Part shown: one piece after another, positions 1 through 64,000 of the stretch
Layout of the letters: the number at the start of each line of letters is the position of its first letter
How positions within the stretch are numbered: position 1 is the stretch's first letter
NCBI GenBank assembly: GCA_041743145.1
Contig: JBGTNJ010000032.1
Location: forward strand, 4,692 to 68,691
Direction: 5' to 3'
DNA: 64,000 nt
DNA from: Nitrospira sp.
Lineage (GTDB): Bacteria > Nitrospirota > Nitrospiria > Nitrospirales > Nitrospiraceae
Made by a program: the position numbers and the translations under genes
The notes under the pieces: model-generated
The model's input: only the letters and a program-made list of their open reading frames with translations
What the model was told of the DNA's origin: nothing
The model's database searches: none

Positions 1-573
1 AATCGTGATGCCCCAGGTTCGACGGGAATCCGTGACTGCCGGATGCAGAAAGCACTGACGTGGGACGACGACGATCGTCATCGTCGCACGTTGGCAGATC
101 CGTGGTCCTGACGCTTCCACCGTCAACGAATGGTAGCCGAGCGGCAGCTTGCGCGGAAACGGCAACGCCACTTCGCAATAGCGCAGACCATCTTGAATCG
201 TCGTAGCCAGAATTTTCATCCGTCTTCCGACGCTCTGCCCAGTCAGCACCCCGCCCTGTTCTTTCCTGAGTCTCCACAGGAGCGTGATCCGCCGCAATTG
301 ATCGACGGCCACAGGTAAGCGGAGGGTAACTGTGCGAGGGGGTTGATCCATCCGCACGACCATCACAGGATCCACCATCTCGCGCCAGCGTGCCGAACGA
401 ACCTCGCGCATCCTCTCCGTCAGCTGCGTCGAGTCCTGCGCTTGCACGCCCATCACCGAGAGAACCCGGCGAAGGCTCTCATCATTGACCAGGCGGCGAA
501 CTCCTCCCTCATCCACATACGAAGGAGCGACCCCGAATCGAGTCGCCAGTTGGCGGAGCCGGCCACTAAACAA
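1..573 (-). CDS. malQ: 4-alpha-glucanotransferase (GH77), N-terminal part; runs off the window edge; missing from the ORF track
   Basis: Manual translation from TTG at 573 is open to position 1: LFSGRLRQLATRFGVAPSYVDEGG...KLPLGYHSLTVE...VVPRQCFLHP...RRTWGITI. LPLGYHxL and the 'WG' start of the catalytic domain are typical of long MalQ. Divergent from glgB. Start codon uncertain. Confidence 0.75.
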   Translation of the reverse strand, partial: MFSGRLRQLATRFGVAPSYVDEGGVRRLVNDESLRRVLSVMGVQAQDSTQLTERMREVRSARWREMVDPVMVVRMDQPPRTVTLRLPVAVDQLRRITLLWRLRKEQGGVLTGQSVGRRMKILATTIQDGLRYCEVALPFPRKLPLGYHSLTVEASGPRICQRATMTIVVVPRQCFLHPAVTDSRRTWGITI

Positions 574-731
574 GGTAGCTCCCTGTGCTTCTTTCTTTCG
601 TCGACCGTTTTTCCTCCTCGGCGCGACTCGCCGCGTTTGCCTGTTCGGATGTACTTTTTTTCCCACCCCCCTTTCTTAGCACGAGCGATCTGCTTAGGAT
701 AGACTGAATCGAAGACAAGGAGGATCATCCT

Positions 732-2933
732 ATGGTGCAGCTCGAACACATCGAACGACTTCTCAACGCCGAGCATTGGAATCCTCGTGAACTGCTCGGC
801 CCCCATCGCACCTCTGTGAATGGGTCGGACTCACTCGTGATCCGAACCTTTGCGCCGGACGCCAGCGAGACACAAGTGATTCTAGATACCCCCGGCCACA
901 GGCGGATACAGATGAACCGCGTTCATGACTCAGGATTGTTTGAGGCGATCCTGGACGCGCCGAAGGGAACGCTGAAATACCGACTCCGGGTCACCGATTC
1001 TCAAGGAACCGTCACGGAACGCCACGATCCCTACGCCTTCCCTCATTTGATCAGCGACCATGATCTGCACCTGTTTGCGGAGGGGAATCTTTTCAAAGGC
1101 TACGAAAGACTGGGCGCTCATCTCACAACCGTCGACGGGATCACCGGCGTTCATTTCGTCGTCTGGGCCCCGAACGCCATGCGAGCCAGCGTCGTCGGCG
1201 GCTTCAACCACTGGGACGGCCGGTGCCATCAGATGATGAGTCGTGGGTCGACCGGGATCTGGGAGTTGTTCGTCCCGGACATTCCCGAAGGAACACTCTA
1301 CAAATACGAAATCCGCTCTCGCCATGTCGACGCACCCTTTACCAAGGCTGATCCGTACGCATTCTCAGCGGAACTGAGGCCTCGCACGGCATCAATCGTT
1401 CGAAACCTTTCCGGCTATCGATGGAACGACCGAGCTTGGATGGACGCCCGCGCTACGCGTGATCCGCTTACTGCGCCCATGTCCATCTACGAGGTGCATC
1501 TGGGATCCTGGATGCGGGTACCTGACGAGGAGGGCCGTTGGCTGACCTATAGAGAACTGGCCGATAAACTTATTCACTATGTCAAACACATGGGTTACAC
1601 CCACATTGAACTCATGCCGGTCACCGAACATCCGTTCGACGGATCGTGGGGCTACCAAGCCACCGGCTACTTTGCCGCCACTAGTCGATTTGGCCCGCCG
1701 GAAGACTTCATGGCGTTCGTCGATGCCGCTCATCAAGCGGGAATCGGCATCATCATGGACTGGGCACCGGCGCACTTCCCTGACGATGCGTTTGGGTTGG
1801 CTTGGTTCGACGGCACCCACCTATATGATCACGAGGATCCGCGCCTCGGCTATCATCCGGAGTGGAAGAGCCGCATCTTCAACTACGGCCGTGTGGAAGT
1901 GAAGAATTTTCTCCAGAACAGTGCGCTCTTCTGGTTGGACAAATACCATATCGACGGTCTTCGTGTGGACGCGGTGGCGTCGATGTTGTACCTGGACTAT
2001 GGGAGAAAAGCCGGCGAGTGGATCCCCAACCAGTTTGGAGGGAACGAAAACTTGGCAGCTGTCTCCTTCCTCAAAGAATTGAACGTGCTCGTCCATCAGG
2101 AACATCCCGGTGCCATGACAATCGCCGAGGAATCCACCGCCTGGCCAGGCGTTTCAAAGCCGACGTATACGGGAGGTTTAGGGTTCACCTTCAAATGGAA
2201 TATGGGCTGGATGCACGACACCTTGGAATACTTTTCGCTCGACCCAGTGCACCGCAAGCACCACCAGAACAAGATTACATTTGGGCTCGTCTACGCCTTC
2301 CATGAGAATTTTGTCCTAGTCCTGTCCCATGACGAGATTGTGCACGGCAAAAAAGCACTCCTCGACAAAATGCCGGGGGACGATTGGCAGCGATTTGCCA
2401 GTCTTCGGGCCCTGTACGGCTTCATGTACGGCCATCCCGGTAAGAAGATGCTCTTCATGGGCGGCGAATTCGGCCAATGGTGGGAATGGAACCACGACGA
2501 CAGTCTGCAGTGGCACTTGTGTCAGCATGAACCGCACGCCGGTCTGCAACGGTACGTCCGCGACCTCAACTGGCTCTACCGCAACGAGACGGCACTCCAC
2601 GAAGTGGATTTCGATTGGACCGGGTTCCAGTGGATCGATTTCCACGACGCTGAACATTCTGTCATCGCCTTTCTCCGGAAAGCCAAAAACCAGCAGGACC
2701 TTGTCGTTGGCGTCTGCAACTTCACGCCGGTTCCACGCTATGGATACCGGATCGGCGTGCCCTCTTTGGGCCACTATCGTGAGCTATTGAACAGCGACGC
2801 TGAAGCATATGGCGGAAGCAACATGGGCAACGGGGGTGGTGTGATGGCCGAGCCGATTTCCGCTCATGGATTTCCGAACTCGATCGTCCTGACCCTGCCT
2901 CCGCTCTCCGTCTTGTACTTCAAAGCGGGATGA
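732..2933 (+). CDS. glgB: 1,4-alpha-glucan branching enzyme (GH13)
   Basis: 733 aa. Motifs WAPNA, YEVHLGSW, SWGYQ, RVDAVASM, AEEST, SHDE. RBS AGGAGG upstream. Confidence 0.97.
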   Translation: MVQLEHIERLLNAEHWNPRELLGPHRTSVNGSDSLVIRTFAPDASETQVILDTPGHRRIQMNRVHDSGLFEAILDAPKGTLKYRLRVTDSQGTVTERHDPYAFPHLISDHDLHLFAEGNLFKGYERLGAHLTTVDGITGVHFVVWAPNAMRASVVGGFNHWDGRCHQMMSRGSTGIWELFVPDIPEGTLYKYEIRSRHVDAPFTKADPYAFSAELRPRTASIVRNLSGYRWNDRAWMDARATRDPLTAPMSIYEVHLGSWMRVPDEEGRWLTYRELADKLIHYVKHMGYTHIELMPVTEHPFDGSWGYQATGYFAATSRFGPPEDFMAFVDAAHQAGIGIIMDWAPAHFPDDAFGLAWFDGTHLYDHEDPRLGYHPEWKSRIFNYGRVEVKNFLQNSALFWLDKYHIDGLRVDAVASMLYLDYGRKAGEWIPNQFGGNENLAAVSFLKELNVLVHQEHPGAMTIAEESTAWPGVSKPTYTGGLGFTFKWNMGWMHDTLEYFSLDPVHRKHHQNKITFGLVYAFHENFVLVLSHDEIVHGKKALLDKMPGDDWQRFASLRALYGFMYGHPGKKMLFMGGEFGQWWEWNHDDSLQWHLCQHEPHAGLQRYVRDLNWLYRNETALHEVDFDWTGFQWIDFHDAEHSVIAFLRKAKNQQDLVVGVCNFTPVPRYGYRIGVPSLGHYRELLNSDAEAYGGSNMGNGGGVMAEPISAHGFPNSIVLTLPPLSVLYFKAG

Positions 2934-2943
2934 CGACCCATTG

Positions 2944-4005
2944 TCAGTCACCGATCCGGCTCGGAACCGGAGTCGTCCTGTCGGACGGGGTCACGTAGGG
3001 ACGCCATTTCAACCCCAGGTCGAGAATGCGTTGCAGCAATGCAGGATACGGTAGTTCTATGCCTGCGGCCGAACTGGCAAAATCCTCGGTCGTCGCGATG
3101 TGCGGATTCGGGTTTGCTTCCAGCACGTAAACCTGTCCCGCTGAATCAAGTCGAAAATCGATCCTCGCATACCCGCTGAGTCCTAGATTCCGGTAGACAC
3201 GTTTTGCGAGACTCTGAAGAATCTGCCGCTGCGATTCCGTCAGGTCGCCCGCTTCGGTGGAACGGACACCGTATTTCTGCTGGTAGACTCGACTCCACTT
3301 CACCCGAGCTGTGGCGATCTTTCTGGTTTCTTCCGGCAATCGGCTCATATCGAGCTCCCAGACCGGCAAGACTTGCAGCCGTTGATTGCCCATCACACCG
3401 ACATACAGTTCACGTCCTTCGACATATCGTTCGACCAGCGCGCCCGTGCCGACGCTTTGGTGGATGAACTTGACTCGTTCTTGCAACTTGTCGTCATCCT
3501 CCACGATCGAGGCCTGAGAAATGCCGAGAGACGCCTCCTCTGAGACGGATTTCACGATCAACGGGAATGCCAGCTCCTTAGGTCGCTTGACCAAACGACC
3601 TAACGGTACCGTGATGAACTCCGGAATGGGGATGCGGTGGTAATAGAGAATCTTCTTGGCCAAGCCTTTGTCGCGGGCCAGCATCAATCCTCTGGGGTTA
3701 CAGCCTGTGTACGGCACCTTGAGCAATTCGAGATAAGACACCACGTTCTGATCATAGATGGCCACCCCGCTGAATTCCTCAAGCAAATTGAAGGCGATGT
3801 GAGGTTTCCATTCATCCACTGTCTGACGGATCACGGCGAGTTCGTGTTGGACACCGAGCGGACGCACCTCGTGTCCAATCTCCCGGAGCGTGTTGACCAC
3901 TTCGTATTCGGTCCTCCACTCAACGCTACTGAGATCCACCCCCTCGACCGTATCAGGCGGAACGAGGTCTTCATGCACCAGCACGAGGACGCGTAATGGC
4001 TTCAT
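2944..4005 (-). CDS. D-Ala-D-Ala-ligase-like ATP-grasp protein, probably not a true Ddl
   Basis: 353 aa. ATP-grasp motifs PYTG, DK..K, PLIVKS, LVERYVEGRE, RIDFR, EANPNP. Lacks the Ddl GGxSxE and HGxxGEDG motifs. 4-nt overlap with the upstream peptidase. Confidence 0.85.
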   Translation of the reverse strand: MKPLRVLVLVHEDLVPPDTVEGVDLSSVEWRTEYEVVNTLREIGHEVRPLGVQHELAVIRQTVDEWKPHIAFNLLEEFSGVAIYDQNVVSYLELLKVPYTGCNPRGLMLARDKGLAKKILYYHRIPIPEFITVPLGRLVKRPKELAFPLIVKSVSEEASLGISQASIVEDDDKLQERVKFIHQSVGTGALVERYVEGRELYVGVMGNQRLQVLPVWELDMSRLPEETRKIATARVKWSRVYQQKYGVRSTEAGDLTESQRQILQSLAKRVYRNLGLSGYARIDFRLDSAGQVYVLEANPNPHIATTEDFASSAAGIELPYPALLQRILDLGLKWRPYVTPSDRTTPVPSRIGD

Positions 4006-5105
4006 AAGGCTACCCGATGATGGCCGCTATGCAGATAATTCATCGTTTGGACGGTCAGGAGAATGGTTACGTCGAGCTTGGCTTTTTCCTCGGAGCTGAC
4101 CAATGTGAGATCCTGCTCTCGACAGCGCGAAACGATATCTTCGAACACGCGGTCTATCGTATATTGATATTCTCCTGCCCACCCGGCCACTTCCCGACAG
4201 ACATCCCGGCGAATACGCGATAAAAACTGTGCCGCGGAGATACTGACCCGATGCGCGGGTGCAGAGGAAAAGATCCGCCGCAAGTCGCGATCATAGAACG
4301 TCGGATGAGGCATCCCGTAATGCGCCTGCTTCTGCTCGTAGTGTTCCCGCAGGGTCCGACGGAGCCGAGGCAGCGAGTCCACGCGTTGTTTGGTCGTCAC
4401 TAACGGCCGCGCGTTGACCAACGAGGCCATCAACCGGTCCATGTATTCCAGCTTCTTGCGCGCCGGCCAGTCCGCATACCGTTCCTGCCACATCGACTGT
4501 GGATTCAGCCAGACCGCGAAGGTTTCTGCAAAATCTTCGTCCGGATGGCTTTGTGCGTACCACATGTCGAGGTGGAGGACAAAGCTCTTGCTGTACGGTT
4601 TCGGTTTATAGAACTTGGGGTACGGTTGTGTTGATTTGCCGAAAATGGCTTGCCGGTCTCGGCGCCGACGAAGCCCGAAGGCGTTTTCGATGGCGTGGCC
4701 GGTTTCATGTCGGAGGATGCGCAGGCATCGATCGGGAGTACCCCCTTCGACTTCCAACATCTGTGCGAATTCCAGTCGAGCGAGGCGCGGATGTGCCAGG
4801 TAAAAAGGTATTGCGATGCCGGGCACGCCATCCGGTGAAAACCATTCGCTTGAGAGCCAGAAATGCGGACGAAAGAGGAGGCCTCGATCGCCCAGTTCGC
4901 GGTATAGCTGAGCAATGTGCTCGGTGATCTGACTCTGTTCCACGGTAAGATCAAGGTCGCAGAAACGGAGATCGAGAAGTTTCTCATCAGACCAACTGAC
5001 CCACGCCGGTTCCTCCGACGAACGATGCCGATGACTCTCCTGGTTGGAGATTGGTTCACAATGCGAGCCTGCTCTCGCTCTGCCTATCACGCGAAACCCT
5101 TTCAA
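4002..5105 (-). CDS. Putative zinc-binding metallopeptidase (zincin, Peptidase_Mx-like)
   Basis: HETGH (HExxH) and YAQSHPDEDFAETFAVWL. The TTG start overlaps the mscS stop (TTGA). Confidence 0.8.
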   Translation of the reverse strand: MKGFRVIGRARAGSHCEPISNQESHRHRSSEEPAWVSWSDEKLLDLRFCDLDLTVEQSQITEHIAQLYRELGDRGLLFRPHFWLSSEWFSPDGVPGIAIPFYLAHPRLARLEFAQMLEVEGGTPDRCLRILRHETGHAIENAFGLRRRRDRQAIFGKSTQPYPKFYKPKPYSKSFVLHLDMWYAQSHPDEDFAETFAVWLNPQSMWQERYADWPARKKLEYMDRLMASLVNARPLVTTKQRVDSLPRLRRTLREHYEQKQAHYGMPHPTFYDRDLRRIFSSAPAHRVSISAAQFLSRIRRDVCREVAGWAGEYQYTIDRVFEDIVSRCREQDLTLVSSEEKAKLDVTILLTVQTMNYLHSGHHRVAL

Positions 5106-6016
5106 TTGGAGGTTGGCTGGGCTGGTTGCAATCCTGCCACATGCAGCGGAGGCGGTGTTCCCTGTTTCGGCTCACCCCAGTAGATCGTTTGATGCGGGAA
5201 CGGGATTTCGATCCCTTTCGCATCAAAGGTCTTCTTAATGCGACGATTCATCTCCCGCCCCACCCGCCATTGTTTGATCGGCCGAGTCTTGATCCGACAC
5301 TTGATGATCACGGCTGAATCGGCAAATTGATCCACCCCCAACATTTCCAATGGCTCCAGAATATCCTCTGAAAACTGAGAGTCTTGGCGGAGTTCATCCG
5401 CGATGTCGCGCAGAACCGCCATGACTTCGTCAACATCTTCTCGATACGCGATGCCGACTTCGAAGAGGTAGAAGGCATAGACTTTGGTCATGTTCTTCAC
5501 CTTATCGATGACTCCATTCGGTACCACGTGCACATTCCCTGACAAATCCCGAAGGGTCACCGTCCGAAGTTTCACTTCCTCGACCACCCCTGCCACTCCC
5601 GCAATCTGCACGACATCGCCCACTCGGATCGAATCTTCGAGAAGGATGAAGAACCCCGAAATCACATCCTTCACCAAACTTTGGGCACCGAAGCCGATGG
5701 CCAATCCCCCGAGACCGGCCGCCGCCAAGATCGGCTTCAGATCGACTCCGACCTCCGACAAAATCATCATGCCTCCCACGGCAAAAATCACCACACGAGC
5801 CACGTCACGAATAACATGAGTCAGGGTCGTGGCCCGTTTTATCTGCACTTCGGTCGGCAACGTCCCTTCGTACACTTTCTGGAATCGATCTATCACTCTT
5901 TTGAGGATCGCGAATCCCAGAACCATCAAGACGCTGATGATCATGACTCGCAAACCCGACGTCGTGGACCATTCGACCCATCGCTCGATGACCTCCGTCA
6001 CATAGGAATCCGGCAT
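5102..6016 (-). CDS. mscS: Small-conductance mechanosensitive channel (MscS family)
   Basis: AAAGLGGLAIGFGAQSLVKDVISG, IRVGDVV, VPNG, GIEIPFPHQ. Start moved to ATG 6016, which has RBS GAGGAGG. Confidence 0.92.
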   Translation of the reverse strand: MPDSYVTEVIERWVEWSTTSGLRVMIISVLMVLGFAILKRVIDRFQKVYEGTLPTEVQIKRATTLTHVIRDVARVVIFAVGGMMILSEVGVDLKPILAAAGLGGLAIGFGAQSLVKDVISGFFILLEDSIRVGDVVQIAGVAGVVEEVKLRTVTLRDLSGNVHVVPNGVIDKVKNMTKVYAFYLFEVGIAYREDVDEVMAVLRDIADELRQDSQFSEDILEPLEMLGVDQFADSAVIIKCRIKTRPIKQWRVGREMNRRIKKTFDAKGIEIPFPHQTIYWGEPKQGTPPPLHVAGLQPAQPTSN

Positions 6017-6087
6017 GCCATACCTCCTCAAGTTAGGACATCTCACCCCGCGCAGACTCAACGTCCGGTGTTAAGGGCCATTCTCCG

Positions 6088-7953
6088 CTAAGAAGACAGG
6101 AATACGGTCGAACTGTAGGTTGGAATCGATACCGAAACTCCTTGAGGTGTAACAGAGAGCTGGGTCGGCATAGAACCTTGAGCAGTCCCACCGAATTTCT
6201 TGTCCATGGAATCGAGCCCTAGCCGCCATGTGCCCTGCGGCTCGATCAATCTCACCGTAACCGGCGACTTATTGAATCCAAGGATCAACAGCGACGCAGC
6301 GTTGTCTTGTGTCCAACGATGCACCACCAACACCTGGTTGTCCTCGAACGCCCAGACCCGATGGCGCCGAGTCGTGCCGTCTCCGGCGCCCAACGACGGC
6401 TCGTCTTTCCTGAGCTGGATCAACGCCTTGGTCCATCGCAATAACGCTGCTTGCCGATCATTGAGATCTTCATGACACAACCGACTTCGTTCGAAGGTCG
6501 CCGAGTCCTGGGGGTCAGGAATGTCTTCGGGATTCCAGCCGAAGTGGGCAAACTCTCTTCGACGGCCCTGTCGCACCGCTTCGATCAAATCGGGATCGCT
6601 ATGTTCAATGAAATACTGAAACGGCGCGGTCTCGCCATATTCCTCGCCCATGAACAAGAGCGGGATGTTCGGCGAGAGCAGAATGAGCGCGCTGGCAACC
6701 CTCAGAGCCTCGTCCGGCAACTGGGTGCTCAAGCGATCTCCGACAGCTCGGTTGCCGATCTGATCGTGGTTTTGTGAAAAGACCACGAGCTGTCCGGGCG
6801 ATACCTGTTGTGACGAGTTCCCATGGCGGCGCCTGCGATGTGCTGAATACTGTCCGCTGTACACAAATCCCTCACGAATGGCTTTCCCAAGATCGTGTAG
6901 CCCATGAAAGTCCTCATAATAGCCGCGCGATTCTCCGGTCAACACCACACGCAGCGCATGATGGAAATCGTCGCTCCATTGCCCGTCAAGACCATAGCCA
7001 CCGATCGCAGGTGGTTCGATGATTCTCGTGTCGTTCAAGTCGCTCTCCGCGATGACGAAGATCTGCCGCCTGAGCGCCGCGGCCTGCTTTTGGACCGATG
7101 ACGCCAGTTCTTTCAAAATATGGTTGGCGCTGAAGTCGAAAATACCGTGAATCGCGTCCAATCGCAGCGCATCGATGTGGTACTCGGTCACCCAATACAA
7201 CGCGTTGTCGATGACGTACCGCCGGACCGCGTCACTGTCCGGCCCGTCATAGTTGACCGCCGATCCCCACGGAGTTCGATACTTGTCGGTGAAATAGGGG
7301 CCGAACTCGCCCAAATAATTCCCCTCCGGGCCGAGATGGTTATAGACGACGTCCATGATCACGGCAATGCCCATCCCATGACAGGCGTCTACCAGTCGTT
7401 TCAATCCGTCAGGTCCTCCGTACGTGGATTGCGGCGCGTAGGGATACACCCCGTCGTAGCCCCAGTTTCGCCCTCCTGGAAACTGGGCGACCGGCATAAG
7501 TTCGATCGCCGTGATCCCAACGGTATCTTTTAGGTAGGACAAGTGGGGAATGATCGCCTCGAACGTTCCCTCTTTCGTAAAGGTCCCGACGTGCAACTCG
7601 TAGATGATCAGGTCTTTCAACGGGAGCCCCCGCCATCCTCCGTCAGTCCACGTGAAAGCGTGGGGATCGACGACAGCTGAAGGGCCATGGACCCCATCTG
7701 GTTGAAATCGGGAGGCAGGATCCGGTCGCGCCTTCTGTCCGTTGAGCAGATAACGGTATCGCGCGCGCGGATCGACTTCCTCAACGATGGTTTCGAAATA
7801 CCCCTGCGAAGCGGGCTGCATCGGAATGGACGTTCGATCCTGCTCGACTAACTCCACCGCAACCTGCTGTGCGAACGGTGCCCAGACGTTAAACCGAACT
7901 TGATTGGTTCCGATCATCTTAGCCCCGAGATCCAACTGCCATGTTTCATCCAT
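6088..7953 (-). CDS. treZ: Malto-oligosyltrehalose trehalohydrolase (GH13)
   Basis: 621 aa. PDPASRFQPDGVHGPS, NWGYDGV, LRLDAIH, IAESDLND, QNHDQIGNR, LFMGEEY. Confidence 0.95.
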   Translation of the reverse strand: MDETWQLDLGAKMIGTNQVRFNVWAPFAQQVAVELVEQDRTSIPMQPASQGYFETIVEEVDPRARYRYLLNGQKARPDPASRFQPDGVHGPSAVVDPHAFTWTDGGWRGLPLKDLIIYELHVGTFTKEGTFEAIIPHLSYLKDTVGITAIELMPVAQFPGGRNWGYDGVYPYAPQSTYGGPDGLKRLVDACHGMGIAVIMDVVYNHLGPEGNYLGEFGPYFTDKYRTPWGSAVNYDGPDSDAVRRYVIDNALYWVTEYHIDALRLDAIHGIFDFSANHILKELASSVQKQAAALRRQIFVIAESDLNDTRIIEPPAIGGYGLDGQWSDDFHHALRVVLTGESRGYYEDFHGLHDLGKAIREGFVYSGQYSAHRRRRHGNSSQQVSPGQLVVFSQNHDQIGNRAVGDRLSTQLPDEALRVASALILLSPNIPLLFMGEEYGETAPFQYFIEHSDPDLIEAVRQGRRREFAHFGWNPEDIPDPQDSATFERSRLCHEDLNDRQAALLRWTKALIQLRKDEPSLGAGDGTTRRHRVWAFEDNQVLVVHRWTQDNAASLLILGFNKSPVTVRLIEPQGTWRLGLDSMDKKFGGTAQGSMPTQLSVTPQGVSVSIPTYSSTVFLSS

Positions 7954-8104
7954 CGCGTTTCTCCTTCGGTTTATCCCACCTTACCGATGGACCACGCCAT
8001 AAACAAGATGGCACAGGCCTCTTGCATAAGCTTGTTGATACCAGTAAGAGATGGTACGGCGGAACGAAGCCCAGTGTCCGCATTCCCTTGAAAAGGAGCA
8101 CAAC

Positions 8105-10240
8105 ATGAGAATTTGGCCGGGGAAACCCTATCCACTCGGAGCCACATGGGACGGCGAAGGGGTGAACTTCGCCCTCTTTTCAGAACATGCCACGGCCGTT
8201 GAACTGTGCCTGTTCGATGGACCTGATTCCGACCAAGAATCCCATCGTATTCGCATCGAAGAACGGACGGATCAAGTCTGGCACACATACATACCCGGTC
8301 TCTGGCCAGGACAACATTATGGGTATCGGGTCCACGGACCCTATACACCCGAAGAGGGGCATCGTTTCAATCACCACAAGCTCTTGATCGATCCTTACGC
8401 CAAGTCAATCGCGGGAACGGTCGAGTGGTCGGACGCCATGTTCGGCTATCGGATGGGCGACCCCAAGGTAGATCTCTCCTTTGACACTCGTAATAACGCA
8501 TCAAACATTCCCAAGTGTGTCGTTATCGATCAGGCCTTCACCTGGGGCGGCGATCGATTGCTGAAAACCCCATGGGACAAGACGGTCATCTACGAAATTC
8601 ACGTCAAGGGATTCACGGCACAGCATCCCGATGTGCCGGACCACATGCGGGGTACGTATTCCGCGTTGACGACGCCCGAGGTCATCGATCACCTTTTGAA
8701 TCTGGGAGTCACCGCCGTCGAGTTGCTACCGGTCCATCACTTCGTGCGCGACAAGCATCTCTCCGATCGAGGACTGACCAACTATTGGGGTTACAACACC
8801 ATCGGATTTTTCGCTCCCGATATCCGCTATACCGTCTCGCCTGTCCGCGGACGGGGCGTCCGCGAGTTCAAGTCGATGGTCAAGACGCTCCACAGCTCCG
8901 GCATCGAGGTCATCTTGGACGTCGTCTACAACCATACGGCGGAGGGAAACCAGCTGGGCCCGACCCTCTCATTCAGAGGGATCGACAATGCCGCCTATTA
9001 CCGACTGATGGACAACGAGAAACGCTATTACATGGACTACACCGGCTGCGGCAACACGCTGAACGTGACACATCCCCGGACGCTTCAACTCATCATGGAC
9101 AGCTTGCGGTATTGGGTCACGGAAATGCATGTGGATGGCTTTCGGTTCGACCTGGCCTCCACCCTCGCCAGGGAATTGCACGCCGTCGACCGGCTGAGCG
9201 CTTTCTTCGACATCTTGCATCAAGACCCCATCCTCTCCCAGACCAAACTGATCGCGGAACCCTGGGACGTCGGAGAAGGAGGGTATCAAGTCGGCAATTT
9301 TCCTGTGGGCTGGGCCGAGTGGAACGGCAAGTATCGGGACACGATCCGGCGATACATCAAAGGAGACGGTGGCCAGATGGCGGAGCTTGCGTATCGCATG
9401 ACCGGCAGCAGCGACCTCTACAGCACGAGCGGACGTCGCCCCTTTGCCAGCATCAACTTCATCACAGCGCACGACGGATTCACGCTCCATGACCTCGTGT
9501 CCTACAACGACAAGCACAACGAAGCTAACGGAGAAAACAACCAAGACGGCACGAACGACAATGACAGCTGGAATTGCGGCGTAGAAGGACCAAGCAGCGA
9601 TCCCGCAATTCTCGAGTTGCGAGAGCGCCAGAAACGGAATTTCCTGACGCTCCTGTTTCTCTCCCAAGGTGTTCCGATGCTCTGCGGTGGCGACGAGATC
9701 GGGCGGACGCAAAAGGGAAATAACAACGCGTATTGTCAGGACAATGAGATCAGCCGGTTCGACTGGAACTTAGATCACGCACAGTCCAATTTACTGGCGT
9801 TCGTCAGACAGCTCATCGCCTTTCGCAAAAAACATCCAGTCCTTCGCCGACGTCGCTTTTTTCAGGGACGCCATATCAGAGGGTCCGAAGTCAAAGATCT
9901 TTCATGGTTTCGACCAGACGGCAAGGAGATGACCGACGAAGATTGGAATGCGGGGTACTCCAAATCACTCTCCCTCCGACTGGCTGGTGATGCCATCGCC
10001 GAGAGGGATCAGAAGGGACGCCCGATCGTCGACGACACGCTGTTGATCCTTCTGAATGCCCACCATACCCCGCTGGCTTTCACCTTGCCGGCCCACAAAC
10101 GCGGGATCCGCTGGCATGCAGTAGTGGACACCTCACTTTCAGGGGAAAACGAAAAGCAGGTCAGTGCCTTCAAAGGAGGCGAGCAGTACGAAATGGAAGC
10201 TCGATCGATCGCCGTGCTGCGACTCGACAACCAACATTAG
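8105..10240 (+). CDS. glgX: Glycogen debranching enzyme / isoamylase
   Basis: [46 protein letters not shown] 8105 follows RBS AAGGAG. Confidence 0.96.
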
Positions 10241-10419
10241 CGCCAGGTGCTTGCAGGGTCTTGCGGGGATAGATTCACAGGGGTGGATAGCCCTGTTGCG
10301 GGCTTCGGTCAATGCCACCACGTGGGGCTGACTTGTGTTCCGATGTCTGTCAGGGTAGCTTTATCGACTAATCTCCCGCGGAAGCCTTTCGTTTTTACGG
10401 TCAGTAGGAAGGAGTCTGT

Positions 10420-11250
10420 ATGGTCTTGGACAATTGGCTGGAGGCGTTTCGAGAATCGGCGGAATCGGCCCTGTCACTGACTGCTTCGTACCTTCCCAAG
10501 CTCCTGGGCGCCATACTGCTCGTACTGGCTGGTTATCTCCTCGCCCGGATCGTCGGTGCCGGCACGGCTGGACTACTGAAACTGGTCGGTCTGGATCGTC
10601 TGCTCGCCAACACACCCATACAAACCCTCTTCAATAGAGCCGGCTCCACTAAGACAGGATCCGATGTCCTCGGCCTGCTGGTCTTCTGGGTGATCTTTCT
10701 CCTCTTCGGAGTCACGGCCACGGATATGCTCGGCCTCCCAACCGTCTCGGCCACACTGACCGACCTAGCCCACTACCTTCCAAAAGTCGGACTCGCGGTC
10801 CTGATCATCGTGCTGGGCATGCTGGCTGCGAGCTATATCAAGGAGCTGATCGGTTTGGCCTGCACGTCGGCCGGCATTTCTCAGGGTGCGATCGTGGCCC
10901 AGACGTTCTATGTAGCCGCGATTCTTGTGGTGTTTGTGACGGCGGTCAACGAGCTGGGAATCGACACGACCCTTTTAAATAGCACGATTATGATCGGCTT
11001 CGGTGGACTCATCGCGGGAGCCGCACTTTCTTTCGGGCTGGGCGCTCGAGGGGCGGTCGCCAACTTGATCGCCGCCCACTACCTCAGGCAGGTATTTCGA
11101 GTCGGGCAAACGATCCGAGTCGGTGACATCCAAGGGACCATCGCAGCCCTGACCCCCGTTGCGATTGTTGTGGATACGCCTACGGGACGGGTCGTCGTGC
11201 CGGCCTCACATTTTCAAGAGTCCAGTGCGACGATCAAGAGCGCGGTCTGA
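10420..11250 (+). CDS. MscS-related membrane protein with 'conserved TM helix' repeats and a shortened cytoplasmic domain
   Basis: 276 aa. Two YLPK.. hydrophobic repeats, LSFGLG, FRVGQTIRVGDIQGTI (MscS beta domain), VVVPAS. Confidence 0.75.
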   Translation: MVLDNWLEAFRESAESALSLTASYLPKLLGAILLVLAGYLLARIVGAGTAGLLKLVGLDRLLANTPIQTLFNRAGSTKTGSDVLGLLVFWVIFLLFGVTATDMLGLPTVSATLTDLAHYLPKVGLAVLIIVLGMLAASYIKELIGLACTSAGISQGAIVAQTFYVAAILVVFVTAVNELGIDTTLLNSTIMIGFGGLIAGAALSFGLGARGAVANLIAAHYLRQVFRVGQTIRVGDIQGTIAALTPVAIVVDTPTGRVVVPASHFQESSATIKSAV

Positions 11251-11253
11251 GCG

Positions 11254-12147
11254 ATGGACGCGGAACCGCGACTGACCCTTGCCTACTTCAAGTCCCACCC
11301 GCTAGAAGTCACAAAACAATTGGAGACATGGTCGGCAGATGACGTGGCCTCGGTAATGGCGACATTCTCAGCACAAGACATGGCATCTGTGTTGGAGCAC
11401 TTTCCTCTTGCACAAGCAGCAGCGGTCCTCGAGCTTCTGCCGCAGGACACGACGGTCGAAATCATTACCCTGTTACCGACCGCATCGGCCATCGGCATCT
11501 TGCGGCAGCTTGAGCCATCCGTTCAGCACAACTTGCTGACCATGCTGGATCGACGCGTCGGACCAAGTCTTCGACTGAGCATGACCTATCCCGAGGGTAC
11601 GGCTGGAAGCCTGGCGGATCCTCGAGTGGTGATTCTTCCGCCTGACATTCCAGTATCGGCTGCCTTGGAACGGATCAAACGCGATCCAACCCATGCGACA
11701 TACTATCATTACGTCGTGGAGCGGACTGGAATCCTTGTGGGCCTGGTAACGACGAAAGAACTTCTGGCCGCGTCCCCAGACCGGCTCATCGCAACGATCA
11801 TGAACGAGCAAATCGCAACCATAGCTGCAGAGGCGACCGAGGACGAATTACTCCAAGCCCCTCATTGGCGGCTGTATCATACCTTGCCGGTCGTCGATCG
11901 CCAAGGTCACTTTCTTGGTGCGCTCCGCTACAGGACCTTGCGTCGCATTGAAGCGCAATCTGAGGCAAAACCGACGGCGGGGCCTCTGCCACAAGCCTTG
12001 TTGCAGATGTGGGAAGGCTACGCCTTGATCGGTCTCCACATTATGACCGATCTCGCCCAGGCGATCGAAACGGGTGTCTCGGAACAGATACCGATGCTCC
12101 CGAAGGAGGGCAAGGAAACCGATGTCACTTCACCGGAAACTCCATGA
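11254..12147 (+). CDS. MgtE-like cytosolic protein (MgtE N-domain plus CBS pair) without the transport domain
   Basis: 297 aa. YPEGTAGSLADP, YYHYVVERTGILVGLV, LPVVDRQGHFLG. No 5-TM MgtE membrane domain. Confidence 0.75.
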   Translation: MDAEPRLTLAYFKSHPLEVTKQLETWSADDVASVMATFSAQDMASVLEHFPLAQAAAVLELLPQDTTVEIITLLPTASAIGILRQLEPSVQHNLLTMLDRRVGPSLRLSMTYPEGTAGSLADPRVVILPPDIPVSAALERIKRDPTHATYYHYVVERTGILVGLVTTKELLAASPDRLIATIMNEQIATIAAEATEDELLQAPHWRLYHTLPVVDRQGHFLGALRYRTLRRIEAQSEAKPTAGPLPQALLQMWEGYALIGLHIMTDLAQAIETGVSEQIPMLPKEGKETDVTSPETP

Positions 12148-13417
12148 AACGTTCATCATCGACCATCCCGCGGAAGCCGGACAGCTTCTGGAGTCCTTCG
12201 AGATCGGCGAGATCGTCCGCCTGATCGAGTCGGTTCCACCGAATTCCATCGCCGTGCTCCTGTCATCCATGAATCCCGCCGTCGCCGGTGAAACACTGGG
12301 AGCGCTGCCCGATGAGCTGGGGATTCGGGTGGTGCGCGAAACATCCCCCGGGGACGCGGCGGGGCTGCTGGCGCGATTGGAACGAGACCGACGGAAGGCG
12401 ATCCTCCGGCGTCTTGCCCGCCCGCTCGCCAAGGAGATTCGCCTGTTCATGGAATACCCAGCCGAATCGGTCGGCAGCCTGATGGATGCGGGGGTATTCG
12501 CGCTACCAGAGGACCTCACGGTCGAAGCGGCCGTCACGCAGGTACGGGTCAGGGCGCCCAAAGATCTTCATGACATCTACGTGATCGACCGCCGCCGGTA
12601 CCTCGTCGGCATGTTCTCGGTTCGGGACCTGCTGCGGCCCAATCCGTTGGATCGCTTGCAGTCCGTCATGCGGCGTGATGTGCCGACCATTCATCCCATG
12701 GAGAATCGCGAGGAAATCGTCGCTCTCTTCGCCGGGCGGCGATTGGTGACTATTCCCGTCGTGGATCTCGACGGACGACTGCTGGGTGTGATCAAGAACG
12801 AGGATATCATCAAAGCGAGCCAAGAAGACGCCACTGCGGACCTTCAGACGATGGTCGGCGCCAGCAAAGATGAGCGTGCCCTCTCCTCCATGTGGTTTTC
12901 CGTGCGGAAACGGCTGGGTTGGCTGCAGGTCAATCTGGTCACGGCCTTTCTGGCTGCGACCGTTGTCGGCATGTTCGAAAGCGTCATCGCGCAATTCACA
13001 GCCTTAGCCGTCTTGCTGCCGGTTGTGGCCGGCCAATCCGGCAATACCGGCGCGCAGTCGTTGGCGGTCGTCATGCGCGGACTCGCCCTCCGCGACATCA
13101 GGCCAGCCCAATGGTTCCGGGTCGTCACCAAAGAAAGCGGAGTTGCGCTGTTCAACGGTCTCGCAGTAGCCGCGACCACCTGCACCGCGGTCTACTGGTG
13201 GAGCAGTTCTGCAGGTCTGACGATGGTGATCGGTATCTCGATGGTGACGTCGATGTGCATCGCGGGACTGGCCGGCGCCGTCATTCCCATCATTCTCAAA
13301 TCGCTGAATCAGGACCCGGCCCAGTCATCCTCGATCATTTTGACGACGGTGACCGACGTCGTCGGGTTTTTCAGTTTTCTCGGACTGGCGACCATCTTCG
13401 CCCATCTCCTTGTGTGA
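12122..13417 (+). CDS. mgtE: Magnesium transporter MgtE (full length)
   Basis: YPAESVGSLM, CBS pair, RLGWLQVNL, GQSGNTGAQS, DPAQSS..ILTTVTDVVG with the conserved TM Asp. ATG 12122 follows GAAGGAGG. Confidence 0.92.
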   Translation: MSLHRKLHETFIIDHPAEAGQLLESFEIGEIVRLIESVPPNSIAVLLSSMNPAVAGETLGALPDELGIRVVRETSPGDAAGLLARLERDRRKAILRRLARPLAKEIRLFMEYPAESVGSLMDAGVFALPEDLTVEAAVTQVRVRAPKDLHDIYVIDRRRYLVGMFSVRDLLRPNPLDRLQSVMRRDVPTIHPMENREEIVALFAGRRLVTIPVVDLDGRLLGVIKNEDIIKASQEDATADLQTMVGASKDERALSSMWFSVRKRLGWLQVNLVTAFLAATVVGMFESVIAQFTALAVLLPVVAGQSGNTGAQSLAVVMRGLALRDIRPAQWFRVVTKESGVALFNGLAVAATTCTAVYWWSSSAGLTMVIGISMVTSMCIAGLAGAVIPIILKSLNQDPAQSSSIILTTVTDVVGFFSFLGLATIFAHLLV

Positions 13418-13539
13418 CGACTGCGCGAAAATCAACCGGGAGCTTGCCGTAAGATTCCAGCGCTTCCATCTTGTACGATTTATCAAACAGTCGTTGCAAA
13501 TAGAGACGAGGAACACTAAAAGGCTCTGCACACATGCAC

Positions 13540-14325
13540 CTAGTAATTGAACAGGATCGTAGTCAACAAGATGTGCTGCATCTGATCAGGCCGTGGGGTC
13601 TCCCTTCTGCTGAGATACTGGTTCATATACCCAATTTCTACCACTGTCGTCCGGCTGACTCTGTATGAAAACCCGACGATCGCTCTGTTTTGGTCAAAAC
13701 CTTCCCGAATGGATGTGGCATCAGCATGGGTCAGATTCACAAAAATTTCATCGGCGAGAATCAGGTTGACCCCTGGAGCGATCCAGGGAATCGGAATCGA
13801 GACCTTCAGGAGGTGACGATACCGGTAGCCGATATCCTCGGTATCCGGAATGTCGAAAAATCGTTGCTCAAAGCGACTTCGACTCCCAAAGGTTCCGAAT
13901 GATAATTCGTCGCTCCACAGCCATTGCTGCCAGCTGCGGTACTCATTGAAATCTTCCTCGAGCGCGAATGGACGGCTTGTGGGAACCCAGTCCCCACCAA
14001 GCCAGACGCTGTTGCGTTCGTTCAAGGCATACCCCAGGGCGGGACGAATGATGCCTTGCGAAAATCGGGAGGAATCGTTTCCAAAACGTCCTTGCGCCTC
14101 CATCGAATATCTGAAGCGGCTCCATCTTGGATCACTCCCCGCAAATGATCCCGTGGCAAAGACAACTCCCCAAGTTTGAAAATCCTCCTCGATCTCTCGC
14201 GCTTCGACAGGTTCTGACACTCCTCACAGATGTGCAGTGAGGAGGATGGCGAAGAAGACGGTCCCGAGGATGTCTATTCCATCGAGCGGTACCTTCGATC
14301 CCCTGCCAACCAGCGACCGCTGCAT
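13540..14325 (-). pseudogene. DUF2490-like outer-membrane beta-barrel protein with an in-frame TGA in the signal peptide
   Basis: ATG 14325 (AGGAGA upstream) reads MQRSLVG...ILGTVFFAILLTAHL*GVSEPVEA/REIEEDFQTW. TGA at 14224-14226. Downstream RSRFEQRF, GFDQNRA and VEIGYMNQY are DUF2490-like. Confidence 0.65.
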
Positions 14326-14677
14326 ATAGCCACCATTCTCCTGAGTGGTTCCGTTGTAATCAGAATCGTGTCGATCTGTTCTTCTGTGATTGTGCGGTAG
14401 TTACTGAGCAGCTCTTGGGGAGGAATGTCCTACTGAGGCGGCGTTCACCGCACTGTACGGTGGCAATAGGATTTGTGAAGCGCCATGCTTAACCGATGAC
14501 CAAGCATCTACCTTTGGAATTTACCGGCGGCGTCCTTAACGGCAGTAAAGTTACTTAACCACCTCTTACTACGAATCAAGTCATTTTGCCATAACTATTG
14601 GCAATAACTCGCGAAGTCACCGCCTCCGTGAGCATCTCTATGAACGAGCCGATCTCGATTGATCGTAGGCCTCTGCC

Positions 14678-15703
14678 TTATGCTTTGCGAGACCGTCTGG
14701 CAATTCCCCGTAATAACCGCCCGAGCAAATCCGCGCCGGTGATCAGCCGAGGTTGTTCTGTCCACAGAAGAACCGTGTCATGGGTAATGAGGTGATCGGC
14801 GGGCGACTCCGGGTCAAAGCTGAGCTGCGCCAGAACTTTCCCGAGCGGTTCGTCTCGATTTCGTACGATCACGGGCCGATGGCAATAGGCGTGGGGGTCA
14901 GTATGCTGACCCATGAAGACGGTGTGACGTAGAAACCCATCGGCATCCATGATGCACTGCGGCTCATTCATCTCGTCCGTGATGACCACCCAAGCCTTGT
15001 CCGAAGCATTGACCTGTCGAAGGAATGGGTCATCCGGCGACGTCTGGTACGCGGGAAACATAGGAATTCCATCCCGAACTGGCAGCTGTATGATACTGAT
15101 CGGATCCACCGAAACTCCTTCTTGGTCGACCGGAATATCGTCGATGGTCAAAAAGTTGAGCGCCCCTATAGCCTCGATACGGCCCACTTCTGACTTCTCG
15201 TCCTCCATATGGCGACGAAGCAGTTCTTTGATCTCCGCCTCCCGGAGGTAGGCGATCGTTTCCTTGCCCAGCCAAGCATCCAACAGCATGGCTGAGGGTT
15301 TCACTACGGGGAACAAGATCACACGGTAGGCCTGCAACCATTGCGAGAAAACCGCAGCCATCCTGACCGCCCGACGGGAAAAGTACGCCTGCGGCAGGAT
15401 TTCTCCGAAAATCGTGATGAAGAAGGTCGAAAAAAGGAATGCGGTCACTCCGGCCAGCACCGAATTCGAGAGGAGCGTGAGGAGCACGTTGATGCTGACG
15501 TTGGCCCAAAGAATAGTGGCCAGGATATCATTGGGATGATCGCGCAGCCGTAGTACTTTTTGGGCATCGTGGCTCCCGCTTGCCGCTTCCGCCTCCAACC
15601 GCAACCGACCGAGGCTGAAGACCGCCAAATTCAAGCCCGACATCAAGGCCGATTGGCTGAGACAGAGCGCGATCCCGACCCAGGTCAACAGATCAACTAC
15701 CAT
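14678..15703 (-). CDS. CNNM/DUF21 transmembrane-domain protein (Mg2+/Co2+ transport-related)
   Basis: SALMSGLNLAVFSL, LATILWANVSIN, IFGEILPQA. The C-terminal region is only weakly CBS-like. Confidence 0.8.
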   Translation of the reverse strand: MVVDLLTWVGIALCLSQSALMSGLNLAVFSLGRLRLEAEAASGSHDAQKVLRLRDHPNDILATILWANVSINVLLTLLSNSVLAGVTAFLFSTFFITIFGEILPQAYFSRRAVRMAAVFSQWLQAYRVILFPVVKPSAMLLDAWLGKETIAYLREAEIKELLRRHMEDEKSEVGRIEAIGALNFLTIDDIPVDQEGVSVDPISIIQLPVRDGIPMFPAYQTSPDDPFLRQVNASDKAWVVITDEMNEPQCIMDADGFLRHTVFMGQHTDPHAYCHRPVIVRNRDEPLGKVLAQLSFDPESPADHLITHDTVLLWTEQPRLITGADLLGRLLRGIARRSRKA

Positions 15704-15873
15704 AGTGCCCTCTCTCTAGACAAACTGCGGCTGCAGGGAACACAACGGAGGTCTCTTTGAAGTGGCGATCGGCAAGAGCCGGCTCAGGAACTCAATTGAT
15801 GGGCAATTCCCTCTTGGTTCCTGCTCGTCCTGTTCCTGCCCGAGGCCCATGATAGGCACGGTCCCCCCAGGCT

Positions 15874-16980
15874 TTAACCGGCCCCCCGTCGTTGGCCTGT
15901 GGTCGGATCGAACAGGTGAAGGGTCGCTCGTGGTGCTGAGACCGCCACTCGATCCCCGATCTTCGGGGCAAACCCAGCTTGTGCAGAACCGATTATGGTG
16001 ATGGATTCGTTGTGGTCATTGAGCTCGACCGTCACCCACAAGGTCGGGCCCGAAGGTTCGGTGAGGCGAGCGACGCCGAACCCCACACCCTTATCTCCCG
16101 GATCGTTTGCCGGGCTCACAACGATGTCTTCCGGTCTGAGGCCGACGGTCACAATCTGCTCTTGCTCAACTGTCGGTCCGTCTGGAGGTCTTGTGAGATG
16201 CAATGGTCCAGCTTGGATGCCATCGATGCTTACCCGCGCCGAGAGCAAATTCATCGACGGGTAACCCATGAAGCCTGCCACGAAGAGATTGGCGGGAGTG
16301 GCATAGATATCATGAGGCCGGCCGATCTGCTGAATCCGTCCCTGGTTAAGCGCCGCAAGCCGGTCACCTAGCGTCATGGCTTCCGTTTGATCGTGGGTCA
16401 CATAGATCGTCGTGACCTTCAGCTCCTTGTGGAGGCGGAGCAACTCCGCGCGCATGGAAGCGCGCAATTGCGCATCTAGATTTGACAACGGTTCATCCAA
16501 CAAAAACAGTCTGGGCTTCCTGATGAGGGCCCGCCCCAAGGCGACTCGTTGTCGTTGGCCGCCGGAGAGTTCCCGTGGTCGCCGATCGAGGAATGATGCC
16601 AGACCAAGAAACCCTGCCACCCGTTGCACTTCTTCCTCGATGCGCCTCCGTTCGAGGCGCTTGGCGCGGGGAGCAACGCTCAATGGGAAGGCCATATTTT
16701 CGCGCACGGTCATGTGCGGGTACAGGGCATAGCTTTGAAAAACCAACGCCACGTCGCGCTCACGCGGCTCTAGGTCGGTCACATCGTTCCCGTCGAACAA
16801 GATACGACCGGCAGTCGGCTGATCGAGACCGGCGAGGAGACTCAGCAGCGTAGATTTGCCGCATCCGGAGGGACCCACGAGCACGAAGAACTCACCGTCA
16901 TGCACCGTCAAGGTGAGGGGATGGAGGATGGTCTTTTGCCCGATACGTTTCTCGATCAGCTCTATACGGACTTCGGCCAT
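15874..16980 (-). CDS. Carbohydrate ABC transporter ATP-binding subunit (MalK-like)
   Basis: GPSGCGKS, FQSYALYPHMTV, LSGGQRQRVALGR, LLDEPLSNLDA, YVTHDQTEA. Confidence 0.95.
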   Translation of the reverse strand: MAEVRIELIEKRIGQKTILHPLTLTVHDGEFFVLVGPSGCGKSTLLSLLAGLDQPTAGRILFDGNDVTDLEPRERDVALVFQSYALYPHMTVRENMAFPLSVAPRAKRLERRRIEEEVQRVAGFLGLASFLDRRPRELSGGQRQRVALGRALIRKPRLFLLDEPLSNLDAQLRASMRAELLRLHKELKVTTIYVTHDQTEAMTLGDRLAALNQGRIQQIGRPHDIYATPANLFVAGFMGYPSMNLLSARVSIDGIQAGPLHLTRPPDGPTVEQEQIVTVGLRPEDIVVSPANDPGDKGVGFGVARLTEPSGPTLWVTVELNDHNESITIIGSAQAGFAPKIGDRVAVSAPRATLHLFDPTTGQRRGAG

Positions 16981-16984
16981 TGCC

Positions 16985-17848
16985 TCATCCTTTCACACTG
17001 CCGGCCGTTAGCCCGGCAATGATGTGGCGTTGAAACACCAGGGCGAGAGCAGCGACCGGCAGGGTCACCACCAGGGAGGCCGCCGCCAAATCGCCCCAAG
17101 GAATTTCATACAACCCTGGGAACAAAGCAACCGCGACCGGCGCGGTGCGAGTGCTATCACTGGCCGTCAGCGTCAGGGCGAACATGAACTCATTCCACGA
17201 ATAGATGAAGACTAATAGCGCGGCAACAGCGAGTCCAGGTCGCGCTAGTGGCAACATGATGGTCAGGAAGGCCTGCAAGGGTGTGCAGCCGTCGATCCGA
17301 GCAGCCTGGTAGAGCTCCTTGGGAAGCTGTTGAAAGAAACTCGTTAAGAGCCACACGGCGAGCGGCAGGGAATAGACCGCATGAGTCAGTCCTACTGCGA
17401 AGAGAGTATCCCTCAACCCGAAGTCCCGCATCAGGAGATATAAGGGACTGATGACGGCGATCGGCGGGAACATCGACGTCACGAGGGCCACCCCCAATAT
17501 CACCGACTTACCGGCGATCGGTAGCCGTGCAAGGGCGAATGCACAGAACGCACCAACCATAATGGAGGTCGCCGTCGCACTCGCCGCCACGACCATGCTG
17601 TTCGCGAGCGACCGCGGCAATGACGACTTGAGCAGGACCCGATCATAGTGCACGCCGGTCACGCGCTCCGGGAATAGAGGAGGCAGGCGCACGAGATCCT
17701 GATCGGGCTTTAGCGATGTGATCACTTGCCAGAGCACTGGTCCGAGACAGAACAACCCGACAAAAAGAAGAACGCATGCAGTAAGGCCTCGGGTACGGAG
17801 CCAGATCATCATAGTTGACCCGGCCTGATCGTCATGACGAAGCATCAA
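16985..17848 (-). CDS. Carbohydrate ABC transporter permease (MalG/SugB-like)
   Basis: EAA-like motif LYQAARIDG; WNEFMFAL. Confidence 0.92.
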   Translation of the reverse strand: MMLRHDDQAGSTMMIWLRTRGLTACVLLFVGLFCLGPVLWQVITSLKPDQDLVRLPPLFPERVTGVHYDRVLLKSSLPRSLANSMVVAASATATSIMVGAFCAFALARLPIAGKSVILGVALVTSMFPPIAVISPLYLLMRDFGLRDTLFAVGLTHAVYSLPLAVWLLTSFFQQLPKELYQAARIDGCTPLQAFLTIMLPLARPGLAVAALLVFIYSWNEFMFALTLTASDSTRTAPVAVALFPGLYEIPWGDLAAASLVVTLPVAALALVFQRHIIAGLTAGSVKG

Positions 17849-18783
17849 GCACTCTCCTGGACATGCCGGCGTAGCAGCAACAAATACAGCAGGGAAAGCA
17901 TCGCGGCGAGCACAAACATCGCCGTTGCTAGGGCGGATCCATATCCAAACTGCAATGTTTGGAACAGCGTCTTGTACGCATAGATAGAAAGTGTCTCGGT
18001 GCTGTTGCCTGGCCCTCCGCCGGTCAATACGAAGACCGCGTCAAACACCCGGACCGCGTCCATCGTGCGGAATATGAGCACGATGACCACGACAGGCATC
18101 AAAAGCGGCAACGTAATCCGTCGAAACTGCTCCCAGGTTCCCGCCCCATCAACCCGCGCGGCAGCGTAGAGCTCCTGCGGAACAGTCTTTAATCCGGCCA
18201 GCAGAAGCAGTGCCGCGAACGGCGTCGTTTTCCAAACGTCCATGACGACGGCGGCATGAATCGCCCAATCGGGATCCGCCAGCCAATCGATGCGACCTTC
18301 AGTGATGCCGGCCGCATAGAGCAGATAATTGAGCAGACCGTAGTCCGGTTGATAGAGCCACGCCCAGATCTGCGCGGACACGACGGTCGGAATCGCCCAA
18401 GGTAGGATGATCATGACGTGCGCCCATCGCAGTCCCCTGCTTGCTCCGTCCGACAGACGGTTCAAGAGCAGGGCGAACCCGAAGCCCAACAATAGCTCAG
18501 CCGACACAGACAGAGCCGTGAAGTATAGCGTCGTTCGGCAAGCGGCCCAAAACCGGTCGTCGCCCCACAATTGAAGATAGTTCTGGGCGCCGACGAACTC
18601 GTCGACGCCGAAGATCGGCAACTGCTGACGCAAACTGAGCCACAACGCCGCTGTAATCGGCGCGAGTGCGATCAGACCCACCAGAACGAAGGCAGGAGCG
18701 GCAAACAGGTAGCCCCATGCTCGTTCGGACAGATGGATCGTCCCACTCCGCTTCTTCATCTCTGTGAACGACTGATCGTTCAT
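17845..18783 (-). CDS. Carbohydrate ABC transporter permease (MalF/SugA-like)
   Basis: LPWAIPTVV, DVWKTTPF, LYAAARVDGA, TGGGPGNST. Confidence 0.92.
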   Translation of the reverse strand: MNDQSFTEMKKRSGTIHLSERAWGYLFAAPAFVLVGLIALAPITAALWLSLRQQLPIFGVDEFVGAQNYLQLWGDDRFWAACRTTLYFTALSVSAELLLGFGFALLLNRLSDGASRGLRWAHVMIILPWAIPTVVSAQIWAWLYQPDYGLLNYLLYAAGITEGRIDWLADPDWAIHAAVVMDVWKTTPFAALLLLAGLKTVPQELYAAARVDGAGTWEQFRRITLPLLMPVVVIVLIFRTMDAVRVFDAVFVLTGGGPGNSTETLSIYAYKTLFQTLQFGYGSALATAMFVLAAMLSLLYLLLLRRHVQESA

Positions 18784-20060
18784 GATCGTTCCAGCTCTAC
18801 CTTAGAGATCGGCGCTCCCATGATCTGCTCGACACGGCGTCTGATGACATCAAGAGCCTCGGCAGGCGACCTTCGTCCAACAACTACTGCGCTGACTTCC
18901 GGCTGCACGGCCTGAGACACTAACAGATAATACGGCGTCACCGGACGAGGCTTCGCGCCCAATAAAATCGGATAGAGATCCTTCAAGAGAGGGCGGAGTT
19001 CAAGCAGAGACTCGTCAGTATATAAGGCCCGGCGCACCGGGTTATACCCCAATTCCATCGCGATCCTGCGTTGCGTGTCTGGAGAGGTCAAGAAGCTGAT
19101 CAGCTCCCCCACAACCTCTTGATGGGTGGAACTATTCGGTATGGCGAGCATCCATCCTCCCAGCACCGGCGCACTGCTAAATCCTGAAAAGGCGGGAAGC
19201 GGGACGACGCCAATTTTACCGCGAACCGGCGATCCCTCCTGTTGAAGCAGGGACCACGCGTAGGGCCAATTTCTCATGAACAGGGCATGGCCCTCGCCGA
19301 AAATCAAACGGGTCGATTCTTCGTCAGCCATACTCGTCGAGAGAGGTGTGATCCCATACGTTGAGATCGTCTCACGCAAGAACCGCAAGCCGTATTCGGC
19401 GCGGTCACGATCCCCCGTCCAGAGATCCGTCCCGTTACTTCGGAGCACCTCCAGTGTGACACACATCAACCCTTCATACTGCTTCCCCTGCCAAAGGAAG
19501 CCAGCCAAAGCGGAGTCCTGCTCCGCATGTAACACCAGCTTGGCGACACGGACGAGTTCAAGCCATGTACGAGGCGGTTCAAGGCCATGGCGATTCAGCA
19601 AATCACGCCGGTAGTAGAGGACACCGGCATCCACATACCAGGGCACCGCGTACAGACGCCCTTGGAACGTCGCTGCCTCAATCGGCCCGGGAAAGAACTC
19701 ATCCCGCTCGGCCGGAGTCAGGACCTCGTCCAACGGCGCAATCCATCCTGCCTTGGCAAATTCCTGCGCCCAAATCATGTCGATCCCGAGAAGGTCGAAC
19801 GGAGCTTTCCCTCCGTCCAAATTCATAGCGTAGTACTGATGCTGTCGATCCGAATCGGCCGGCAAGAGCTCTTCTCGAACGAGAATACCTGGATGGCGTT
19901 GTTCAAAATCACGGAGCAGGTCGGACAGCACCCGTCCATCACCTGATAGTTTTCCATGCTTGAAGACCAAGACGGTCGGTACACGATCAGTCCCTTCTCC
20001 GGTCTGCGTGCACCCGAGCGTCGTTGCTACCCAGAGCAGGATAAAAGCGCCGATCATCAT
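18780..20060 (-). CDS. ABC substrate-binding lipoprotein (trehalose/maltose/glycoside type)
   Basis: Lipobox-like TLGC; D.IW..EFA, AVPWYVDAGVLYYR, QGKQYEGL, FMRNWPYAW, LGGW, PRPVTPYY. Confidence 0.9.
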   Translation of the reverse strand: MMIGAFILLWVATTLGCTQTGEGTDRVPTVLVFKHGKLSGDGRVLSDLLRDFEQRHPGILVREELLPADSDRQHQYYAMNLDGGKAPFDLLGIDMIWAQEFAKAGWIAPLDEVLTPAERDEFFPGPIEAATFQGRLYAVPWYVDAGVLYYRRDLLNRHGLEPPRTWLELVRVAKLVLHAEQDSALAGFLWQGKQYEGLMCVTLEVLRSNGTDLWTGDRDRAEYGLRFLRETISTYGITPLSTSMADEESTRLIFGEGHALFMRNWPYAWSLLQQEGSPVRGKIGVVPLPAFSGFSSAPVLGGWMLAIPNSSTHQEVVGELISFLTSPDTQRRIAMELGYNPVRRALYTDESLLELRPLLKDLYPILLGAKPRPVTPYYLLVSQAVQPEVSAVVVGRRSPAEALDVIRRRVEQIMGAPISKVELERS

Positions 20061-20767
20061 AGATGTCGCAGATCGTCCGGAGCGCGATCGCGCCCTCGAT
20101 TCCAGAACGTCCGCTCCAGATAGTCCTTCGCCAAATCCTTAGCCCCGAGGCCGAACGCCAAGCAGGTGGCGAACACAATGCCTCCAAAGGTAATTCCGAA
20201 GCCCACCACCACCACGCTCGCCGCAATACCCAATTCCTCCGCCGCCATCGCCAGCGCAAAAAGTTGGACGCCCCAACGCGACATGTTCGCGAACAGCCGT
20301 GCTGGGGGAAGCCCGGCATTCACCCCTGCGATCAACACACCCTGTGCGATGAAATTGGAGAGCAGGTATCCAGTTACCAATATCAGCCCGGCGACCAACA
20401 CGTGGGGAATGTATGCCAAGAGCGAATTGGCAAACTGGTTGATCGGTTGGAGGTTCAGCGCACCCAGACCAGCGATCACTGCGAATGCGACGACCGCCCA
20501 ATAGACGAACCGGCCGACGAGATAGGAGGGATCGGCCTTCACGCCTCCACGCAACAGCGCGGCATTGATTTCAAGTCGATCGCACAGCTGGTCAAGACGC
20601 ACCATGCGCAACAATCGTTCGACCAGGTGGCCTAACGCTCGGGCCGCCAACAGGCCTACCCCGACGATAATGAGCATGGCCAACACATTCGGCAACACGG
20701 CCAGGACCTGTCGGCCAAGTTGTTCCAACGGCGCCAGTAGCGCTGTTTGGAAAAAGTCCGTCATCAT
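20057..20767 (-). CDS. Conserved-TM-helix (CmpX/MscS-TM-like) membrane protein lacking a cytoplasmic cage
   Basis: 236 aa. LPNVL.. and YIPHV.. repeats, LAFGLG. Paralogous by eye to 10420-11250. Confidence 0.75.
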   Translation of the reverse strand: MMTDFFQTALLAPLEQLGRQVLAVLPNVLAMLIIVGVGLLAARALGHLVERLLRMVRLDQLCDRLEINAALLRGGVKADPSYLVGRFVYWAVVAFAVIAGLGALNLQPINQFANSLLAYIPHVLVAGLILVTGYLLSNFIAQGVLIAGVNAGLPPARLFANMSRWGVQLFALAMAAEELGIAASVVVVGFGITFGGIVFATCLAFGLGAKDLAKDYLERTFWNRGRDRAPDDLRHL

Positions 20768-20804
20768 AACTCACCTCCCCCTATTTTTCCGCCGGCAACC
20801 GACC

Positions 20805-22118
20805 TCATGCTTGCGGCTCAGGGTTCCACCGTTCGACCAAGTAAGATTTCTTTGACTCGAATACGTCACATAATTGCTCGACTCGCCCTTCCGCTTCCTT
20901 TGTCGTGAGTCCCTGCGTTTCCAACACGAAAGTTGCCGTTCGTCCGAGATAGAGCGGCGTCAGGGCTTTCAGTAAGTGTTCTCGGGGCATGCGATGTTCC
21001 CGGTACGCCAGCGCGGCCTCGTAGACCACACGAACCCATAGTTCATCGGAAATCCGAAATTCCGAAGGGGAAGCTCCTCCCACCATTGTGAGTTCCGCCA
21101 CGATCTCCTTGCCCAGTGCCTGTTCCCAGATAGGAGCCAGATCCGCCAATCCCTGTCGAAAGACTGCAATCATGCGCTCGACGTTGACGTTGACCGGCTC
21201 AACGCCGACCTCGTATTGGAAACCGAACAGTTTGACTGCCTTCGATCCTTGCACACTCGACCAAACCCCATGGTGTGACTCCATCAAGGCAAACACCGCT
21301 CCCAGCACTTGCATGAGCATGGCGGCCAAATCGGCGGCTGGATCCTTAGGATTATGGATCTTGGCACCCAGAAAACTCTGGCAGACTCGAGCACCGCTCG
21401 CAATGGCCTCCGTGGTCATCCAGATATCGATCCCAAATCGTGCCACATCCGACTCCCAGACGTGTTGATCAAGGTAATGTTCGGACAAATGTCCGGCAAA
21501 TCCGAAATCACCCCCGATTGGCTGCCTGATCCGTTGACCGTAGAGCGTCCTGGTCAGGGGATAGACGATACTGTTCGTAATCGTGCCATCGTACTTATGG
21601 CGCAGATAATAAGGAGCCACATAGTCGTAGTGGTCGTCGAGAATGGGACGTAACAATAACTCGATCCATTCCGGTGTGATGCTCCGCAGGTCTGAATCGA
21701 CGACGGCGCAGGCCTTGGCGTTCAGCCGCCGCGCAATCTCGAAGATCGTGCGGAACGCGCTCCCCTTGCCGGGAATCCCATGATAGGGGGTGATGATCTT
21801 CTGAAGCTGGCTTTGCTGATCGCTGATGAGCAACGCGTCGTAATCGACCACCGCCCTCGAAACCGCCTCTGGCGTCCCATCCGAGGACCCCCCGTCGGAA
21901 TTCACCAACACGGCTCGATGCTCGGGGAAATATTTCGCCAAACCGACACTCACGGCCCGGACCACGTGCTCAATGGTATCGGCGTTGTTGTAACTGGGAA
22001 TACCGACGAGTACATCGACGTCGCCGATGACACCCAGGCGGGCCTCGGTTTCTGCCATCAACGCAACGGACGGTTTGCTCACTTGGACGCTTGGCGCGGT
22101 TCTCTCGTCGGGTCCCAC
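20805..22118 (-). CDS. GT-A glycosyltransferase, glucosylglycerate/mannosylglycerate synthase (Ggs/Mgs)-like
   Basis: GIPSYNNADTI, GKGSA, VDSDL (DxD), APYYLRHKYDGTITN, RQPIGGDFG, FGIDIWMT. Start may be about 22058. Confidence 0.75.
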   Translation of the reverse strand: MGPDERTAPSVQVSKPSVALMAETEARLGVIGDVDVLVGIPSYNNADTIEHVVRAVSVGLAKYFPEHRAVLVNSDGGSSDGTPEAVSRAVVDYDALLISDQQSQLQKIITPYHGIPGKGSAFRTIFEIARRLNAKACAVVDSDLRSITPEWIELLLRPILDDHYDYVAPYYLRHKYDGTITNSIVYPLTRTLYGQRIRQPIGGDFGFAGHLSEHYLDQHVWESDVARFGIDIWMTTEAIASGARVCQSFLGAKIHNPKDPAADLAAMLMQVLGAVFALMESHHGVWSSVQGSKAVKLFGFQYEVGVEPVNVNVERMIAVFRQGLADLAPIWEQALGKEIVAELTMVGGASPSEFRISDELWVRVVYEAALAYREHRMPREHLLKALTPLYLGRTATFVLETQGLTTKEAEGRVEQLCDVFESKKSYLVERWNPEPQA

Positions 22119-23323
22119 TGATGATCCTCCTCCACGGCTCGAACAAGACGATCAAAGACGTCCGGAACCGCCGCCGCCACGCGGCTCCAGTTAGAAATCA
22201 TCGGCACCCCCAGCGGATCTTTTTGGAAGACCTCCGACGCCAGTTTGATGCCTTTGAGAAATGTCTCGACGGCGGTCCGTTCCGCGTGTCGATCGAACTT
22301 CAAGCTGTTGATGGCCGCACTGTCTTCGTACCGACGGATGGCCTCTTCAGCGATGCGAAGATAGGTAGCTCGCAATGTCTTCAGTTCCGCATCGCCAAGC
22401 ACCAGACCTTCGCTGGCAAGATGGCGAAACAGAGACTTCGTGATATCCACGGTCATCTTGAGCAATCCTTTTTCAGGATCATCCGAAGACAGCGCCTGAT
22501 GTTTGTGCTCGTACGCGTCTGCGATATCAGCCTGACACACACGGCGCAAGGCGCAGTTGCGATACACTTCCGCCAGGATACCGATTTCCAACCCCCAATC
22601 TCCCGGAATACGATTGACCCAGGCAAGGTCGCGAACCATCGCAAACTCCCCTGCAAGGGGGTAACGAAAACTGTCCAGGAAGGTCAATAGGGGGTGGCTC
22701 CCAACGAGTTGCTGCAACGAACGTATGACCGGAGTGACGAACAACCTGGTGACTCGACCATGCAACTGGTCCGTGACGCGGCTGTAATACCCCTTACAAA
22801 ATTCATAGCCAAGATTGGGGTTGCCGAGCGGATAACAGAGCCGGGCAAGATACTCACGGTGGTAGCTCACGATATCGCAATCGTGCAACACAATGACCTG
22901 ACTTTGGTGGCGAGCTAGCACATAGCCGAACGCGAGCCAGCAGGATTGTCCCTTTCCGGGCAATCCGACATCGACCTCTCGTTCGACTAACGTCTTGAGG
23001 ATGTCTTGAACCGGAGCGCCGTCCACCCATACCAGACGCACGTGTTGCGGAAGAACCTTGAAATAATCTTTCGCACGCCGAAATTCGAGGGCTGATGCAT
23101 GTCCGAGCGCAACGACGATTTCGTTCAGGTATGTCACCCGCTTCAGTTCATCAACGATTCCAGAAAGGGCCGGACCTTCGAGTTCCGAATAGAGGCACGG
23201 TAGGACCAAGGCGATCGGGTTAACATGGTGATACTGTTCGAGCTCCTGCTCCAACTGTTCTACGTTGGGTGAACCGAGGCGATGCAGAACACTGACCACC
23301 CCGTTCTGGAAGAAATCCGACAT
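22079..23323 (-). CDS. gpgS: Glucosyl-3-phosphoglycerate synthase
   Basis: MSDFFQNG start, GKGQSCW, LHDCDI (DxD), KGYYSR, LHGRVTRL, RYPLAGEF, DWGLEIG, YEHKHQ. Confidence 0.85.
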   Translation of the reverse strand: MSDFFQNGVVSVLHRLGSPNVEQLEQELEQYHHVNPIALVLPCLYSELEGPALSGIVDELKRVTYLNEIVVALGHASALEFRRAKDYFKVLPQHVRLVWVDGAPVQDILKTLVEREVDVGLPGKGQSCWLAFGYVLARHQSQVIVLHDCDIVSYHREYLARLCYPLGNPNLGYEFCKGYYSRVTDQLHGRVTRLFVTPVIRSLQQLVGSHPLLTFLDSFRYPLAGEFAMVRDLAWVNRIPGDWGLEIGILAEVYRNCALRRVCQADIADAYEHKHQALSSDDPEKGLLKMTVDITKSLFRHLASEGLVLGDAELKTLRATYLRIAEEAIRRYEDSAAINSLKFDRHAERTAVETFLKGIKLASEVFQKDPLGVPMISNWSRVAAAVPDVFDRLVRAVEEDHQWDPTREPRQASK

Positions 23324-23581
23324 GATGATGCTCCTCCACATTCAGCACGGCTGGTGCTCCGCCGTCTCAGCGTCGCCTCCGCCACGGCCAGATCCGCCCC
23401 AGCATGGCACAGATGAGGGACTAATCCCAGATGGAATTTTTCTGAATTGTTGAATCGTATTATATAGTTCATCGCTCCCGTACATGCTGAAAAACACTCC
23501 CTGCAGCCAGCTTTCACAAGCTCTTGGGTTCATTTAGGGTTGACAATGGCGTATTCTGTTGAAGATTCATCAGTGGAAATC

Positions 23582-24436
23582 ATGCCCTCGCCAAAACTGA
23601 GCACCATCGACGGAGACCCGAAGGTCATGGTCGTCTTCACAGATTTAGACGGCACCCTCCTCGACGGCTCAACCTATTCGTTCGATGCCGCCCAAGAAGC
23701 GTTGGATGAGCTTCGTGCCCGTTCGATTCCCATTGTGGTGGTCTCGAGCAAGACACAGGCGGAGATTGAACCGCTCCGCTTTCGCCTTCGCAATGAACAC
23801 CCCTTCATCGTGGAGAACGGAGGTGCAGTGTTCGTTCCATCGAGCTACTTCCCATTCCAGCTCACGGATGCGACCGCCCATGACCAGTATCATATTGTGG
23901 GCCTAGGCACCTCCTATCCTCGGCTTCGCCGAGCCTTGAAAGAGATTGAACAAGAACTCGAGGTGGAACTGAGAGGATATGGTGATATGCCTGTCGAGGA
24001 GGTCGTGATGCGGACGGGGCTTTCTCGTCAAGACGCAGAACTGGCCAAACAGCGCGACTATGATGAGCCGTTCGTCGTAGAAAACGAGCGCTGCACACTA
24101 GAAGCTCTCACCCAGGCCATCACAGTCCGTGGCCTGCGTTGGACCAAGGGCGATCGCTTCCATCACCTGATGGGTGTCCAGGATAAGGGGCACGCCGTGC
24201 GATACCTCATCGAATGCTACCGCCGTCAGGCTGACCCTTATCGTGGCCGACTCATCACCGTGGGCATCGGCAACAGCCTGAACGACCTCCCGATGCTTAA
24301 CGCAGTAGATCGCCCTGTCCTCGTCCAACAACCCGACGGCTCGTATGAGCAGGATATCGAGCTTCCTGGACTTATCCATGCACCAGGACCAGGCCCCATC
24401 GGCTGGAATCGGGCCGTGCTATCGTTGTTGGCATGA
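23582..24436 (+). CDS. gpgP: Glucosyl/mannosyl-3-phosphoglycerate phosphatase (HAD IIB)
   Basis: FTDLDGTLL, SSKT.AE, PFIVENG, R.YDEPF, DKG.A. Motif IV reads GNSLND instead of GDSxND. Start could be 23540 or 23546. Confidence 0.85.
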   Translation: MPSPKLSTIDGDPKVMVVFTDLDGTLLDGSTYSFDAAQEALDELRARSIPIVVVSSKTQAEIEPLRFRLRNEHPFIVENGGAVFVPSSYFPFQLTDATAHDQYHIVGLGTSYPRLRRALKEIEQELEVELRGYGDMPVEEVVMRTGLSRQDAELAKQRDYDEPFVVENERCTLEALTQAITVRGLRWTKGDRFHHLMGVQDKGHAVRYLIECYRRQADPYRGRLITVGIGNSLNDLPMLNAVDRPVLVQQPDGSYEQDIELPGLIHAPGPGPIGWNRAVLSLLA

Positions 24437-24594
24437 AACCGCTGAGCCATCCGGATCGGATGCAAGACTCATTGCACCAGAAACTGCTTGCTCGTTTCTG
24501 ATCGGGGACGACACTTCCTGTGACCCTCTGTTCTCTCGCGGGGTCATTCCGATATGCCCTGCCGTTCTTCGCGATAGGTCTCAGCAGGTCGGCG

Positions 24595-25548
24595 TCACTG
24601 GCGTTCATCGATACGCTGTTTTTCCAACGTCGGGACGATTTGACTCTGCACATCCTCGGTAATCGTGTACCGCACGTAGGCATCCTCAACCATCTGGTTG
24701 GCATAGAGCCGCCCGCTCGGCGCCTCGACTTTCAAAGCGACGGTCGTCTGCTTGTTTGGTTCAATTGTCACCGTTTGCTCGATGTCGTCCCTGATATAGG
24801 GATGCCAGACCTTTACTGTATAGGTGCCAGGCGGAACATCGGTGAGTTCGAATCGCCCCTCCTCGTCGGCAATCGCGAAATATGGATGGTCGGCGACCAG
24901 CGCCCAGCTTTCCATATAGGCATGAAACCCGCACTGCATCGTGAAGATCTTCCGGCCTTTCGTCATCTTGACCGATTGCACTACCGGCGTCCCCTCATAG
25001 TGCTTGTGAAAATGTGCGCTCAATCCGGCTTCGCGATGATATCGCTTGCTGATCGGTAGCGGAACGTTGAACAAGACACGCGGCCCTAGATGGGAGGTTT
25101 CATAGGCCTGAATATCGTGCATGGCAGGGTCCATATTCACGACGGCCACATCGTGGAGATCGCGGACGAGATTGATGAACGGCTTGAAGAGGCAGTCGAC
25201 GGCTTCAATCCTCGGAGGCTCGTACGCTCCGAACGGTTTCCCCTTGTCGATTCCGTCGAGAAACACAACGACTCGCCGAAACTCGCCCTTCGGCCCAACG
25301 TTGAAGGGCTGAAGCAATCTCCAGCCTTTCCCGTCGGAAATTCGCCCACAGTAGATCGCATCCGGCAGAGTCGTCAGGTTGTACCCTTTTGGCATCGGGA
25401 CTTTGCCGTCAAGATTGACGGTCCCCGAGAGTGAGCCCCTCTCGGGCAACGAAATCTCTTCATAGGCTTCGCTGTGTGGCACCGACACAAGGCTTAGCGC
25501 ATAGGCACATGCGACGATCAGAATTTGGTGCACAACCGTTCTCATCAC
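24595..25548 (-). CDS. Secreted protein with a cupredoxin (MauL-like) domain plus a carboxypeptidase-regulatory/CnaB-like domain
   Basis: Signal peptide (..VPHSEA/YEE), VNMDPAMHDI...MQCGFHAYM, and GRFELTDVPPGTYTVKVWHP. Confidence 0.65.
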   Translation of the reverse strand: MMRTVVHQILIVACAYALSLVSVPHSEAYEEISLPERGSLSGTVNLDGKVPMPKGYNLTTLPDAIYCGRISDGKGWRLLQPFNVGPKGEFRRVVVFLDGIDKGKPFGAYEPPRIEAVDCLFKPFINLVRDLHDVAVVNMDPAMHDIQAYETSHLGPRVLFNVPLPISKRYHREAGLSAHFHKHYEGTPVVQSVKMTKGRKIFTMQCGFHAYMESWALVADHPYFAIADEEGRFELTDVPPGTYTVKVWHPYIRDDIEQTVTIEPNKQTTVALKVEAPSGRLYANQMVEDAYVRYTITEDVQSQIVPTLEKQRIDERQ

Positions 25549-25587
25549 TGCCTCCTTAGCACGATGTTGTCAATAAACCTGTCACCA

Positions 25588-26010
25588 TCATGCAGCCTCG
25601 TCGAGATGAATAATTGCCGTTGGACTCATCGAACGGAAGGGGTCTGCGATATCTGTCCAGATGTTATACCGGACCGTTCGAGCCTGGAGAAAACATACGC
25701 TGACATACCCCCCGGCAGGAATCACGACGACGTCCTTAATCGCTCCGAACCATGTTTTGAAACCCTTGTCGCAACTCACTTCCACGATCGGCTTGACGCC
25801 AAGCAATCCGAGATGAATCGGAACTGCGAGTTGGTTATGCCACCGAATTTCTTCTCCGACGGCGGCGTACAACTCGAAGGGAGCAATAGAGTCCTTACCG
25901 CTGATCTGGATGTCGTGAACACGAGGTGGAATGTCCACCCTCGAGGACTTGGTGCAGCCGGCTAGCACGAAGATGCATAGAATACAGCCTACGCCTATGT
26001 GTTTCAGCAT
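25588..26010 (-). CDS. Hypothetical lipoprotein with a cupredoxin-like fold and no obvious Cu ligands
   Basis: Lipobox VLAGC; AVGEEIRWHN; IPAGGYVSVCF. ATG 26010 has AAGGA 8 nt upstream. Confidence 0.55.
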   Translation of the reverse strand: MLKHIGVGCILCIFVLAGCTKSSRVDIPPRVHDIQISGKDSIAPFELYAAVGEEIRWHNQLAVPIHLGLLGVKPIVEVSCDKGFKTWFGAIKDVVVIPAGGYVSVCFLQARTVRYNIWTDIADPFRSMSPTAIIHLDEAA

Positions 26011-26591
26011 GATCATTGTCCTTGAATGCACGCAGGGGATCCGAACAAGTGAGGGTAACCACACTATTAGGCTCGCCGCCTGAACTCTGCGGCTCCTTCA
26101 CAGCCCCGTATCTACGCGACAGTGTTCGTTTACGAAATCGATCACCGCTTCACGAGTAGCAATTCAGCGGGCTTGCGGGGGATCATAACCATGTCGATAG
26201 GCACATCCCTGAAACAAGTTATTCCCAGGGGAAAAGATCCGATGAGGCATTCGATCGCTTTCAAATTTTACGAGATGGCGAGCCGTCACCCGTCACCAAC
26301 ATTGTCTACATATTCTTCTTTTATAGTGTCGGCCAACTGCTTATGCAACAGCTTGGCTCATTAGTCTAACAGCTTAACAGATTGCTCGCTTTGACCATAT
26401 AGCAGGTTTCCCTGCTTCGGAAAAACCGCACCGCAAGTCTCGCGGGAACACACTCAAAGGATATAGAGGAAGGCGCTGGCCCCGATCCATTCGGATTTTG
26501 ACCGGATGCCCCCACTCCCAGCCTAACGCATACTTGATCAGCTATCCACTCTGAGCAGATCACAGCGATCATATCGTCGTGGCCACGCAAG

Positions 26592-26945
26592 TCATTGTCG
26601 GATCTCGGCCCTTTGCCATGGCCAGCGCCCTTCAATCTCAAGTTCTAATGTGACCGTGAGAAATAATCGAATCAGCACGATCACGACCAACACTCCCACG
26701 CTTTCGAGCATTTGCGTTACGGTCACCGTCCGAATGATGTCCCCCGCGATCAAGAACTCAAGGCCGAGTAGGATCGATCGTCCAACATCGGAACGAAATT
26801 CTCGATAGGCATCAAGCTTCGACATCTTTTTCAGGCGGCCGAGAAACCACCCTGTCGCAAGGAGCGCGCCGACGAGGATCGTGAGCACGCCTGCCGCTTA
26901 CACCACGTATCCGGCTACGTCGAACCAGTCTTTTACAAAGCTCAT
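26592..26945 (-). pseudogene. DUF1622 membrane protein with an in-frame TAA
   Basis: ATG 26945 (RBS GAGGA) reads MSFVKDWFDVAGYVV*AAGVLTILVG. TAA at 26898-26900. Downstream GRSILLGLEFLIAGDIIRT and LELEIEGRWPWQ are DUF1622 hallmarks. Confidence 0.75.
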
Positions 26946-27036
26946 GAGGTTCCTCACTTCACCTTCAGGGTTCTACCGTTCGTCTCCTCACCAGCCTTGT
27001 CGCTTTCTAGCCGCACTGTTTCACCTATCTCGCTCC

Positions 27037-29841
27037 TCAGGTACGTCGCCACCATTTGACCGCTTCCATGATGGCAAAGGGCAAAATGCCCGTTGCCCCC
27101 ATCAATACCCAATCCTCGACCGGCAGTGGGACAGCCTTGAAGATCGGCGCAACGGCCGGAACGGTCAATACGGCCACTTGGATACCGAGCGAGAGCATGA
27201 AGGCAAGGAGCAACGGACGATTCGTTCCGAGGCCCACTTGAAATAGCGACCATCGGTCGCTGCGGCAGTTGAACGCATGCACCAACTGGTTGATCACCAA
27301 CACGGTAAACGCGACGGTCCTCGCTTGTTCGACATCTTGATGAAGACCGTACAGGCTATAGGAGAAGGCCCCCAAGGCAATGGCGCTCAACATCAGCCCC
27401 TCGAGGCCGATCGCAGCCAATCTTCCTCTATCCAACAACCGTGCCTCCGGCCTTCTCGGTCGTCGCTTCATCAAGTCCGGGGCCTTTGGATCGACGGCCA
27501 AGGCCAGGGCAGGAAACCCATCCGTCACCAGGTTCATCCAGAGAATCTGAATCGGGAGCAGCGGAAGCGGTAAACCCAACAGCGTAGCGAAGAGCATGAC
27601 CAGCACCTCGCTCACGTTGCACGATAGTAAGAAATGCACCGCTTTCCGAATATTATCAAAGATCCCCCGGCCCTCTTCCACAGCCGCCGCGATCGAGGCA
27701 AAATTATCATCCGTCACCACCATGTCGGCGGCTTCTTTTGTTACGTCGGTTCCTGTGATCCCCATCGCGACACCGATGTCGGCTGCCTTCACTGCCGGAG
27801 CATCGTTCACGCCGTCTCCCGTCATGGCCACCACCGCGCCGGTAGACTTCCAAGCCTTGACGATGCGCAGCTTGTGTTCCGCCGTGACTCTCGCATAGAC
27901 CGCCACCTGCTCCACAGTCCGGACCAATTCGTCATCGGACAAGCGATCCAGTTCCGATCCGGATAACGACTGTATCGGCTCCTTCACCCCCCTCAGTTCT
28001 TCTGCGATCGCCGTAGCCGTATCCTTGTGATCTCCCGTAATCATGACCGTCCTGATGCCGGCAGCATGGCAGGCTTGCACTGCGATTTTCGCCTCCGGTC
28101 TCAACGGATCCTTCATGGCTGCAAGGCCCAGAAAGACCAGTTGTTGCTCGAGTTCCGAGGAATGATAGGAATCAGGTTTGCGTGCCAGCCGACGCTGCCC
28201 AAGGCCCAGCACACGCAACGCGTGATGCGCAAATTGCGCATTGGCGTCAAGGACCGAGGCACGGGTTGAATCCGACAGAGGTTCGATCGTCCCGTTCGGG
28301 CCCAGGCGATGGGTGCATTTGACAAGGAGGACATCCGGCGCACCTTTCACATAGGCAACCGGCCCGTCCGACGAGTGCCGCACAATCGTCATCATCTTAC
28401 GCTCAGGATCGAACGGAACCTCCCCAAGAAACTGGTGGGTCGGCTCAAGTTCTTCCATACGAAGGCCGGCCTTCGCGGCCGCAACCAGGAGGGCCCCCTC
28501 CGTTGGATCACCGATCACCCGCCAGGTGCCATCTTCCTCCTTCAACGTCGCGCCATTGCAGAGCACGGCGGCTGTCAGGAGCTCGCGCAAACCAGGCGAC
28601 CCTGCTGACTGCTGGGAGCTGAGTCCTGAGTATTTCGGAGAAACCTGTTCTTCTTGGCTCATGAACTCAGCACTCAGCACTCTCGCCTCAGGACTGTTTT
28701 CAGATATCTCTCCCGTGGGATCATACCCCTCACCAGTCACATCAAATACTTTTTCTCCCACGAAAAGCTTGGTCACCGTCATTTCGTTCTTCGTGAGTGT
28801 TCCGGTTTTATCGGAGCAGATGACGGTGGCGGAACCGAGCGTTTCAACCGCCGGCAATTTGCGAATGAGCGCGTTCCGTCGGACCATTCGCGTGACACCC
28901 AGGGAGAGGGTGATCGTCACCACAGCCGGGAGCCCCTCCGGAACGGCGGCCACAGCAAGACTGACTGATGTGAGGAACATGGTCATCGCCGGTTCACCGC
29001 GCAAGTAGCCCAAGACAAAGACGACACTTACGACCCCCAGCGCCAACCACAATAAGGTGTAGCCGAATTGCGCGAGGCGCTGCTGAAGTGGCGTTTCGGT
29101 CCGCTCCGCTTCGGCAGCCTTTTGAATCATGGTGGCGATGTGTCCCAGTTCTGTTTTGAGTCCCGTGGCCGTCACGAGCGCACGGGCCTTGCCCGACACA
29201 GCAACGGTGCCCATGAAGACCATGTTGGATCGGTCGGCCAGCGGCACATCTGGTCGATCGATCGCGTTCGCGCCCTTTTCAACAGGCGTCGATTCTCCGG
29301 TGAGGGAGGCTTCCTGTGTGTGAAAATTTGTCGCGTACACCAGCCGTGCATCTGCCGGAATTCGATCTCCGGCCTCGAGGAGCACGACATCGCCAAAGAC
29401 GACCTCACGCGAGGTAATCACTCTCAACGTGCCGTCACGGACCACCCGGGCCGTCGCGACCGACATTTTTCGCAGCGCTGCCAATGACCGCTCGGCCCGG
29501 AACTCCTGAACAAACCCAAGAACTCCGTTGAGCAACACAATCGTCAAGATGGCCGCCGCATCAAGCCAATCTTCTAAGAGACCGGAGATGATCGCTGCCC
29601 CGATCAGCACCCACACGATGACGCTGGTGAACTGAGACAGGAATAATGAGAGAAGGGAAGGGGGCGGGCTTTCAGGCAGTTCGTTGGCACCTTGGCTATC
29701 CAGCCGGCGCTGGGCTTCCTCGGCGGCGAGACCATGCTCCGCATCGGCTTCCACCTGTCGAGCCAAGTCTTCTGTTGAAAGCCGCCACATGCCGATGTTC
29801 TGCTGCTCTTCGCTTGCGGTCGTGGTGATTGGTGCACTCAT
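27037..29841 (-). CDS. Ca2+-type (IIA) cation-translocating P-type ATPase
   Basis: [48 protein letters not shown]. Confidence 0.93.
28603..28695. repeat. In-frame imperfect palindrome built of heptamer arrays inside the P-type ATPase gene
   Basis: + strand TGCTGAC-TGCTGGG-AGCTGAG-TCCTGAG-T, then a 33-nt spacer, then ACTCAGC-ACTCAGC-ACTCTCG-CCTCAGG-ACT. The inner 14 nt of the arms pair 13/14. Length is 93 nt (31 codons). Confidence 0.75.
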
Positions 29842-30863
29842 TGGAACAACAGCAAGAGCCCGAGACAGTAACCTAGAATAATGGCCAAGCTGTCTGGTTC
29901 GATCAGGAGATATCGTTTCTCAACACGATAGATGATCCCCATCATTGCCGCGCTCATCATGAGGATGCCCCACAAGGCGGTCAAAGCATGTGCGTCCGAC
30001 ACGGCATTGAACAGCGGCCCGCTCTGATAGGCCACGTCTACGAAAAAGAAAGCGGCCATGTTAAAGGCGTTGCTGCCGAACAGGTTGCCTACGGCGAGGT
30101 CGAACGCGCCCAACCGGACTGCAGCCACCGCCGTCACGAGTTCGGGAAGCGAGGTCGTAATGGCCACGAGCGACGTGCCGATAAACGTTGCGGACACACC
30201 GGACTGTTCGGCAATTTGATTCGCTGAACTCGCGAGAAACGGCGCTGCGATCAAGAGAGCGACTGCCCCGAGTCCAAACCCGACGGCAGCCCGTTGTAAC
30301 CCTTCGCGCTTGCTCGATCCCCTCTCCTCCTCACGCGCTTGGCCTTCAACGACTTTTTCTTGCTCACGCTGACGGCGCTTAACGGACTCCTGCCTGAAAA
30401 TGACGCGCATACCGAGGATGTAGAACAGCAATAAAACCATACTGCCCAATCCGATGCCGCCATATTTGACGTCGTGTCTCAGGAGGATGAAAAACGCCGC
30501 GAGCCCTGTCAAGAACATCGCCAACCCCGCGCTTAGGGCATGTTCGAAGGCCGCCTGCTGCCACACCCGTTTCTGCCGATGCATCAAATCGATGAGTCCG
30601 AGCGTCAGCATATTCGTCATGCAGGCACCGAACAAATCACCGGCCGCGAGGTCCGGCGCATCGAGCAGACTCGCGCTGACGGTCGTGAATACTTCTGGTA
30701 GCGACGTGGCTCCCGCCATCAGCACAACGCCGACCCAGAGCCCTCCCAAGCCGGTCAGATCAGCGATCTGATCCCCATAGCGGGACAAGTTCGTGCCGGC
30801 GTAGACAATGACTGCCGCGCTCGCCAAGAAGACCGCCCATGCGGTGAACATCGAGCCTATCAT
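29838..30863 (-). CDS. Sodium:calcium antiporter (CaCA/YrbG-like)
   Basis: Two alpha repeats: ATSLPE..GACMTN and TTSLPE..NLFGSNAFN. 4-nt overlap with the ATPase. Confidence 0.88.
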   Translation of the reverse strand: MIGSMFTAWAVFLASAAVIVYAGTNLSRYGDQIADLTGLGGLWVGVVLMAGATSLPEVFTTVSASLLDAPDLAAGDLFGACMTNMLTLGLIDLMHRQKRVWQQAAFEHALSAGLAMFLTGLAAFFILLRHDVKYGGIGLGSMVLLLFYILGMRVIFRQESVKRRQREQEKVVEGQAREEERGSSKREGLQRAAVGFGLGAVALLIAAPFLASSANQIAEQSGVSATFIGTSLVAITTSLPELVTAVAAVRLGAFDLAVGNLFGSNAFNMAAFFFVDVAYQSGPLFNAVSDAHALTALWGILMMSAAMMGIIYRVEKRYLLIEPDSLAIILGYCLGLLLLFQ

Positions 30864-30915
30864 CCTCCGTCTCGCCTCTCATCAGGCTGTTCCGACCTGG
30901 TTTCATCTCGCAGGC

Positions 30916-33333
30916 TCATCGTGATCGGTGTTTCTCAAGATCCAGCACGGCCATCGTCGTTCTAATGACCGCGTCGGGGTTTAAGGACATGCTCTCGATC
31001 CCCTGCTCGACGAGAAAGCGTGCGAACTCCGGATAATCGCTCGGCGCCTGCCCGCAAATGCCGATCTTCCGCCCCTTCGCCCTGGCCACCTTAATCACGG
31101 CCGCCACCATCTTCTTGACCGCCTCGTTCCGTTCGTCGAACAGATGGGCGACGATTTCTGAATCGCGATCGACCCCGAGCACTAGTTGCGTGAGATCGTT
31201 TGACCCGATCGAAAACCCGTCGAAGATCTCGGCGAATTCTTCCGCGAGGATCACGTTGCTCGGGATTTCGCACATCACGTACACTTCGAGTCCCTTCTCT
31301 CCCCGCTTCAACCCATGCCGCTCCATTTCTGCCAGAACAAGTCTCCCTTCTTCAACCGTGCGGCAGAACGGCACCATCAGCTTGACGTTCGTGAGACCCA
31401 TGACCTCCCGCACTTGTTTCATCGCCCGGCATTCTAATGCGAAGCCCTCGCGATAGCGCGGATCGTAATAGCGCGATGCCCCTCGGAATCCCAACATCGG
31501 GTTCTCTTCCTTCGGCTCGTAGCGCCGGCCTCCGATTAGATCGGCGTACTCGTTGCTCTTAAAGTCACTGAGCCGAACGATCACATCCTTCGGGTAGAAT
31601 GCCGCCCCGATCATCGCGACACCCTGCGCCAGCTTGTCGACGAAAAATTCCGACTTGTCCGTATAGCCGGCCGTGACCCGGTTGATTTCAGCCCTCACCG
31701 CATGATCTTCCAGCCGGTCGAACTCGAGGAGCGCCAGAGGATGCACCTTGATAGAGGTGCTGATGATGAATTCTTCTCTCGCCAAGCCGACGCCGTCGTT
31801 CGGTAGGAAGGAAAGGCCGAAGGCTTCTTGCGGGCTTCCGACATTCATCATGATCTTGGTCTTGGGCCGGCTGATCAGGTTCACGTCGAGCTTCTCGACG
31901 TGAAAAGGAATCCCCCCCTCGTACACGAAACCTGTATCGCCTTCCGCACAGGAAATTGTGACGAGCTGCCCATCATGGAGCAGATCGGTGGCATGTTCCG
32001 TCCCGACGATGGCCGGCAGTCCTAATTCACGACTGACGATCGCGGCATGGCAGGTCCGCCCGCCCCGATTGGTGACGATCGCCTGCGCCTTTTTCATTAT
32101 GGGTTCCCAGTCCGGGTCCGTCTTATCCGTCACCAATACCTCACCTGCCTGGAATTCATGTATCTGCTGAACGTTCTTGATGACCCGCACCGGTCCCTGG
32201 GCGATCTTGGCTCCGACACTGCGCCCCTCGACCAATACCTTCCCTCGGTCCTTGAGGCGGTACGCTTCCAGCACATGCCCTTTCTTCAGCGATTCCACGG
32301 TTTCGGGACGCGCTTGCACGATGAAGAGCTCCCCACTCAGGCCGTCCTTTGCCCATTCCATGTCCATCGGGCTCGGGACTCCCCGCTTCACACTGTAATG
32401 GTCTTCGATGACACAGGCCCAGCGGGCAAGCGTCAGAATGTCGTCGTCTGTCACCGCGAACTTCGCCCTCTCGCCCGGAAGTACCGGAAGATTCTTGACC
32501 ATCTTGCTACCGCCGATGTCGTACACAAGTTTGAATTCTTTGGTACCGAGTATTTTCTGCAGAATGGGACGGTAGCCTTGCTTCAACGTCGGTTTGAAGA
32601 CGTAGTACTCATCCGGATTCACCGACCCCTGCACAACGTTTTCGCCGAGACCATAGGCAGCATTGATCAGCACCGCATCGCGAAAACCGGTTTCCGTATC
32701 GATCGAAAACATCACGCCGGACGTCGCCAGATCGGAGCGCACCATCCGTTGGACGCCGATGGACAGCGCGATTTTATAATGATCGAACCCTTTATCGGCT
32801 CGGTACGAAATCGCCCGGTCGGTGAACAGCGACGCGAAGCAGCGTTTGCAGTGTTCGAGCAGTGAGAGATGTCCCTGAACATTCAGATACGTTTCCTGTT
32901 GGCCGGCGAAACTGGCGTCGGGAAGATCCTCAGCCGTCGCGCTGCTCCGGACGGCGACATCGACCGGTTCGACATGGCTGTCGCTCAACCGGTCGTAGGC
33001 ATCGGAAATCGCTTCGGTTAAGTCCAGCGGAAACACGGCGCCAAGGATTACCTGCCGCACCTGCCTCCCGCGCTGGCGAAGGTTGTCCAGGTTGTGGGTG
33101 TCGAGGTCTTTGAGAATGGTCCTGATCCTGCCGTCGAGTTTTGCCTCTCTCAAGAAGGCGCGGTACGCATCCGCAGTGACGGCAAAGCCGTTCGGTACCT
33201 TCACACCTTTGGCGGCCAGCTCGCGATACATTTCACCCAACGAAGCGTTCTTCCCTCCGACAGACGGTACGTCTTCAATGCCCACCTCTTCAAACCATTT
33301 CACCAGTTCAATACTCTGTGTAACTCTGCCCAT
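30916..33333 (-). CDS. ppsA: Phosphoenolpyruvate synthase (pyruvate, water dikinase)
   Basis: VGGKNASLGEM, VRSSATAEDLPDASFAGQQETYLN, GGRTCHAAI, EENPMLGFRG, GICGQAPSD. Confidence 0.96.
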   Translation of the reverse strand: MGRVTQSIELVKWFEEVGIEDVPSVGGKNASLGEMYRELAAKGVKVPNGFAVTADAYRAFLREAKLDGRIRTILKDLDTHNLDNLRQRGRQVRQVILGAVFPLDLTEAISDAYDRLSDSHVEPVDVAVRSSATAEDLPDASFAGQQETYLNVQGHLSLLEHCKRCFASLFTDRAISYRADKGFDHYKIALSIGVQRMVRSDLATSGVMFSIDTETGFRDAVLINAAYGLGENVVQGSVNPDEYYVFKPTLKQGYRPILQKILGTKEFKLVYDIGGSKMVKNLPVLPGERAKFAVTDDDILTLARWACVIEDHYSVKRGVPSPMDMEWAKDGLSGELFIVQARPETVESLKKGHVLEAYRLKDRGKVLVEGRSVGAKIAQGPVRVIKNVQQIHEFQAGEVLVTDKTDPDWEPIMKKAQAIVTNRGGRTCHAAIVSRELGLPAIVGTEHATDLLHDGQLVTISCAEGDTGFVYEGGIPFHVEKLDVNLISRPKTKIMMNVGSPQEAFGLSFLPNDGVGLAREEFIISTSIKVHPLALLEFDRLEDHAVRAEINRVTAGYTDKSEFFVDKLAQGVAMIGAAFYPKDVIVRLSDFKSNEYADLIGGRRYEPKEENPMLGFRGASRYYDPRYREGFALECRAMKQVREVMGLTNVKLMVPFCRTVEEGRLVLAEMERHGLKRGEKGLEVYVMCEIPSNVILAEEFAEIFDGFSIGSNDLTQLVLGVDRDSEIVAHLFDERNEAVKKMVAAVIKVARAKGRKIGICGQAPSDYPEFARFLVEQGIESMSLNPDAVIRTTMAVLDLEKHRSR

Positions 33334-33425
33334 GGGTGCTCCTTCCTTGGATCCTTGGATCCTTTGATCGATCATGTAGGCAGCCCACCACCTTATGCAA
33401 CAACTGTTAAGACCATCATCGAATA

Positions 33426-34697
33426 TCAGCCGACCAGTTGCTTGACCAATCGCAGCTCATCGCGAACCAATCGAGGCAGGAGGAAGTTCTTGCGCACATG
33501 TTCGCGGCCGGCCCGTCCAAGCGAGCCACGTTCACCGGGATGGCGCAACAGATGGACGATGCGTTCGGCACAGGATTCGATGCTCTGGACTAGGTTCGCC
33601 TCGAACCCTTCCGGGTACTGCATCGGAATCCCTCCGGCCTGTCCCGCAACAACAGCCTTTTCTTTCCAAAAGGCCTCCGACACGACGAGTCCAAACCCCT
33701 CGCGCAACGATTTCTGTATGACGACATCGCAGCCTCTCTGGAACACATTGACTTCCATGCTGCCGACGCCAGCCAGGTTTGTAAAAACGAACATGCTCGT
33801 ATCACCTGACGCCTCCTCCTCTACACGGTCGAGCAGTTCCCACCCCTCCGGATCGTCTCCGGCCATAGCGCCGATCAAGGCCAGCTGCACGTCGGGAACT
33901 TCCTTCTTTACCAGCCGGTACGCCTCGATGACGCCCAGCGGATCTTTCCAGGGATCGAATCGCGACACCTGCACAATCAGGGGCTTGCCCGGGTCGACGC
34001 CGGAATCTGCGATGGCGCGGCGGCACAGATCCTGGGAAAGATCCATGTTCTTCGTCGCCAAAGGGTCGATGGCCGGCGCGATAAAGGCGGCGCGTTGGGT
34101 CCTGAGACCCGGCAAGAGAAACTCGGACATCGTGAAGACCACGGCATCATATTCCTCGAGATACGGCAGCAGAAATCTGCTGACCTCTTTGTCCGGCGAG
34201 GAACTATCAATGTGGCACCGCCAAATCCACTTCGCATGGCGGGGGCCGGTGAAGTGCCGTAACGCCGCCGGTTGGGGATCGTGCACGATGTAGACGTCGT
34301 AGTCGTTGCCCAACGCCTCCGCACTGCGTTCGTTCACCTCTAAATACAGCTTCTGTTCTTCCTCGCCCAAGGCATAATGTCCACCCTGCAACGCGTTGTG
34401 AAAAGCTTTCGTGACGGTAAAGAATTCCGGTTGGCCATGGATCAAGCGCCAGTCGGCTGAAACGCCCAATGCCTGCAGCATCGGCAGGTACCGGGAAAGG
34501 AGTTCAGCAACGCCTCCGCCGAAGGCCGTCGAGTTGAGGTGGCAAATCCGCACATCTTTCAGCTCATGCGCGAGCTGCAACAGCTCCTCACTCAATTCAT
34601 CGCTGATCAGCATGCGGTAGCGCTGAACATTGGCCAGCATGGCCCCACATCGGCGACTCACGGAAATCTTCGGAAGCATCGTTGCTCCTTTCGTCAA
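33426..34697 (-). CDS. treT: Trehalose glycosyltransferring synthase-like GT4
   Basis: NSTAFGGGVAELL, HNALQG, HDPQP, WRCHID, VSRFDPWKDP, EGFGLVVSEA.WK. Start may be slightly downstream. Confidence 0.85.
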   Translation of the reverse strand: MTKGATMLPKISVSRRCGAMLANVQRYRMLISDELSEELLQLAHELKDVRICHLNSTAFGGGVAELLSRYLPMLQALGVSADWRLIHGQPEFFTVTKAFHNALQGGHYALGEEEQKLYLEVNERSAEALGNDYDVYIVHDPQPAALRHFTGPRHAKWIWRCHIDSSSPDKEVSRFLLPYLEEYDAVVFTMSEFLLPGLRTQRAAFIAPAIDPLATKNMDLSQDLCRRAIADSGVDPGKPLIVQVSRFDPWKDPLGVIEAYRLVKKEVPDVQLALIGAMAGDDPEGWELLDRVEEEASGDTSMFVFTNLAGVGSMEVNVFQRGCDVVIQKSLREGFGLVVSEAFWKEKAVVAGQAGGIPMQYPEGFEANLVQSIESCAERIVHLLRHPGERGSLGRAGREHVRKNFLLPRLVRDELRLVKQLVG

Positions 34698-35719
34698 GCG
34701 GATGTACCAGCCGCCGAGGCCTCTTCTTGTTCCCTGATCACGGCTGCCGACTGTTCAGGCAGCATGGTCGAAATGTAAATGCCGGATCCCAGCTCGAATC
34801 CGGCGATGGTCGCCAGCCGCGGAAGAATCTGGATGTGCCAGAGATAGTAATCCTTGTTCTCGTCTTCGATCGGTGCGCTGTGGATGATGAAGTTGAAATC
34901 CGGATCGCCCAGCCGGTCGTACAAGGCCCGCAGCGTTCGACGCAACACCGGTCCCAATTCACGGAGATCCTTCTCGCTCACCTGTCCGAACGACGGTTGA
35001 TGCCGCTTGGGCATGATCCAGGTCTCGAACGCCACCCGGGAAGCGAAGGGATGGAAGACCAAAAACCGATCTGTTTCCATGACAACCCGGTTCTTCACCC
35101 GCCGTTCTTCCTCTGCGATATCGCAATACAAACACCGACCGGTGTCGTCGTAGTGAGCGACGGCGACCTCGTATTTCCGGCGCAACAGCATCGGCGGGAC
35201 CGGCGTTGCGACCAGTTGCGAATGCGGATGCGCGAGCGACGTCCCGGCCGCTTCGCCATGGTTCTTGAAAATGATGATGTATTTGAGACGCAGATCTGCT
35301 TTCAACGTCCGAAATCTCGCCTGATAGGCAATCAGAACATCGGCCACTTCATGGTCCGTCATCAGGGGCATACTTCTGTCGTGAGCGGGCGTCTCAATGA
35401 TCACCTCGTGCATCCCTACTCCGTCCATTTCACGGAACAAAGGTCCCGTTTCTCGTCGTTCCAGCTGACCCGTTGCTCCAAGCGCCGGATATTTGTTCGA
35501 GGTCACGCGCACGACCCAGCCGGATCCACTCCCACCCGGTATTCTGAAGACCTCATCAGGCGTAGCTGCTTCATGACCGGGACAAAATGGACAGGGACCG
35601 CTCTCAGTTGGTTGCGGGCGAGCACGGGCCTGCTGGTTATATTCGTGCGGGCGTCTTTTCCGTTCCGCCGCAATGATGACCCATTCCTTTGTCGTCGGAT
35701 CTTGCCGAATAATGGACAT
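34694..35719 (-). CDS. galT: GalT-family nucleoside-diphosphate-sugar/hexose-1-P nucleotidyltransferase
   Basis: CPFCPGHE, NKYPAL, HEVIIE, FKNHG.AAGTSLAHPHSQ (HxHxQ), CLYCD, AGFELG. The true substrate is not certain. Confidence 0.85.
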   Translation of the reverse strand: MSIIRQDPTTKEWVIIAAERKRRPHEYNQQARARPQPTESGPCPFCPGHEAATPDEVFRIPGGSGSGWVVRVTSNKYPALGATGQLERRETGPLFREMDGVGMHEVIIETPAHDRSMPLMTDHEVADVLIAYQARFRTLKADLRLKYIIIFKNHGEAAGTSLAHPHSQLVATPVPPMLLRRKYEVAVAHYDDTGRCLYCDIAEEERRVKNRVVMETDRFLVFHPFASRVAFETWIMPKRHQPSFGQVSEKDLRELGPVLRRTLRALYDRLGDPDFNFIIHSAPIEDENKDYYLWHIQILPRLATIAGFELGSGIYISTMLPEQSAAVIREQEEASAAGTSA

Positions 35720-35725
35720 ATCAAG

Positions 35726-35911
35726 TTACCTGTCCGATTGGAGCTTCCGGCCCAGAAGGTCGGTCTGCTTCGACACGTACCGTCCGGGGTCTTTCTCAAA
35801 CGCCTCCTGACAGCCTGGAGCGCAAAAATAATACGTTTTACCTTCATAGGTGCTTTGCGCCGCCGCCGATTGCTCATCCACATCCATCTGACAGACAGGA
35901 TCTTTTAGCAT
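35726..35911 (-). CDS. YHS/TRASH metal-binding domain protein
   Basis: DPVCQMDVD, YYFCAPGCQEAF. RBS AGGAGG. Confidence 0.88.
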   Translation of the reverse strand: MLKDPVCQMDVDEQSAAAQSTYEGKTYYFCAPGCQEAFEKDPGRYVSKQTDLLGRKLQSDR

Positions 35912-36124
35912 GGTGGCCTCCTTTCCTCAGCCGCGTGATTATCGTCGACGCGGCACGCTGAAGTTGCTCATCATCAACACTTCGATTTCTTCAGGACTCT
36001 CCTCTTGCCGGAGAGCGTTGCGCCGGTGCAGAACTCCCATTCCGTCACGAGCGGACACCGAAACACACACTCGCGTGCACGACCATGCCCTCTGGATGAA
36101 AGCAATTCTTTCATGACTCAGCCC

Positions 36125-37030
36125 TCAGGAGGCTGGGCGGCGTCCCTTGCGTGACAGCGCCTCAAAGCCGGAAATGACGTCGAACAGTTCCTCGTCGATG
36201 CCACCCTGGCGCAAACGATGAAATGTCCCGTTGAGATGATCTAGCAATTCGTCGATGTTGTTGTCGGCTCGCTGCATCGCTGCCAGGCGGCTCGCGTTCT
36301 CGCTTGCGAGGGATTCGGCGCAGGCCCGGAAGAGGGAGACGAAAAGATATTCACGGATAAGCGCCCGCAAGGTGGCGGTGCCGCCCCCCATGACCTCGGG
36401 CAAGTTTTGCGTTGGCCACGGAAGTTCGGCCAGCTTACGTCGCCAGGTTTCGTCCAGCGGGAGCAGTCGCTGATTGACGGGCTCATACACTGCCCCGGAT
36501 GAGGGGCGGTTATAGAAGAGGTGAAGTTCGACGACCTCGTTATGGCTGCGGCGCGCCTCGCTTTCCACAAGGATCTGGCCGACGAGGGGTGTGATGGCAT
36601 TGACGGAATTGGGCACGGCGAAGAGACCGACCGGAGGCAGGCCCGCGTCCGCCAGACGCCCGTGCACGCGTTCGCCGACCGCCCAAATCTGATGTTTTCC
36701 GGGAAGAGCGGCCAGAGTGTTCACCGCAAAATCGGCTACCACGTCATTGAACTGCCCCACCAGCCCCTGATCGGAACCGAATACAACCGCACCGACGGAG
36801 GCCTCATCGGTGTGTCGGTTACCTTCTAGCCACAGCGCGGTTGACGTGCTTTCCCGGAAACACACACTCAACCCCATCTCTACAGTCCGATAATAGTCAG
36901 CCAACGCGTGCACTGATTGTTCGTATTGTCCGATACTCGAAGCGGCCAGGGCTTTCATTGTGCGGACCACGGACTGGAGATCTCCAGCACTGTTGATTTT
37001 GCGGCGCAGACTCGCCGTCGTCTCGCTCAT
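36125..37030 (-). CDS. atpG: N-ATPase gamma subunit
   Basis: [47 protein letters not shown]. Confidence 0.93.
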
Positions 37031-38670
37031 GATTTCTCCTCGGCCTCTGCTTTTGGTTTCGGTGTAGTTGCCGGATTCGGCTTCGGTTTGATGCCCGCAT
37101 CAGATATGGGTTCCCCTTTGGGCTCAGATTTTGATCCCGGCTTAGATTGGAAACGGACGAGTGAATGGCGGGCGATTTCGATGATCGTGTCGCGATCTTC
37201 ATCGCTCAACGTCTCGGCAGTTTCGAATCGCGCGCATACCTCCGCCGGGATGTGCGCCGCCGCCTCGTGTAAGGCCTGCTCGGCGTCCGTCATCTGGTCG
37301 ATCGGCACCGGGTCGAAGAGTTTCTCGGTCAACGCCAGCAACACAGCGATTTGTGCGGCCACGGATACCGGGGCGAATTCCGGTTGCTTGAGGCAGGCGC
37401 GGATTCTCCGTCCATGTTTGATGATCATGCGGGTGTCGTCATCCAGGCGGGCGCCGAACCTGGCAAAGGTCTCGAGCTCCTCGAACTGCGCGTAGGCGAG
37501 CTTGAGATCGCCCGCCACGGCGCGGTAGGCCGCCCATTGCGCCTTGCCGCCGACGCGCGAGACCGATTTGCCCACATCAACCGCGGGCAGCACCCCTAAT
37601 TCGAACAACGATGGCGAGAGGTAGATCTGCCCGTCCGTAATGGAGATCAAATTGGTTGGGATGTAGGCGGAGATGTTCTGCGCCTCAGTTTCGATGATAG
37701 GCAGCGCGGTGAGCGAGCCGCCACCAAGCTCCTTACGCAAGTGCGTGGCACGTTCCAATAGCCGCGAGTGAATATAAAAGATGTCGCCAGGGAACGCTTC
37801 CCGTCCAGGTGGACGGCGCATCAACAGAGAAAGCTCGCGATAGGCGCGGGCATGATGGGTGAGATCGTCGTATACGATCAGCACATCGCGGCCTCGCTCC
37901 ATGAAATGCTCTGCGATACTGGTGGCGGCGTACGGAGCGATGTAAGCGAGGCCCGGCGGGTCGTGGCCTTCGGTGACAACCACTATGGTGTAATCCATCG
38001 CACCTTTTTCGCGAAGAGCGGCGATCACTTTCGCCACGCCGGACGCCCGCTGGGCAATGGCACAATAGACGCATAGGACATTCTGGCCACGTTGGTTGAT
38101 GATGGTGTCGATCGCAATGGCGGTTTTGCCCGTCTGCCGGTCGCCCAGAATCAACTCGCGCTGGCCGCGCCCGATAGGAATGAGCGCGTCAATGACCTTT
38201 AGTCCGGTTTGGAGCGGCACGGTGACTGGCGCGCGGTCCAAGATCGGCGCGGAGGGGCGTTCGATGGGCAGGCGCTCTGTGGCGGCTACCGGCCCATAGC
38301 CATCGAGGGGTCGACCGAGCGGGTCAATGACACGGCCCACCAATTCGTCGCCCACAGCCACGTCCATGACCTGGCCCGTACGAGCGACTTGATCGCCTGC
38401 GTGCAGATGCCAGTATTCCCCGAGCAGCACGACGCCGATTTCGTTCTCATCCACGTTGAATGCGATGCCGAACACATCGCCGGGAAATTTCACCAGCTCG
38501 TCAAAGCCCACATTGGGAAGGCCGGAGACCCGGGCGATGCCCGTGGAGACGCCGGTGACCGTGCCTACCTCGTGCGGCGCCAGTTGCGGCGTGAAGCTTT
38601 CGCGTGCCTGGATCAGCTCAGCGAACGCGCGGTCGAAGACCCGTTGCAACGAGTTGGGCGACGCGCTCAT
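37027..38670 (-). CDS. atpA: N-ATPase alpha subunit with a Pro/Lys-rich C-terminal tail
   Basis: [36 protein letters not shown]. Confidence 0.96.
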
Positions 38671-39596
38671 TTTTCTTCCTCAAGATCCGCAGGCTTAGTC
38701 CCGGGCTCCGGCTGAACATCGGCTTCAGGTTGGAGTTGCTCCTTAGTTACTTCTTTAGATACAAACGTAAGCTCCGGCTTGGACGCGTCTGGTCCAGATT
38801 CGGACGTACACATCGTCTCCACCTGCCTCTGGAATTTGGACTGGTCTTTCAGCAATTCGCCGAGACTCTTTTCCAGTGACACGAGATAATCCTCGATGCT
38901 CCAAGCAACCTTTAGCCCGTTCGCAGTGAGTTCGATCCCGCTGATCACGTCCGGCGCGGTCTCGAAACGGACTTGGATTTCAGCGGAAAAGGTTTCGTTG
39001 AGCGCCTGTTGTATTGCGGCTCGTTGCTCCAACGGCAGTTCGAAGGCGCTGCATACGAGCGCCGGGTCGGACGATGTTTTCAATGCCTTGGCGAGACCTT
39101 CCTTCGCCTCACCGTTCAGCTCTCGCACGCGGCGCGTGAACACCTCGCTCATGCGTTCTTCCAGTCTTGAGCCGGCGAGGTCCGACAGCGTCTTTCGCGC
39201 AATGGCAAACACTTCCTCCCGGGTTCGTCGAGCGATTTCGTCGTTGAGGTGCTGTTGTTCGCGTTTCCACGCATCCTGTCGTTTAACACGCAGGGCGTCG
39301 GCCGTCTGCCGCGACTCATTGAGGAGGCGCTGACGCTCGACGTTTGCCTCATCCGTAGCCTGGCTCATGAGCTCGTCGCGCTGCCGGTCGAACTCCTCGT
39401 TCTTGTGTTGGAACTCGTCACGCTCCTTTTGGGCTTCAGTTTGTTTCGCAGCGGCATCGGCGAGTTCAGCGGCGATACGCTTCTCCCGCGCGTCGATGGC
39501 ATCGAGGATGGGCTTGTAGAGAAAGCGCTTCATTAACCACACCAGGATGAGAAAGTTGAGCGCCTGCGCAACGACGGTGAACCAATCGATGAGCAT
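38667..39596 (-). CDS. atpF: N-ATPase b subunit (b fused to a delta-like region) with an acidic tail
   Basis: [27 protein letters not shown], coiled coil, ISGIEL, KVAWSI..YL. Confidence 0.9.
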
Positions 39597-39599
39597 GGG

Positions 39600-39881
39600 T
39601 TACTTTCCTGCAGCTTGGGCGATGACGTGGTTCCAGAACGGGTTGGCGAAAAGGAGAATCATCGAAACCACGAAACAGTAGATGGCCGTGGATTCGATCA
39701 TTGCCAGGCCCACGAATAAGGTCCGGGTGATGGTCGCGGAGGCATCAGGTTGCTGGGCCAGCGAAGTCAACGCGCTCGAGACCGCCTTCCCCTCGCCCAA
39801 TGCCGGCCCTATAGCGCCGAAGCTAGTGGTAATACCTGCAGTAACAATTGATGCCACCGCAATAATCGTCAAACTATCCAT
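39600..39881 (-). CDS. atpE: N-ATPase c subunit
   Basis: GPALGEG, QQPD, GLAMIESTAIY, FANPF. ATG 39881 follows AAGGAG. Confidence 0.95.
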   Translation of the reverse strand: MDSLTIIAVASIVTAGITTSFGAIGPALGEGKAVSSALTSLAQQPDASATITRTLFVGLAMIESTAIYCFVVSMILLFANPFWNHVIAQAAGK

Positions 39882-39919
39882 CCGTATCTCCTTTTGTTGT
39901 CGCAGTTCATCGCTCAATG

Positions 39920-40609
39920 TTATGCATCTGGTTCTGGCTTGGACCTACGGACTCGCGTGGCAGCCGCGATGTATACCGCCGCCAGGATACTGAAGATGTA
40001 GGCCTGTACCATGCCGGTGAGCAGACCGAGCGCCGTCATGGCAATCGGAAAGATAAACGGCGTAATAGTAAGCAGGATACCGATAATCATTGCTCCGCTC
40101 ATCATGTTGCCGAACAGACGGACGGCCAAGGCCAGCGTGCGGGAAATTTCGCTGATGATATTGAACGGCAGCATGATGGCCGTCGGCTGCGCGTAGGACT
40201 TGAGGTATGCCCCCACGCCCCGTTCCGCAATGCCGAACAGGGGTACGGCCACAAACACGCACAGCGCCAGTGCCGCTGTGGTCGAAAGCGAGCCAGTCGG
40301 CGGCTCGTAGCCGGGGATGACGGTGCAGAGGCTGGCTGCGGCGATAAATAGAAAGAGCGTACCCAAAAAAGGGAGATATTTCTTCGGGTGGCTAAGGCCG
40401 ACCTCTTCGATTTGTTTCTCGATCGCGCTGACGATGATTTCGAGAAGGTTCTGCCAGCGGGAACGTTCGAGACCCGTGGAAAGTTTGCGCGTGATGACTC
40501 GTGAACCAATGGCCAGCACGAGCATGAGTCCCCACGTGAATACAATGGTCGCATTGAGTTTAAGGAACCCTTGGTGCCAGAAGATGATCTCGTCGGGACT
40601 AAGGCGCAT
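39920..40609 (-). CDS. atpB: N-ATPase a subunit
   Basis: MRLSPD, PPTGSLST, LAVRLFGNM (conserved Arg), QAYIF. Confidence 0.94.
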   Translation of the reverse strand: MRLSPDEIIFWHQGFLKLNATIVFTWGLMLVLAIGSRVITRKLSTGLERSRWQNLLEIIVSAIEKQIEEVGLSHPKKYLPFLGTLFLFIAAASLCTVIPGYEPPTGSLSTTAALALCVFVAVPLFGIAERGVGAYLKSYAQPTAIMLPFNIISEISRTLALAVRLFGNMMSGAMIIGILLTITPFIFPIAMTALGLLTGMVQAYIFSILAAVYIAAATRVRRSKPEPDA

Positions 40610-40913
40610 GGCTGGCCTCCTTCGCGGGGGCGTTGTAGTGTTCGACCGGCGAGCCAGTAAGCCTTGTCACGACGAAATGGGCGATGACAAATCCTAGGAG
40701 ACACAGTAGCAACCGCGCATAATCACCACTCGAGGCAAAATAAAAACCAGCGAGGACAGTACCTGTCCGTAACAGCAGGCTGCCCAGAAACCAAACCGCC
40801 GGACGTTTGGCCGAAACCCCCTTCCGCACCGTCCACCACAGGCCGCCGAAGAATATCGTTCCGAGCACCCCTCCCGCCACCAAGGCCAGCGCCAGTGCCA
40901 GCGTTTCATTCAT
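40599..40913 (-). CDS. atpR: N-ATPase membrane subunit AtpR
   Basis: FFGGLWWTV, SLLLR. Its position between atpQ and atpB is diagnostic of N-ATPase. Confidence 0.85.
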   Translation of the reverse strand: MNETLALALALVAGGVLGTIFFGGLWWTVRKGVSAKRPAVWFLGSLLLRTGTVLAGFYFASSGDYARLLLCLLGFVIAHFVVTRLTGSPVEHYNAPAKEASHAP

Positions 40914-41236
40914 TGTTATTCTCCTGCTCCTCCCGCATCTCCCTGTCTTCCTTGGTCACCCAATGCCACGCATTGAAACAGCCGATCGCGAGCCCGGCCA
41001 CCAACAGCGCCAGCGTCCAGGAGCGGCCTCCCGGATAGTGTCTGTCCAACCAAAGACCCAGCGCGGCGCCAAGCAGCGTCGGAATCGCCACCGACCAGCC
41101 GATCAGTCCCATCATGCCCAGGCCAAACCAAACGGTCCGCGTAACGTGGCGCTGCGCCCGGAGTTTGCGTGCCGCCTTCGCGCCGACCTCCTGACTGAGC
41201 GGCGGTTTCGGCTCCAACGGTTGAGGTTGTCGTTGG

Positions 41237-41244
<8 letters not shown>
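40906..41244 (-). CDS. atpQ: N-ATPase subunit AtpQ (AtpI/AtpZ-like, 'ATPase gene 1')
   Basis: GLGMMGLIGWSVAIPTLLG..LG.WLD, GCFNAW.WV. 8-nt overlaps on both sides support ATG 41244. Confidence 0.85.
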
Positions 41245-43178
<1,934 letters not shown>

Positions 43179-43519
43179 TCAGGAGACGGCCATCCGCTGA
43201 GTCAGTCGGGACGCCACCGATGATGACCTGCCATGCCTGGCCATCGGGGCGGCGCCTCATGCCGGATGCCGTCATGCATCCCGGGCTTCATATGGTCATA
43301 GTTGTTCCAGTTCTGGCCGTTCGCCGCATTCAGGCCAGGTGACCTTGGACTGAAATTCCTGTGCCACTGACAAGCCGGCGCCGGGCTCTGTTTCGGTTCG
43401 CCCACAGACACATTTCATCTGGACCACCGATATTGCCCCTGATGGGGACACGATTTGTCGAACATCGGGGTGGACCACAGCCGCATGAACAAGAGATGGA
43501 TACACTGTCCGCGCCGACG

Positions 43520-44953
43520 CTAATCCGGGGTCTCCTTCCAGATCGACTCGCACAACGCGAGGTCGGGCCCCGAGGCGCGTGCCAGCAACTTAGCGATCTT
43601 GCGCACCGCCGACTCCATGCCCTCTTCCACCGTGGGATGATAAAACGGCAGTCTCAAAAATTCTTGCGCCGTCATTCGCTGTTGGATCGCACAGGCAAGC
43701 AAGTGCGCGAGGTGCTCGCCGCGCGGCGCGCACAGTTCGGCGCCGACTAATCGCCCGTCATTCCGGTCTGCATACACGCGCAACCACCCGCGATTTTCAG
43801 CCGCCATCACCGCACGGCCCTGGTCCGAGAAATCGAATTCACCGACGACCGTCTCGTCCTCATTCAGCTCGCCGAACACCTGCCCGACGGCGGCGATGTT
43901 GGGATCAGTGAACACAATGGACAGTGGCGTGCGACGCTGGAAACATTCTGGACTCCCGCGCAGCGCATTGTAGCCGGCGATGTACCCTTCATCGAGGGCC
44001 TCATGCAGCAGCGGCAGATGCCCGTTGACGTCACCCGCGATAGAGACGGGAAGGTCGCCTACTTGCATCGTCCGTGGATCGAAACACGGAATGCCATCCC
44101 CATCCAACTCTGCACCGATCTGTTCGAGACCGAGGCCGTCCAGATTGGGTCGCCGGCCGAGAGCGACGAGCACCTGGTCCACGATCGCTGTGTGAGCACC
44201 CGCGCTCACTCGTACGGAGGCGCCGTCCAGGTCGAGCTCCGCGTTGGTTCCGAGATACAGGCAACACTCCTCCTTCAGCATCGCCACGGCGGCTCGATTG
44301 ACGACCGGATCGGTCAAACCAGCCACCTGTTCGACGCCATCGAATCCGGTCACCTCGACACCAAGGCGACTGAGTGCCTGTGCCATTTCCGCGCCTACAC
44401 TGCCCAGCCCCACGACCGCCATGCGTGGCGGCAGCGTCTTCAGTTCGAAGAGGTCGTCGCTCGTTATGACTTGTTCACGAAAAGCTTCCCAGGCCTCTGG
44501 AACGATCGGTCGTGATCCGGTTGCAATGATCACGCGCCGGGCCTTCACCCGTCGGCCGTCCACCTCAAGGAGGTCCGGGGCGACGAATCTGGGGCGACCC
44601 GTGATGCTGCGTTCGCCGAGATCCTTGGTTCGCTCCAGCACGTACGCGACAAACGCATCGCGCAACCCTCGCACGCGATGCAACACGGCTGCACGGTCCA
44701 CGGTCAACCGGTCTCCGCCGGAGATTCCCATTTCCCGGAGCCGATGCCGATGGTGGAAGGCGTTGGCCGCCTCGATCAACGCCTTCGACGGCATGCAGCC
44801 GACGCGCGCGCAGGTCGTGCCATAGGCTCCGTCGTTGATGAGCACAAAGTTTTCTGTATGCCGCCGGATCTCTCGCAGTGCGGAGAGGCCTGCGCTTCCG
44901 GCCCCGATGATAGCGACGTCGACGTCTCGATTCATTGAATTTTTCGCTTCCAT
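43520..44953 (-). CDS. Class-I pyridine nucleotide-disulfide oxidoreductase (dihydrolipoyl dehydrogenase-like)
   Basis: GAGSAG, GTTCARVGCMPSK, ATGS, G.G.VG.E, AGD, FYHPTVEE. No E1/E2 genes are adjacent. Confidence 0.88.
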   Translation of the reverse strand: MEAKNSMNRDVDVAIIGAGSAGLSALREIRRHTENFVLINDGAYGTTCARVGCMPSKALIEAANAFHHRHRLREMGISGGDRLTVDRAAVLHRVRGLRDAFVAYVLERTKDLGERSITGRPRFVAPDLLEVDGRRVKARRVIIATGSRPIVPEAWEAFREQVITSDDLFELKTLPPRMAVVGLGSVGAEMAQALSRLGVEVTGFDGVEQVAGLTDPVVNRAAVAMLKEECCLYLGTNAELDLDGASVRVSAGAHTAIVDQVLVALGRRPNLDGLGLEQIGAELDGDGIPCFDPRTMQVGDLPVSIAGDVNGHLPLLHEALDEGYIAGYNALRGSPECFQRRTPLSIVFTDPNIAAVGQVFGELNEDETVVGEFDFSDQGRAVMAAENRGWLRVYADRNDGRLVGAELCAPRGEHLAHLLACAIQQRMTAQEFLRLPFYHPTVEEGMESAVRKIAKLLARASGPDLALCESIWKETPD

Positions 44954-45700
44954 GTCTCCCGTTCCTTACGGGCTGGCCCCGTCGTTCTGACCGCTTGATC
45001 CCGCTTCGACGCCCCCTCTCACGTTACAGTCTGACCCTCTTTTCAAGACTGTCTCATTCTCGCCATCGCGCTCTCGATTGCCTCTTTCGTATCTTCCCAG
45101 GCTCGAATCAGAACGGATGAGATATCCTTCCAGGCCATCTCCGCCCGACCTCGTCGCACAAGAGGCATCTACACGAATAAATGACAGCCGGTGGATTTTC
45201 ATCGACGACCAACATGAGTCGGTTTCGTTTGAACGGATACGCGGGATCTCTGGCGTAGCGCCCGAGATCTTCGGAAACTTCGGTGCGGCTCAGCGCACGC
45301 ACACATGTTGTTTCATGTGGCGGACGCGTGGTGCGATGGAGAGGTCCGCCACCTGCTCGGTGCAGCCTCTCACTTCCGCAACGAGGTCTGTCCCGTCCAG
45401 GAAGTGCGTGGTACCGCGTTCCTCCGATCGATCCACGGAACAATCTTCTTGATCTTGTCCTTATTGTCGATGCCTTCCTCCATTTACATGATGATGCCCC
45501 CTCGGCATGAACCTCTTCATCCATGCCCAATGACAGCGAAGTGCAAGACACAAGCCGTTTCGAATATGTCGCTGAATACGCCGAGGAACGGGGCTACTGC
45601 CCTTTTACGCAACACATCGGAACGATGCACTGAGGCGTTTGGCGACAGAAATGGCGGTTTCTCTTTGGACGCAGTGTCCTAGCAGTCTGTCGGTCTTCTC

Positions 45701-45741
45701 ATCAATTTTCCCGACAACCCTGCATTGTCGGGAAATTTGAT
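45701..45741. other. 17-bp-arm hairpin just inside the IS right end
   Basis: ATCAATTTTCCCGACAA-ccctgca-TTGTCGGGAAATTTGAT, with 1 mismatch. Confidence 0.7.
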
Positions 45742-45820
45742 CGTGTTTTCGTCGAACAGATTTTTAGATTTCCATCAAAGAACTTTTCACACGCTCCAAC
45801 GCTACCGTTGCCGTCGCAAA

Positions 45821-47197
45821 TCATGCCGTGGCGACTCGACACGACCCAGCCAGCACAAACATTCGCGTCACGTTCCACGCCATCGCCACCAGATTCCACT
45901 CGCCTTTGACGTGTTCCAATCCGCGCAGTGAGAGTTGGCGGAATCCCAATATCGCCTTGATGATGCCGATCACCGGCTTCACGGTGCATTTGCGTTTCGC
46001 AGAGAGTGCCCGCCCCGCTCTCGTCAGGAGCACCTGCCGCATCCTCTCCACCTCCGTTGCGTCTGCCTTGAGCAGCGGCGGTCCGGTAAATCGCGCCAGC
46101 GGGTCAGGGTGATGCGCCTCCCGCTTCATCGCACTCAACGGCGTCATGGAATGCTCACCACAGGTCTTGACCTTGGCCTCGGAGACGTACCCCGCATACG
46201 CGACCAGGTTGACCGGCTGCCCCAGTTCGACCGGCAAGGCCTTGAGCTGCTTGAGGATGGGTGCCACCTGTTGTTTGGCATTGCACGCCTGCACGGTGTC
46301 GGTCGTCACGATCAGCAGACTGTCCATGTCTACCGCAATCTGACCGTTGCAGCATTGCTCAAATCCACCACCGGATACTTTCATGATGCGGGATTTTTCA
46401 TCGGTGAGATTGATGTGGTCCGTGTCCTGCGCGCCCGCTATCGGTGGCATAGGCACGTTGCCGCGAGGGAGCTTGCCACTTTTCCTTGATGTGGCCGCAC
46501 GCGTATCCAGCTTGGCCTGGTAGGTTGCCTGCGCCTGCTCGAACCGTTCTTTGGCGCGTGCTTCTATTTTGGTTTTGGCGGCGGCGATGGCTTTGGGCCG
46601 GTCTTCACGCCGGGCGATCTCGGCAGGCAAACTGAGGCCATCCGGTATCTTCTCGTTGTCCGCCGCCTCGGCCAATCCCATGAGCTTCGTGACTTCACCC
46701 TGTGGGTGCGCTTCCAGCCTCTTGATGTGGCCGTAACTCAACGCACAGTGTTTGGATGTGTTGGCTTTGAGCTTGCTGCCGTCCAGTGCCATGTTGCCGA
46801 GCTTGAACACCCCCATTGTGCAGGCGATCATCAGGACTTGCACCATCAGCGCTTCGATGTCTTTCAAAAACCGTTTGCGAAAGGTGTTCAGGGTGTCGTG
46901 GTCGGGGTGCTCATCCGCAGCCACAAAACGAAAGGCGATGGAATCGTAGGTGGCGTGCTCCAGTTTCTGGCTGGAGAACACGCCGGTGGCATAGCCGTAC
47001 ACCAAGATAGAGAGCAGTCATGTCGGGTGAAACGGGGCACTTCCGCTTGTGCCGTAGACACGTTCCATGGCCTTCACGTCCAGTTGCTCGACAATCTCAC
47101 GGATGAATTGGGCCAGATGATGTTCCGGTAACCAGTCATGCATCGACGACGGAAACAGGTAGTGGATGTCACGTTTGATGGGCTTGAATCGGCTCAT
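45821..47197 (-). pseudogene. IS1182-family DDE transposase with an in-frame TGA
   Basis: ATG 47197 MSRFK..YLFP..DWLPE.HLA...FHPT*LLSILVYGYATGVFSS (TGA at 47018-47020). Continues HPDHDT..FR.RF, LDGSK.KAN, NLTD..SRIMK, V.PVIG.IK..LGFR..LRG. Confidence 0.85.
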
Positions 47198-47275
47198 ACA
47201 GACTCTCCCGCTTGTTGAGGAACACGCGTCATTATAATACCGATTGCAAGAGTACAGCATCGGTTATTTGTGATT

Positions 47276-47776
47276 TTATAATGCAGGAAGTCCGACAGGC
47301 TGCCAGTCCACCTTGATCTCAATGGCTTTCGATTTTGCTTTCTGGGATTTCTCGAGATGCACGTGGAGCACCCCGTCTTTGTAGTCAGCCGACACCTTAC
47401 TCCCATCCGCATCCTCCGGAAGAGAGAAGCTGCGCACGAAGCTCCCGTAAACGCGTTCGACCCGGTGATATTTTCTCCCCTTTCCTTCCTTCTCGAATTT
47501 CCGTTCACCGGAAATCGCCAAGACGTCGTGCTCCACCGTGAGGCGCACGTCCTCTTTTTTCATGTCCGGCAACTCGACCTTGATGAGGTATTCCTTCTCA
47601 TCCTCCGTAATGTCCACCAGCGGAGACCACTGGGCCACCGTGAGGGCTTCCTTCCCCCCATGTCCCGTCGCTTCCCGACCTCTCAACATCGCCGCCAACC
47701 GGGTTTCTAAGTCCTCCCGGTCGTGGAACGGGTTCCACCGATTTCTGAAAGGCTCCCAGCGTATCAGTGTATTCAT
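47276..47776 (-). CDS. Small heat-shock protein (Hsp20/alpha-crystallin); the C-terminus reads 9 codons into the IS end
   Basis: PLVDITE, ELPDM.K, L.ISGER, ER.YGSFVRSF.LP, A.YKDGVL, IEIKV (IxI). Confidence 0.93.
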   Translation of the reverse strand: MNTLIRWEPFRNRWNPFHDREDLETRLAAMLRGREATGHGGKEALTVAQWSPLVDITEDEKEYLIKVELPDMKKEDVRLTVEHDVLAISGERKFEKEGKGRKYHRVERVYGSFVRSFSLPEDADGSKVSADYKDGVLHVHLEKSQKAKSKAIEIKVDWQPVGLPAL

Positions 47777-47831
47777 ATCCTCATCTCCTCGTCGTCATAG
47801 AAGTGAACATTCAGTACCCTTACGGTCCGCC

Positions 47832-48074
47832 TCACTTGCGGCTGACGGATCCAGCCAGCTCATGTTCCGCCTTCAACCAGTCTTCTAAATCCTGGCCGTC
47901 CTGTCGGTCCCGTTGCTCATACAGTTCATACGCGCGTTGCGCAATGTGGTGGTGATCAACCGCAGCTCGTTTGAATGCCTGTGCCATCTGGCCGGTCTTC
48001 TCACCGGTCGGACTGGCGTAGGATGTCACCTCCCTTTGTTGCGCGGTGGTTCGACTGAGATTCGTCTCCTTCAT
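47832..48074 (-). CDS. DUF2934-like small protein
   Basis: IAQRAYELYEQR.R.DG.DLEDWL.AE. Own ATG 48074 with RBS AAGGAGG. Confidence 0.8.
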   Translation of the reverse strand: MKETNLSRTTAQQREVTSYASPTGEKTGQMAQAFKRAAVDHHHIAQRAYELYEQRDRQDGQDLEDWLKAEHELAGSVSRK

Positions 48075-48174
48075 CGTGCACCTCCTTATTGAAACCCTGT
48101 GCGCTGCCGTCCGCCGACACCACTGTGGTCGGTTCTCAGCGGACGAAGCGCGCGTCTGTTGGGCAGATAACCCC

Positions 48175-48473
48175 CTAGGCCTTCTTTTCACCGTGAGATC
48201 ATTCTTCACGGATTTCACGCCCGTTACGAACCACGCCGTCCAGGACGCATGGGCACTCATCGCGATGTCCTTGACCTCGCCGATCAGTGAAACGACCCCT
48301 GCGTTGGTCTGCACCGAAATATCGGCCTTCTTCAGATGGGCATCCTTTGCGAAGTGCTCCTTCACGCGGGCCGTAATGGCCCCATCCTTCTCCTCCACTG
48401 CTTCCTATTTCGACGGGGCGACGACCTCAAGGTCGTTCTTTATGCTCTTGACGCCATCGAGCAGTTTGGTGGT
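48175..48473 (-). pseudogene. BON/OsmY-domain protein remnant (5' deleted, in-frame TAG, lost stop)
   Basis: TTKLLDGVKSIKNDLEVVAPSK*EAVEEKDGAITARVK...VQTNAGVVSLIGEV...GVKSVKNDLTVK. TAG at 48405-48407. An out-of-frame TAG at 48175-48177 is the probable original stop. Confidence 0.7.
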
Positions 48474-48651
48474 GTCTCCCTCCTGTGTTAGAGCGTGATC
48501 TCGCCAATTGCGTATCGTTCTGGCCTGGCCATCTTTACACTCACACTTGCTTGCCAAGGCGGTAAGAAGACCCACAGTAGCCCGGTCGCCATTGCTCACT
48601 GCGGAACATATGATCTGGCACACCGCAGGACGCGGTTCCCTGTGCGAAGGC

Positions 48652-49426
48652 TCATCCATACGATGGGCGGCAGTCGTCGAGGACGACAGTGCGAAGCGAA
48701 CGGTGCACGTACAACCTGTCGTTGTAGTGAACGAAACCCCGTTTGCGGAACCTATTCAAAAAGCAGCTGACGCGGGAGCGCGTGGTGCCGATCATCGCGG
48801 CGAGCACGTCCTGGCTCATCTTCGGAATAACCGCCTCCGTCTGGCCATCGTTCTCAAAGTGGGCCAGTAACAGCAGCACCCGCGCGAGCCGCTTCTCGCT
48901 AGAAATGGAAGAGTTGATCCACCACATCCTCTTGAATGCGTATCGTGCGAGCCAGCAGATAGGACAGAAACCGTTCGGCGAACACGGGCTCCTCACGCAG
49001 CGCACGGATCATGGCGTCTTTGTGGAGGCGCACGAGCGTGGAGTCTTCCACGGCGGTCGCCGTCGCCGCACGCACCGGCTGTCCGGCGAGGCAGGATTCC
49101 CCCAGACAGGCACCCCGTTCCAGCATCGCGACGACGGCTTCTTGGCCCTGCGGCGAGACCACGGTCAGTTTGACCGTACCAGCCTGGATATAGAACACGG
49201 CATCCGCCGCCTCTCCTTGGGAAAAGATCGTGTGGTTCTTGGGAGACATCAGCACGGTTGCTCCCTTCACTCCCTCCACTGTCCACCGGTCTTTGTGGGA
49301 CACCCTTCTGCGCTCACCATGCGCCGAGCGCTCCCGGCGTGAGGTCGCCGTCTTGTCCGCGGCCTGTGTCCGCCCTTGCACCGAGCGCTCCCGTTGTTTC
49401 CAGTGAATCCTATCCGACGTAGGCAT
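48652..49426 (-). pseudogene. Crp/Fnr-family transcriptional regulator with a +1 frameshift
   Basis: IFSQGEAADAVFYIQ.G.VKL, LGESCLAGQ..R.ATA..., DQLFH then continues in another frame as SSEKRLARVLLLLA...SQDVLAAMIGTTRSRVS (HTH). One extra T in the run at 48903-48905. Confidence 0.85.
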
Positions 49427-49571
49427 AGCGACTCCCTCACTGCGTTAGGTGCGTTGATCCTGCTGGTTTCACCCGAACACGAGCGCTCCGCTTCCATCAC
49501 CGCTCGGCGACCCACGGGAATCAGCAAGGCGTTGCCGATCATCAAAACGCTCAGGTGCGGTGCACCCAACA

Positions 49572-49727
49572 TTACAGCCGTCCGGTCAGGGCCAGGATGA
49601 GGAGAATGAGCAGGATGACGCCCAACCCCCCGCTGGGGTAATAGCCCCAGTTCGTGCTATGCTGCCAGGTCGGTAATGCCCCAACAAGCAATAGCACCAG
49701 CACGACGATCAGAATAGTGCTCATCAT
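49572..49727 (-). CDS. DUF3309-like small membrane protein (51 aa; below the ORF-track cutoff)
   Basis: MMSTILIVVLVLLLVGALPTWQHSTNWGYYPSGGLGVILLILLILALTGRL. RBS AAGGAG. Confidence 0.85.
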   Translation of the reverse strand: MMSTILIVVLVLLLVGALPTWQHSTNWGYYPSGGLGVILLILLILALTGRL

Positions 49728-50477
49728 CTCGTGTCTCCTTTGTTCCGGACTTGCCTCACTGCCTCTCAGCTGTGACGATCCATTCCGCCGTCACACCTGC
49801 TTCGCGCTCGACAACCGCTCACGCTCCAACTGCAGAGCCATAAGCCTCGTTTCGACTGACTCGGTCAGGACCGAATGATTCCGACATCCCAAACACGTGA
49901 AGTCTATGGTGCCAAAGACATGCCCGTGTGGTTTCGACATGAAGTCAGGCAGTTAAGAAGTTGGGCGGGCGAAGAAGTAGGGATTCTGAGGTGAAACTCC
50001 TCACACGGAAAATCACTGGGTGGGGAACAGAGCGACACCTTGGAGAGTCCGATGCGGAGCGTCTCCGGTACGTCGACAAGGGCCTTCGAACCAGGACCGC
50101 ACTGCCTCTCAATCGGAAACAACTGAGCCCAAGCCTATTTGGAAGAACGTTTCGGAGTTAGAACCAGAACTTTGCTCGTTCAAAGTGAAAACAGATGGCA
50201 CGTCCAGCATCAATCGCTCAGCGGACAGGCGTACAGGATATCTCTGAGAACAGATTAGGTTGGACAGCAGTGGGGATGGAGCACGGCTACGCTTATCATG
50301 AGATACCTCTTCCAGCCGCCCACCGGGTCCGATTCCTCAGTTGCAAGCGTTCCCTCAAACTCGTATGGTAGGGGGGACAGCGTAACCTGACCGCTCTCTC
50401 CTGTTCCCTTCCGATAGAAACACCCTGTGAAGAGATGCCTCTCCCCAGGATGTTCGCAAACACACTCTCAACTGATT

Positions 50478-50753
50478 TTACTCTGTCTTGGCTTTGAGTT
50501 CTTTCGCCTTACCTTTGATTCTCTCTCCGGCCGCTTTTGTTTTTCCCTTCGCCCGTTCCATTGCACCTGTCATTTTATTTCCTTTGGCCTCTTCCGTGAG
50601 GGCTTTCACCTCACCCTTGGCCTTTTCAGCACTCGCGTTCGCTTTGCCCTTCATATCCTCAACTGCAGCTTTCGTCCCATCGGCTTGAGCGACATGCTGC
50701 ATGCCAACGACCACAAACAGAAACGCCGTAGCGGCGATCATGATCTTTTTCAC
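50478..50753 (-). CDS. Small secreted CsbD/LEA-like Lys/Ala/Glu-rich protein
   Basis: Signal peptide ending AQA, then repeats EKAKGEVK, ERAKGKTK, ERIKGKAK. GTG start with AGGAAGG. Confidence 0.65.
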   Translation of the reverse strand: MKKIMIAATAFLFVVVGMQHVAQADGTKAAVEDMKGKANASAEKAKGEVKALTEEAKGNKMTGAMERAKGKTKAAGERIKGKAKELKAKTE

Positions 50754-50858
50754 GGGAACCTTCCTGGTAAGAATTTGAAAGATTGTGATCTTGCGTGATG
50801 CTCTGCACCACCATCAGTTAACCATTACAGTGTGCCTGCTCGACCAGCCAGGGTCTGG

Positions 50859-51689
50859 TCAAAAGTGCTCAGTAGAGAGGGCGAGTTCATCGATCGACAG
50901 GACATCGGGATTGCTCGTGAGCCCCTCCGCCATCAGAAATGGGTTGTGGCTGACCTGGTGGAACTGATGATGATGCTCCGGCAACGCCGCCAACATCAGG
51001 GACTGGCCGGACGGTCGCGAATGGTGCTCCAGGACCGAACGGTCGATCGCACGGAAGAGCCGGTCTGCGTCGATGTCTACCTCGTCCTTCTTTCCGCCAT
51101 GGCCGTGGTGCCTGGGCGTGTGGGCCCCGCCGACGCCACCATAGGAGACGACAGTCAGGTCCGGCTCAGTCAACTCGTCGCCTCGCGCCTCGGCGATCGT
51201 CCGCGGAACTCCCTCGGCTAGTGCAACCTCGTCGAGCACATTGCGGTTCCTCTCGAAGAATCGGATCTTCTGGAAGCTCAGCCCCAGAACCTGGTAGCGC
51301 TCGACCGATTGTAGGAAGCACCGCAAAGGCTTGGTGTGGAAGCTGTCGGCCACGACGGCCAATTCGGCGACCGGCCGCTGCAGACGGAACACGTGAAACA
51401 CGCCGAGCCCGCCCAGCACGGTCAGCCCATCCAGTGTGTGGCTCCAGAAGTCCTAACTGTCGGCGAGTGCGTCAAACGGTTCCCGAAGGAGCCGGGTTTC
51501 GGCAGCCGGATGCTTCTGCCGGAGCGAGGTCTTCAGCTCCTTCACAAGATTGCGAAACCGGATCGGGTCTTGCTGATTATCGGGATGGCGCCGATGGGTC
51601 GGCTGATAGAGCAAGGGGCACGGCGGCTCATGACTTGATACTAATTCGGCCACCAATTCGTTCGTGAGCACAGTCCACTTCTGACTCAT
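50859..51689 (-). pseudogene. baeRF3-like (bacterial archaeo-eukaryotic release factor family 3) protein; in-frame TAG and 3' truncation
   Basis: LYQPTHRRHPDNQQDPIRFRNLVKE...DALADS*DFWSHTLDGL..., VADSFHTKPL, RYQVLGLS, HHGHGGKKDE, LAALPEH. TAG at 51453-51455. Confidence 0.75.
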
Positions 51690-52377
51690 TTCCTGCCCCC
51701 TGTTTTGTGGCTCGTCACTTCAATTCAATCACTGACCATCTAGACTGCTGGAGGCCATGGTTAACGCCTGCTGTCGGTATAGCCCGTAACGTGCTAAGCT
51801 CCGTCATATTCATGCCACGAGAGTGGTGGTCGAACGGTCAAATACAACGTGCACAAAACCGAAACGGATGTCGTTGAGAGTTCATCTCTCGGACACGTCA
51901 CGCGATTGCACACGGAGTCTTCGATGCCTGTCAAACTGAACCACCAAGTACACACAACTGCTCGCACGATGATTTCGGAGCGCGTGTCGCGCGGGGCGAG
52001 CCGGCCACCGGTCCCGAATCCACGTCCGCCGAGGCAACCGAAAGATCCTCGTCAGCCACCTAGTCCTCGCGGGCCGATCCGACCGGTCCACAAATAAACG
52101 GCGCGGTACGCGAGGTCCTGGAAGTCGATTTCCTCTATCAGTCGCATGAAAAGCGGCAGCTCTTGTCGCTTCCAGTCATGCTTCGACTGGCTTCACACAC
52201 ATCCGCCACGAACTTCGCTGAAAGGCGCCTCCATCACGGAGGAAGCCACCGGGTAACGGGCCGCTTCTTATGGAGTGCCGCGCGTGCTTCGTTTCCGCCG
52301 CCTTGGCGACGGTCCCGGCGGCTTTCTCGGCGGCCGTGTCGTGTCAGGTCGATCCGGGCTGAGGGCATGCAGCCTAG

Positions 52378-52620
52378 ACGCGCTTCCTCCTGTGTGTAGA
52401 GCGGCGAGACCGGCTCCTTCCCCTGGCGCTCACGTTTGCGGTTGTCCCATGCGGCATCCTTCTCGTTCAGATACCCGGCGTCTTCCAGCATGATCCGGCA
52501 CAGATCCGCAGTGGCTCGAAGGTATGTATGGGTCCCTTGAAACCCTGTTTCACTGAGAGCGGCAGCCGCCCTGAGTGGTCCAGATATGCATGGGTGAGGA
52601 CACCTCGGAAGTCTATGCCC
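52378..52620 (-). pseudogene. Remnant of an MBL-fold beta-CASP ribonuclease
   Basis: IDF.GVLTHAYLDHSGRLPLSVKQGFKGPIHT, then a frameshift to RATADLCRIMLEDAGYLNEKDA.W.NRK...PLYTQEEA. Both ends are missing. Confidence 0.7.
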
Positions 52621-52707
52621 AACTGCGCCATCATTCACCCGTTGCACTGGGAACTTGAAACCGCCCAGTCTAAAATCAGACGATCTTGATAAGAATGAGC
52701 GGCCGGG

Positions 52708-54132
52708 TCACGGCGGATCATTCACAGTCGCAATGCGGAGGAAGTCGGCTTGTCCCGGGGGAGAGTATGGTGCCCCGGCCACGATCACTACCTTATTTCC
52801 CACCATCACAATCCCTTTTTTGAAAGCCAGGTCCATTGCCGCCTTTATCATGGCATCAATCGATGTGAATTCTTCTAACAGGAATGGTTGGACACCCCAG
52901 ACCAGCATGAGCGGCCGCACGGTTTGGGGCTCAGGGGTGACAGCAACAATCGGCTGGGCCGGCCGGTATTTCGCAACCAGCCGAGCCGTCTGGCCTGTCC
53001 GAGTGCAGCAGATAATGGCTGCTGCTTTAGCCTGATGGGCCACGAGACTTGCGGCGTGGGCAATAGATTCAGAGGCGGAAACGCGGTCAGTAGGACAAAG
53101 GGATACGAAGGGTCGCCGGGCAAAAAGTCGGTCCTCCGCTACCTCAGCAGTATCTGCCAGAACCTTGACTGCCTCGACGGGATAAGCGCCTACGGCGCTT
53201 TCCTCGGAAAGCATTAAAGCATCGGAACCATCGAGCACTGCGTTAGCAATATCGGAGACTTCCGCGCGGCTGGGTCGAGGGTTTTCGACCATCGAGCGAA
53301 GCATCTGCGTGGCTGTCACCACGGGTTTGGCGGCCTGGTTCGCTTTGGAAATCAGTTCCTTCTGGATGTGAGGCACCTGAGTGATCGGAACTTCAATACC
53401 GAGATCACCGCGGGCAACCATGATGGAATCAGCCACAGCAAGAATTTCGGCTATTATGTCCAACGACTCGAGGTTCTCGATTTTGGCCATTACGGGAAGG
53501 TTTGCTTGGCGGGCTGCAAGGAAGCTTCGGGCAGACTTAATATCAGCCGGAGAGCGGACAAAGGAAAGTGCAACCACATCCACACCTGCTTCAAGGCCGG
53601 ACAGAAGAAGTCTCTGGTCGCGCTCTGTGAAAGCGGACAAGCTTGAGCTTCCCCCTACCGCGTTGACGCCTTTATGATTCGTCAGGACTCCACCGAGAAC
53701 GACTCGGCACACGATCTCCCGTGGGACAACTGATTCGACCGCGAACTCCACTGTTCCGTCGGCAAGTAGAATGCTTTGACCTGGCCTCACTTCGTCAGGA
53801 AGTTTGGCATAGCTGACCGATGCGGATTCATGATCCCCGGTAATTTTATCGGTTGTGAGGCGGAAACGATCTCCGGCCTGAAGCTCGACCGAGCCATCTT
53901 TGAACACGCCAAGCCGGATCTTGGGACCGGGTAGATCTTGAAGGATGGCAACAGCTTTTCCGGTCTCCTCCTCGACGACCCGGATGCGGCGAATGATGGA
54001 CTGGTGTTCGCTTACCGTCCCGTGAGAGAAGTTGAGCCGAAAGACATCCGTGCCGGCCTCCACCAATTTGCGAAGCATCTCGGCCGATTCGGTAGCAGGA
54101 CCAACGGTGCAAATGATCTTTGTGCGACGCAT
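52708..54132 (-). CDS. pyk: Pyruvate kinase
   Basis: RRTKIICTVGP, RLNFSHG, DLPGPKIR, AKIE, MVARGDLG.E, TATQML.SM, DGSDALMLS.ES. Confidence 0.96.
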   Translation of the reverse strand: MRRTKIICTVGPATESAEMLRKLVEAGTDVFRLNFSHGTVSEHQSIIRRIRVVEEETGKAVAILQDLPGPKIRLGVFKDGSVELQAGDRFRLTTDKITGDHESASVSYAKLPDEVRPGQSILLADGTVEFAVESVVPREIVCRVVLGGVLTNHKGVNAVGGSSSLSAFTERDQRLLLSGLEAGVDVVALSFVRSPADIKSARSFLAARQANLPVMAKIENLESLDIIAEILAVADSIMVARGDLGIEVPITQVPHIQKELISKANQAAKPVVTATQMLRSMVENPRPSRAEVSDIANAVLDGSDALMLSEESAVGAYPVEAVKVLADTAEVAEDRLFARRPFVSLCPTDRVSASESIAHAASLVAHQAKAAAIICCTRTGQTARLVAKYRPAQPIVAVTPEPQTVRPLMLVWGVQPFLLEEFTSIDAMIKAAMDLAFKKGIVMVGNKVVIVAGAPYSPPGQADFLRIATVNDPP

Positions 54133-54168
54133 GATTGCTCTCCAGACGGTGTTCGTCACGATAAGTCT

Positions 54169-55038
54169 TCACTTCAATAGCCTCTTGCGGATCGATTGCA
54201 ATTCCCGCCGGCGTTTCGCACCGGGCTTCGGGTAAGCCATTTTCAGCCCGTTGAATACGTCGAGGATGATCTCGGAAATGATCAGCCGGGCGTTCTTTTT
54301 ATCGTCGGCGGGGACGACATACCAGGGCGCATCCTTTGTGCTCGTTGCGCTCACACACGCCTCATACGCCTGCATGTAATACTTCCACAATTTTCTCTCT
54401 TCAATGTCGGCAATACTAAGTTTCCAGTTCTTGTCCGGGTTATCGATGCGCTTGAGAAAGCGCTTTCGTTGTTCGTCCTTCGACTGGTGCAGGAAGAACT
54501 TGATGATCCGCGTGCCGTTGCGGTGGAGGTGCGCCTCCAGGTCCACGATGGAACGATACCGCTCCTGCCATATGGCCTTTTCGTCGAGCAACTTATCCGG
54601 CAGCCCCTGGCCGCGCAGGATCTCCGGATGCACCCGAACGATCAGCACCTCCTCGTAGTAGGAACGATTGAAGATCCCGATCCGCCCGCGCTCCGGCAGA
54701 CGCTTGGTCGTGCGCCACAGAAAATCGTGCTCCAGCTCCTCGGCGCTCGGCTGTTTGAAACTGAAAACCTGGCAGCCTTGGGGATTGACCCCGGACATGA
54801 CCTGCCGGATAACGCCGTCTTTGCCGGCGGCGTCCATGCCCTGAAAAATCAGCAGTATCGCATAACCGTTTGACGCATAGTGCAGACGTTGCAGCGCGCT
54901 CAACTCCTCCACCTGCTCTTCGAGGAGTTTGTGGTATTTCTTCTTCGACTTGTAAACCGGCTTCACGCGAGTCGGCCACTTTCTGAGATCGATCTTTTTC
55001 CCGGGTGGCACTCGGAAGTCTTTTCCGTTGATTTTCAT
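54169..55038 (-). CDS. ppk2: Polyphosphate kinase 2 family (probably class III, polyP:nucleotide phosphotransferase)
   Basis: [48 protein letters not shown]. Confidence 0.92.
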
Positions 55039-55209
55039 TTTTCTATCCCTGTTGGTTATTTGTGCGTTGATCGATGAGCCGATTCGGCCTCAGCCGCTCC
55101 AACACCCCGTGCGGGTCGGTCGCTTGCCCTAAAGTGCAGACGATCTATGTCTGATGCCACGGCGGCGCGCGAACGCTTCAGCAAACCCAACCCACATCGC
55201 TGCCGGTTT

Positions 55210-55520
55210 TAACCGGTAGCTGGGATTGAACCTCGCTTTAAACCCATAGGACTCGGCCTTTTCCAGATGGACGTCATCAATGAAATACCAGGTCGCCGTC
55301 AAAACGATCTCCGGCGCGAATCACGATCGAAATAAGCCGCCGCTGCGTTCAACTTCCACGGGGTAAGAGGCAAGTGCAAGGCCTGTGGCGGCGATGCTGG
55401 CCGGCCAGTCGCTCCTGGTTTTATCGGCCACCAATCCATTGGCCGGGTTGGTCTCCTTTAGGACGTAGGTGAACGTGGCTTTTGGGATCTTTCTAACAGT
55501 TCGTCGTCGTCATCGCCGTG
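55210..55520 (-). pseudogene. Remnant of a glucoamylase-family (DUF3131/Glycoamylase-like) gene with a large internal deletion
   Basis: The N-terminal ATFTYVLKETNPANGLVADKT..WPASIAATGLALASYPV.VER is joined almost directly to the C-terminal FAPEIVL..TWYFID...YGFKARFNPSY. Confidence 0.6.
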
Positions 55521-55762
55521 TCGTTGATGATTTTTACCAAGCGGCCGAACGCCTATTTGAACACTAAAACCAACGCAGCCATGTCCGTCTAAACTCGTCC
55601 ATCCGCCGTTGGGATTCTTTCATGGTTAGGCTTTTATCTTGGCGATTATAGTCACTGTCTTTTAATTTTGATTTTCCCGCTGTGACGTGTAATCGAAAAG
55701 TCTTGTTCCCGTTCCTCAACAGATTGGTCAGTTTTTGGCTTCGGGTACATAAGATCCTCTTG

Positions 55763-57718
55763 TTAGCCTTTGGCAATCCGGACAAACGGCGGGATCGGAC
55801 AATCCAGCGTTTCGGCGATGGCGCGGAGCAATTCGGCTTGACGTTCCTGGATCACGCCGTCCGCGCCGACGACCTGTACGCAGGCTTCGAGTACATGCTT
55901 TTTGATTTGCGGCGCGGCCAACGCGAGGCGATCGAGCGCGGTATCCAGTTGTTCCAGCCCAGATTCTGTGCGCGGCAGGAGCTTGATCCCGTCGGCCTGG
56001 GCCCGCAGATAGGGCACGCCCTTGCGGAATGCCTTTTCGACTTCGTCGGCCTCGCTGCTGCTGACGTGCGCCAGTGCCGAAAGCACGACGCTGCAATCCC
56101 GCACGTGCGGTTTGAGCCAGTGGTATTGAATCGAGGTCGGCCGGGTTTCGCCTGACTGCGACGCGAGGTGGCGGCGGACGATTTTCTGCAGGACGAATTC
56201 AAAGATGTCGATCTGCCCGTCGCTCTCTATCAGCCCTTGCAACGCGCGGCTGAATTCCTTGAACTCGTCGGGCCGAAGGTGACCCAGCGCGGGCAAGGCG
56301 AGGTTCACGAGCGGCAGCCGCGCGCGCGCGGCGATAGGCGCGACTTCAGGCCAGAGCGCGGCGGTTTTTTCGCCAACCCCCGGCGCGGCTCGCTCGGCGA
56401 GCTCCGTGAGTTCCTTCGCGCGCAAGGCGCCGTCCGGGCTGAGGAGCATCGCGTAAACAAGCGCGGTGGCATCGAGCGGCTCGTGAGCAGCGGACCGGAC
56501 CTTTTCCGAGAATGAATTCCGCAACTCCTCGGCGTAGCGCAAGTGCAGTGGCGTTGGCTGGCCCAGGTCAGGCAGCACGGCTCCCACTTGGACGACGTTG
56601 GCAGCGATACCGGCGGTGCCAGCCCGTGCGCCGGGCATCCCGGGAATCGGCGGAAACGAAAATTGTGACGACGGCGGTTTCGCTGGTTCGCGCGACGATT
56701 CTGCTTCAACTGTTTTGACGCCGCCCTGCTTGAATTTCCCATCCCAGCCTGGATCGATGGCGCGGATACGCTCGTCAAGCGGCGGGTGCGTGGCCAGCAA
56801 CCCGAGAAACGGTTTGCCCAGGCCGTTGCCGAAGAACATGTGACTGGCTTCCCCGGCGTGGGCGGATTCGACCTTCGAGCCGGCACCGCCGAGTTTTTGC
56901 AGCGCCCCGGAGAGCCCCGCGGGGTTGCGGGTGAATTGAACCGAAGAAGCATCGGCCAGAAATTCCCGTTGCCGGCTGAGCGCAGCCTGGATGAGCCGGC
57001 CAAAGAATACACCGATCGCGCCGATAACGATCAGGGCAAGCCCCAAGAACATCAGTGGATTCCTGTCCCGGCTGCGGCTGCGCGAGTAGAGCAGGACACG
57101 GCCAATCACCGCGAGACACAGGATGCCGAAGAGCACTCCTATGAGGCGCAGATTTAGACGCATGTCGCCATTGAGGATATGACTAAACTCGTGGCCGATG
57201 ACGCCTTGCAACTCATCACGGTTGAGCCATGTCATGCAATCGCGCGTGACGCCGATGGCGGCGTCGCCCGGGGAGTGGCCGGCGGCAAAGGCGTTGATCC
57301 CTTCTTCGTTGTCGAGCACATAAATCTTTGGCACGGGCACGCCGGAGGCGATAGCCATTTCCTCGATCACGTTCTGGAGTTTACGCTCATCGGGATGGGT
57401 CGTGTTGGGACTGACGAGCCGTCCACCGAGCAATTCGGCGACGGCACTACCGCCCTTGGCCAAAGCGGCGGTTTTGTAGAGGCTGCCAATGACGACGACA
57501 CTGAGCGTGCCGAGCACGACGTAGAGGAAAAGCTCGGGATCCCACAGGACGAGCGGGGGCGGCGGAACGCCAGGCTGCTGTTGGGAGTTGGCACCGTAGA
57601 AAATCAGCAGACTGGTGACATAAACCGAGGCAATGATGCACACGACGGCGATCGCGAAGTAAAACACCAGCAGCTTCGTGTTCTTCCTGGCTTTGTCCTG
57701 ATGTTCAAAAAAATCCAT
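55763..57718 (-). CDS. M48-family (HtpX-like) membrane metallopeptidase, long form
   Basis: MDFFEHQ, EEMAIASG.PVP, INAFAAG, HEFSH (HExxH), SRQREFLADA, ATHPPL..RI. Confidence 0.92.
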   Translation of the reverse strand: MDFFEHQDKARKNTKLLVFYFAIAVVCIIASVYVTSLLIFYGANSQQQPGVPPPPLVLWDPELFLYVVLGTLSVVVIGSLYKTAALAKGGSAVAELLGGRLVSPNTTHPDERKLQNVIEEMAIASGVPVPKIYVLDNEEGINAFAAGHSPGDAAIGVTRDCMTWLNRDELQGVIGHEFSHILNGDMRLNLRLIGVLFGILCLAVIGRVLLYSRSRSRDRNPLMFLGLALIVIGAIGVFFGRLIQAALSRQREFLADASSVQFTRNPAGLSGALQKLGGAGSKVESAHAGEASHMFFGNGLGKPFLGLLATHPPLDERIRAIDPGWDGKFKQGGVKTVEAESSREPAKPPSSQFSFPPIPGMPGARAGTAGIAANVVQVGAVLPDLGQPTPLHLRYAEELRNSFSEKVRSAAHEPLDATALVYAMLLSPDGALRAKELTELAERAAPGVGEKTAALWPEVAPIAARARLPLVNLALPALGHLRPDEFKEFSRALQGLIESDGQIDIFEFVLQKIVRRHLASQSGETRPTSIQYHWLKPHVRDCSVVLSALAHVSSSEADEVEKAFRKGVPYLRAQADGIKLLPRTESGLEQLDTALDRLALAAPQIKKHVLEACVQVVGADGVIQERQAELLRAIAETLDCPIPPFVRIAKG

Positions 57719-57733
57719 GCGTCACATCCCTCT

Positions 57734-58336
57734 TCAAGAGAACGACACCTTCGTCGCCTCGCGTTGCTCCGGATTCTCGATGGCGAACAGCTCGGCGGCG
57801 GTGAAGTCAAACGTGCCGGCAATGATGCTGCTGGGAAAAACTTCCCGCTGCGTGTTGTAAGCCATCACCGAGTCGTTATACGCCTGCCGGGAGAATGAGA
57901 CTTTGTTCTCCGTCGAGGTCAGTTCTTCCATCAGGCTCAGCATGGTCGTGTTCGCTTTGAGGTCAGGATACGCCTCGGAGAGCGCGAACAGGCGGCCGAG
58001 GGTACCGGCGAGCGCGCCTTCGGCGCTGGCGAGTTGCTTCATCGCGGCGGGGTCACCGGGATTGGCGGCGGCGCCTGTATTGGCGGACGCCGCGGCATTG
58101 CGCGCCGCGATGACGGCTTCGAGCGTGCCGCGTTCGTGTTTGAGGTAGCCCTTGGTGGTCTCGACTAGATTCGGAATCAGGTCGTAGCGCCGCTTGAGCT
58201 GCACGTCAATTTGCGCGTAGGCGTTTTTGAACCGGTTGCGCAGCGCGACGAGTTTGTTGTAGAGGCCGACAACGAACATCGCGGCGACCAAGACTAGCGC
58301 AGCCAGCACGATGATGACGATCAGGAGGGAATTCAT
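57734..58336 (-). CDS. lemA: LemA family protein
   Basis: YN.LV..RN, IDVQLKRRYDLIPNLV, EAYPDLKAN, L..TEN.....RQAYN, FPS. Confidence 0.95.
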   Translation of the reverse strand: MNSLLIVIIVLAALVLVAAMFVVGLYNKLVALRNRFKNAYAQIDVQLKRRYDLIPNLVETTKGYLKHERGTLEAVIAARNAAASANTGAAANPGDPAAMKQLASAEGALAGTLGRLFALSEAYPDLKANTTMLSLMEELTSTENKVSFSRQAYNDSVMAYNTQREVFPSSIIAGTFDFTAAELFAIENPEQREATKVSFS

Positions 58337-58439
58337 AGCCGTCTAGCTCCTTTGCCGATTTCAAAAGGTTGATGGACCGGTGTCAGCAGACTTCACCCCG
58401 TGCTTGTCGGCGTTCGATTTCATGGACCAACCTCCATTG

Positions 58440-61400
58440 TCAGGAGACTTCCGAAGAAGCCGGGGGTTCTTTGAACGATAACTGAAACTCGCGAGTCGTG
58501 CCACTGACGAATTCGCAGACCTTGCCGTCGACGCACAAGGAAATCGGCGCCGCCACGCCATCACGCCCGCGGACCCTGAGCGCGTCATGCGTCAGCCGCA
58601 GGTCGAGCGAATGCCCGCGATAGCGGATACGCAGGTCGAGGCGTTTCATTTCCTGCGGCAATTCCGGGTTGAGCCACAGCCTATCACCCCTGGCTTCGAT
58701 GCCGGTTGATACGCGTTGTACCAGATCCACCGTACCCGCCATGGCCCCGAGGTGCACGCCCTCCGCCGTGGTGCCTTGCTGAATATCGCTGAGGTCGCTT
58801 TGCAGCGCTTGCGCGAAAAACTCCATCGCGCGCGGGCGGTCGGACCGCGCCAGCACCCAGGCATGGACCACGCGGGACAAGGTGGAGCCATGGGACGAGT
58901 GCCCGATATAATAATCTACATTGCGCGGGATGGTCTCATATTCGAACGGATAGTTCAGCCGTTCGAACAGCTCCCGCAATTCCTCGGAGGAAAACAGATA
59001 AAACAACATCAAGACATCGGCCTGTTTCGACACCTTGTAGCGGTTGGCATTGTCGCCCTCCGCCTCGAGGATGAGATCGAGACGCTGGATGTTGTCGTAG
59101 CGGGTCCGGTAGACCTCCCAATCGAGCTCGCACAATTGTTCATAGCCCTCGAACTGGCTGATGATCCCGTTGTCATGAAACGGGACATACATCCTGCGAC
59201 TGATGTCGTCCCAGCGCGCGATTTCCTCCGCCGACAGGTCAAGCTGCGCCGTGAGCTCGGCGCGCCGCATCTCGGAAAGCCGTTCGAGCACATCCAGCGC
59301 GCGGCACAGCACCCACACGGCCATGATGTTGGTATAGGCATTGTTGTCGAGGCCGGGCGTCGCCGCGTCCGGATAGCCGTCGTGGAATTCGTCCGGCCCC
59401 ATCACGCCGTGGATCTCGTACCGTCCGCGCTCGTCATTGAAATGCGCAAGGCTCGACCAGAAGCGGGCGATCTCGAGAATCAGCTCGGCGCCGTAACAGT
59501 GTAGGAACTCCACGTCGCGGGTGATTTGGAAGTACTGCCAGACGTTAAAGGCCACGGCGCTGCCGACGTGGCGCTGCAAGTAGGAATTGTCCCGTACCCA
59601 GCGCTGCGAACGTGGGTTCAGGTTGAATTCCTGGGTTTCCTCCTGTCCGTCGCTGCCGCTCTGCCAGGGGAACATCGCCCCCTGGTATCCGGCGCTGCGG
59701 GCGGCGGCACGTGCCTCGCCCAGGCGCCGGTAGCGGTACATCAGCAGCGATCGGGTGATTTCGGGCATGCGATAGTTGAAAAACGGGAAGATGAACAGTT
59801 CATCCCAGAATATATGGCCCTGATACGCCTCCCCGGTCCAGCCGCGCGCGGGCACGCCGATATCGAGCCCGATGGAGTTGGGTGAGACGGCCTGCATCAG
59901 GTGAAACATGTTCAAGCGAAGCAGCATCGAGACGTTCATCTTGAACCCGGGATCGGCCGGCAGGATATGGACGTCGAAGTGCCGCCACAAGTGCTTCCAG
60001 GCCAGCACATGATCCGCCAGTACTGCGTCGAAGCGGCCGGCGCGCGCCACGGCCTTGCGCGCCTCCAGACCGCATTCAGAGATGGCAGGATCGCGCGACG
60101 TGTAAAACGAGGCCAGCTTCTCCAGCACTAGCGTCGCGCCTGGCTTGAGGTCGACCCTCAGTTCCTGCCCGATATACCCCGGTTCCTCGATGACCCGGCG
60201 CCGCACATCGACAAGCTGTCCGTCAAGGAATGCCCGTGTTCGCGCTGCCTGCGCGACATGAATATTTGACTGACAGGTGCGCACGAGCAGGTATACGCCG
60301 TCCTCGCCGACGACCCCGCTGGCCCCTGGCTCCAGGTGTGTGTTGCTGAATTGTCGATACAGCTTTGCGCCCGCGTTGACGATGCGACCGTCAATGGCCG
60401 AACGCACCGTGACGCCAGCGGACCAGTTGTCGGCAGTCAGCGACACTTCCAGCGCGCTCAGATGCATGTCGGCCATCGACACCAGACGTCGCTCCTGCAC
60501 GGTGCTACGACGCCCTCGGCCGTCTTCGAAACAGATCTGCCGCAACAGCATGCCGTGCCGCAAGTCGAGCTCCTGGCGGTAAGAGCGGATCGTGACCACT
60601 CTGGCGTCGAACCAGTCCTCGTCGGCGATGCGCAAGCCGAGCGCGAGCCAGTTGGGGAGATTGACCAGATCCTCGTTCTCAACCACCCGGCCGGCGATGT
60701 CGGTCCGCAACCGGTTGTAGCCGCAGCCAAGGTAGGTCCCCGGATAGTGAATGTCATCCGCCACCGCTCCGGCCGCCGATCCACGGGTGGCAAAATAGCC
60801 ATTTCCCAGCGTGCACAGTGCTTCACGGATTCCCTCGTGCGGAGGATCGAAGTCCTCGAATGCCGTCGACCACATGGTCGACGGCTCCTCGGCAACCTGG
60901 ACCTGGCCCATATCGGTGACTACGATGTCGGCGCCAGCCTCGCGCAACGCCTGCCAGCGCCCGCTGTGATCGACGCCGATAACGCAGCCGAATCGACCGG
61001 CGCGTCCGGCCTCAACGCCGGCAAGCGCGTCCTCCACGACGACAGCCCGCTCCGGTTCCACACCGAGGCGCCGTGCCGCCTCCAGGAACGCGTCCGGTGC
61101 CGGCTTGCCCCTGAGATCGAGACGGGTGACGTCCGTCCCGTCCACTCGCGTATCGAACAGCTGCGCAATACCCGCTGCCTCGAGGACCGCCGCGCAGTTG
61201 TTGCTGGAAGACACGACGGCGGTCTTGATCTCCTGCGCCCGGAGTTTGCGCACCAGCCCGAGCGCTGCTTCATAATACTCGACGCCGTGCTGCTCCAACT
61301 GTTGCGTGAAATATTGGTCCTTCAGGCTGCCGAGACCGTGTACGGTTGGCGTGCCGGGACCGTCTTCGGGTGTGCCAAAAGGCACTTCAATGCCGCGCGA

Positions 61401-61640
61401 CTCGAGGAACGCTGCCACACCGTCGTACCGCGCCTTGCCGTCGACGTAGCACAGGTAGTCGGTGTCGAGATCAAAGGGGACGAACGGCTCGCCTGCTTGG
61501 GTGGCGCGCTGATCGAGAAAGCTGTCAAACAGCTTTTTCCAGGCCGAGGCATGTACGCTCGCCGTCCTGGTCAGCACGCCGTCTAGGTCGAACAATACGG
61601 CGTCGTAGTCCCGCGGGGATAGTGTGATGATGGCTATCAT
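58440..61640 (-). CDS. Fusion of a beta-phosphoglucomutase-like HAD domain and a GH65 glycoside phosphorylase/hydrolase
   Basis: HAD: FDLDGVLT, SSS.N, GKPAPD.F, VVEDA..GV.AG. GH65: GNGYFATRG, GEAYQGHIFWDE, MFPWQSG, VMGPDEFH, KQADV, HGSTLS, EGVHLGAM. Confidence 0.92.
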   Translation of the reverse strand: MIAIITLSPRDYDAVLFDLDGVLTRTASVHASAWKKLFDSFLDQRATQAGEPFVPFDLDTDYLCYVDGKARYDGVAAFLESRGIEVPFGTPEDGPGTPTVHGLGSLKDQYFTQQLEQHGVEYYEAALGLVRKLRAQEIKTAVVSSSNNCAAVLEAAGIAQLFDTRVDGTDVTRLDLRGKPAPDAFLEAARRLGVEPERAVVVEDALAGVEAGRAGRFGCVIGVDHSGRWQALREAGADIVVTDMGQVQVAEEPSTMWSTAFEDFDPPHEGIREALCTLGNGYFATRGSAAGAVADDIHYPGTYLGCGYNRLRTDIAGRVVENEDLVNLPNWLALGLRIADEDWFDARVVTIRSYRQELDLRHGMLLRQICFEDGRGRRSTVQERRLVSMADMHLSALEVSLTADNWSAGVTVRSAIDGRIVNAGAKLYRQFSNTHLEPGASGVVGEDGVYLLVRTCQSNIHVAQAARTRAFLDGQLVDVRRRVIEEPGYIGQELRVDLKPGATLVLEKLASFYTSRDPAISECGLEARKAVARAGRFDAVLADHVLAWKHLWRHFDVHILPADPGFKMNVSMLLRLNMFHLMQAVSPNSIGLDIGVPARGWTGEAYQGHIFWDELFIFPFFNYRMPEITRSLLMYRYRRLGEARAAARSAGYQGAMFPWQSGSDGQEETQEFNLNPRSQRWVRDNSYLQRHVGSAVAFNVWQYFQITRDVEFLHCYGAELILEIARFWSSLAHFNDERGRYEIHGVMGPDEFHDGYPDAATPGLDNNAYTNIMAVWVLCRALDVLERLSEMRRAELTAQLDLSAEEIARWDDISRRMYVPFHDNGIISQFEGYEQLCELDWEVYRTRYDNIQRLDLILEAEGDNANRYKVSKQADVLMLFYLFSSEELRELFERLNYPFEYETIPRNVDYYIGHSSHGSTLSRVVHAWVLARSDRPRAMEFFAQALQSDLSDIQQGTTAEGVHLGAMAGTVDLVQRVSTGIEARGDRLWLNPELPQEMKRLDLRIRYRGHSLDLRLTHDALRVRGRDGVAAPISLCVDGKVCEFVSGTTREFQLSFKEPPASSEVS

Positions 61641-61906
61641 CCAGCCTCCTGTCTGCCACTCCCGGCGCGTGCTGCCGCATCCAGACCCCGGTCGGTCTGG
61701 GCGACGCCCCGTTGCAGGGCAAAAAGGGGGAAGGAGAGGGAAGTGGCGATGGCGCGCAAGAGTAGGCTCGAATCCGCCTCACCGGCACAACCACATTTCG
61801 TTGTCGCCCTGTCGACCTCCACCCATGACGCGCCTCCAACTGAAGAACTACAGGAGGAGTCCTGGACCGCCGGGTCGAGGATCGACGCGGCTTGATCTGC
61901 TCCCGC

Positions 61907-63001
61907 CTAAATCTGCGTGACCGCGTCTTCCGCTCCCTCCAACAACCGCTGCACTTCCTCCACATAGATCTCCGTCGTCGCATAATGCTGGTGCCGCATC
62001 ATCTTCTGCACCCGGGTCGGATTCGCATCATTGAGCAAGGCAAAGGTGGGCGTCGAATGCCGCAAACTATGCACCACAATCCCCGGCTTCTTCACCCCCG
62101 CTAAGAGCAGCCCTTCCGTAATGATCCGGTGAATCGCGCGGGTACTCAGCCGCTTCCCCGCTTCTGTGACCACATTCCCACCTCTGTCATAACACGCCGT
62201 CGTGGCAAACAGTGGATCACTCCCCTGCAATGGGCCCGTCCGGAGCGCGAGGTACGTCCGAATCTTCTCATAGACTTCCTTCAGTACCTGTACCGACTCA
62301 TCCGCCGACGCCCTCCCCTTTCCATGCACCCACAAGCGCCACTTTTCACCCGGCACCAATTCTTGTAAGTGTTCGATACGGGCCCGACTCACTTCAATCG
62401 TGCGGAGCCCGGTCTTCAGCATCAGATAGGCCATCGCGACGTTCCGGGCTCGTTGCACCTCGGTCTTCCGCGGATCCGTCTCGAGGGCGGCGAGCAACAC
62501 TTTCGCATCCTCGACCGGCAGATGCCGCCGCGTATGCTGCCGACTACAGGTCCAGCCCTGGACGAAGTCGGCGGGGTTCACCAAGCCGGGATGCAGCGGC
62601 ACGAGCCACTTCAGAAATTGGCGGACGGCCGTCAGATAGCCATTTTTGGTGCGGAGGTTCGAAAAGCGTTGATCGAGAAAGGCGCGAAAGGCCTTGAGAC
62701 AGGCCCGATCGAGGCGACGCAGCTGGGGGTCCCTCCCCTGCTCGAGCCAGGCGATGAAGAACCGTCCTCGCTTGAAATAGGTCCGGGCGGTCGTCGACAT
62801 TAGCTTCTGCTGGGTGAGCTGCCGCGCAAACTCGTCGAGATAAACACGGAGACCAATGAGCGTCGAGGAGGAGAGCTGGAGACAGACCGGCGGTAGCTCC
62901 CCGCCCGTCCTTCGGAGCACCGTCGTCGGCAAGGGGACCAGCGCCGTGGAGGCCCTCTGATCAGGCGGCGCATGCTCAGAGGTCAGTGGTACGAGCTCCA
63001 T
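61907..63001 (-). CDS. Tyrosine recombinase / phage integrase family
   Basis: Complete catalytic set: TGLRTIE (R), HGKGR (K), HSLRH (HxxR), MMRH (H), TTEIY (Y). N-terminal SAM-like domain. ATG 63001 preferred over the track start 63268. Confidence 0.92.
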   Translation of the reverse strand: MELVPLTSEHAPPDQRASTALVPLPTTVLRRTGGELPPVCLQLSSSTLIGLRVYLDEFARQLTQQKLMSTTARTYFKRGRFFIAWLEQGRDPQLRRLDRACLKAFRAFLDQRFSNLRTKNGYLTAVRQFLKWLVPLHPGLVNPADFVQGWTCSRQHTRRHLPVEDAKVLLAALETDPRKTEVQRARNVAMAYLMLKTGLRTIEVSRARIEHLQELVPGEKWRLWVHGKGRASADESVQVLKEVYEKIRTYLALRTGPLQGSDPLFATTACYDRGGNVVTEAGKRLSTRAIHRIITEGLLLAGVKKPGIVVHSLRHSTPTFALLNDANPTRVQKMMRHQHYATTEIYVEEVQRLLEGAEDAVTQI

Positions 63002-63353
63002 CGTTCCGTCCCTTCCTTCTCGTTCCCTGCTCCATCCCGCTCTCTCTCTATAATAAATAATGGAGAGCGCGGTTCGACTTGGGGTCGCATCCTGCGTCTC
63101 ACCAGGCCCTCGTTCCATATCGGATCGAGGTGGACCGTGCAGAACGTGCGGGAGCCCCTGCGGGCGACCGAGCCTTCCGAGACACGTCGAGATACCAGGA
63201 GACGATTGCCTTCCGACCCGATTTCCTGGTCTTTCCCTTCCCCCCGCCCCCACCCTATCCCCTCCCATCTAAAAACACAAGGCCTCCGAGAAGGCGACCA
63301 TCCCGGATACCAATATGAATTGAGGCGTGTTGGATCGATCTGTATATAAGTAA

Positions 63354-63393
63354 TTGACATGATACGTATAGGTATGGTACGTGACCTATGCGT
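63354..63393 (+). promoter_or_regulatory. Candidate -35 box and operator-like inverted repeat upstream of the wHTH ORF
   Basis: TTGACA at 63354-63359. ACGTATAGGT (63364-63373) and ACCTATGCGT (63384-63393) form a 9/10 inverted repeat in an AT-rich patch. No clean -10 box. Confidence 0.4.
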
Positions 63394-64000
63394 ACATCGA
63401 CTTTTGAGGCCTCAATGGACACCGCGAAATCTTCTGAAGTCTTTGATGAAGAAGCACTTGTCCGAGAGTTTGAAGAACGGGAATCTGCTCCCCAACTTGC
63501 CTCAGAGACTCGACCAGCACCGCCTGATTTTAACCCGGCTAGGTTTTCAGAACTCGTCTGCCAGACACTCGACCATCCTGATTTTCGGGCCCTCCCCTCC
63601 CATCTACAGATCCTCTATGTACAGTTTCTTCGACACAGCCACGGATGTGGCACGAGGCATGTTAAGGCGTCGATCGCCGATATGGCGCAATGGGTCGGGA
63701 CACGCGGAAAGAATGCACTCCGCGCCAGACAGCAGCTGGTTACGGCTGGCCTACTCAAAATTACGCTTCGTCCACGTCAATTTCTCAAAGGTCAATTTGA
63801 AGTGCGACTCTTCTCGCCACAGGCTCGCCCACATATCTCTCCAGACACCATGATCCATCGTTTTCACCAATTCACAGCGAAAGACCTTGAGATCCTCGAT
63901 TCACAAATTCGCACAGCGGAACCTGAGGTCCGCGAGGCGCTGCTCGACGACACCCGTCAGCTTCTGGTCGATATGAAGAGAGGAGGCTTCGAGCTTCCGC
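63388..64000 (+). CDS. Hypothetical protein with a predicted winged-helix (replication-initiator/regulator-like) region; runs off the window; missing from the ORF track
   Basis: Open frame from ATG 63388 or 63415 to the end: ...FRALPSHLQILYVQFLRHSHG...VKASIADMAQWVGTRGKNALRARQQLVTAGLL.... Divergent from the integrase. Confidence 0.55.
   Translation, partial: MRTSTFEASMDTAKSSEVFDEEALVREFEERESAPQLASETRPAPPDFNPARFSELVCQTLDHPDFRALPSHLQILYVQFLRHSHGCGTRHVKASIADMAQWVGTRGKNALRARQQLVTAGLLKITLRPRQFLKGQFEVRLFSPQARPHISPDTMIHRFHQFTAKDLEILDSQIRTAEPEVREALLDDTRQLLVDMKRGGFELP

Follow-up and report, generated by a model that had tools for sequence, protein, structure and literature searches.

The locus analysed here raises the question of whether three overlapping genes lying within a glycogen and trehalose gene cluster, and coding for a mechanosensitive channel, a metallopeptidase and an ATP-grasp enzyme, constitute one functional unit, and what reaction the two enzymes could carry out. 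The window, a 64,000-nucleotide stretch of a Nitrospira sp. contig, includes on the minus strand a co-directional run that starts with treZ (nucleotides 6088 to 7953), which codes for a malto-oligosyltrehalose trehalohydrolase (755 bits with TIGR02402, whose cut-off is 539). It is followed by mscS (5102 to 6016), a gene coding for a putative cytoplasmic HExxH zincin of 367 amino acids (4002 to 5105), and a gene coding for a putative non-canonical Ddl-like ATP-grasp amide ligase of 353 amino acids (2944 to 4005). The upstream border of the cluster is glgX (8051 to 10240, plus strand; TIGR02100 at 1071 bits), which is divergent from treZ, while downstream the ATP-grasp gene is convergent with glgB (732 to 2933, plus strand; NF003811 at 1036 bits), the two stop codons being separated by 10 nt. 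The treY gene of the same genome is found on a different contig.

The ORF coordinates agree with the earlier note, which had placed the trio after treZ on the same strand with overlaps of 4 nt at both junctions. The sequence TTGA (5105-5102) includes the stop codon of mscS and the TTG start of the zincin gene, and ATGA (4005-4002) includes the stop codon of the latter and the start of the ATP-grasp gene. This TTG is the earliest possible start for the zincin, the sole in-frame alternative being a GTG at 5090, 15 nt downstream; the overlap with mscS is supported by a close relative, L115, in which an ATGA occupies the exact position of the TTG. The mscS ORF (5102-6061) is open back to a TTG at 6061, but the start is likely the ATG at 6016, located 7 nt after GAGGAGG and 71 nt downstream of treZ, which defines a protein of 304 amino acids. 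This protein has hydrophobic transmembrane segments and matches PF21088, PF00924 and PF21082 (TM2/3, β-domain and C-terminal domain, respectively) above cut-off. Comparison with four syntenic relatives yielded dN/dS values of 0.05-0.19 with dS >1 for treZ, mscS and the zincin and ligase genes (dS could not be estimated in one of the mscS comparisons), and all four genes are therefore under purifying selection. Promoter and terminator scans of the locus gave signals below shuffle expectation, none of them informative, and no riboswitch or leader element was matched in Rfam.

The ATP-grasp protein was modelled by AF2 with a pLDDT of 88.9, and the top Foldseek matches of the model were all Ddl (E 3e-26, TM 0.73, 22-26% identity). 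The profile of the D-Ala-D-Ala ligase C domain, PF07478, matches at 92 bits. When the protein is aligned with E. coli DdlB and with the Ddl of the same genome, the result agrees with the earlier claim that the ATP and Mg motifs, RIDFR (residues 281-285) and EANPNP (296-301), are kept and that the D-Ala-binding motifs GGxSxE and HGxxGEDG are missing. All the DdlB residues that contact ATP, Mg and the acyl-phosphate (K97, K144, E180, E187, R255, D257, E270 and N272) are retained, the catalytic residues K113, K152, E192, E199, R281, D283, E296 and N298 of the ligase being invariant across the family alignment, and so is the lid-loop Tyr of Ddl, within a lid loop that is about 12 residues longer. 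The D-Ala1 site (DdlB E15 and H63/E68) is replaced by the motifs hxHxDLVPP(D/E) and NLLEEF, and at the D-Ala2 site (Gly276, Ser281 and Leu282) NTSPGMTxxSL becomes NPNPxIAxxED, where E307/D308, nearly invariant in the family, replace S281/L282. The rebuilt pockets, at E75/E76 and E307/D308, are lined by acidic residues. Neither a signal peptide nor a transmembrane segment was found in the ligase (maximum Kyte-Doolittle value, window of 19, 1.01), and its Pfam and NCBIfam matches are all to Ddl or generic ATP-grasp profiles, with none to RimK.

Since both pockets are replaced, the scores are below every NCBIfam Ddl cut-off (126.6 versus 243 for NF002378 and 108.9 versus 245.65 for TIGR01205) and a canonical ddl, scoring 301.9, is present elsewhere in the genome within murB-ddl-ftsQ of the dcw cluster, the protein is predicted from its sequence not to be a D-Ala-D-Ala ligase, as the earlier note had proposed. 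These observations also bear on a cell-wall role, in which the pair would act like VanA and VanX to remodel the termini of peptidoglycan precursors through a depsipeptide or dipeptide. The Ddl and Van ligases are the closest relatives in sequence and fold, and a ligase next to a zinc hydrolase recalls VanA/VanX. However, the residues that bind both D-Ala molecules are replaced, the scores are about half of the Ddl and Van family thresholds, the hydrolase is an HExxH zincin rather than an M15 enzyme of the VanX type, the canonical ddl is in the dcw cluster, and the neighbourhood contains neither vanH, vanR/S nor mur genes. Such a role is thus very improbable.

The zincin includes a helix with HETGH (residues 133-137), a basic RRRR run, a glutamate helix with HPDEDFAETF (HPDEDFAET at 187-195), and a helical C-terminal domain of 150 residues; a Pro/Tyr-rich loop specific to the family is also present. 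No variation is seen in the family alignment at H133, E134, H137 or E190/E194, and the HExxH motif and the downstream glutamate helix, which would provide the third zinc ligand, are intact in 101 of 103 distant representatives. No signal peptide or transmembrane segment was detected (maximum Kyte-Doolittle value, window of 19, 0.72), so the earlier description of both motifs in a protein lacking a signal peptide is borne out. PF15887 (Peptidase_Mx) matches just above the cut-off (28.2 bits versus 27) and covers only profile positions 90-165 of 236, which by sequence makes the zincin a marginal, distant member of this family. A PDB sequence search found no relative, and the AF2 model (pLDDT 82, N-terminal residues 1-29 disordered) had M34 and Peptidase_Mx zincins as weak best Foldseek matches (lowest E 0.07; TM 0.2-0.3, not above 0.28), none reaching E ≤0.001. 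The mean column identity across phyla is 72% and the family has a median pI of 9.1. The RRRR run, located beside the catalytic helix, is invariant. The tail of the protein, G-R-H-R-(I/V)-x-(L/M), is disordered in the AF2 model, yet it is kept in distant members; its last residue is partly fixed by the ATGA/GTGA overlap.

The zincin and ligase genes were claimed in the earlier note to be coupled, and they are indeed conserved neighbours. Among 80 loci from at least six phyla (Nitrospirota, Acidobacteriota, Planctomycetota, Bdellovibrionota, Methylomirabilota and Pseudomonadota), the ligase gene is found directly downstream of the zincin gene in 69, with a 4-nt stop/start overlap in 44. Both genes, with abutting coordinates, are present in 54 of the 301 Nitrospirota genomes surveyed, and every genome of this set with an intact copy of one also has the other; the only cases of zincin alone are a pseudogene and fragments at contig ends. 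One Acidobacteriota clade has the zincin with no adjacent ligase. Each of the two proteins is conserved between phyla at 54-66% identity, and clustering at 50% identity gives about 1,050 clusters. ORF clustering in the 80 loci revealed no third conserved gene other than lineage-specific neighbours, nor any conserved storage or secretion gene, and no fusions were found among the top 150 family representatives, all of which are single-domain proteins of about 340 amino acids. The possibility of an anti-phage defence or mobile module was discarded, as PADLOC gave no defence match for the pair, which occupies stable loci in 47 of the 50 Nitrospiraceae genomes sampled. No published description of the pair was found in the literature searched, although comparative work on amidoligases might mention the pairing.

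The inclusion of mscS in the unit, on the other hand, did not hold. The genome carries two copies of the pair, which were duplicated as a pair. The copy A locus has the organization LMW-PTP-zincin-ligase beside ttcA and lacks mscS. Copy B, the one in the window, is found between glgX and glgB as treZ-mscS-zincin-ligase, an organization fixed in at least 12 Nitrospiraceae-type genomes (the window, L012, L013, L103, L110, L111, L113, L115, L117, L119, L153 and L160), with glgB at the same downstream border in L012, L013, L110, L111, L113, L115, L117 and L119; the copy B locus of L108 has no mscS. The genes mscS and treZ accompany the pair in only one Nitrospiraceae sub-clade, that of copy B, while none of the 78 loci outside that clade has either gene within 6 kb of the pair, and other Nitrospiraceae have treZ-mscS next to glgB without the pair. 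The conserved unit is the zincin-ligase pair and not the trio. At conserved and active sites, copy B shows no change specific to its clade with respect to copy A, and a functional divergence of copy B was rejected, since beyond these sites only a C-terminal tail of 15 residues in its ligase sets it apart. A cyanobacterial horizontal origin of copy B, suggested by the tree and an NCBI name, was also rejected, as the 'Petrachloros' contig in question has Nitrospira-type synteny and 85% glgX identity. The treZ-(mscS)-zincin-ligase synteny survives saturated synonymous divergence in several genera, which makes it plausible that copy B is co-regulated with the genes of the osmoadaptation island.

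This distribution bears on the possibility that the pair makes and degrades an amide-linked compatible solute, such as a dipeptide-type osmolyte, under osmotic stress, with MscS as the release route on downshock. Copy B is always located within an island of trehalose, glycogen, MscS and MgtE genes, and G345, a 100% complete genome, carries it as its sole copy. There is also a precedent in the osmotically induced NAGGN operon, where asnO-ngg is accompanied by a glutamyl aminopeptidase gene (PA3459-PA3461) (PMC8070244). The absence of mscS and treZ from the 78 other loci, the location of copy A by ttcA and an LMW-PTP gene, and the existence of treZ-mscS without the pair argue against this explanation, and the unchanged pocket of copy B leads one to expect the same product everywhere, so that we consider it unlikely. 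Moreover, MscS is a non-specific valve.

The reading that we favour, with a probability of roughly 0.6, is that the two proteins are a candidate module in which a single amide bond is built by a ligase and broken by a hydrolase, that copy B of this module is wired into the osmoadaptation island, and that MscS is not one of its components. The ligase would activate a carboxylate with ATP as an acyl-phosphate and join it to an amine, generating one amide (peptide-type) bond. As the Ddl chemistry and the extended lid loop appear to be kept while both substrate pockets appear rebuilt and rich in acidic residues, the substrates would be small, most likely an amino acid or short peptide and a cationic amine. 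The zincin would cleave the same or a neighbouring bond, and the pair would thus set the level of its product; alternatively, the zincin could act on a bond other than that made by the ligase, or be regulatory. The module is widespread and self-contained, consisting of two translationally coupled genes with no third dedicated gene. Copy B arose within the Nitrospiraceae and became fixed downstream of treZ-mscS, where it is probably co-transcribed with the trehalose and mechanosensitive-channel island, to judge only from the spacing of the genes, and MscS would be a neighbour inherited with the island.

As the target of the pair, a macromolecule would account for the very high conservation (54-66% identity from phylum to phylum) and for the basic, Arg-rich character of the zincin no less well than a small molecule would. 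Such an activity could resemble that of RimK/RimB or TTL/CCP, in which proteins are tagged reversibly: the ligase would extend a conserved protein at its C-terminus or at a side chain, perhaps on the disordered basic tail of the zincin itself, and the zincin would trim the added residues. The unusual conservation of both proteins across phyla, the lack of a dedicated third gene, the strict 1:1 translational coupling, the invariant RRRR run in a basic zincin, the conservation of its disordered tail and the acidic ligase pockets are all consistent with tagging. Yet the nearest relative of the ligase is not RimK, LysX or TTL but Ddl, which joins small molecules under a lid loop that closes, and the gene overlap accounts in part for the residue with which the tail ends; protein tagging is accordingly held to be doubtful. 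Also doubtful, and put at rather low odds, is a version in which a new and widespread system for reversible amide-tagging acts on some conserved macromolecule rather than on a free metabolite. The target might then be the zincin itself, with its conserved, disordered basic tail docking in the acidic pocket of the ligase, and the dedicated Nitrospiraceae copy would place the tagging under an osmotic or glycogen regulon. By analogy with the metallopeptidase-like N domain of the cyanophycin synthetase CphA1, the ligase might instead elongate a non-ribosomal amino-acid polymer and the zincin make primers or trim chains. In CphA1, an ATP-grasp polymerase works together with a cryptic metallopeptidase site, at which the polymer is cut into primers (PMC9262961). 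A charged polymer would be well matched to pockets that are acidic in the ligase and basic in the zincin. The chance of this is slim, since the pair has neither a Mur-ligase-like nor a second ligase domain, storage and secretion genes are not conserved nearby, and polymers are not known to be accepted by a closed active site like that of Ddl.

Of the bacterial enzymes that have not been characterised, the zincin and the ligase rank with the better conserved, and the pair is near-universal in the Nitrospiraceae, the main nitrite oxidisers. Knowledge of the bond that the candidate module acts upon would reveal a new reaction of the ATP-grasp enzymes or else a post-translational modification new to bacteria, and would correct the systematic mis-annotation 'D-alanine--D-alanine ligase family'. 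The Nitrospira copy linked to treZ-mscS offers osmotic shift as a condition under which to seek the product.

The make-and-break logic proposed for the pair is also that of VanA/VanX, glutathionylspermidine synthetase/amidase, RimK/RimB and cyanophycin synthetase/cyanophycinase. The ligase shares with DdlA, DdlB and the VanA-type enzymes the three-domain ATP-grasp fold and the ATP, Mg and acyl-phosphate residues, but differs from Ddl at the E15, H63/E68, G276 and S281/L282 sites, in its longer lid loop, and in the absence of a mur/dcw context. The logic of a ligase with a zinc hydrolase is common to VanA and VanX, although VanX belongs to M15. RimK and RimB, which together with RimA carry out the glutamylation and trimming of ribosomal protein S6, also combine an ATP-grasp ligase and a reversing hydrolase in a small self-contained operon, but RimK belongs to another ATP-grasp family and RimB is not an HExxH zincin. 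With Peptidase_Mx (PF15887; PDB 4l7a) and the M34-type zincins (the lethal-factor catalytic domain and PPEP-1/Zmp1) the zincin has in common the HExxH helix followed by a glutamate helix, and it differs from them in a Pfam match limited to 76 of 236 positions, its cytoplasmic location, the Pro/Tyr-rich loop and the 150-residue helical C-terminal domain. The CA_C2195-type metallopeptidase-like protein (PMC4000134) was rejected as a relative because it belongs to a different, M28-like clan. The NAGGN operon combines a dipeptide-forming ligase and a peptidase under osmotic regulation (PMC8070244), but Ngg, which is GNAT-fused, comes from a different enzyme family and the amidotransferase AsnO is needed as well; neither was seen beside the pair. 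CphA1 with cyanophycinase resembles the pair in that amide synthesis by an ATP-grasp enzyme is functionally linked to a peptidase site of the zinc type, with one product serving both (PMC9262961). However, CphA1 is one multidomain protein with an extra Mur-ligase-like domain and an inverted HxxEH site, while the pair consists of two separate single-domain proteins.

The minus strand of the window carries four co-directional genes, treZ (6088-7953; TIGR02402, 755 bits), mscS (5102-6016), an HExxH zincin gene (4002-5105) and lastly an ATP-grasp ligase gene (2944-4005), which converge with glgB (732-2933, plus strand); glgX (8051-10240, plus strand) is divergent from treZ. The zincin gene ends and the ligase gene begins within one ATGA, and a TTGA likewise joins the mscS stop to the first possible zincin start, confirming the gene arrangement with 4-nt overlaps described in an earlier note. 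The sole alternative in-frame start of the zincin is a GTG located 15 nt downstream of the TTG; the mscS/zincin overlap is credible because a close relative has an ATGA at precisely the position of this TTG. The open frame of mscS reaches back to a TTG at 6061, and the ATG at 6016, preceded by GAGGAGG, coincides with the start point of the homologues. A hydrophobic N-terminus and transmembrane segments are lacking from both the zincin and the ligase, in agreement with the peptidase having been read as lacking a signal peptide, and all the motifs named for the two proteins in the earlier note were found in the window sequence.

One genome per species was scanned, and the 80 loci recovered belong to Nitrospirota, Acidobacteriota, Planctomycetota, Bdellovibrionota, Methylomirabilota and Pseudomonadota. 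The earlier note had made its proposal depend on conservation of the neighbours in other genomes, and the adjacency of zincin and ligase holds: in 69/80 loci the zincin gene is immediately followed by the ligase gene in the same orientation, 44 of these loci having the 4-nt overlap, and among 301 sampled Nitrospirota genomes, of which 56 have the zincin and 54 the ligase, the coordinates abut in 54/54 carrying both. The two discrepancies correspond to a zincin pseudogene and contig-end fragments. The pair is present in 47/50 Nitrospiraceae genomes and was not found in the searched genomes of most other Nitrospirota families. The 11 loci without an adjacent ligase include two cut by a contig end and nine from Acidobacteriota; five of these acidobacterial genomes were searched further, and a complete pair was found elsewhere in one, a full-score ligase elsewhere in two, and only a sister ATP-grasp of 40% identity in the remaining two. 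The loci concerned in this acidobacterial clade are L038, L041, L044 and L047, and L092-L096; the zincin of L041 is followed by a TerC-type membrane gene in place of the ligase, and in L096 the sister ATP-grasp adjoins a CarD-like gene. L072, labelled 'Bifidobacteriaceae', clusters with copies from Vicinamibacterales and Lysobacterales, and its label looks wrong. Decayed copies were also seen occasionally: in a third-type copy (L112, G270:C1:376044-378064) the ligase is interrupted by an in-frame TGA, and another (G188:C10:7382-7876) has two stops in the zincin, with no ligase found; both are consistent with joint loss of the two genes. Clustering of all neighbouring ORFs in the 80 loci revealed no third gene conserved across phyla, and neither an Rfam element upstream of the pair nor a match of the pair to a defence family was found. 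The pair, as the conserved unit, is strictly co-inherited and translationally coupled.

The genome of the window (G000) has a second pair, copy A, on contig C29 (L011), with zincin at 2818-3897 and ATP-grasp at 3894-4916, both on the plus strand and overlapping by ATGA as in the window's pair, copy B, to which they are 61-69% identical. Copy A is flanked by a divergent ttcA, by a low-molecular-weight phosphotyrosine-phosphatase (LMW-PTP) gene and by a convergent Na+:dicarboxylate (dicarboxylate/amino-acid) symporter (DAACS) gene, and mscS is absent from this locus. A survey of genomes with two copies defined two fixed orders, ttcA / LMW-PTP - zincin - grasp / DAACS for copy A, the commoner Nitrospiraceae locus, and glgX / treZ - mscS - zincin - grasp / glgB for copy B. 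The latter was found in the window, in L012, L013, L110, L111, L113, L115, L117, L119, L153 and L160, and on contig L103, which ends ahead of the ligase gene; mscS is missing from L108, where the order is treZ - zincin - grasp - malQ, and one complete genome (G345) has copy B only. These loci span several GTDB genera, with zincin identity down to 64% and dS >1, and dN/dS is 0.05-0.19 for all four genes wherever dS is estimable. The genes of copy-B loci overlap or lie up to about 130 nt apart, which makes co-transcription likely; a scan for consensus promoters and terminators gave no informative signal. A cyanobacterial origin of two copy-B entries, suggested by their NCBI names, was rejected, since the contigs show Nitrospira-type synteny; L103 (GCA_975968785.1, protein P0019, 'Petrachloros mirabilis') has the window gene order, with glgX 85% and treZ 76% identical, and is a Nitrospira-type contig within a cyanobacterial assembly whose taxon label looks wrong.

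Other Nitrospiraceae have treZ - mscS with no pair after mscS (G324, G349, G319, and G331, in which glgB directly follows mscS), and treZ / glgB without mscS also occurs. This demonstrates that treZ-mscS exists without the pair and is older than its arrival; MscS is part of the trehalose cluster, and the pair was inserted downstream of it a single time. The trio of MscS, zincin and ATP-grasp proposed earlier as a unit is consequently a lineage-specific operon context only. Beyond glgX are a second MscS-like gene (PF05552; 10420-11250, plus strand) and genes for an MgtE_N/CBS protein, MgtE, DUF2490, a CNNM-domain protein and a MalK-type ABC ATPase (within 10420-13417, plus strand, and 13540-20060, minus strand). 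The glycogen/trehalose genes are bordered by two mechanosensitive channels and by Mg2+ transporters. The surroundings of copy B are an osmoadaptation and carbohydrate-reserve island; treY lies on a different contig from treZ (C113:14718-17585, 996 bits), and the TreY/TreZ pathway is therefore split in this assembly. The NAGGN operon (PMC8070244) is a genuine precedent for reading the pair as acting on an amide-linked osmolyte, but this reading is weakened by the independence of the pair from this context elsewhere. In the tree copies A and B are sister clades inside the Nitrospirota group, and copy B shows no clade-specific replacement at conserved positions, the sole difference being a 15-residue C-terminal ligase tail, which argues that its biochemistry should be that of the wider family.

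The ligase matched PF07478 with 92 bits and the NCBIfam Ddl models with only 127 and 109 bits (cut-offs 243 and 246), and a canonical ddl (302 bits) is located between murB and ftsQ on another contig of G000. Its AF2 model, built from 38 family members (pLDDT 88.9), superimposes on Ddl structures with a TM of 0.73 at 22-26% identity. When the ligase was aligned with DdlB of E. coli and with the Ddl encoded by G000, the residues for nucleotide, Mg and acyl-phosphate (DdlB K97, K144, E180, E187, R255, D257, E270 and N272) and the lid-loop Tyr216 proved to be kept, and they are invariant across the family. The two Ddl motifs reported missing are indeed absent: the D-Ala1 site (E15 in GGxSxE; H63/E68 in HGxxGEDG) is occupied by family-specific motifs, and the D-Ala2 site (G276, S281, L282) is replaced, with a Glu-Asp that is almost invariant in place of S281-L282. 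In this alignment the lid loop has about 12 extra residues. As judged from these residues, the ligase would retain the Ddl chemistry and act on substrates that differ from those of Ddl, and its acidic pockets suggest a cationic amine partner. The protein is thus Ddl-like and non-canonical, as had been proposed; pockets, score and genomic context place it outside the Ddl family, and it also falls outside RimK.

The zincin matched Pfam Peptidase_Mx marginally (28.2 bits, cut-off 27) over the HExxH-to-Glu-helix core, and a sequence search of solved structures found no relative. Its AF2 model (pLDDT 82) gave weak fold matches (best E 0.07, TM <=0.28) to M34-type catalytic domains, PPEP-1/Zmp1 and a Bacteroides Peptidase_Mx structure, and any relationship to Peptidase_Mx is a distant one at best. 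When 1.84 billion representatives were searched with a profile, 1,051 clusters were obtained at E <=1e-30, and every one of the best 150 was a single-domain protein of about 340 residues. Over a cross-phylum alignment of 12 sequences the mean column identity is 72%, and over 48 sequences it is 64%; invariant features are HExGH, a basic LRRRRxR run directly after the catalytic helix, a Pro/Tyr-rich loop and SHPDEDFAETFAVW, and the family is basic (median pI 9.1). In the AF2 model the C-terminal tail (residues 355-367, window 4002-4040), with the consensus G-R-H-R-(I/V)-x-L/M, is disordered, yet it is recognisably kept in representatives of <50% identity; the ATGA/GTGA shared with the start of the ligase gene partly fixes its final residue.

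The pair, an intact HExxH zinc site together with an intact ATP-grasp core whose Ddl scaffold has rebuilt pockets, is a real module, a putative ligase/hydrolase system. The ligase would form one amide bond via an acyl-phosphate, and the zincin would hydrolyse that bond or an adjacent one. Small substrates are favoured because the scaffold and the retained, longer lid loop are of the small-molecule ligase type; a less favoured candidate is a macromolecular target, perhaps the zincin's own tail, and in its favour are the extreme conservation of both proteins, the richness of the zincin in Arg and the absence of a third gene. A polymer/primer model of the pair, drawn by analogy, has a precedent in CphA1 (PMC9262961). 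No description of this zincin/ATP-grasp pair was found in the literature searched, Iyer et al. 2009 being outside the reach of the search; what the present analysis adds is the two-locus structure found in Nitrospiraceae, the demonstration of treZ-mscS as older than the pair and occurring without it, the perfect co-occurrence count, and the lack of a copy-specific active-site change. The putative working logic of ligase and hydrolase resembles that of VanA/VanX, RimK/RimB, GspS and CphA/cyanophycinase.

Follow-up and report, generated by a model that had tools for sequence, protein, structure and literature searches.

The window, that is the whole stretch of 64,000 nt analysed here, comes from Nitrospira sp. 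(GCA_041743145.1, contig JBGTNJ010000032.1, positions 4,692-68,691 of the forward strand) and carries on its minus strand, at 27037..29841, a gene for a P2-type (SERCA/SPCA/LMCA1-like) cation-transporting ATPase of 934 aa. This assignment, made from the ORF, its translation and Pfam, is supported by five Pfam domains (Cation_ATPase_N, E1-E2_ATPase, Cation_ATPase, Hydrolase and Cation_ATPase_C), by the DKTGT phosphorylation motif, present as DKTGTLT in the translation, and by the occurrence of the N, A, P and C-terminal membrane domains. Among solved structures, the nearest relatives are Listeria LMCA1 (6zhf, E 1.6e-172) and SPCA1 (8iww), with SERCA also in the group. Judging from sequence resemblance, the transported ion is probably Ca2+; close homologues bear the database names 'Ca2+-transporting ATPase' and 'cation-translocating P-type ATPase [Nitrospira sp.]'.

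A heptamer hairpin within the N-domain loop

Upstream of the GLRELL motif, homologue alignments delimit a hypervariable loop of the N-domain (28594..28704, minus strand, 111 nt, 37 codons), which contains an entire hairpin built of heptamers. The first-pass annotation had described a 93-nt inserted unit. Indeed, this stretch reads through in the frame of the minus-strand ATPase gene; its borders, in contrast, are not sharp, since the variable loop measures 111 nt and the outer stem reaches 28594. Alignment to solved structures places the loop, in all likelihood, in the connection that leads from the first beta-hairpin of the nucleotide-binding domain to its first helix, a position that general knowledge of the fold suggests to be exposed and unstructured. 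The surface location proposed earlier is thus backed indirectly, through these alignments, whereas an AlphaFold2 model computed from 45 close homologues (mean pLDDT 41, pTM 0.24) was too poor to judge loop exposure.

In the sense orientation (minus strand throughout), the 5' arm (28665..28692) reads CCTGAGG CGAGAGT GCTGAGT GCTGAGT, as established by reading the units and by TRF. Written as nnCTGAG units, it becomes TCCTGAG, GCGAGAG, TGCTGAG and TGCTGAG, in which the unit of the stop frame, where TGA would be a codon, is mutated. A spacer of 33 nt (28632..28664) forms the hairpin loop; it is single-copy in the genome according to blastn and is also present in the closest relatives (L161 and L162). 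The 3' arm (28603..28630), CTCAGGA CTCAGCT CCCAGCA GTCAGCA, encodes (Y)SGLSSQQSA and is stop-free in all frames in this orientation. On the plus strand, 28603-28630 corresponds to TGCTGAC TGCTGGG AGCTGAG TCCTGAG, each with one mismatch to TGCTGAG, and 28665-28692 to ACTCAGC ACTCAGC ACTCTCG CCTCAGG, with 0, 0, 3 and 2 mismatches to ACTCAGC. TRF reports ACTCAGC in 2.6 copies at 28665-28682, this copy of the array having only two perfect units. The facing arrays of four 7-mers around a 33-nt spacer were exactly as first described once units were re-read and pairs counted: the 29-nt arms are complementary at 20 of 29 positions and the inner arms (28618-28631 and 28665-28678) at 13 of 14, and neither value is matched elsewhere at this geometry among 63,909 window positions. 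The stem extends outwards through AGGCGAC (28594..28600, letters of the plus strand, feature on the minus strand), which pairs with CTCGCCT at 28682-28688, the mutated GCGAGAG unit; this extension appears both in an inverted repeat (21 nt, 81%) and in the MFE structure.

As for the mRNA hairpin that had been envisaged, the sense RNA of 28590-28700 has a predicted folding energy of -40.1 kcal/mol, with z = -2.5 relative to dinucleotide-shuffled sequences, and the 111-nt loop one of -39.4 kcal/mol (z = -3.3). Scanning Rfam at a permissive threshold gave a single chance snoRNA match (E = 0.44) outside the element, and a known RNA family was rejected.

Length, register and turnover of the homologous loops

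The loop, of 37 residues here, varies between 12 and 56 residues among 39 homologues and reaches 83 in database proteins, while the same connection takes 10-14 residues in repeat-free relatives. In agreement with the earlier statement that it is usually shorter, it spans 13-14 residues outside Nitrospiraceae, with 13 in two homologues (L010 and L011) of a different family within the order, and 10 in human SPCA1 (8iww). The second P2-ATPase of the genome (C38) has a short loop of ∼13 residues devoid of heptamers, which shows that the hot spot is specific to the present gene lineage. Loops of equal length in distant homologues had been taken beforehand as evidence against an insertion. Some do exist, but they carry the same ancient hairpin, which is the opposite of what had been assumed.

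In 32 homologous loops, nucleotide autocorrelation at lags 7, 14 and 21 was 0.453, 0.419 and 0.384, compared with 0.255, 0.255 and 0.316 in control coding segments, and the codon periodicity at lag 3 dropped to 0.261 versus 0.326 in controls. A repeat at the amino-acid level is ruled out by a stronger signal at lag 7 than at lag 21 and by the missing codon periodicity. Folding z averages -2.29 over the same loops and -0.36 over control segments (Mann-Whitney p = 5e-4), and it falls under -4 in 8 of the 32 loops compared with 0 of 64 controls.

The hairpin is held in one codon register in nine lineages, eight besides the present one, and all nine CTGAG-type loops have a degenerate stop-frame unit, reached through different substitutions. 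No internal stop was found in ∼80 genomic matches, and 120 of 120 database homologues are full length. Across the nine lineages, arm identity amounts to 0.67-0.85 (about 0.75) at every codon position, compared with 0.45-0.46 at flanking third positions and 0.39 in the spacer; as these nine rows were selected for retained cores, the apparent conservation is inflated. Their consensus structure comprises three helices, with compensatory change in 6 of 26 pairs. The conservation of the arms, the consensus hairpin and the compensatory pairs would be just as compatible with a functional structure under selection.

Besides this retention, the site shows turnover. Loops with both CTGAG and CTCAG occupy 10 rows of a 39-row tree, on which they require 9 changes. 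A 93% identical relative (P0002) lacks exactly 21 nt, or three units, and the sister sequences L003 and L004 have different heptamer families. Other families at the site are GTGAG/CTCAC, TTGAG/CTCAA, GGTCAAT and CGTCAAT. The heptamer family of the loop partly follows the repertoire of its own genome. Indeed, triple-unit counts of CTCAG-type versus CTCAC-type were 15/6, 34/2, 64/5, 16/0 and 23/0 in genomes with CTGAG-type loops, and 3/14 and 4/7 in two genomes with GTGAG-type loops (G016 and G317). In the same vein, G239 has CTCAGAA in the loop and genome-wide, and GTCAA-type arrays occur at other loci in G283 and G007. The link is partial, as G332, G015 and G037 contain few arrays of either kind, and the TCCTGAG unit of the present copy looks positionally inherited, not homogenised.

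A dispersed repeat family and its known counterparts

The first-pass annotation had proposed that the hairpin belongs to a dispersed repeat family that donates peptide inserts to proteins, and its interpretation is supported overall, its four suggested checks having turned out favourably, the structural one in part. The 4.55-Mb genome contains the exact 14-mer (CTCAGCA)2 at 9 places, compared with 0 for five shuffled units and ∼0.03 expected; in an unbiased genome scan for period-7 cores, CTCAG ranked first. Exact-period arrays of at least 2.5 units are in slight excess only (13 versus ∼4 expected in this genome); the family is small and degenerate, so that the CTCAG core is needed for its detection. 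CTCAGCA and CTCAGTC heptamers were found at ∼25 other loci, including ∼12 intergenic inverted pairs and ∼7 single in-frame arrays. With gene positions taken as those of long ORFs rather than from an annotation, 10 of 11 intergenic inverted pairs begin at most 22 nt from the stop codon of an ORF of at least 150 aa. In-frame copies outside the ATPase gene add peptide inserts to an Lhr helicase (two loops), a glycosyltransferase and the linker of a sensor kinase.

Within the genus, the pattern is present in 43 of 60 Nitrospira genomes, versus 0 of 60 for a reversed control; it also occurs in 13 of 28 genomes of family f1 and is rare in the remaining phylum. The same arrays and inverted pairs appear in cyanobacteria (Nostoc, Calothrix), Acidobacteriota (Pyrinomonadaceae, Blastocatellia) and Chloroflexota (Chloroflexia), with four CTCAGYM units in records of Nostoc, Calothrix, Fortiea, Nodularia and Trichormus and inverted pairs in L066 and L091. 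The order of the arms is fixed, CTGAG coming first at 18 loci versus 1 in this genome and at 35 versus 0 across phyla.

To our knowledge from a literature search, which found no paper on heptamer repeats in Nitrospira, the closest class is that of the STRR heptamers reportedly described in 1990 by Mazel and colleagues in heterocystous cyanobacteria (Calothrix, Anabaena/Nostoc), work that PMC4692102 cites. Both consist of tandem 7-nt units, seen here in the listed units and in the lag-7 signal of the loops, with several families per genome and many dispersed, mostly non-coding loci. CTCAGCA, CTCAGTC and (TGCTGAG)n-loop-(CTCAGCA)n are themselves found in Nostoc and Calothrix genomes, a likeness of class and host group. 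The Nitrospira copy differs by lying in frame within an enzyme, in one codon register across genera and with edited stop-frame units. A likeness to the palindromic elements of Rickettsia, which PMC10969869 mentions, had also been suggested. Copies of these elements with a full-length consensus of ∼100-150 bp were reportedly described in 2000 by Ogata and colleagues. The likeness stands insofar as both are non-autonomous palindromic repeats that add a peptide segment in frame at permissive sites of conserved genes. In contrast to the Rickettsia elements, copies here have only the heptamer arms in common and the spacer is unique: when the 93 nt were compared with the genome by blastn, other loci matched over 13-30 nt of the arms only, so that this is not a discrete element of that type. 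A discrete mobile unit was likewise rejected, as the spacer has no other genomic copy and no target-site duplication was seen, and so was a MITE, for the arms could be taken for inverted repeats, yet what lies between them differs from copy to copy, and no flanking direct repeat was seen in the sequence.

Several other systems share part of this anatomy. Paired tandem-repeat sites and GGACCGG heptanucleotide elements of Geobacter metallireducens are arrays of 7-9-nt units, mostly in opposite-strand pairs at variable distance, and the consensus of one class, MTYCTGA, is near the nnCTGAG units found here (Aklujkar et al. 2009, PMC2700814); the untested reading given there was that they bind regulators or act as regulatory RNAs, and no in-frame site was compared in that work. 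The GGGNATC and GGGGA(C/T)T heptamers of Xanthomonas and Nostoc are abundant and over-represented between genes, preferentially lie within 50 bp of a stop codon and are transcribed (Rehm et al. 2015, PMC4692102). They occupy the same post-stop niche as our intergenic copies, whereas the present units are not G-tracts and are arranged as inverted pairs. REP/BIME/REPIN sequences, mobilised by RAYT, are also short extragenic palindromes after genes, for which functions in termination and mRNA stabilisation have been hypothesised (PMC3116915, PMC3733652), but arms made of tandem units have no REP equivalent. A RAYT link was discarded, the sole Y1 (PF01797) match in the genome being a frameshifted remnant (C28:30121-30476) with no heptamer arrays in the surrounding 1.2 kb (C28:29701-30900). 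Finally, the tandem repeats of Borg elements evolve fast, both between genes and in frame, at conserved hot spots of homologous proteins (PMC9879509); they are longer, direct, A-rich and multiples of three in ORFs, while here 7-nt units cycle through the frames and form hairpins.

A probable rewritten passenger and its rivals

We consider it likely that the hairpin is a tolerated and repeatedly rewritten passenger belonging to an STRR-like class of heptamer repeats. The 93-nt stretch would belong, as one copy, to a class of heptamer-armed hairpins present throughout Nitrospira genomes. Hairpins of this class consist of an nnCTGAG array, always on the 5' side, an unconserved spacer and a CTCAGnn array, with TGA in all three frames of the purine-rich 5' arm, and they usually sit a few bases past a stop codon. 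This copy would have entered the Ca2+-ATPase loop before the divergence of several Nitrospiraceae genera. The insert is tolerated because its length is a multiple of three and every third unit of the 5' arm, which would bring TGA as a codon, is mutated; an exposed and unstructured site probably helped. The site would then have behaved as a hot spot, whose arms gain or lose three-unit blocks, adopt the dinucleotide flavour of other arrays of the genome and, in many lineages, appear to be overwritten by other heptamer families. Maintenance may result from concerted evolution, combining slippage with gene conversion or re-insertion among dispersed arrays, and selection would purge stops and frameshifts. 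The shaping force acts on nucleic acid and not on the peptide, the Ser/Leu/Gln/Glu-rich insert being a by-product.

We know of no factor that binds these arrays, and it appears doubtful that the hairpin or its arrays serve a function in the gene, be it as a structure bound by a genome-wide factor, as a transcription or translation pause between domains, or in mRNA decay. Such a role would place the arms under purifying selection and turn genome-specific flavours into co-evolution with the factor, and it would account for arms conserved at all codon positions next to a drifting spacer, for the three-helix consensus and its compensatory changes, for the enrichment of hairpins over control segments and for the strict polarity across phyla. 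The annotation of the paired heptanucleotide sites of G. metallireducens as putative binding sites of a global regulator goes in the same direction (PMC2700814). Conversely, over half of the homologues either lack a significant hairpin, contain direct arrays only or have a short loop (L133, L004, L157-160), and in the closest relatives one arm has shrunk by three units. The structure is therefore dispensable for a working pump. Moreover, since both arms derive from one repeat family, their complementarity costs nothing. An unlikely extension sees the arrays as recognition sites of a conserved trans-acting system, a protein or RNA with a specificity that varies between genomes and with targets in DNA or mRNA after genes and inside a few of them; this system, or a directional unit-writing enzyme, would also rewrite loops at hot spots. 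If so, the fixed polarity and the nucleotide-level conservation of the arms would be the footprint of the system.

Selection on the peptide, which would make the insert a fast-diversifying, disordered surface loop with a role in adjusting how the pump is regulated or what it interacts with, is quite improbable. The equivalent loop of SERCA contacts phospholamban. In many lineages a length of 37-39 residues is kept, VLSxE...SALSTQHSAL-type peptides recur, and a function has been proposed for the disorder-creating tandem repeats of Borg elements (PMC9879509). Yet the period is 7 nt and not 3 nt, with lag 7 above lag 21, all codon positions are equally conserved, sister lineages have wholly different peptides (REALGVKRE..., NGQWSMVNG..., PSPLTPH...), identical peptides arise in unrelated proteins wherever arrays land, and some lineages have reverted to 12-14 residues. 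Still less credible is a phase-variation switch in which adding or dropping a single unit would change the frame and so silence or restore the pump, as in heptanucleotide contingency loci. Heptanucleotide repeats are said to drive phase variation in NeuO and in the HMW1A promoter, a single-unit change in a heptamer array necessarily frameshifts, and some homologues (L004, L164) have 4-5 perfect units. This copy has only two, however; the matches and database homologues are uninterrupted, the sole indel between close relatives is the in-frame one of 21 nt, and Nitrospira has no obvious need for on/off control of a housekeeping pump. That the palindrome arose by chance, or by purely local slippage unrelated to other loci, can practically be dismissed. 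The few perfect units detected by TRF and the modest z of the sense RNA would be compatible with it, but the same heptamers are in great excess across the genome and the genus, as clean controls show, no other place in the window has this geometry, and homologous hairpins lie in the same register in eight other lineages.

With the rewritten passenger as preferred reading, the new element at this locus is an in-frame hot spot for heptamer hairpins. Heptamer repeats are an over-represented yet least understood class of bacterial simple repeats, on which no detailed literature existed in 2015 (Rehm et al. 2015, PMC4692102). The site offers a clean natural experiment in which arrays are kept, resized by three-unit blocks, stop-edited or replaced at one homologous position, with frame and stops under selection because it lies within an essential-type enzyme. 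It shows that a force at the level of nucleic acid (DNA or RNA) acts on such protein loops, that the evolution of a genome's repeats is partly concerted and that hairpin polarity is strict and common to several phyla. In practice, these low-complexity inserts can lead to errors in alignments, in the annotation of domains and in predicted structures, and the loops are hypervariable markers between close Nitrospira strains. The two Lhr helicase loops show the same behaviour as the ATPase loop.

The hypervariable loop of the ATPase

The hairpin lies in a gene for a 934-aa P-type ATPase (27037-29841, minus strand). A Pfam search finds a complete domain set in this protein, and among solved structures LMCA1, a Ca2+-ATPase of Listeria, and human SPCA1 come closest to it. 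The gene upstream (29838-30863, minus strand) overlaps the ATPase start by 4 nt, and its equivalent in three relatives (loci L161, L162 and L164) carries a Na_Ca_ex domain (PF01699). As judged from sequence, a role of the pump in calcium handling would fit this conserved gene pair.

Within the ATPase, the heptamers occupy a loop of the N-domain (28594-28704, minus strand). Read on the plus strand, TGCTGAC TGCTGGG AGCTGAG TCCTGAG (28603-28630) and ACTCAGC ACTCAGC ACTCTCG CCTCAGG (28665-28692) lie 33 nt apart and pair at 20/29 positions over 29-nt arms and at 13/14 over the inner 14 nt, exactly the spacing and pairing described in the first-pass annotation. With the geometry of 28603-28692, such pairing is reached nowhere else in the window, and folding of the sense RNA gives -40.1 kcal/mol (z = -2.5). 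The database representative P0001, listed at 100% identity, reads QVSQKYS inside the loop where the window protein reads QVSPKYS, a difference hinting that the spacer may vary between strains.

The loop was compared in 39 homologues from Nitrospiraceae and its order; inside Nitrospiraceae, its DNA is built of heptamers. Autocorrelation at lags of 7, 14 and 21 is 0.453, 0.419 and 0.384 in loops versus 0.255, 0.255 and 0.316 in segments taken as controls from the same genes, and codon periodicity is lost (0.261 versus 0.326). The mean folding z is -2.29 in loops versus -0.36 in controls and falls below -4 in 8/32 loops versus 0/64 controls, although p = 5e-4 for this comparison is only a guide because kin are not independent. 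Loop size is 12-56 residues within Nitrospiraceae and at most 83 in database proteins; the window ATPase has 34 residues where SPCA1 has 10, and two homologues of another family, like a paralogue in the window's own genome, have 13-residue loops devoid of heptamers.

The heptamers differ by species (nnCTGAG/CTCAGnn, CGTGAGG/CCTCACG, CGTGAAA, GGTTGAG/CCTCAAC, GGTCAAT and CGTCAAT), and several families adjoin one another in some loops. On a tree computed without the loop, the ten rows with CTGAG and CTCAG require nine changes, and sister sequences (e.g., L003/L004 and L009/L155) carry different families. This tree has two deep clades, each with several genera, so the homologue set includes old paralogues or transfers. 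The nearest database relatives (93% and 84% identity) share the spacer but have a 5' arm shorter by 21 nt, that is, by three units; one of them has a perfect 3' arm, (CTCAGTC)3 CTCAGCA. In relatives at 90-91% identity, the loop is unrelated and made of other heptamer families. A homologue on a metagenome contig (L164:1001-3943, P0083) has an 83-residue loop with three families in series: four CGTGAAA, three CGTCAAG and many CTCAGTC/CTCAGCC units, the latter forming a roughly 63-nt higher-order repeat.

Heptamer arrays in the genome and loop flavour

The window's genome (G000; 4.55 Mb, 121 contigs, 55% G+C) contains nine exact copies of the double unit CTCAGCACTCAGCA versus none for five shuffled units, and CTCAGnnCTCAG, with nn mostly CA or TC, outnumbers the same cores at other spacings 4-5-fold. 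An unbiased period-7 scan ranks CTCAG first among cores and finds no CTCAC arrays. Around 25 loci are credible. Intergenic inverted pairs account for about 12 of them, and 10/11 such pairs follow closely on a long ORF (our proxy for genes) that reads into them, starting no more than 22 nt from its stop codon. Some seven consist of one array lying in frame within a long ORF, invariably in the CTCAGnn sense, which is stop-free in all frames and encodes LSTQHSA-type peptides; hosts include a glycosyltransferase, a sensor kinase and, twice, an Lhr-type helicase (C44:45627-49973, minus strand; arrays at 46071-46098 and 46851-46878). Two loops of this helicase are hypervariable across the genus and behave as the ATPase loop does, with peptides (SALSPQHSAL, PSPLTPH, DGQWS, GLGVRR) from the same heptamer families. 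The loci of G000 share their arms alone, and the ATPase spacer is single-copy.

The association between loop family and genome repertoire is real but partial. Triple-unit matches of CTCAGnn/CTCACnn type number 15/6, 34/2, 64/5, 16/0 and 23/0 in five genomes with CTGAG-type loops versus 3/14 and 4/7 in two with GTGAG-type loops; three further genomes have few arrays of either type. In G239, the loop is entirely TTCTGAG/CTCAGAA and CTCAGAA dominates genome-wide, CTCAGCA and CTCAGGA alternate in both loop and genome of G302 and G261, and GTCAA-type arrays occur in and beyond the loops of G283 and G007.

Reading frame and origin of the hairpin

The codon register of the arrays is identical in 9/9 CTGAG-type loops, and in all nine the degenerate unit is the one whose TGA would be read as a codon (variants GCGAGAG, TCGAGAG, TTAAAAG, TTGAACG, CCAAAAG, CCAAGAG, TGCTGGG and ACGCGAG). 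These loops align along their length and have a common three-helix consensus, with compensatory changes in 6/26 pairs. Pairwise identity is 0.67-0.85 at each codon position of the arms, 0.39 in the spacer and 0.45-0.46 at third positions of the flanking gene; the nine rows were picked for retained cores, which biases identity upward, but the contrast between arms and spacer within rows remains informative.

We consider it probable that the hairpin is a passenger of a repeat class whose usual niche would be the 3' end of genes, and which may anciently have colonised a permissive connection in the pump. It would persist there because arrays beget arrays, with selection acting on frame and stops only. 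That the hairpin is instead a functional structure seems unlikely; the compensatory changes and the retained arms would fit this reading equally well. Concerted evolution may maintain the arms, or the hairpin or the arrays may have a function that does so. An Rfam search yields no RNA family for the hairpin. As to how the arrays are copied, no link to RAYT was found: the sole IS200/IS605-type Y1 transposase match in G000 (C28:30121-30476) is split over two frames, hence likely a pseudogene, and has no heptamer arrays around it.

Other taxa, arm polarity and known repeats

The CTCAGYM triple unit occurs in 43/60 genomes of the genus versus 0/60 with a reversed control, in 13/28 genomes of the family and rarely in the rest of the phylum, the sample being one genome per species with many incomplete. 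Together with the intergenic and in-frame loci of G000, this bears out the dispersed repeat family proposed by the first-pass annotation. The backward control heptamer (GACTCMY x3) is itself abundant in another family of the phylum, f11 (e.g., G196, G104 and G238), where one genome can have as many as 29 matches, so other lineages own different heptamer families. In a four-unit scan of one genome per species, the matches listed include Nostoc, Calothrix, Fortiea, Nodularia, Blastocatellia, Pyrinomonadaceae, Thermoanaerobaculia, Chloroflexia, Nitrospirota and others, and the layout (TGCTGAG)n-loop-(CTCAGCA)n recurs in several of them.

Arm order is fixed whichever strand is read: the nnCTGAG array, which bears stops, stands 5' of the CTCAGnn array. 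The ratio to the reverse order is 18 to 1 in G000 (e.g., C96:40123-40190, C80:37957-38009 and C40:111671-111762) and 35 to 0 among listed loci from many phyla (L013-L132). The GTGAG/CTCAC and TTGAG/CTCAA families of ATPase loops obey the same order, and all families have an NTGAG/CTCAN core in common.

The Nitrospira class matches cyanobacterial STRRs, the paired and partly intragenic heptanucleotide sites of Geobacter metallireducens (PMC2700814), and the heptamers near stop codons of Xanthomonas and Nostoc (PMC4692102). Like Rickettsia palindromic elements, the hairpin adds peptides in frame, but it lacks the full-length consensus that defines those elements. Our literature search found no paper on heptamer repeats of this kind in Nitrospira; what is added here is an in-frame hot spot that has been conserved, the editing of units in the stop frame, the difference between arms and spacer, and a rule of polarity. 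Outside the groups named so far, long perfect arrays also occur in Pantoea coffeiphila (L033, 4658-4750; 13 CTCAGCA units) and in an alphaproteobacterial Aurantimonadaceae MAG (L013, 4715-4848), where at least 19 CTGAGGG units run up to the contig end.
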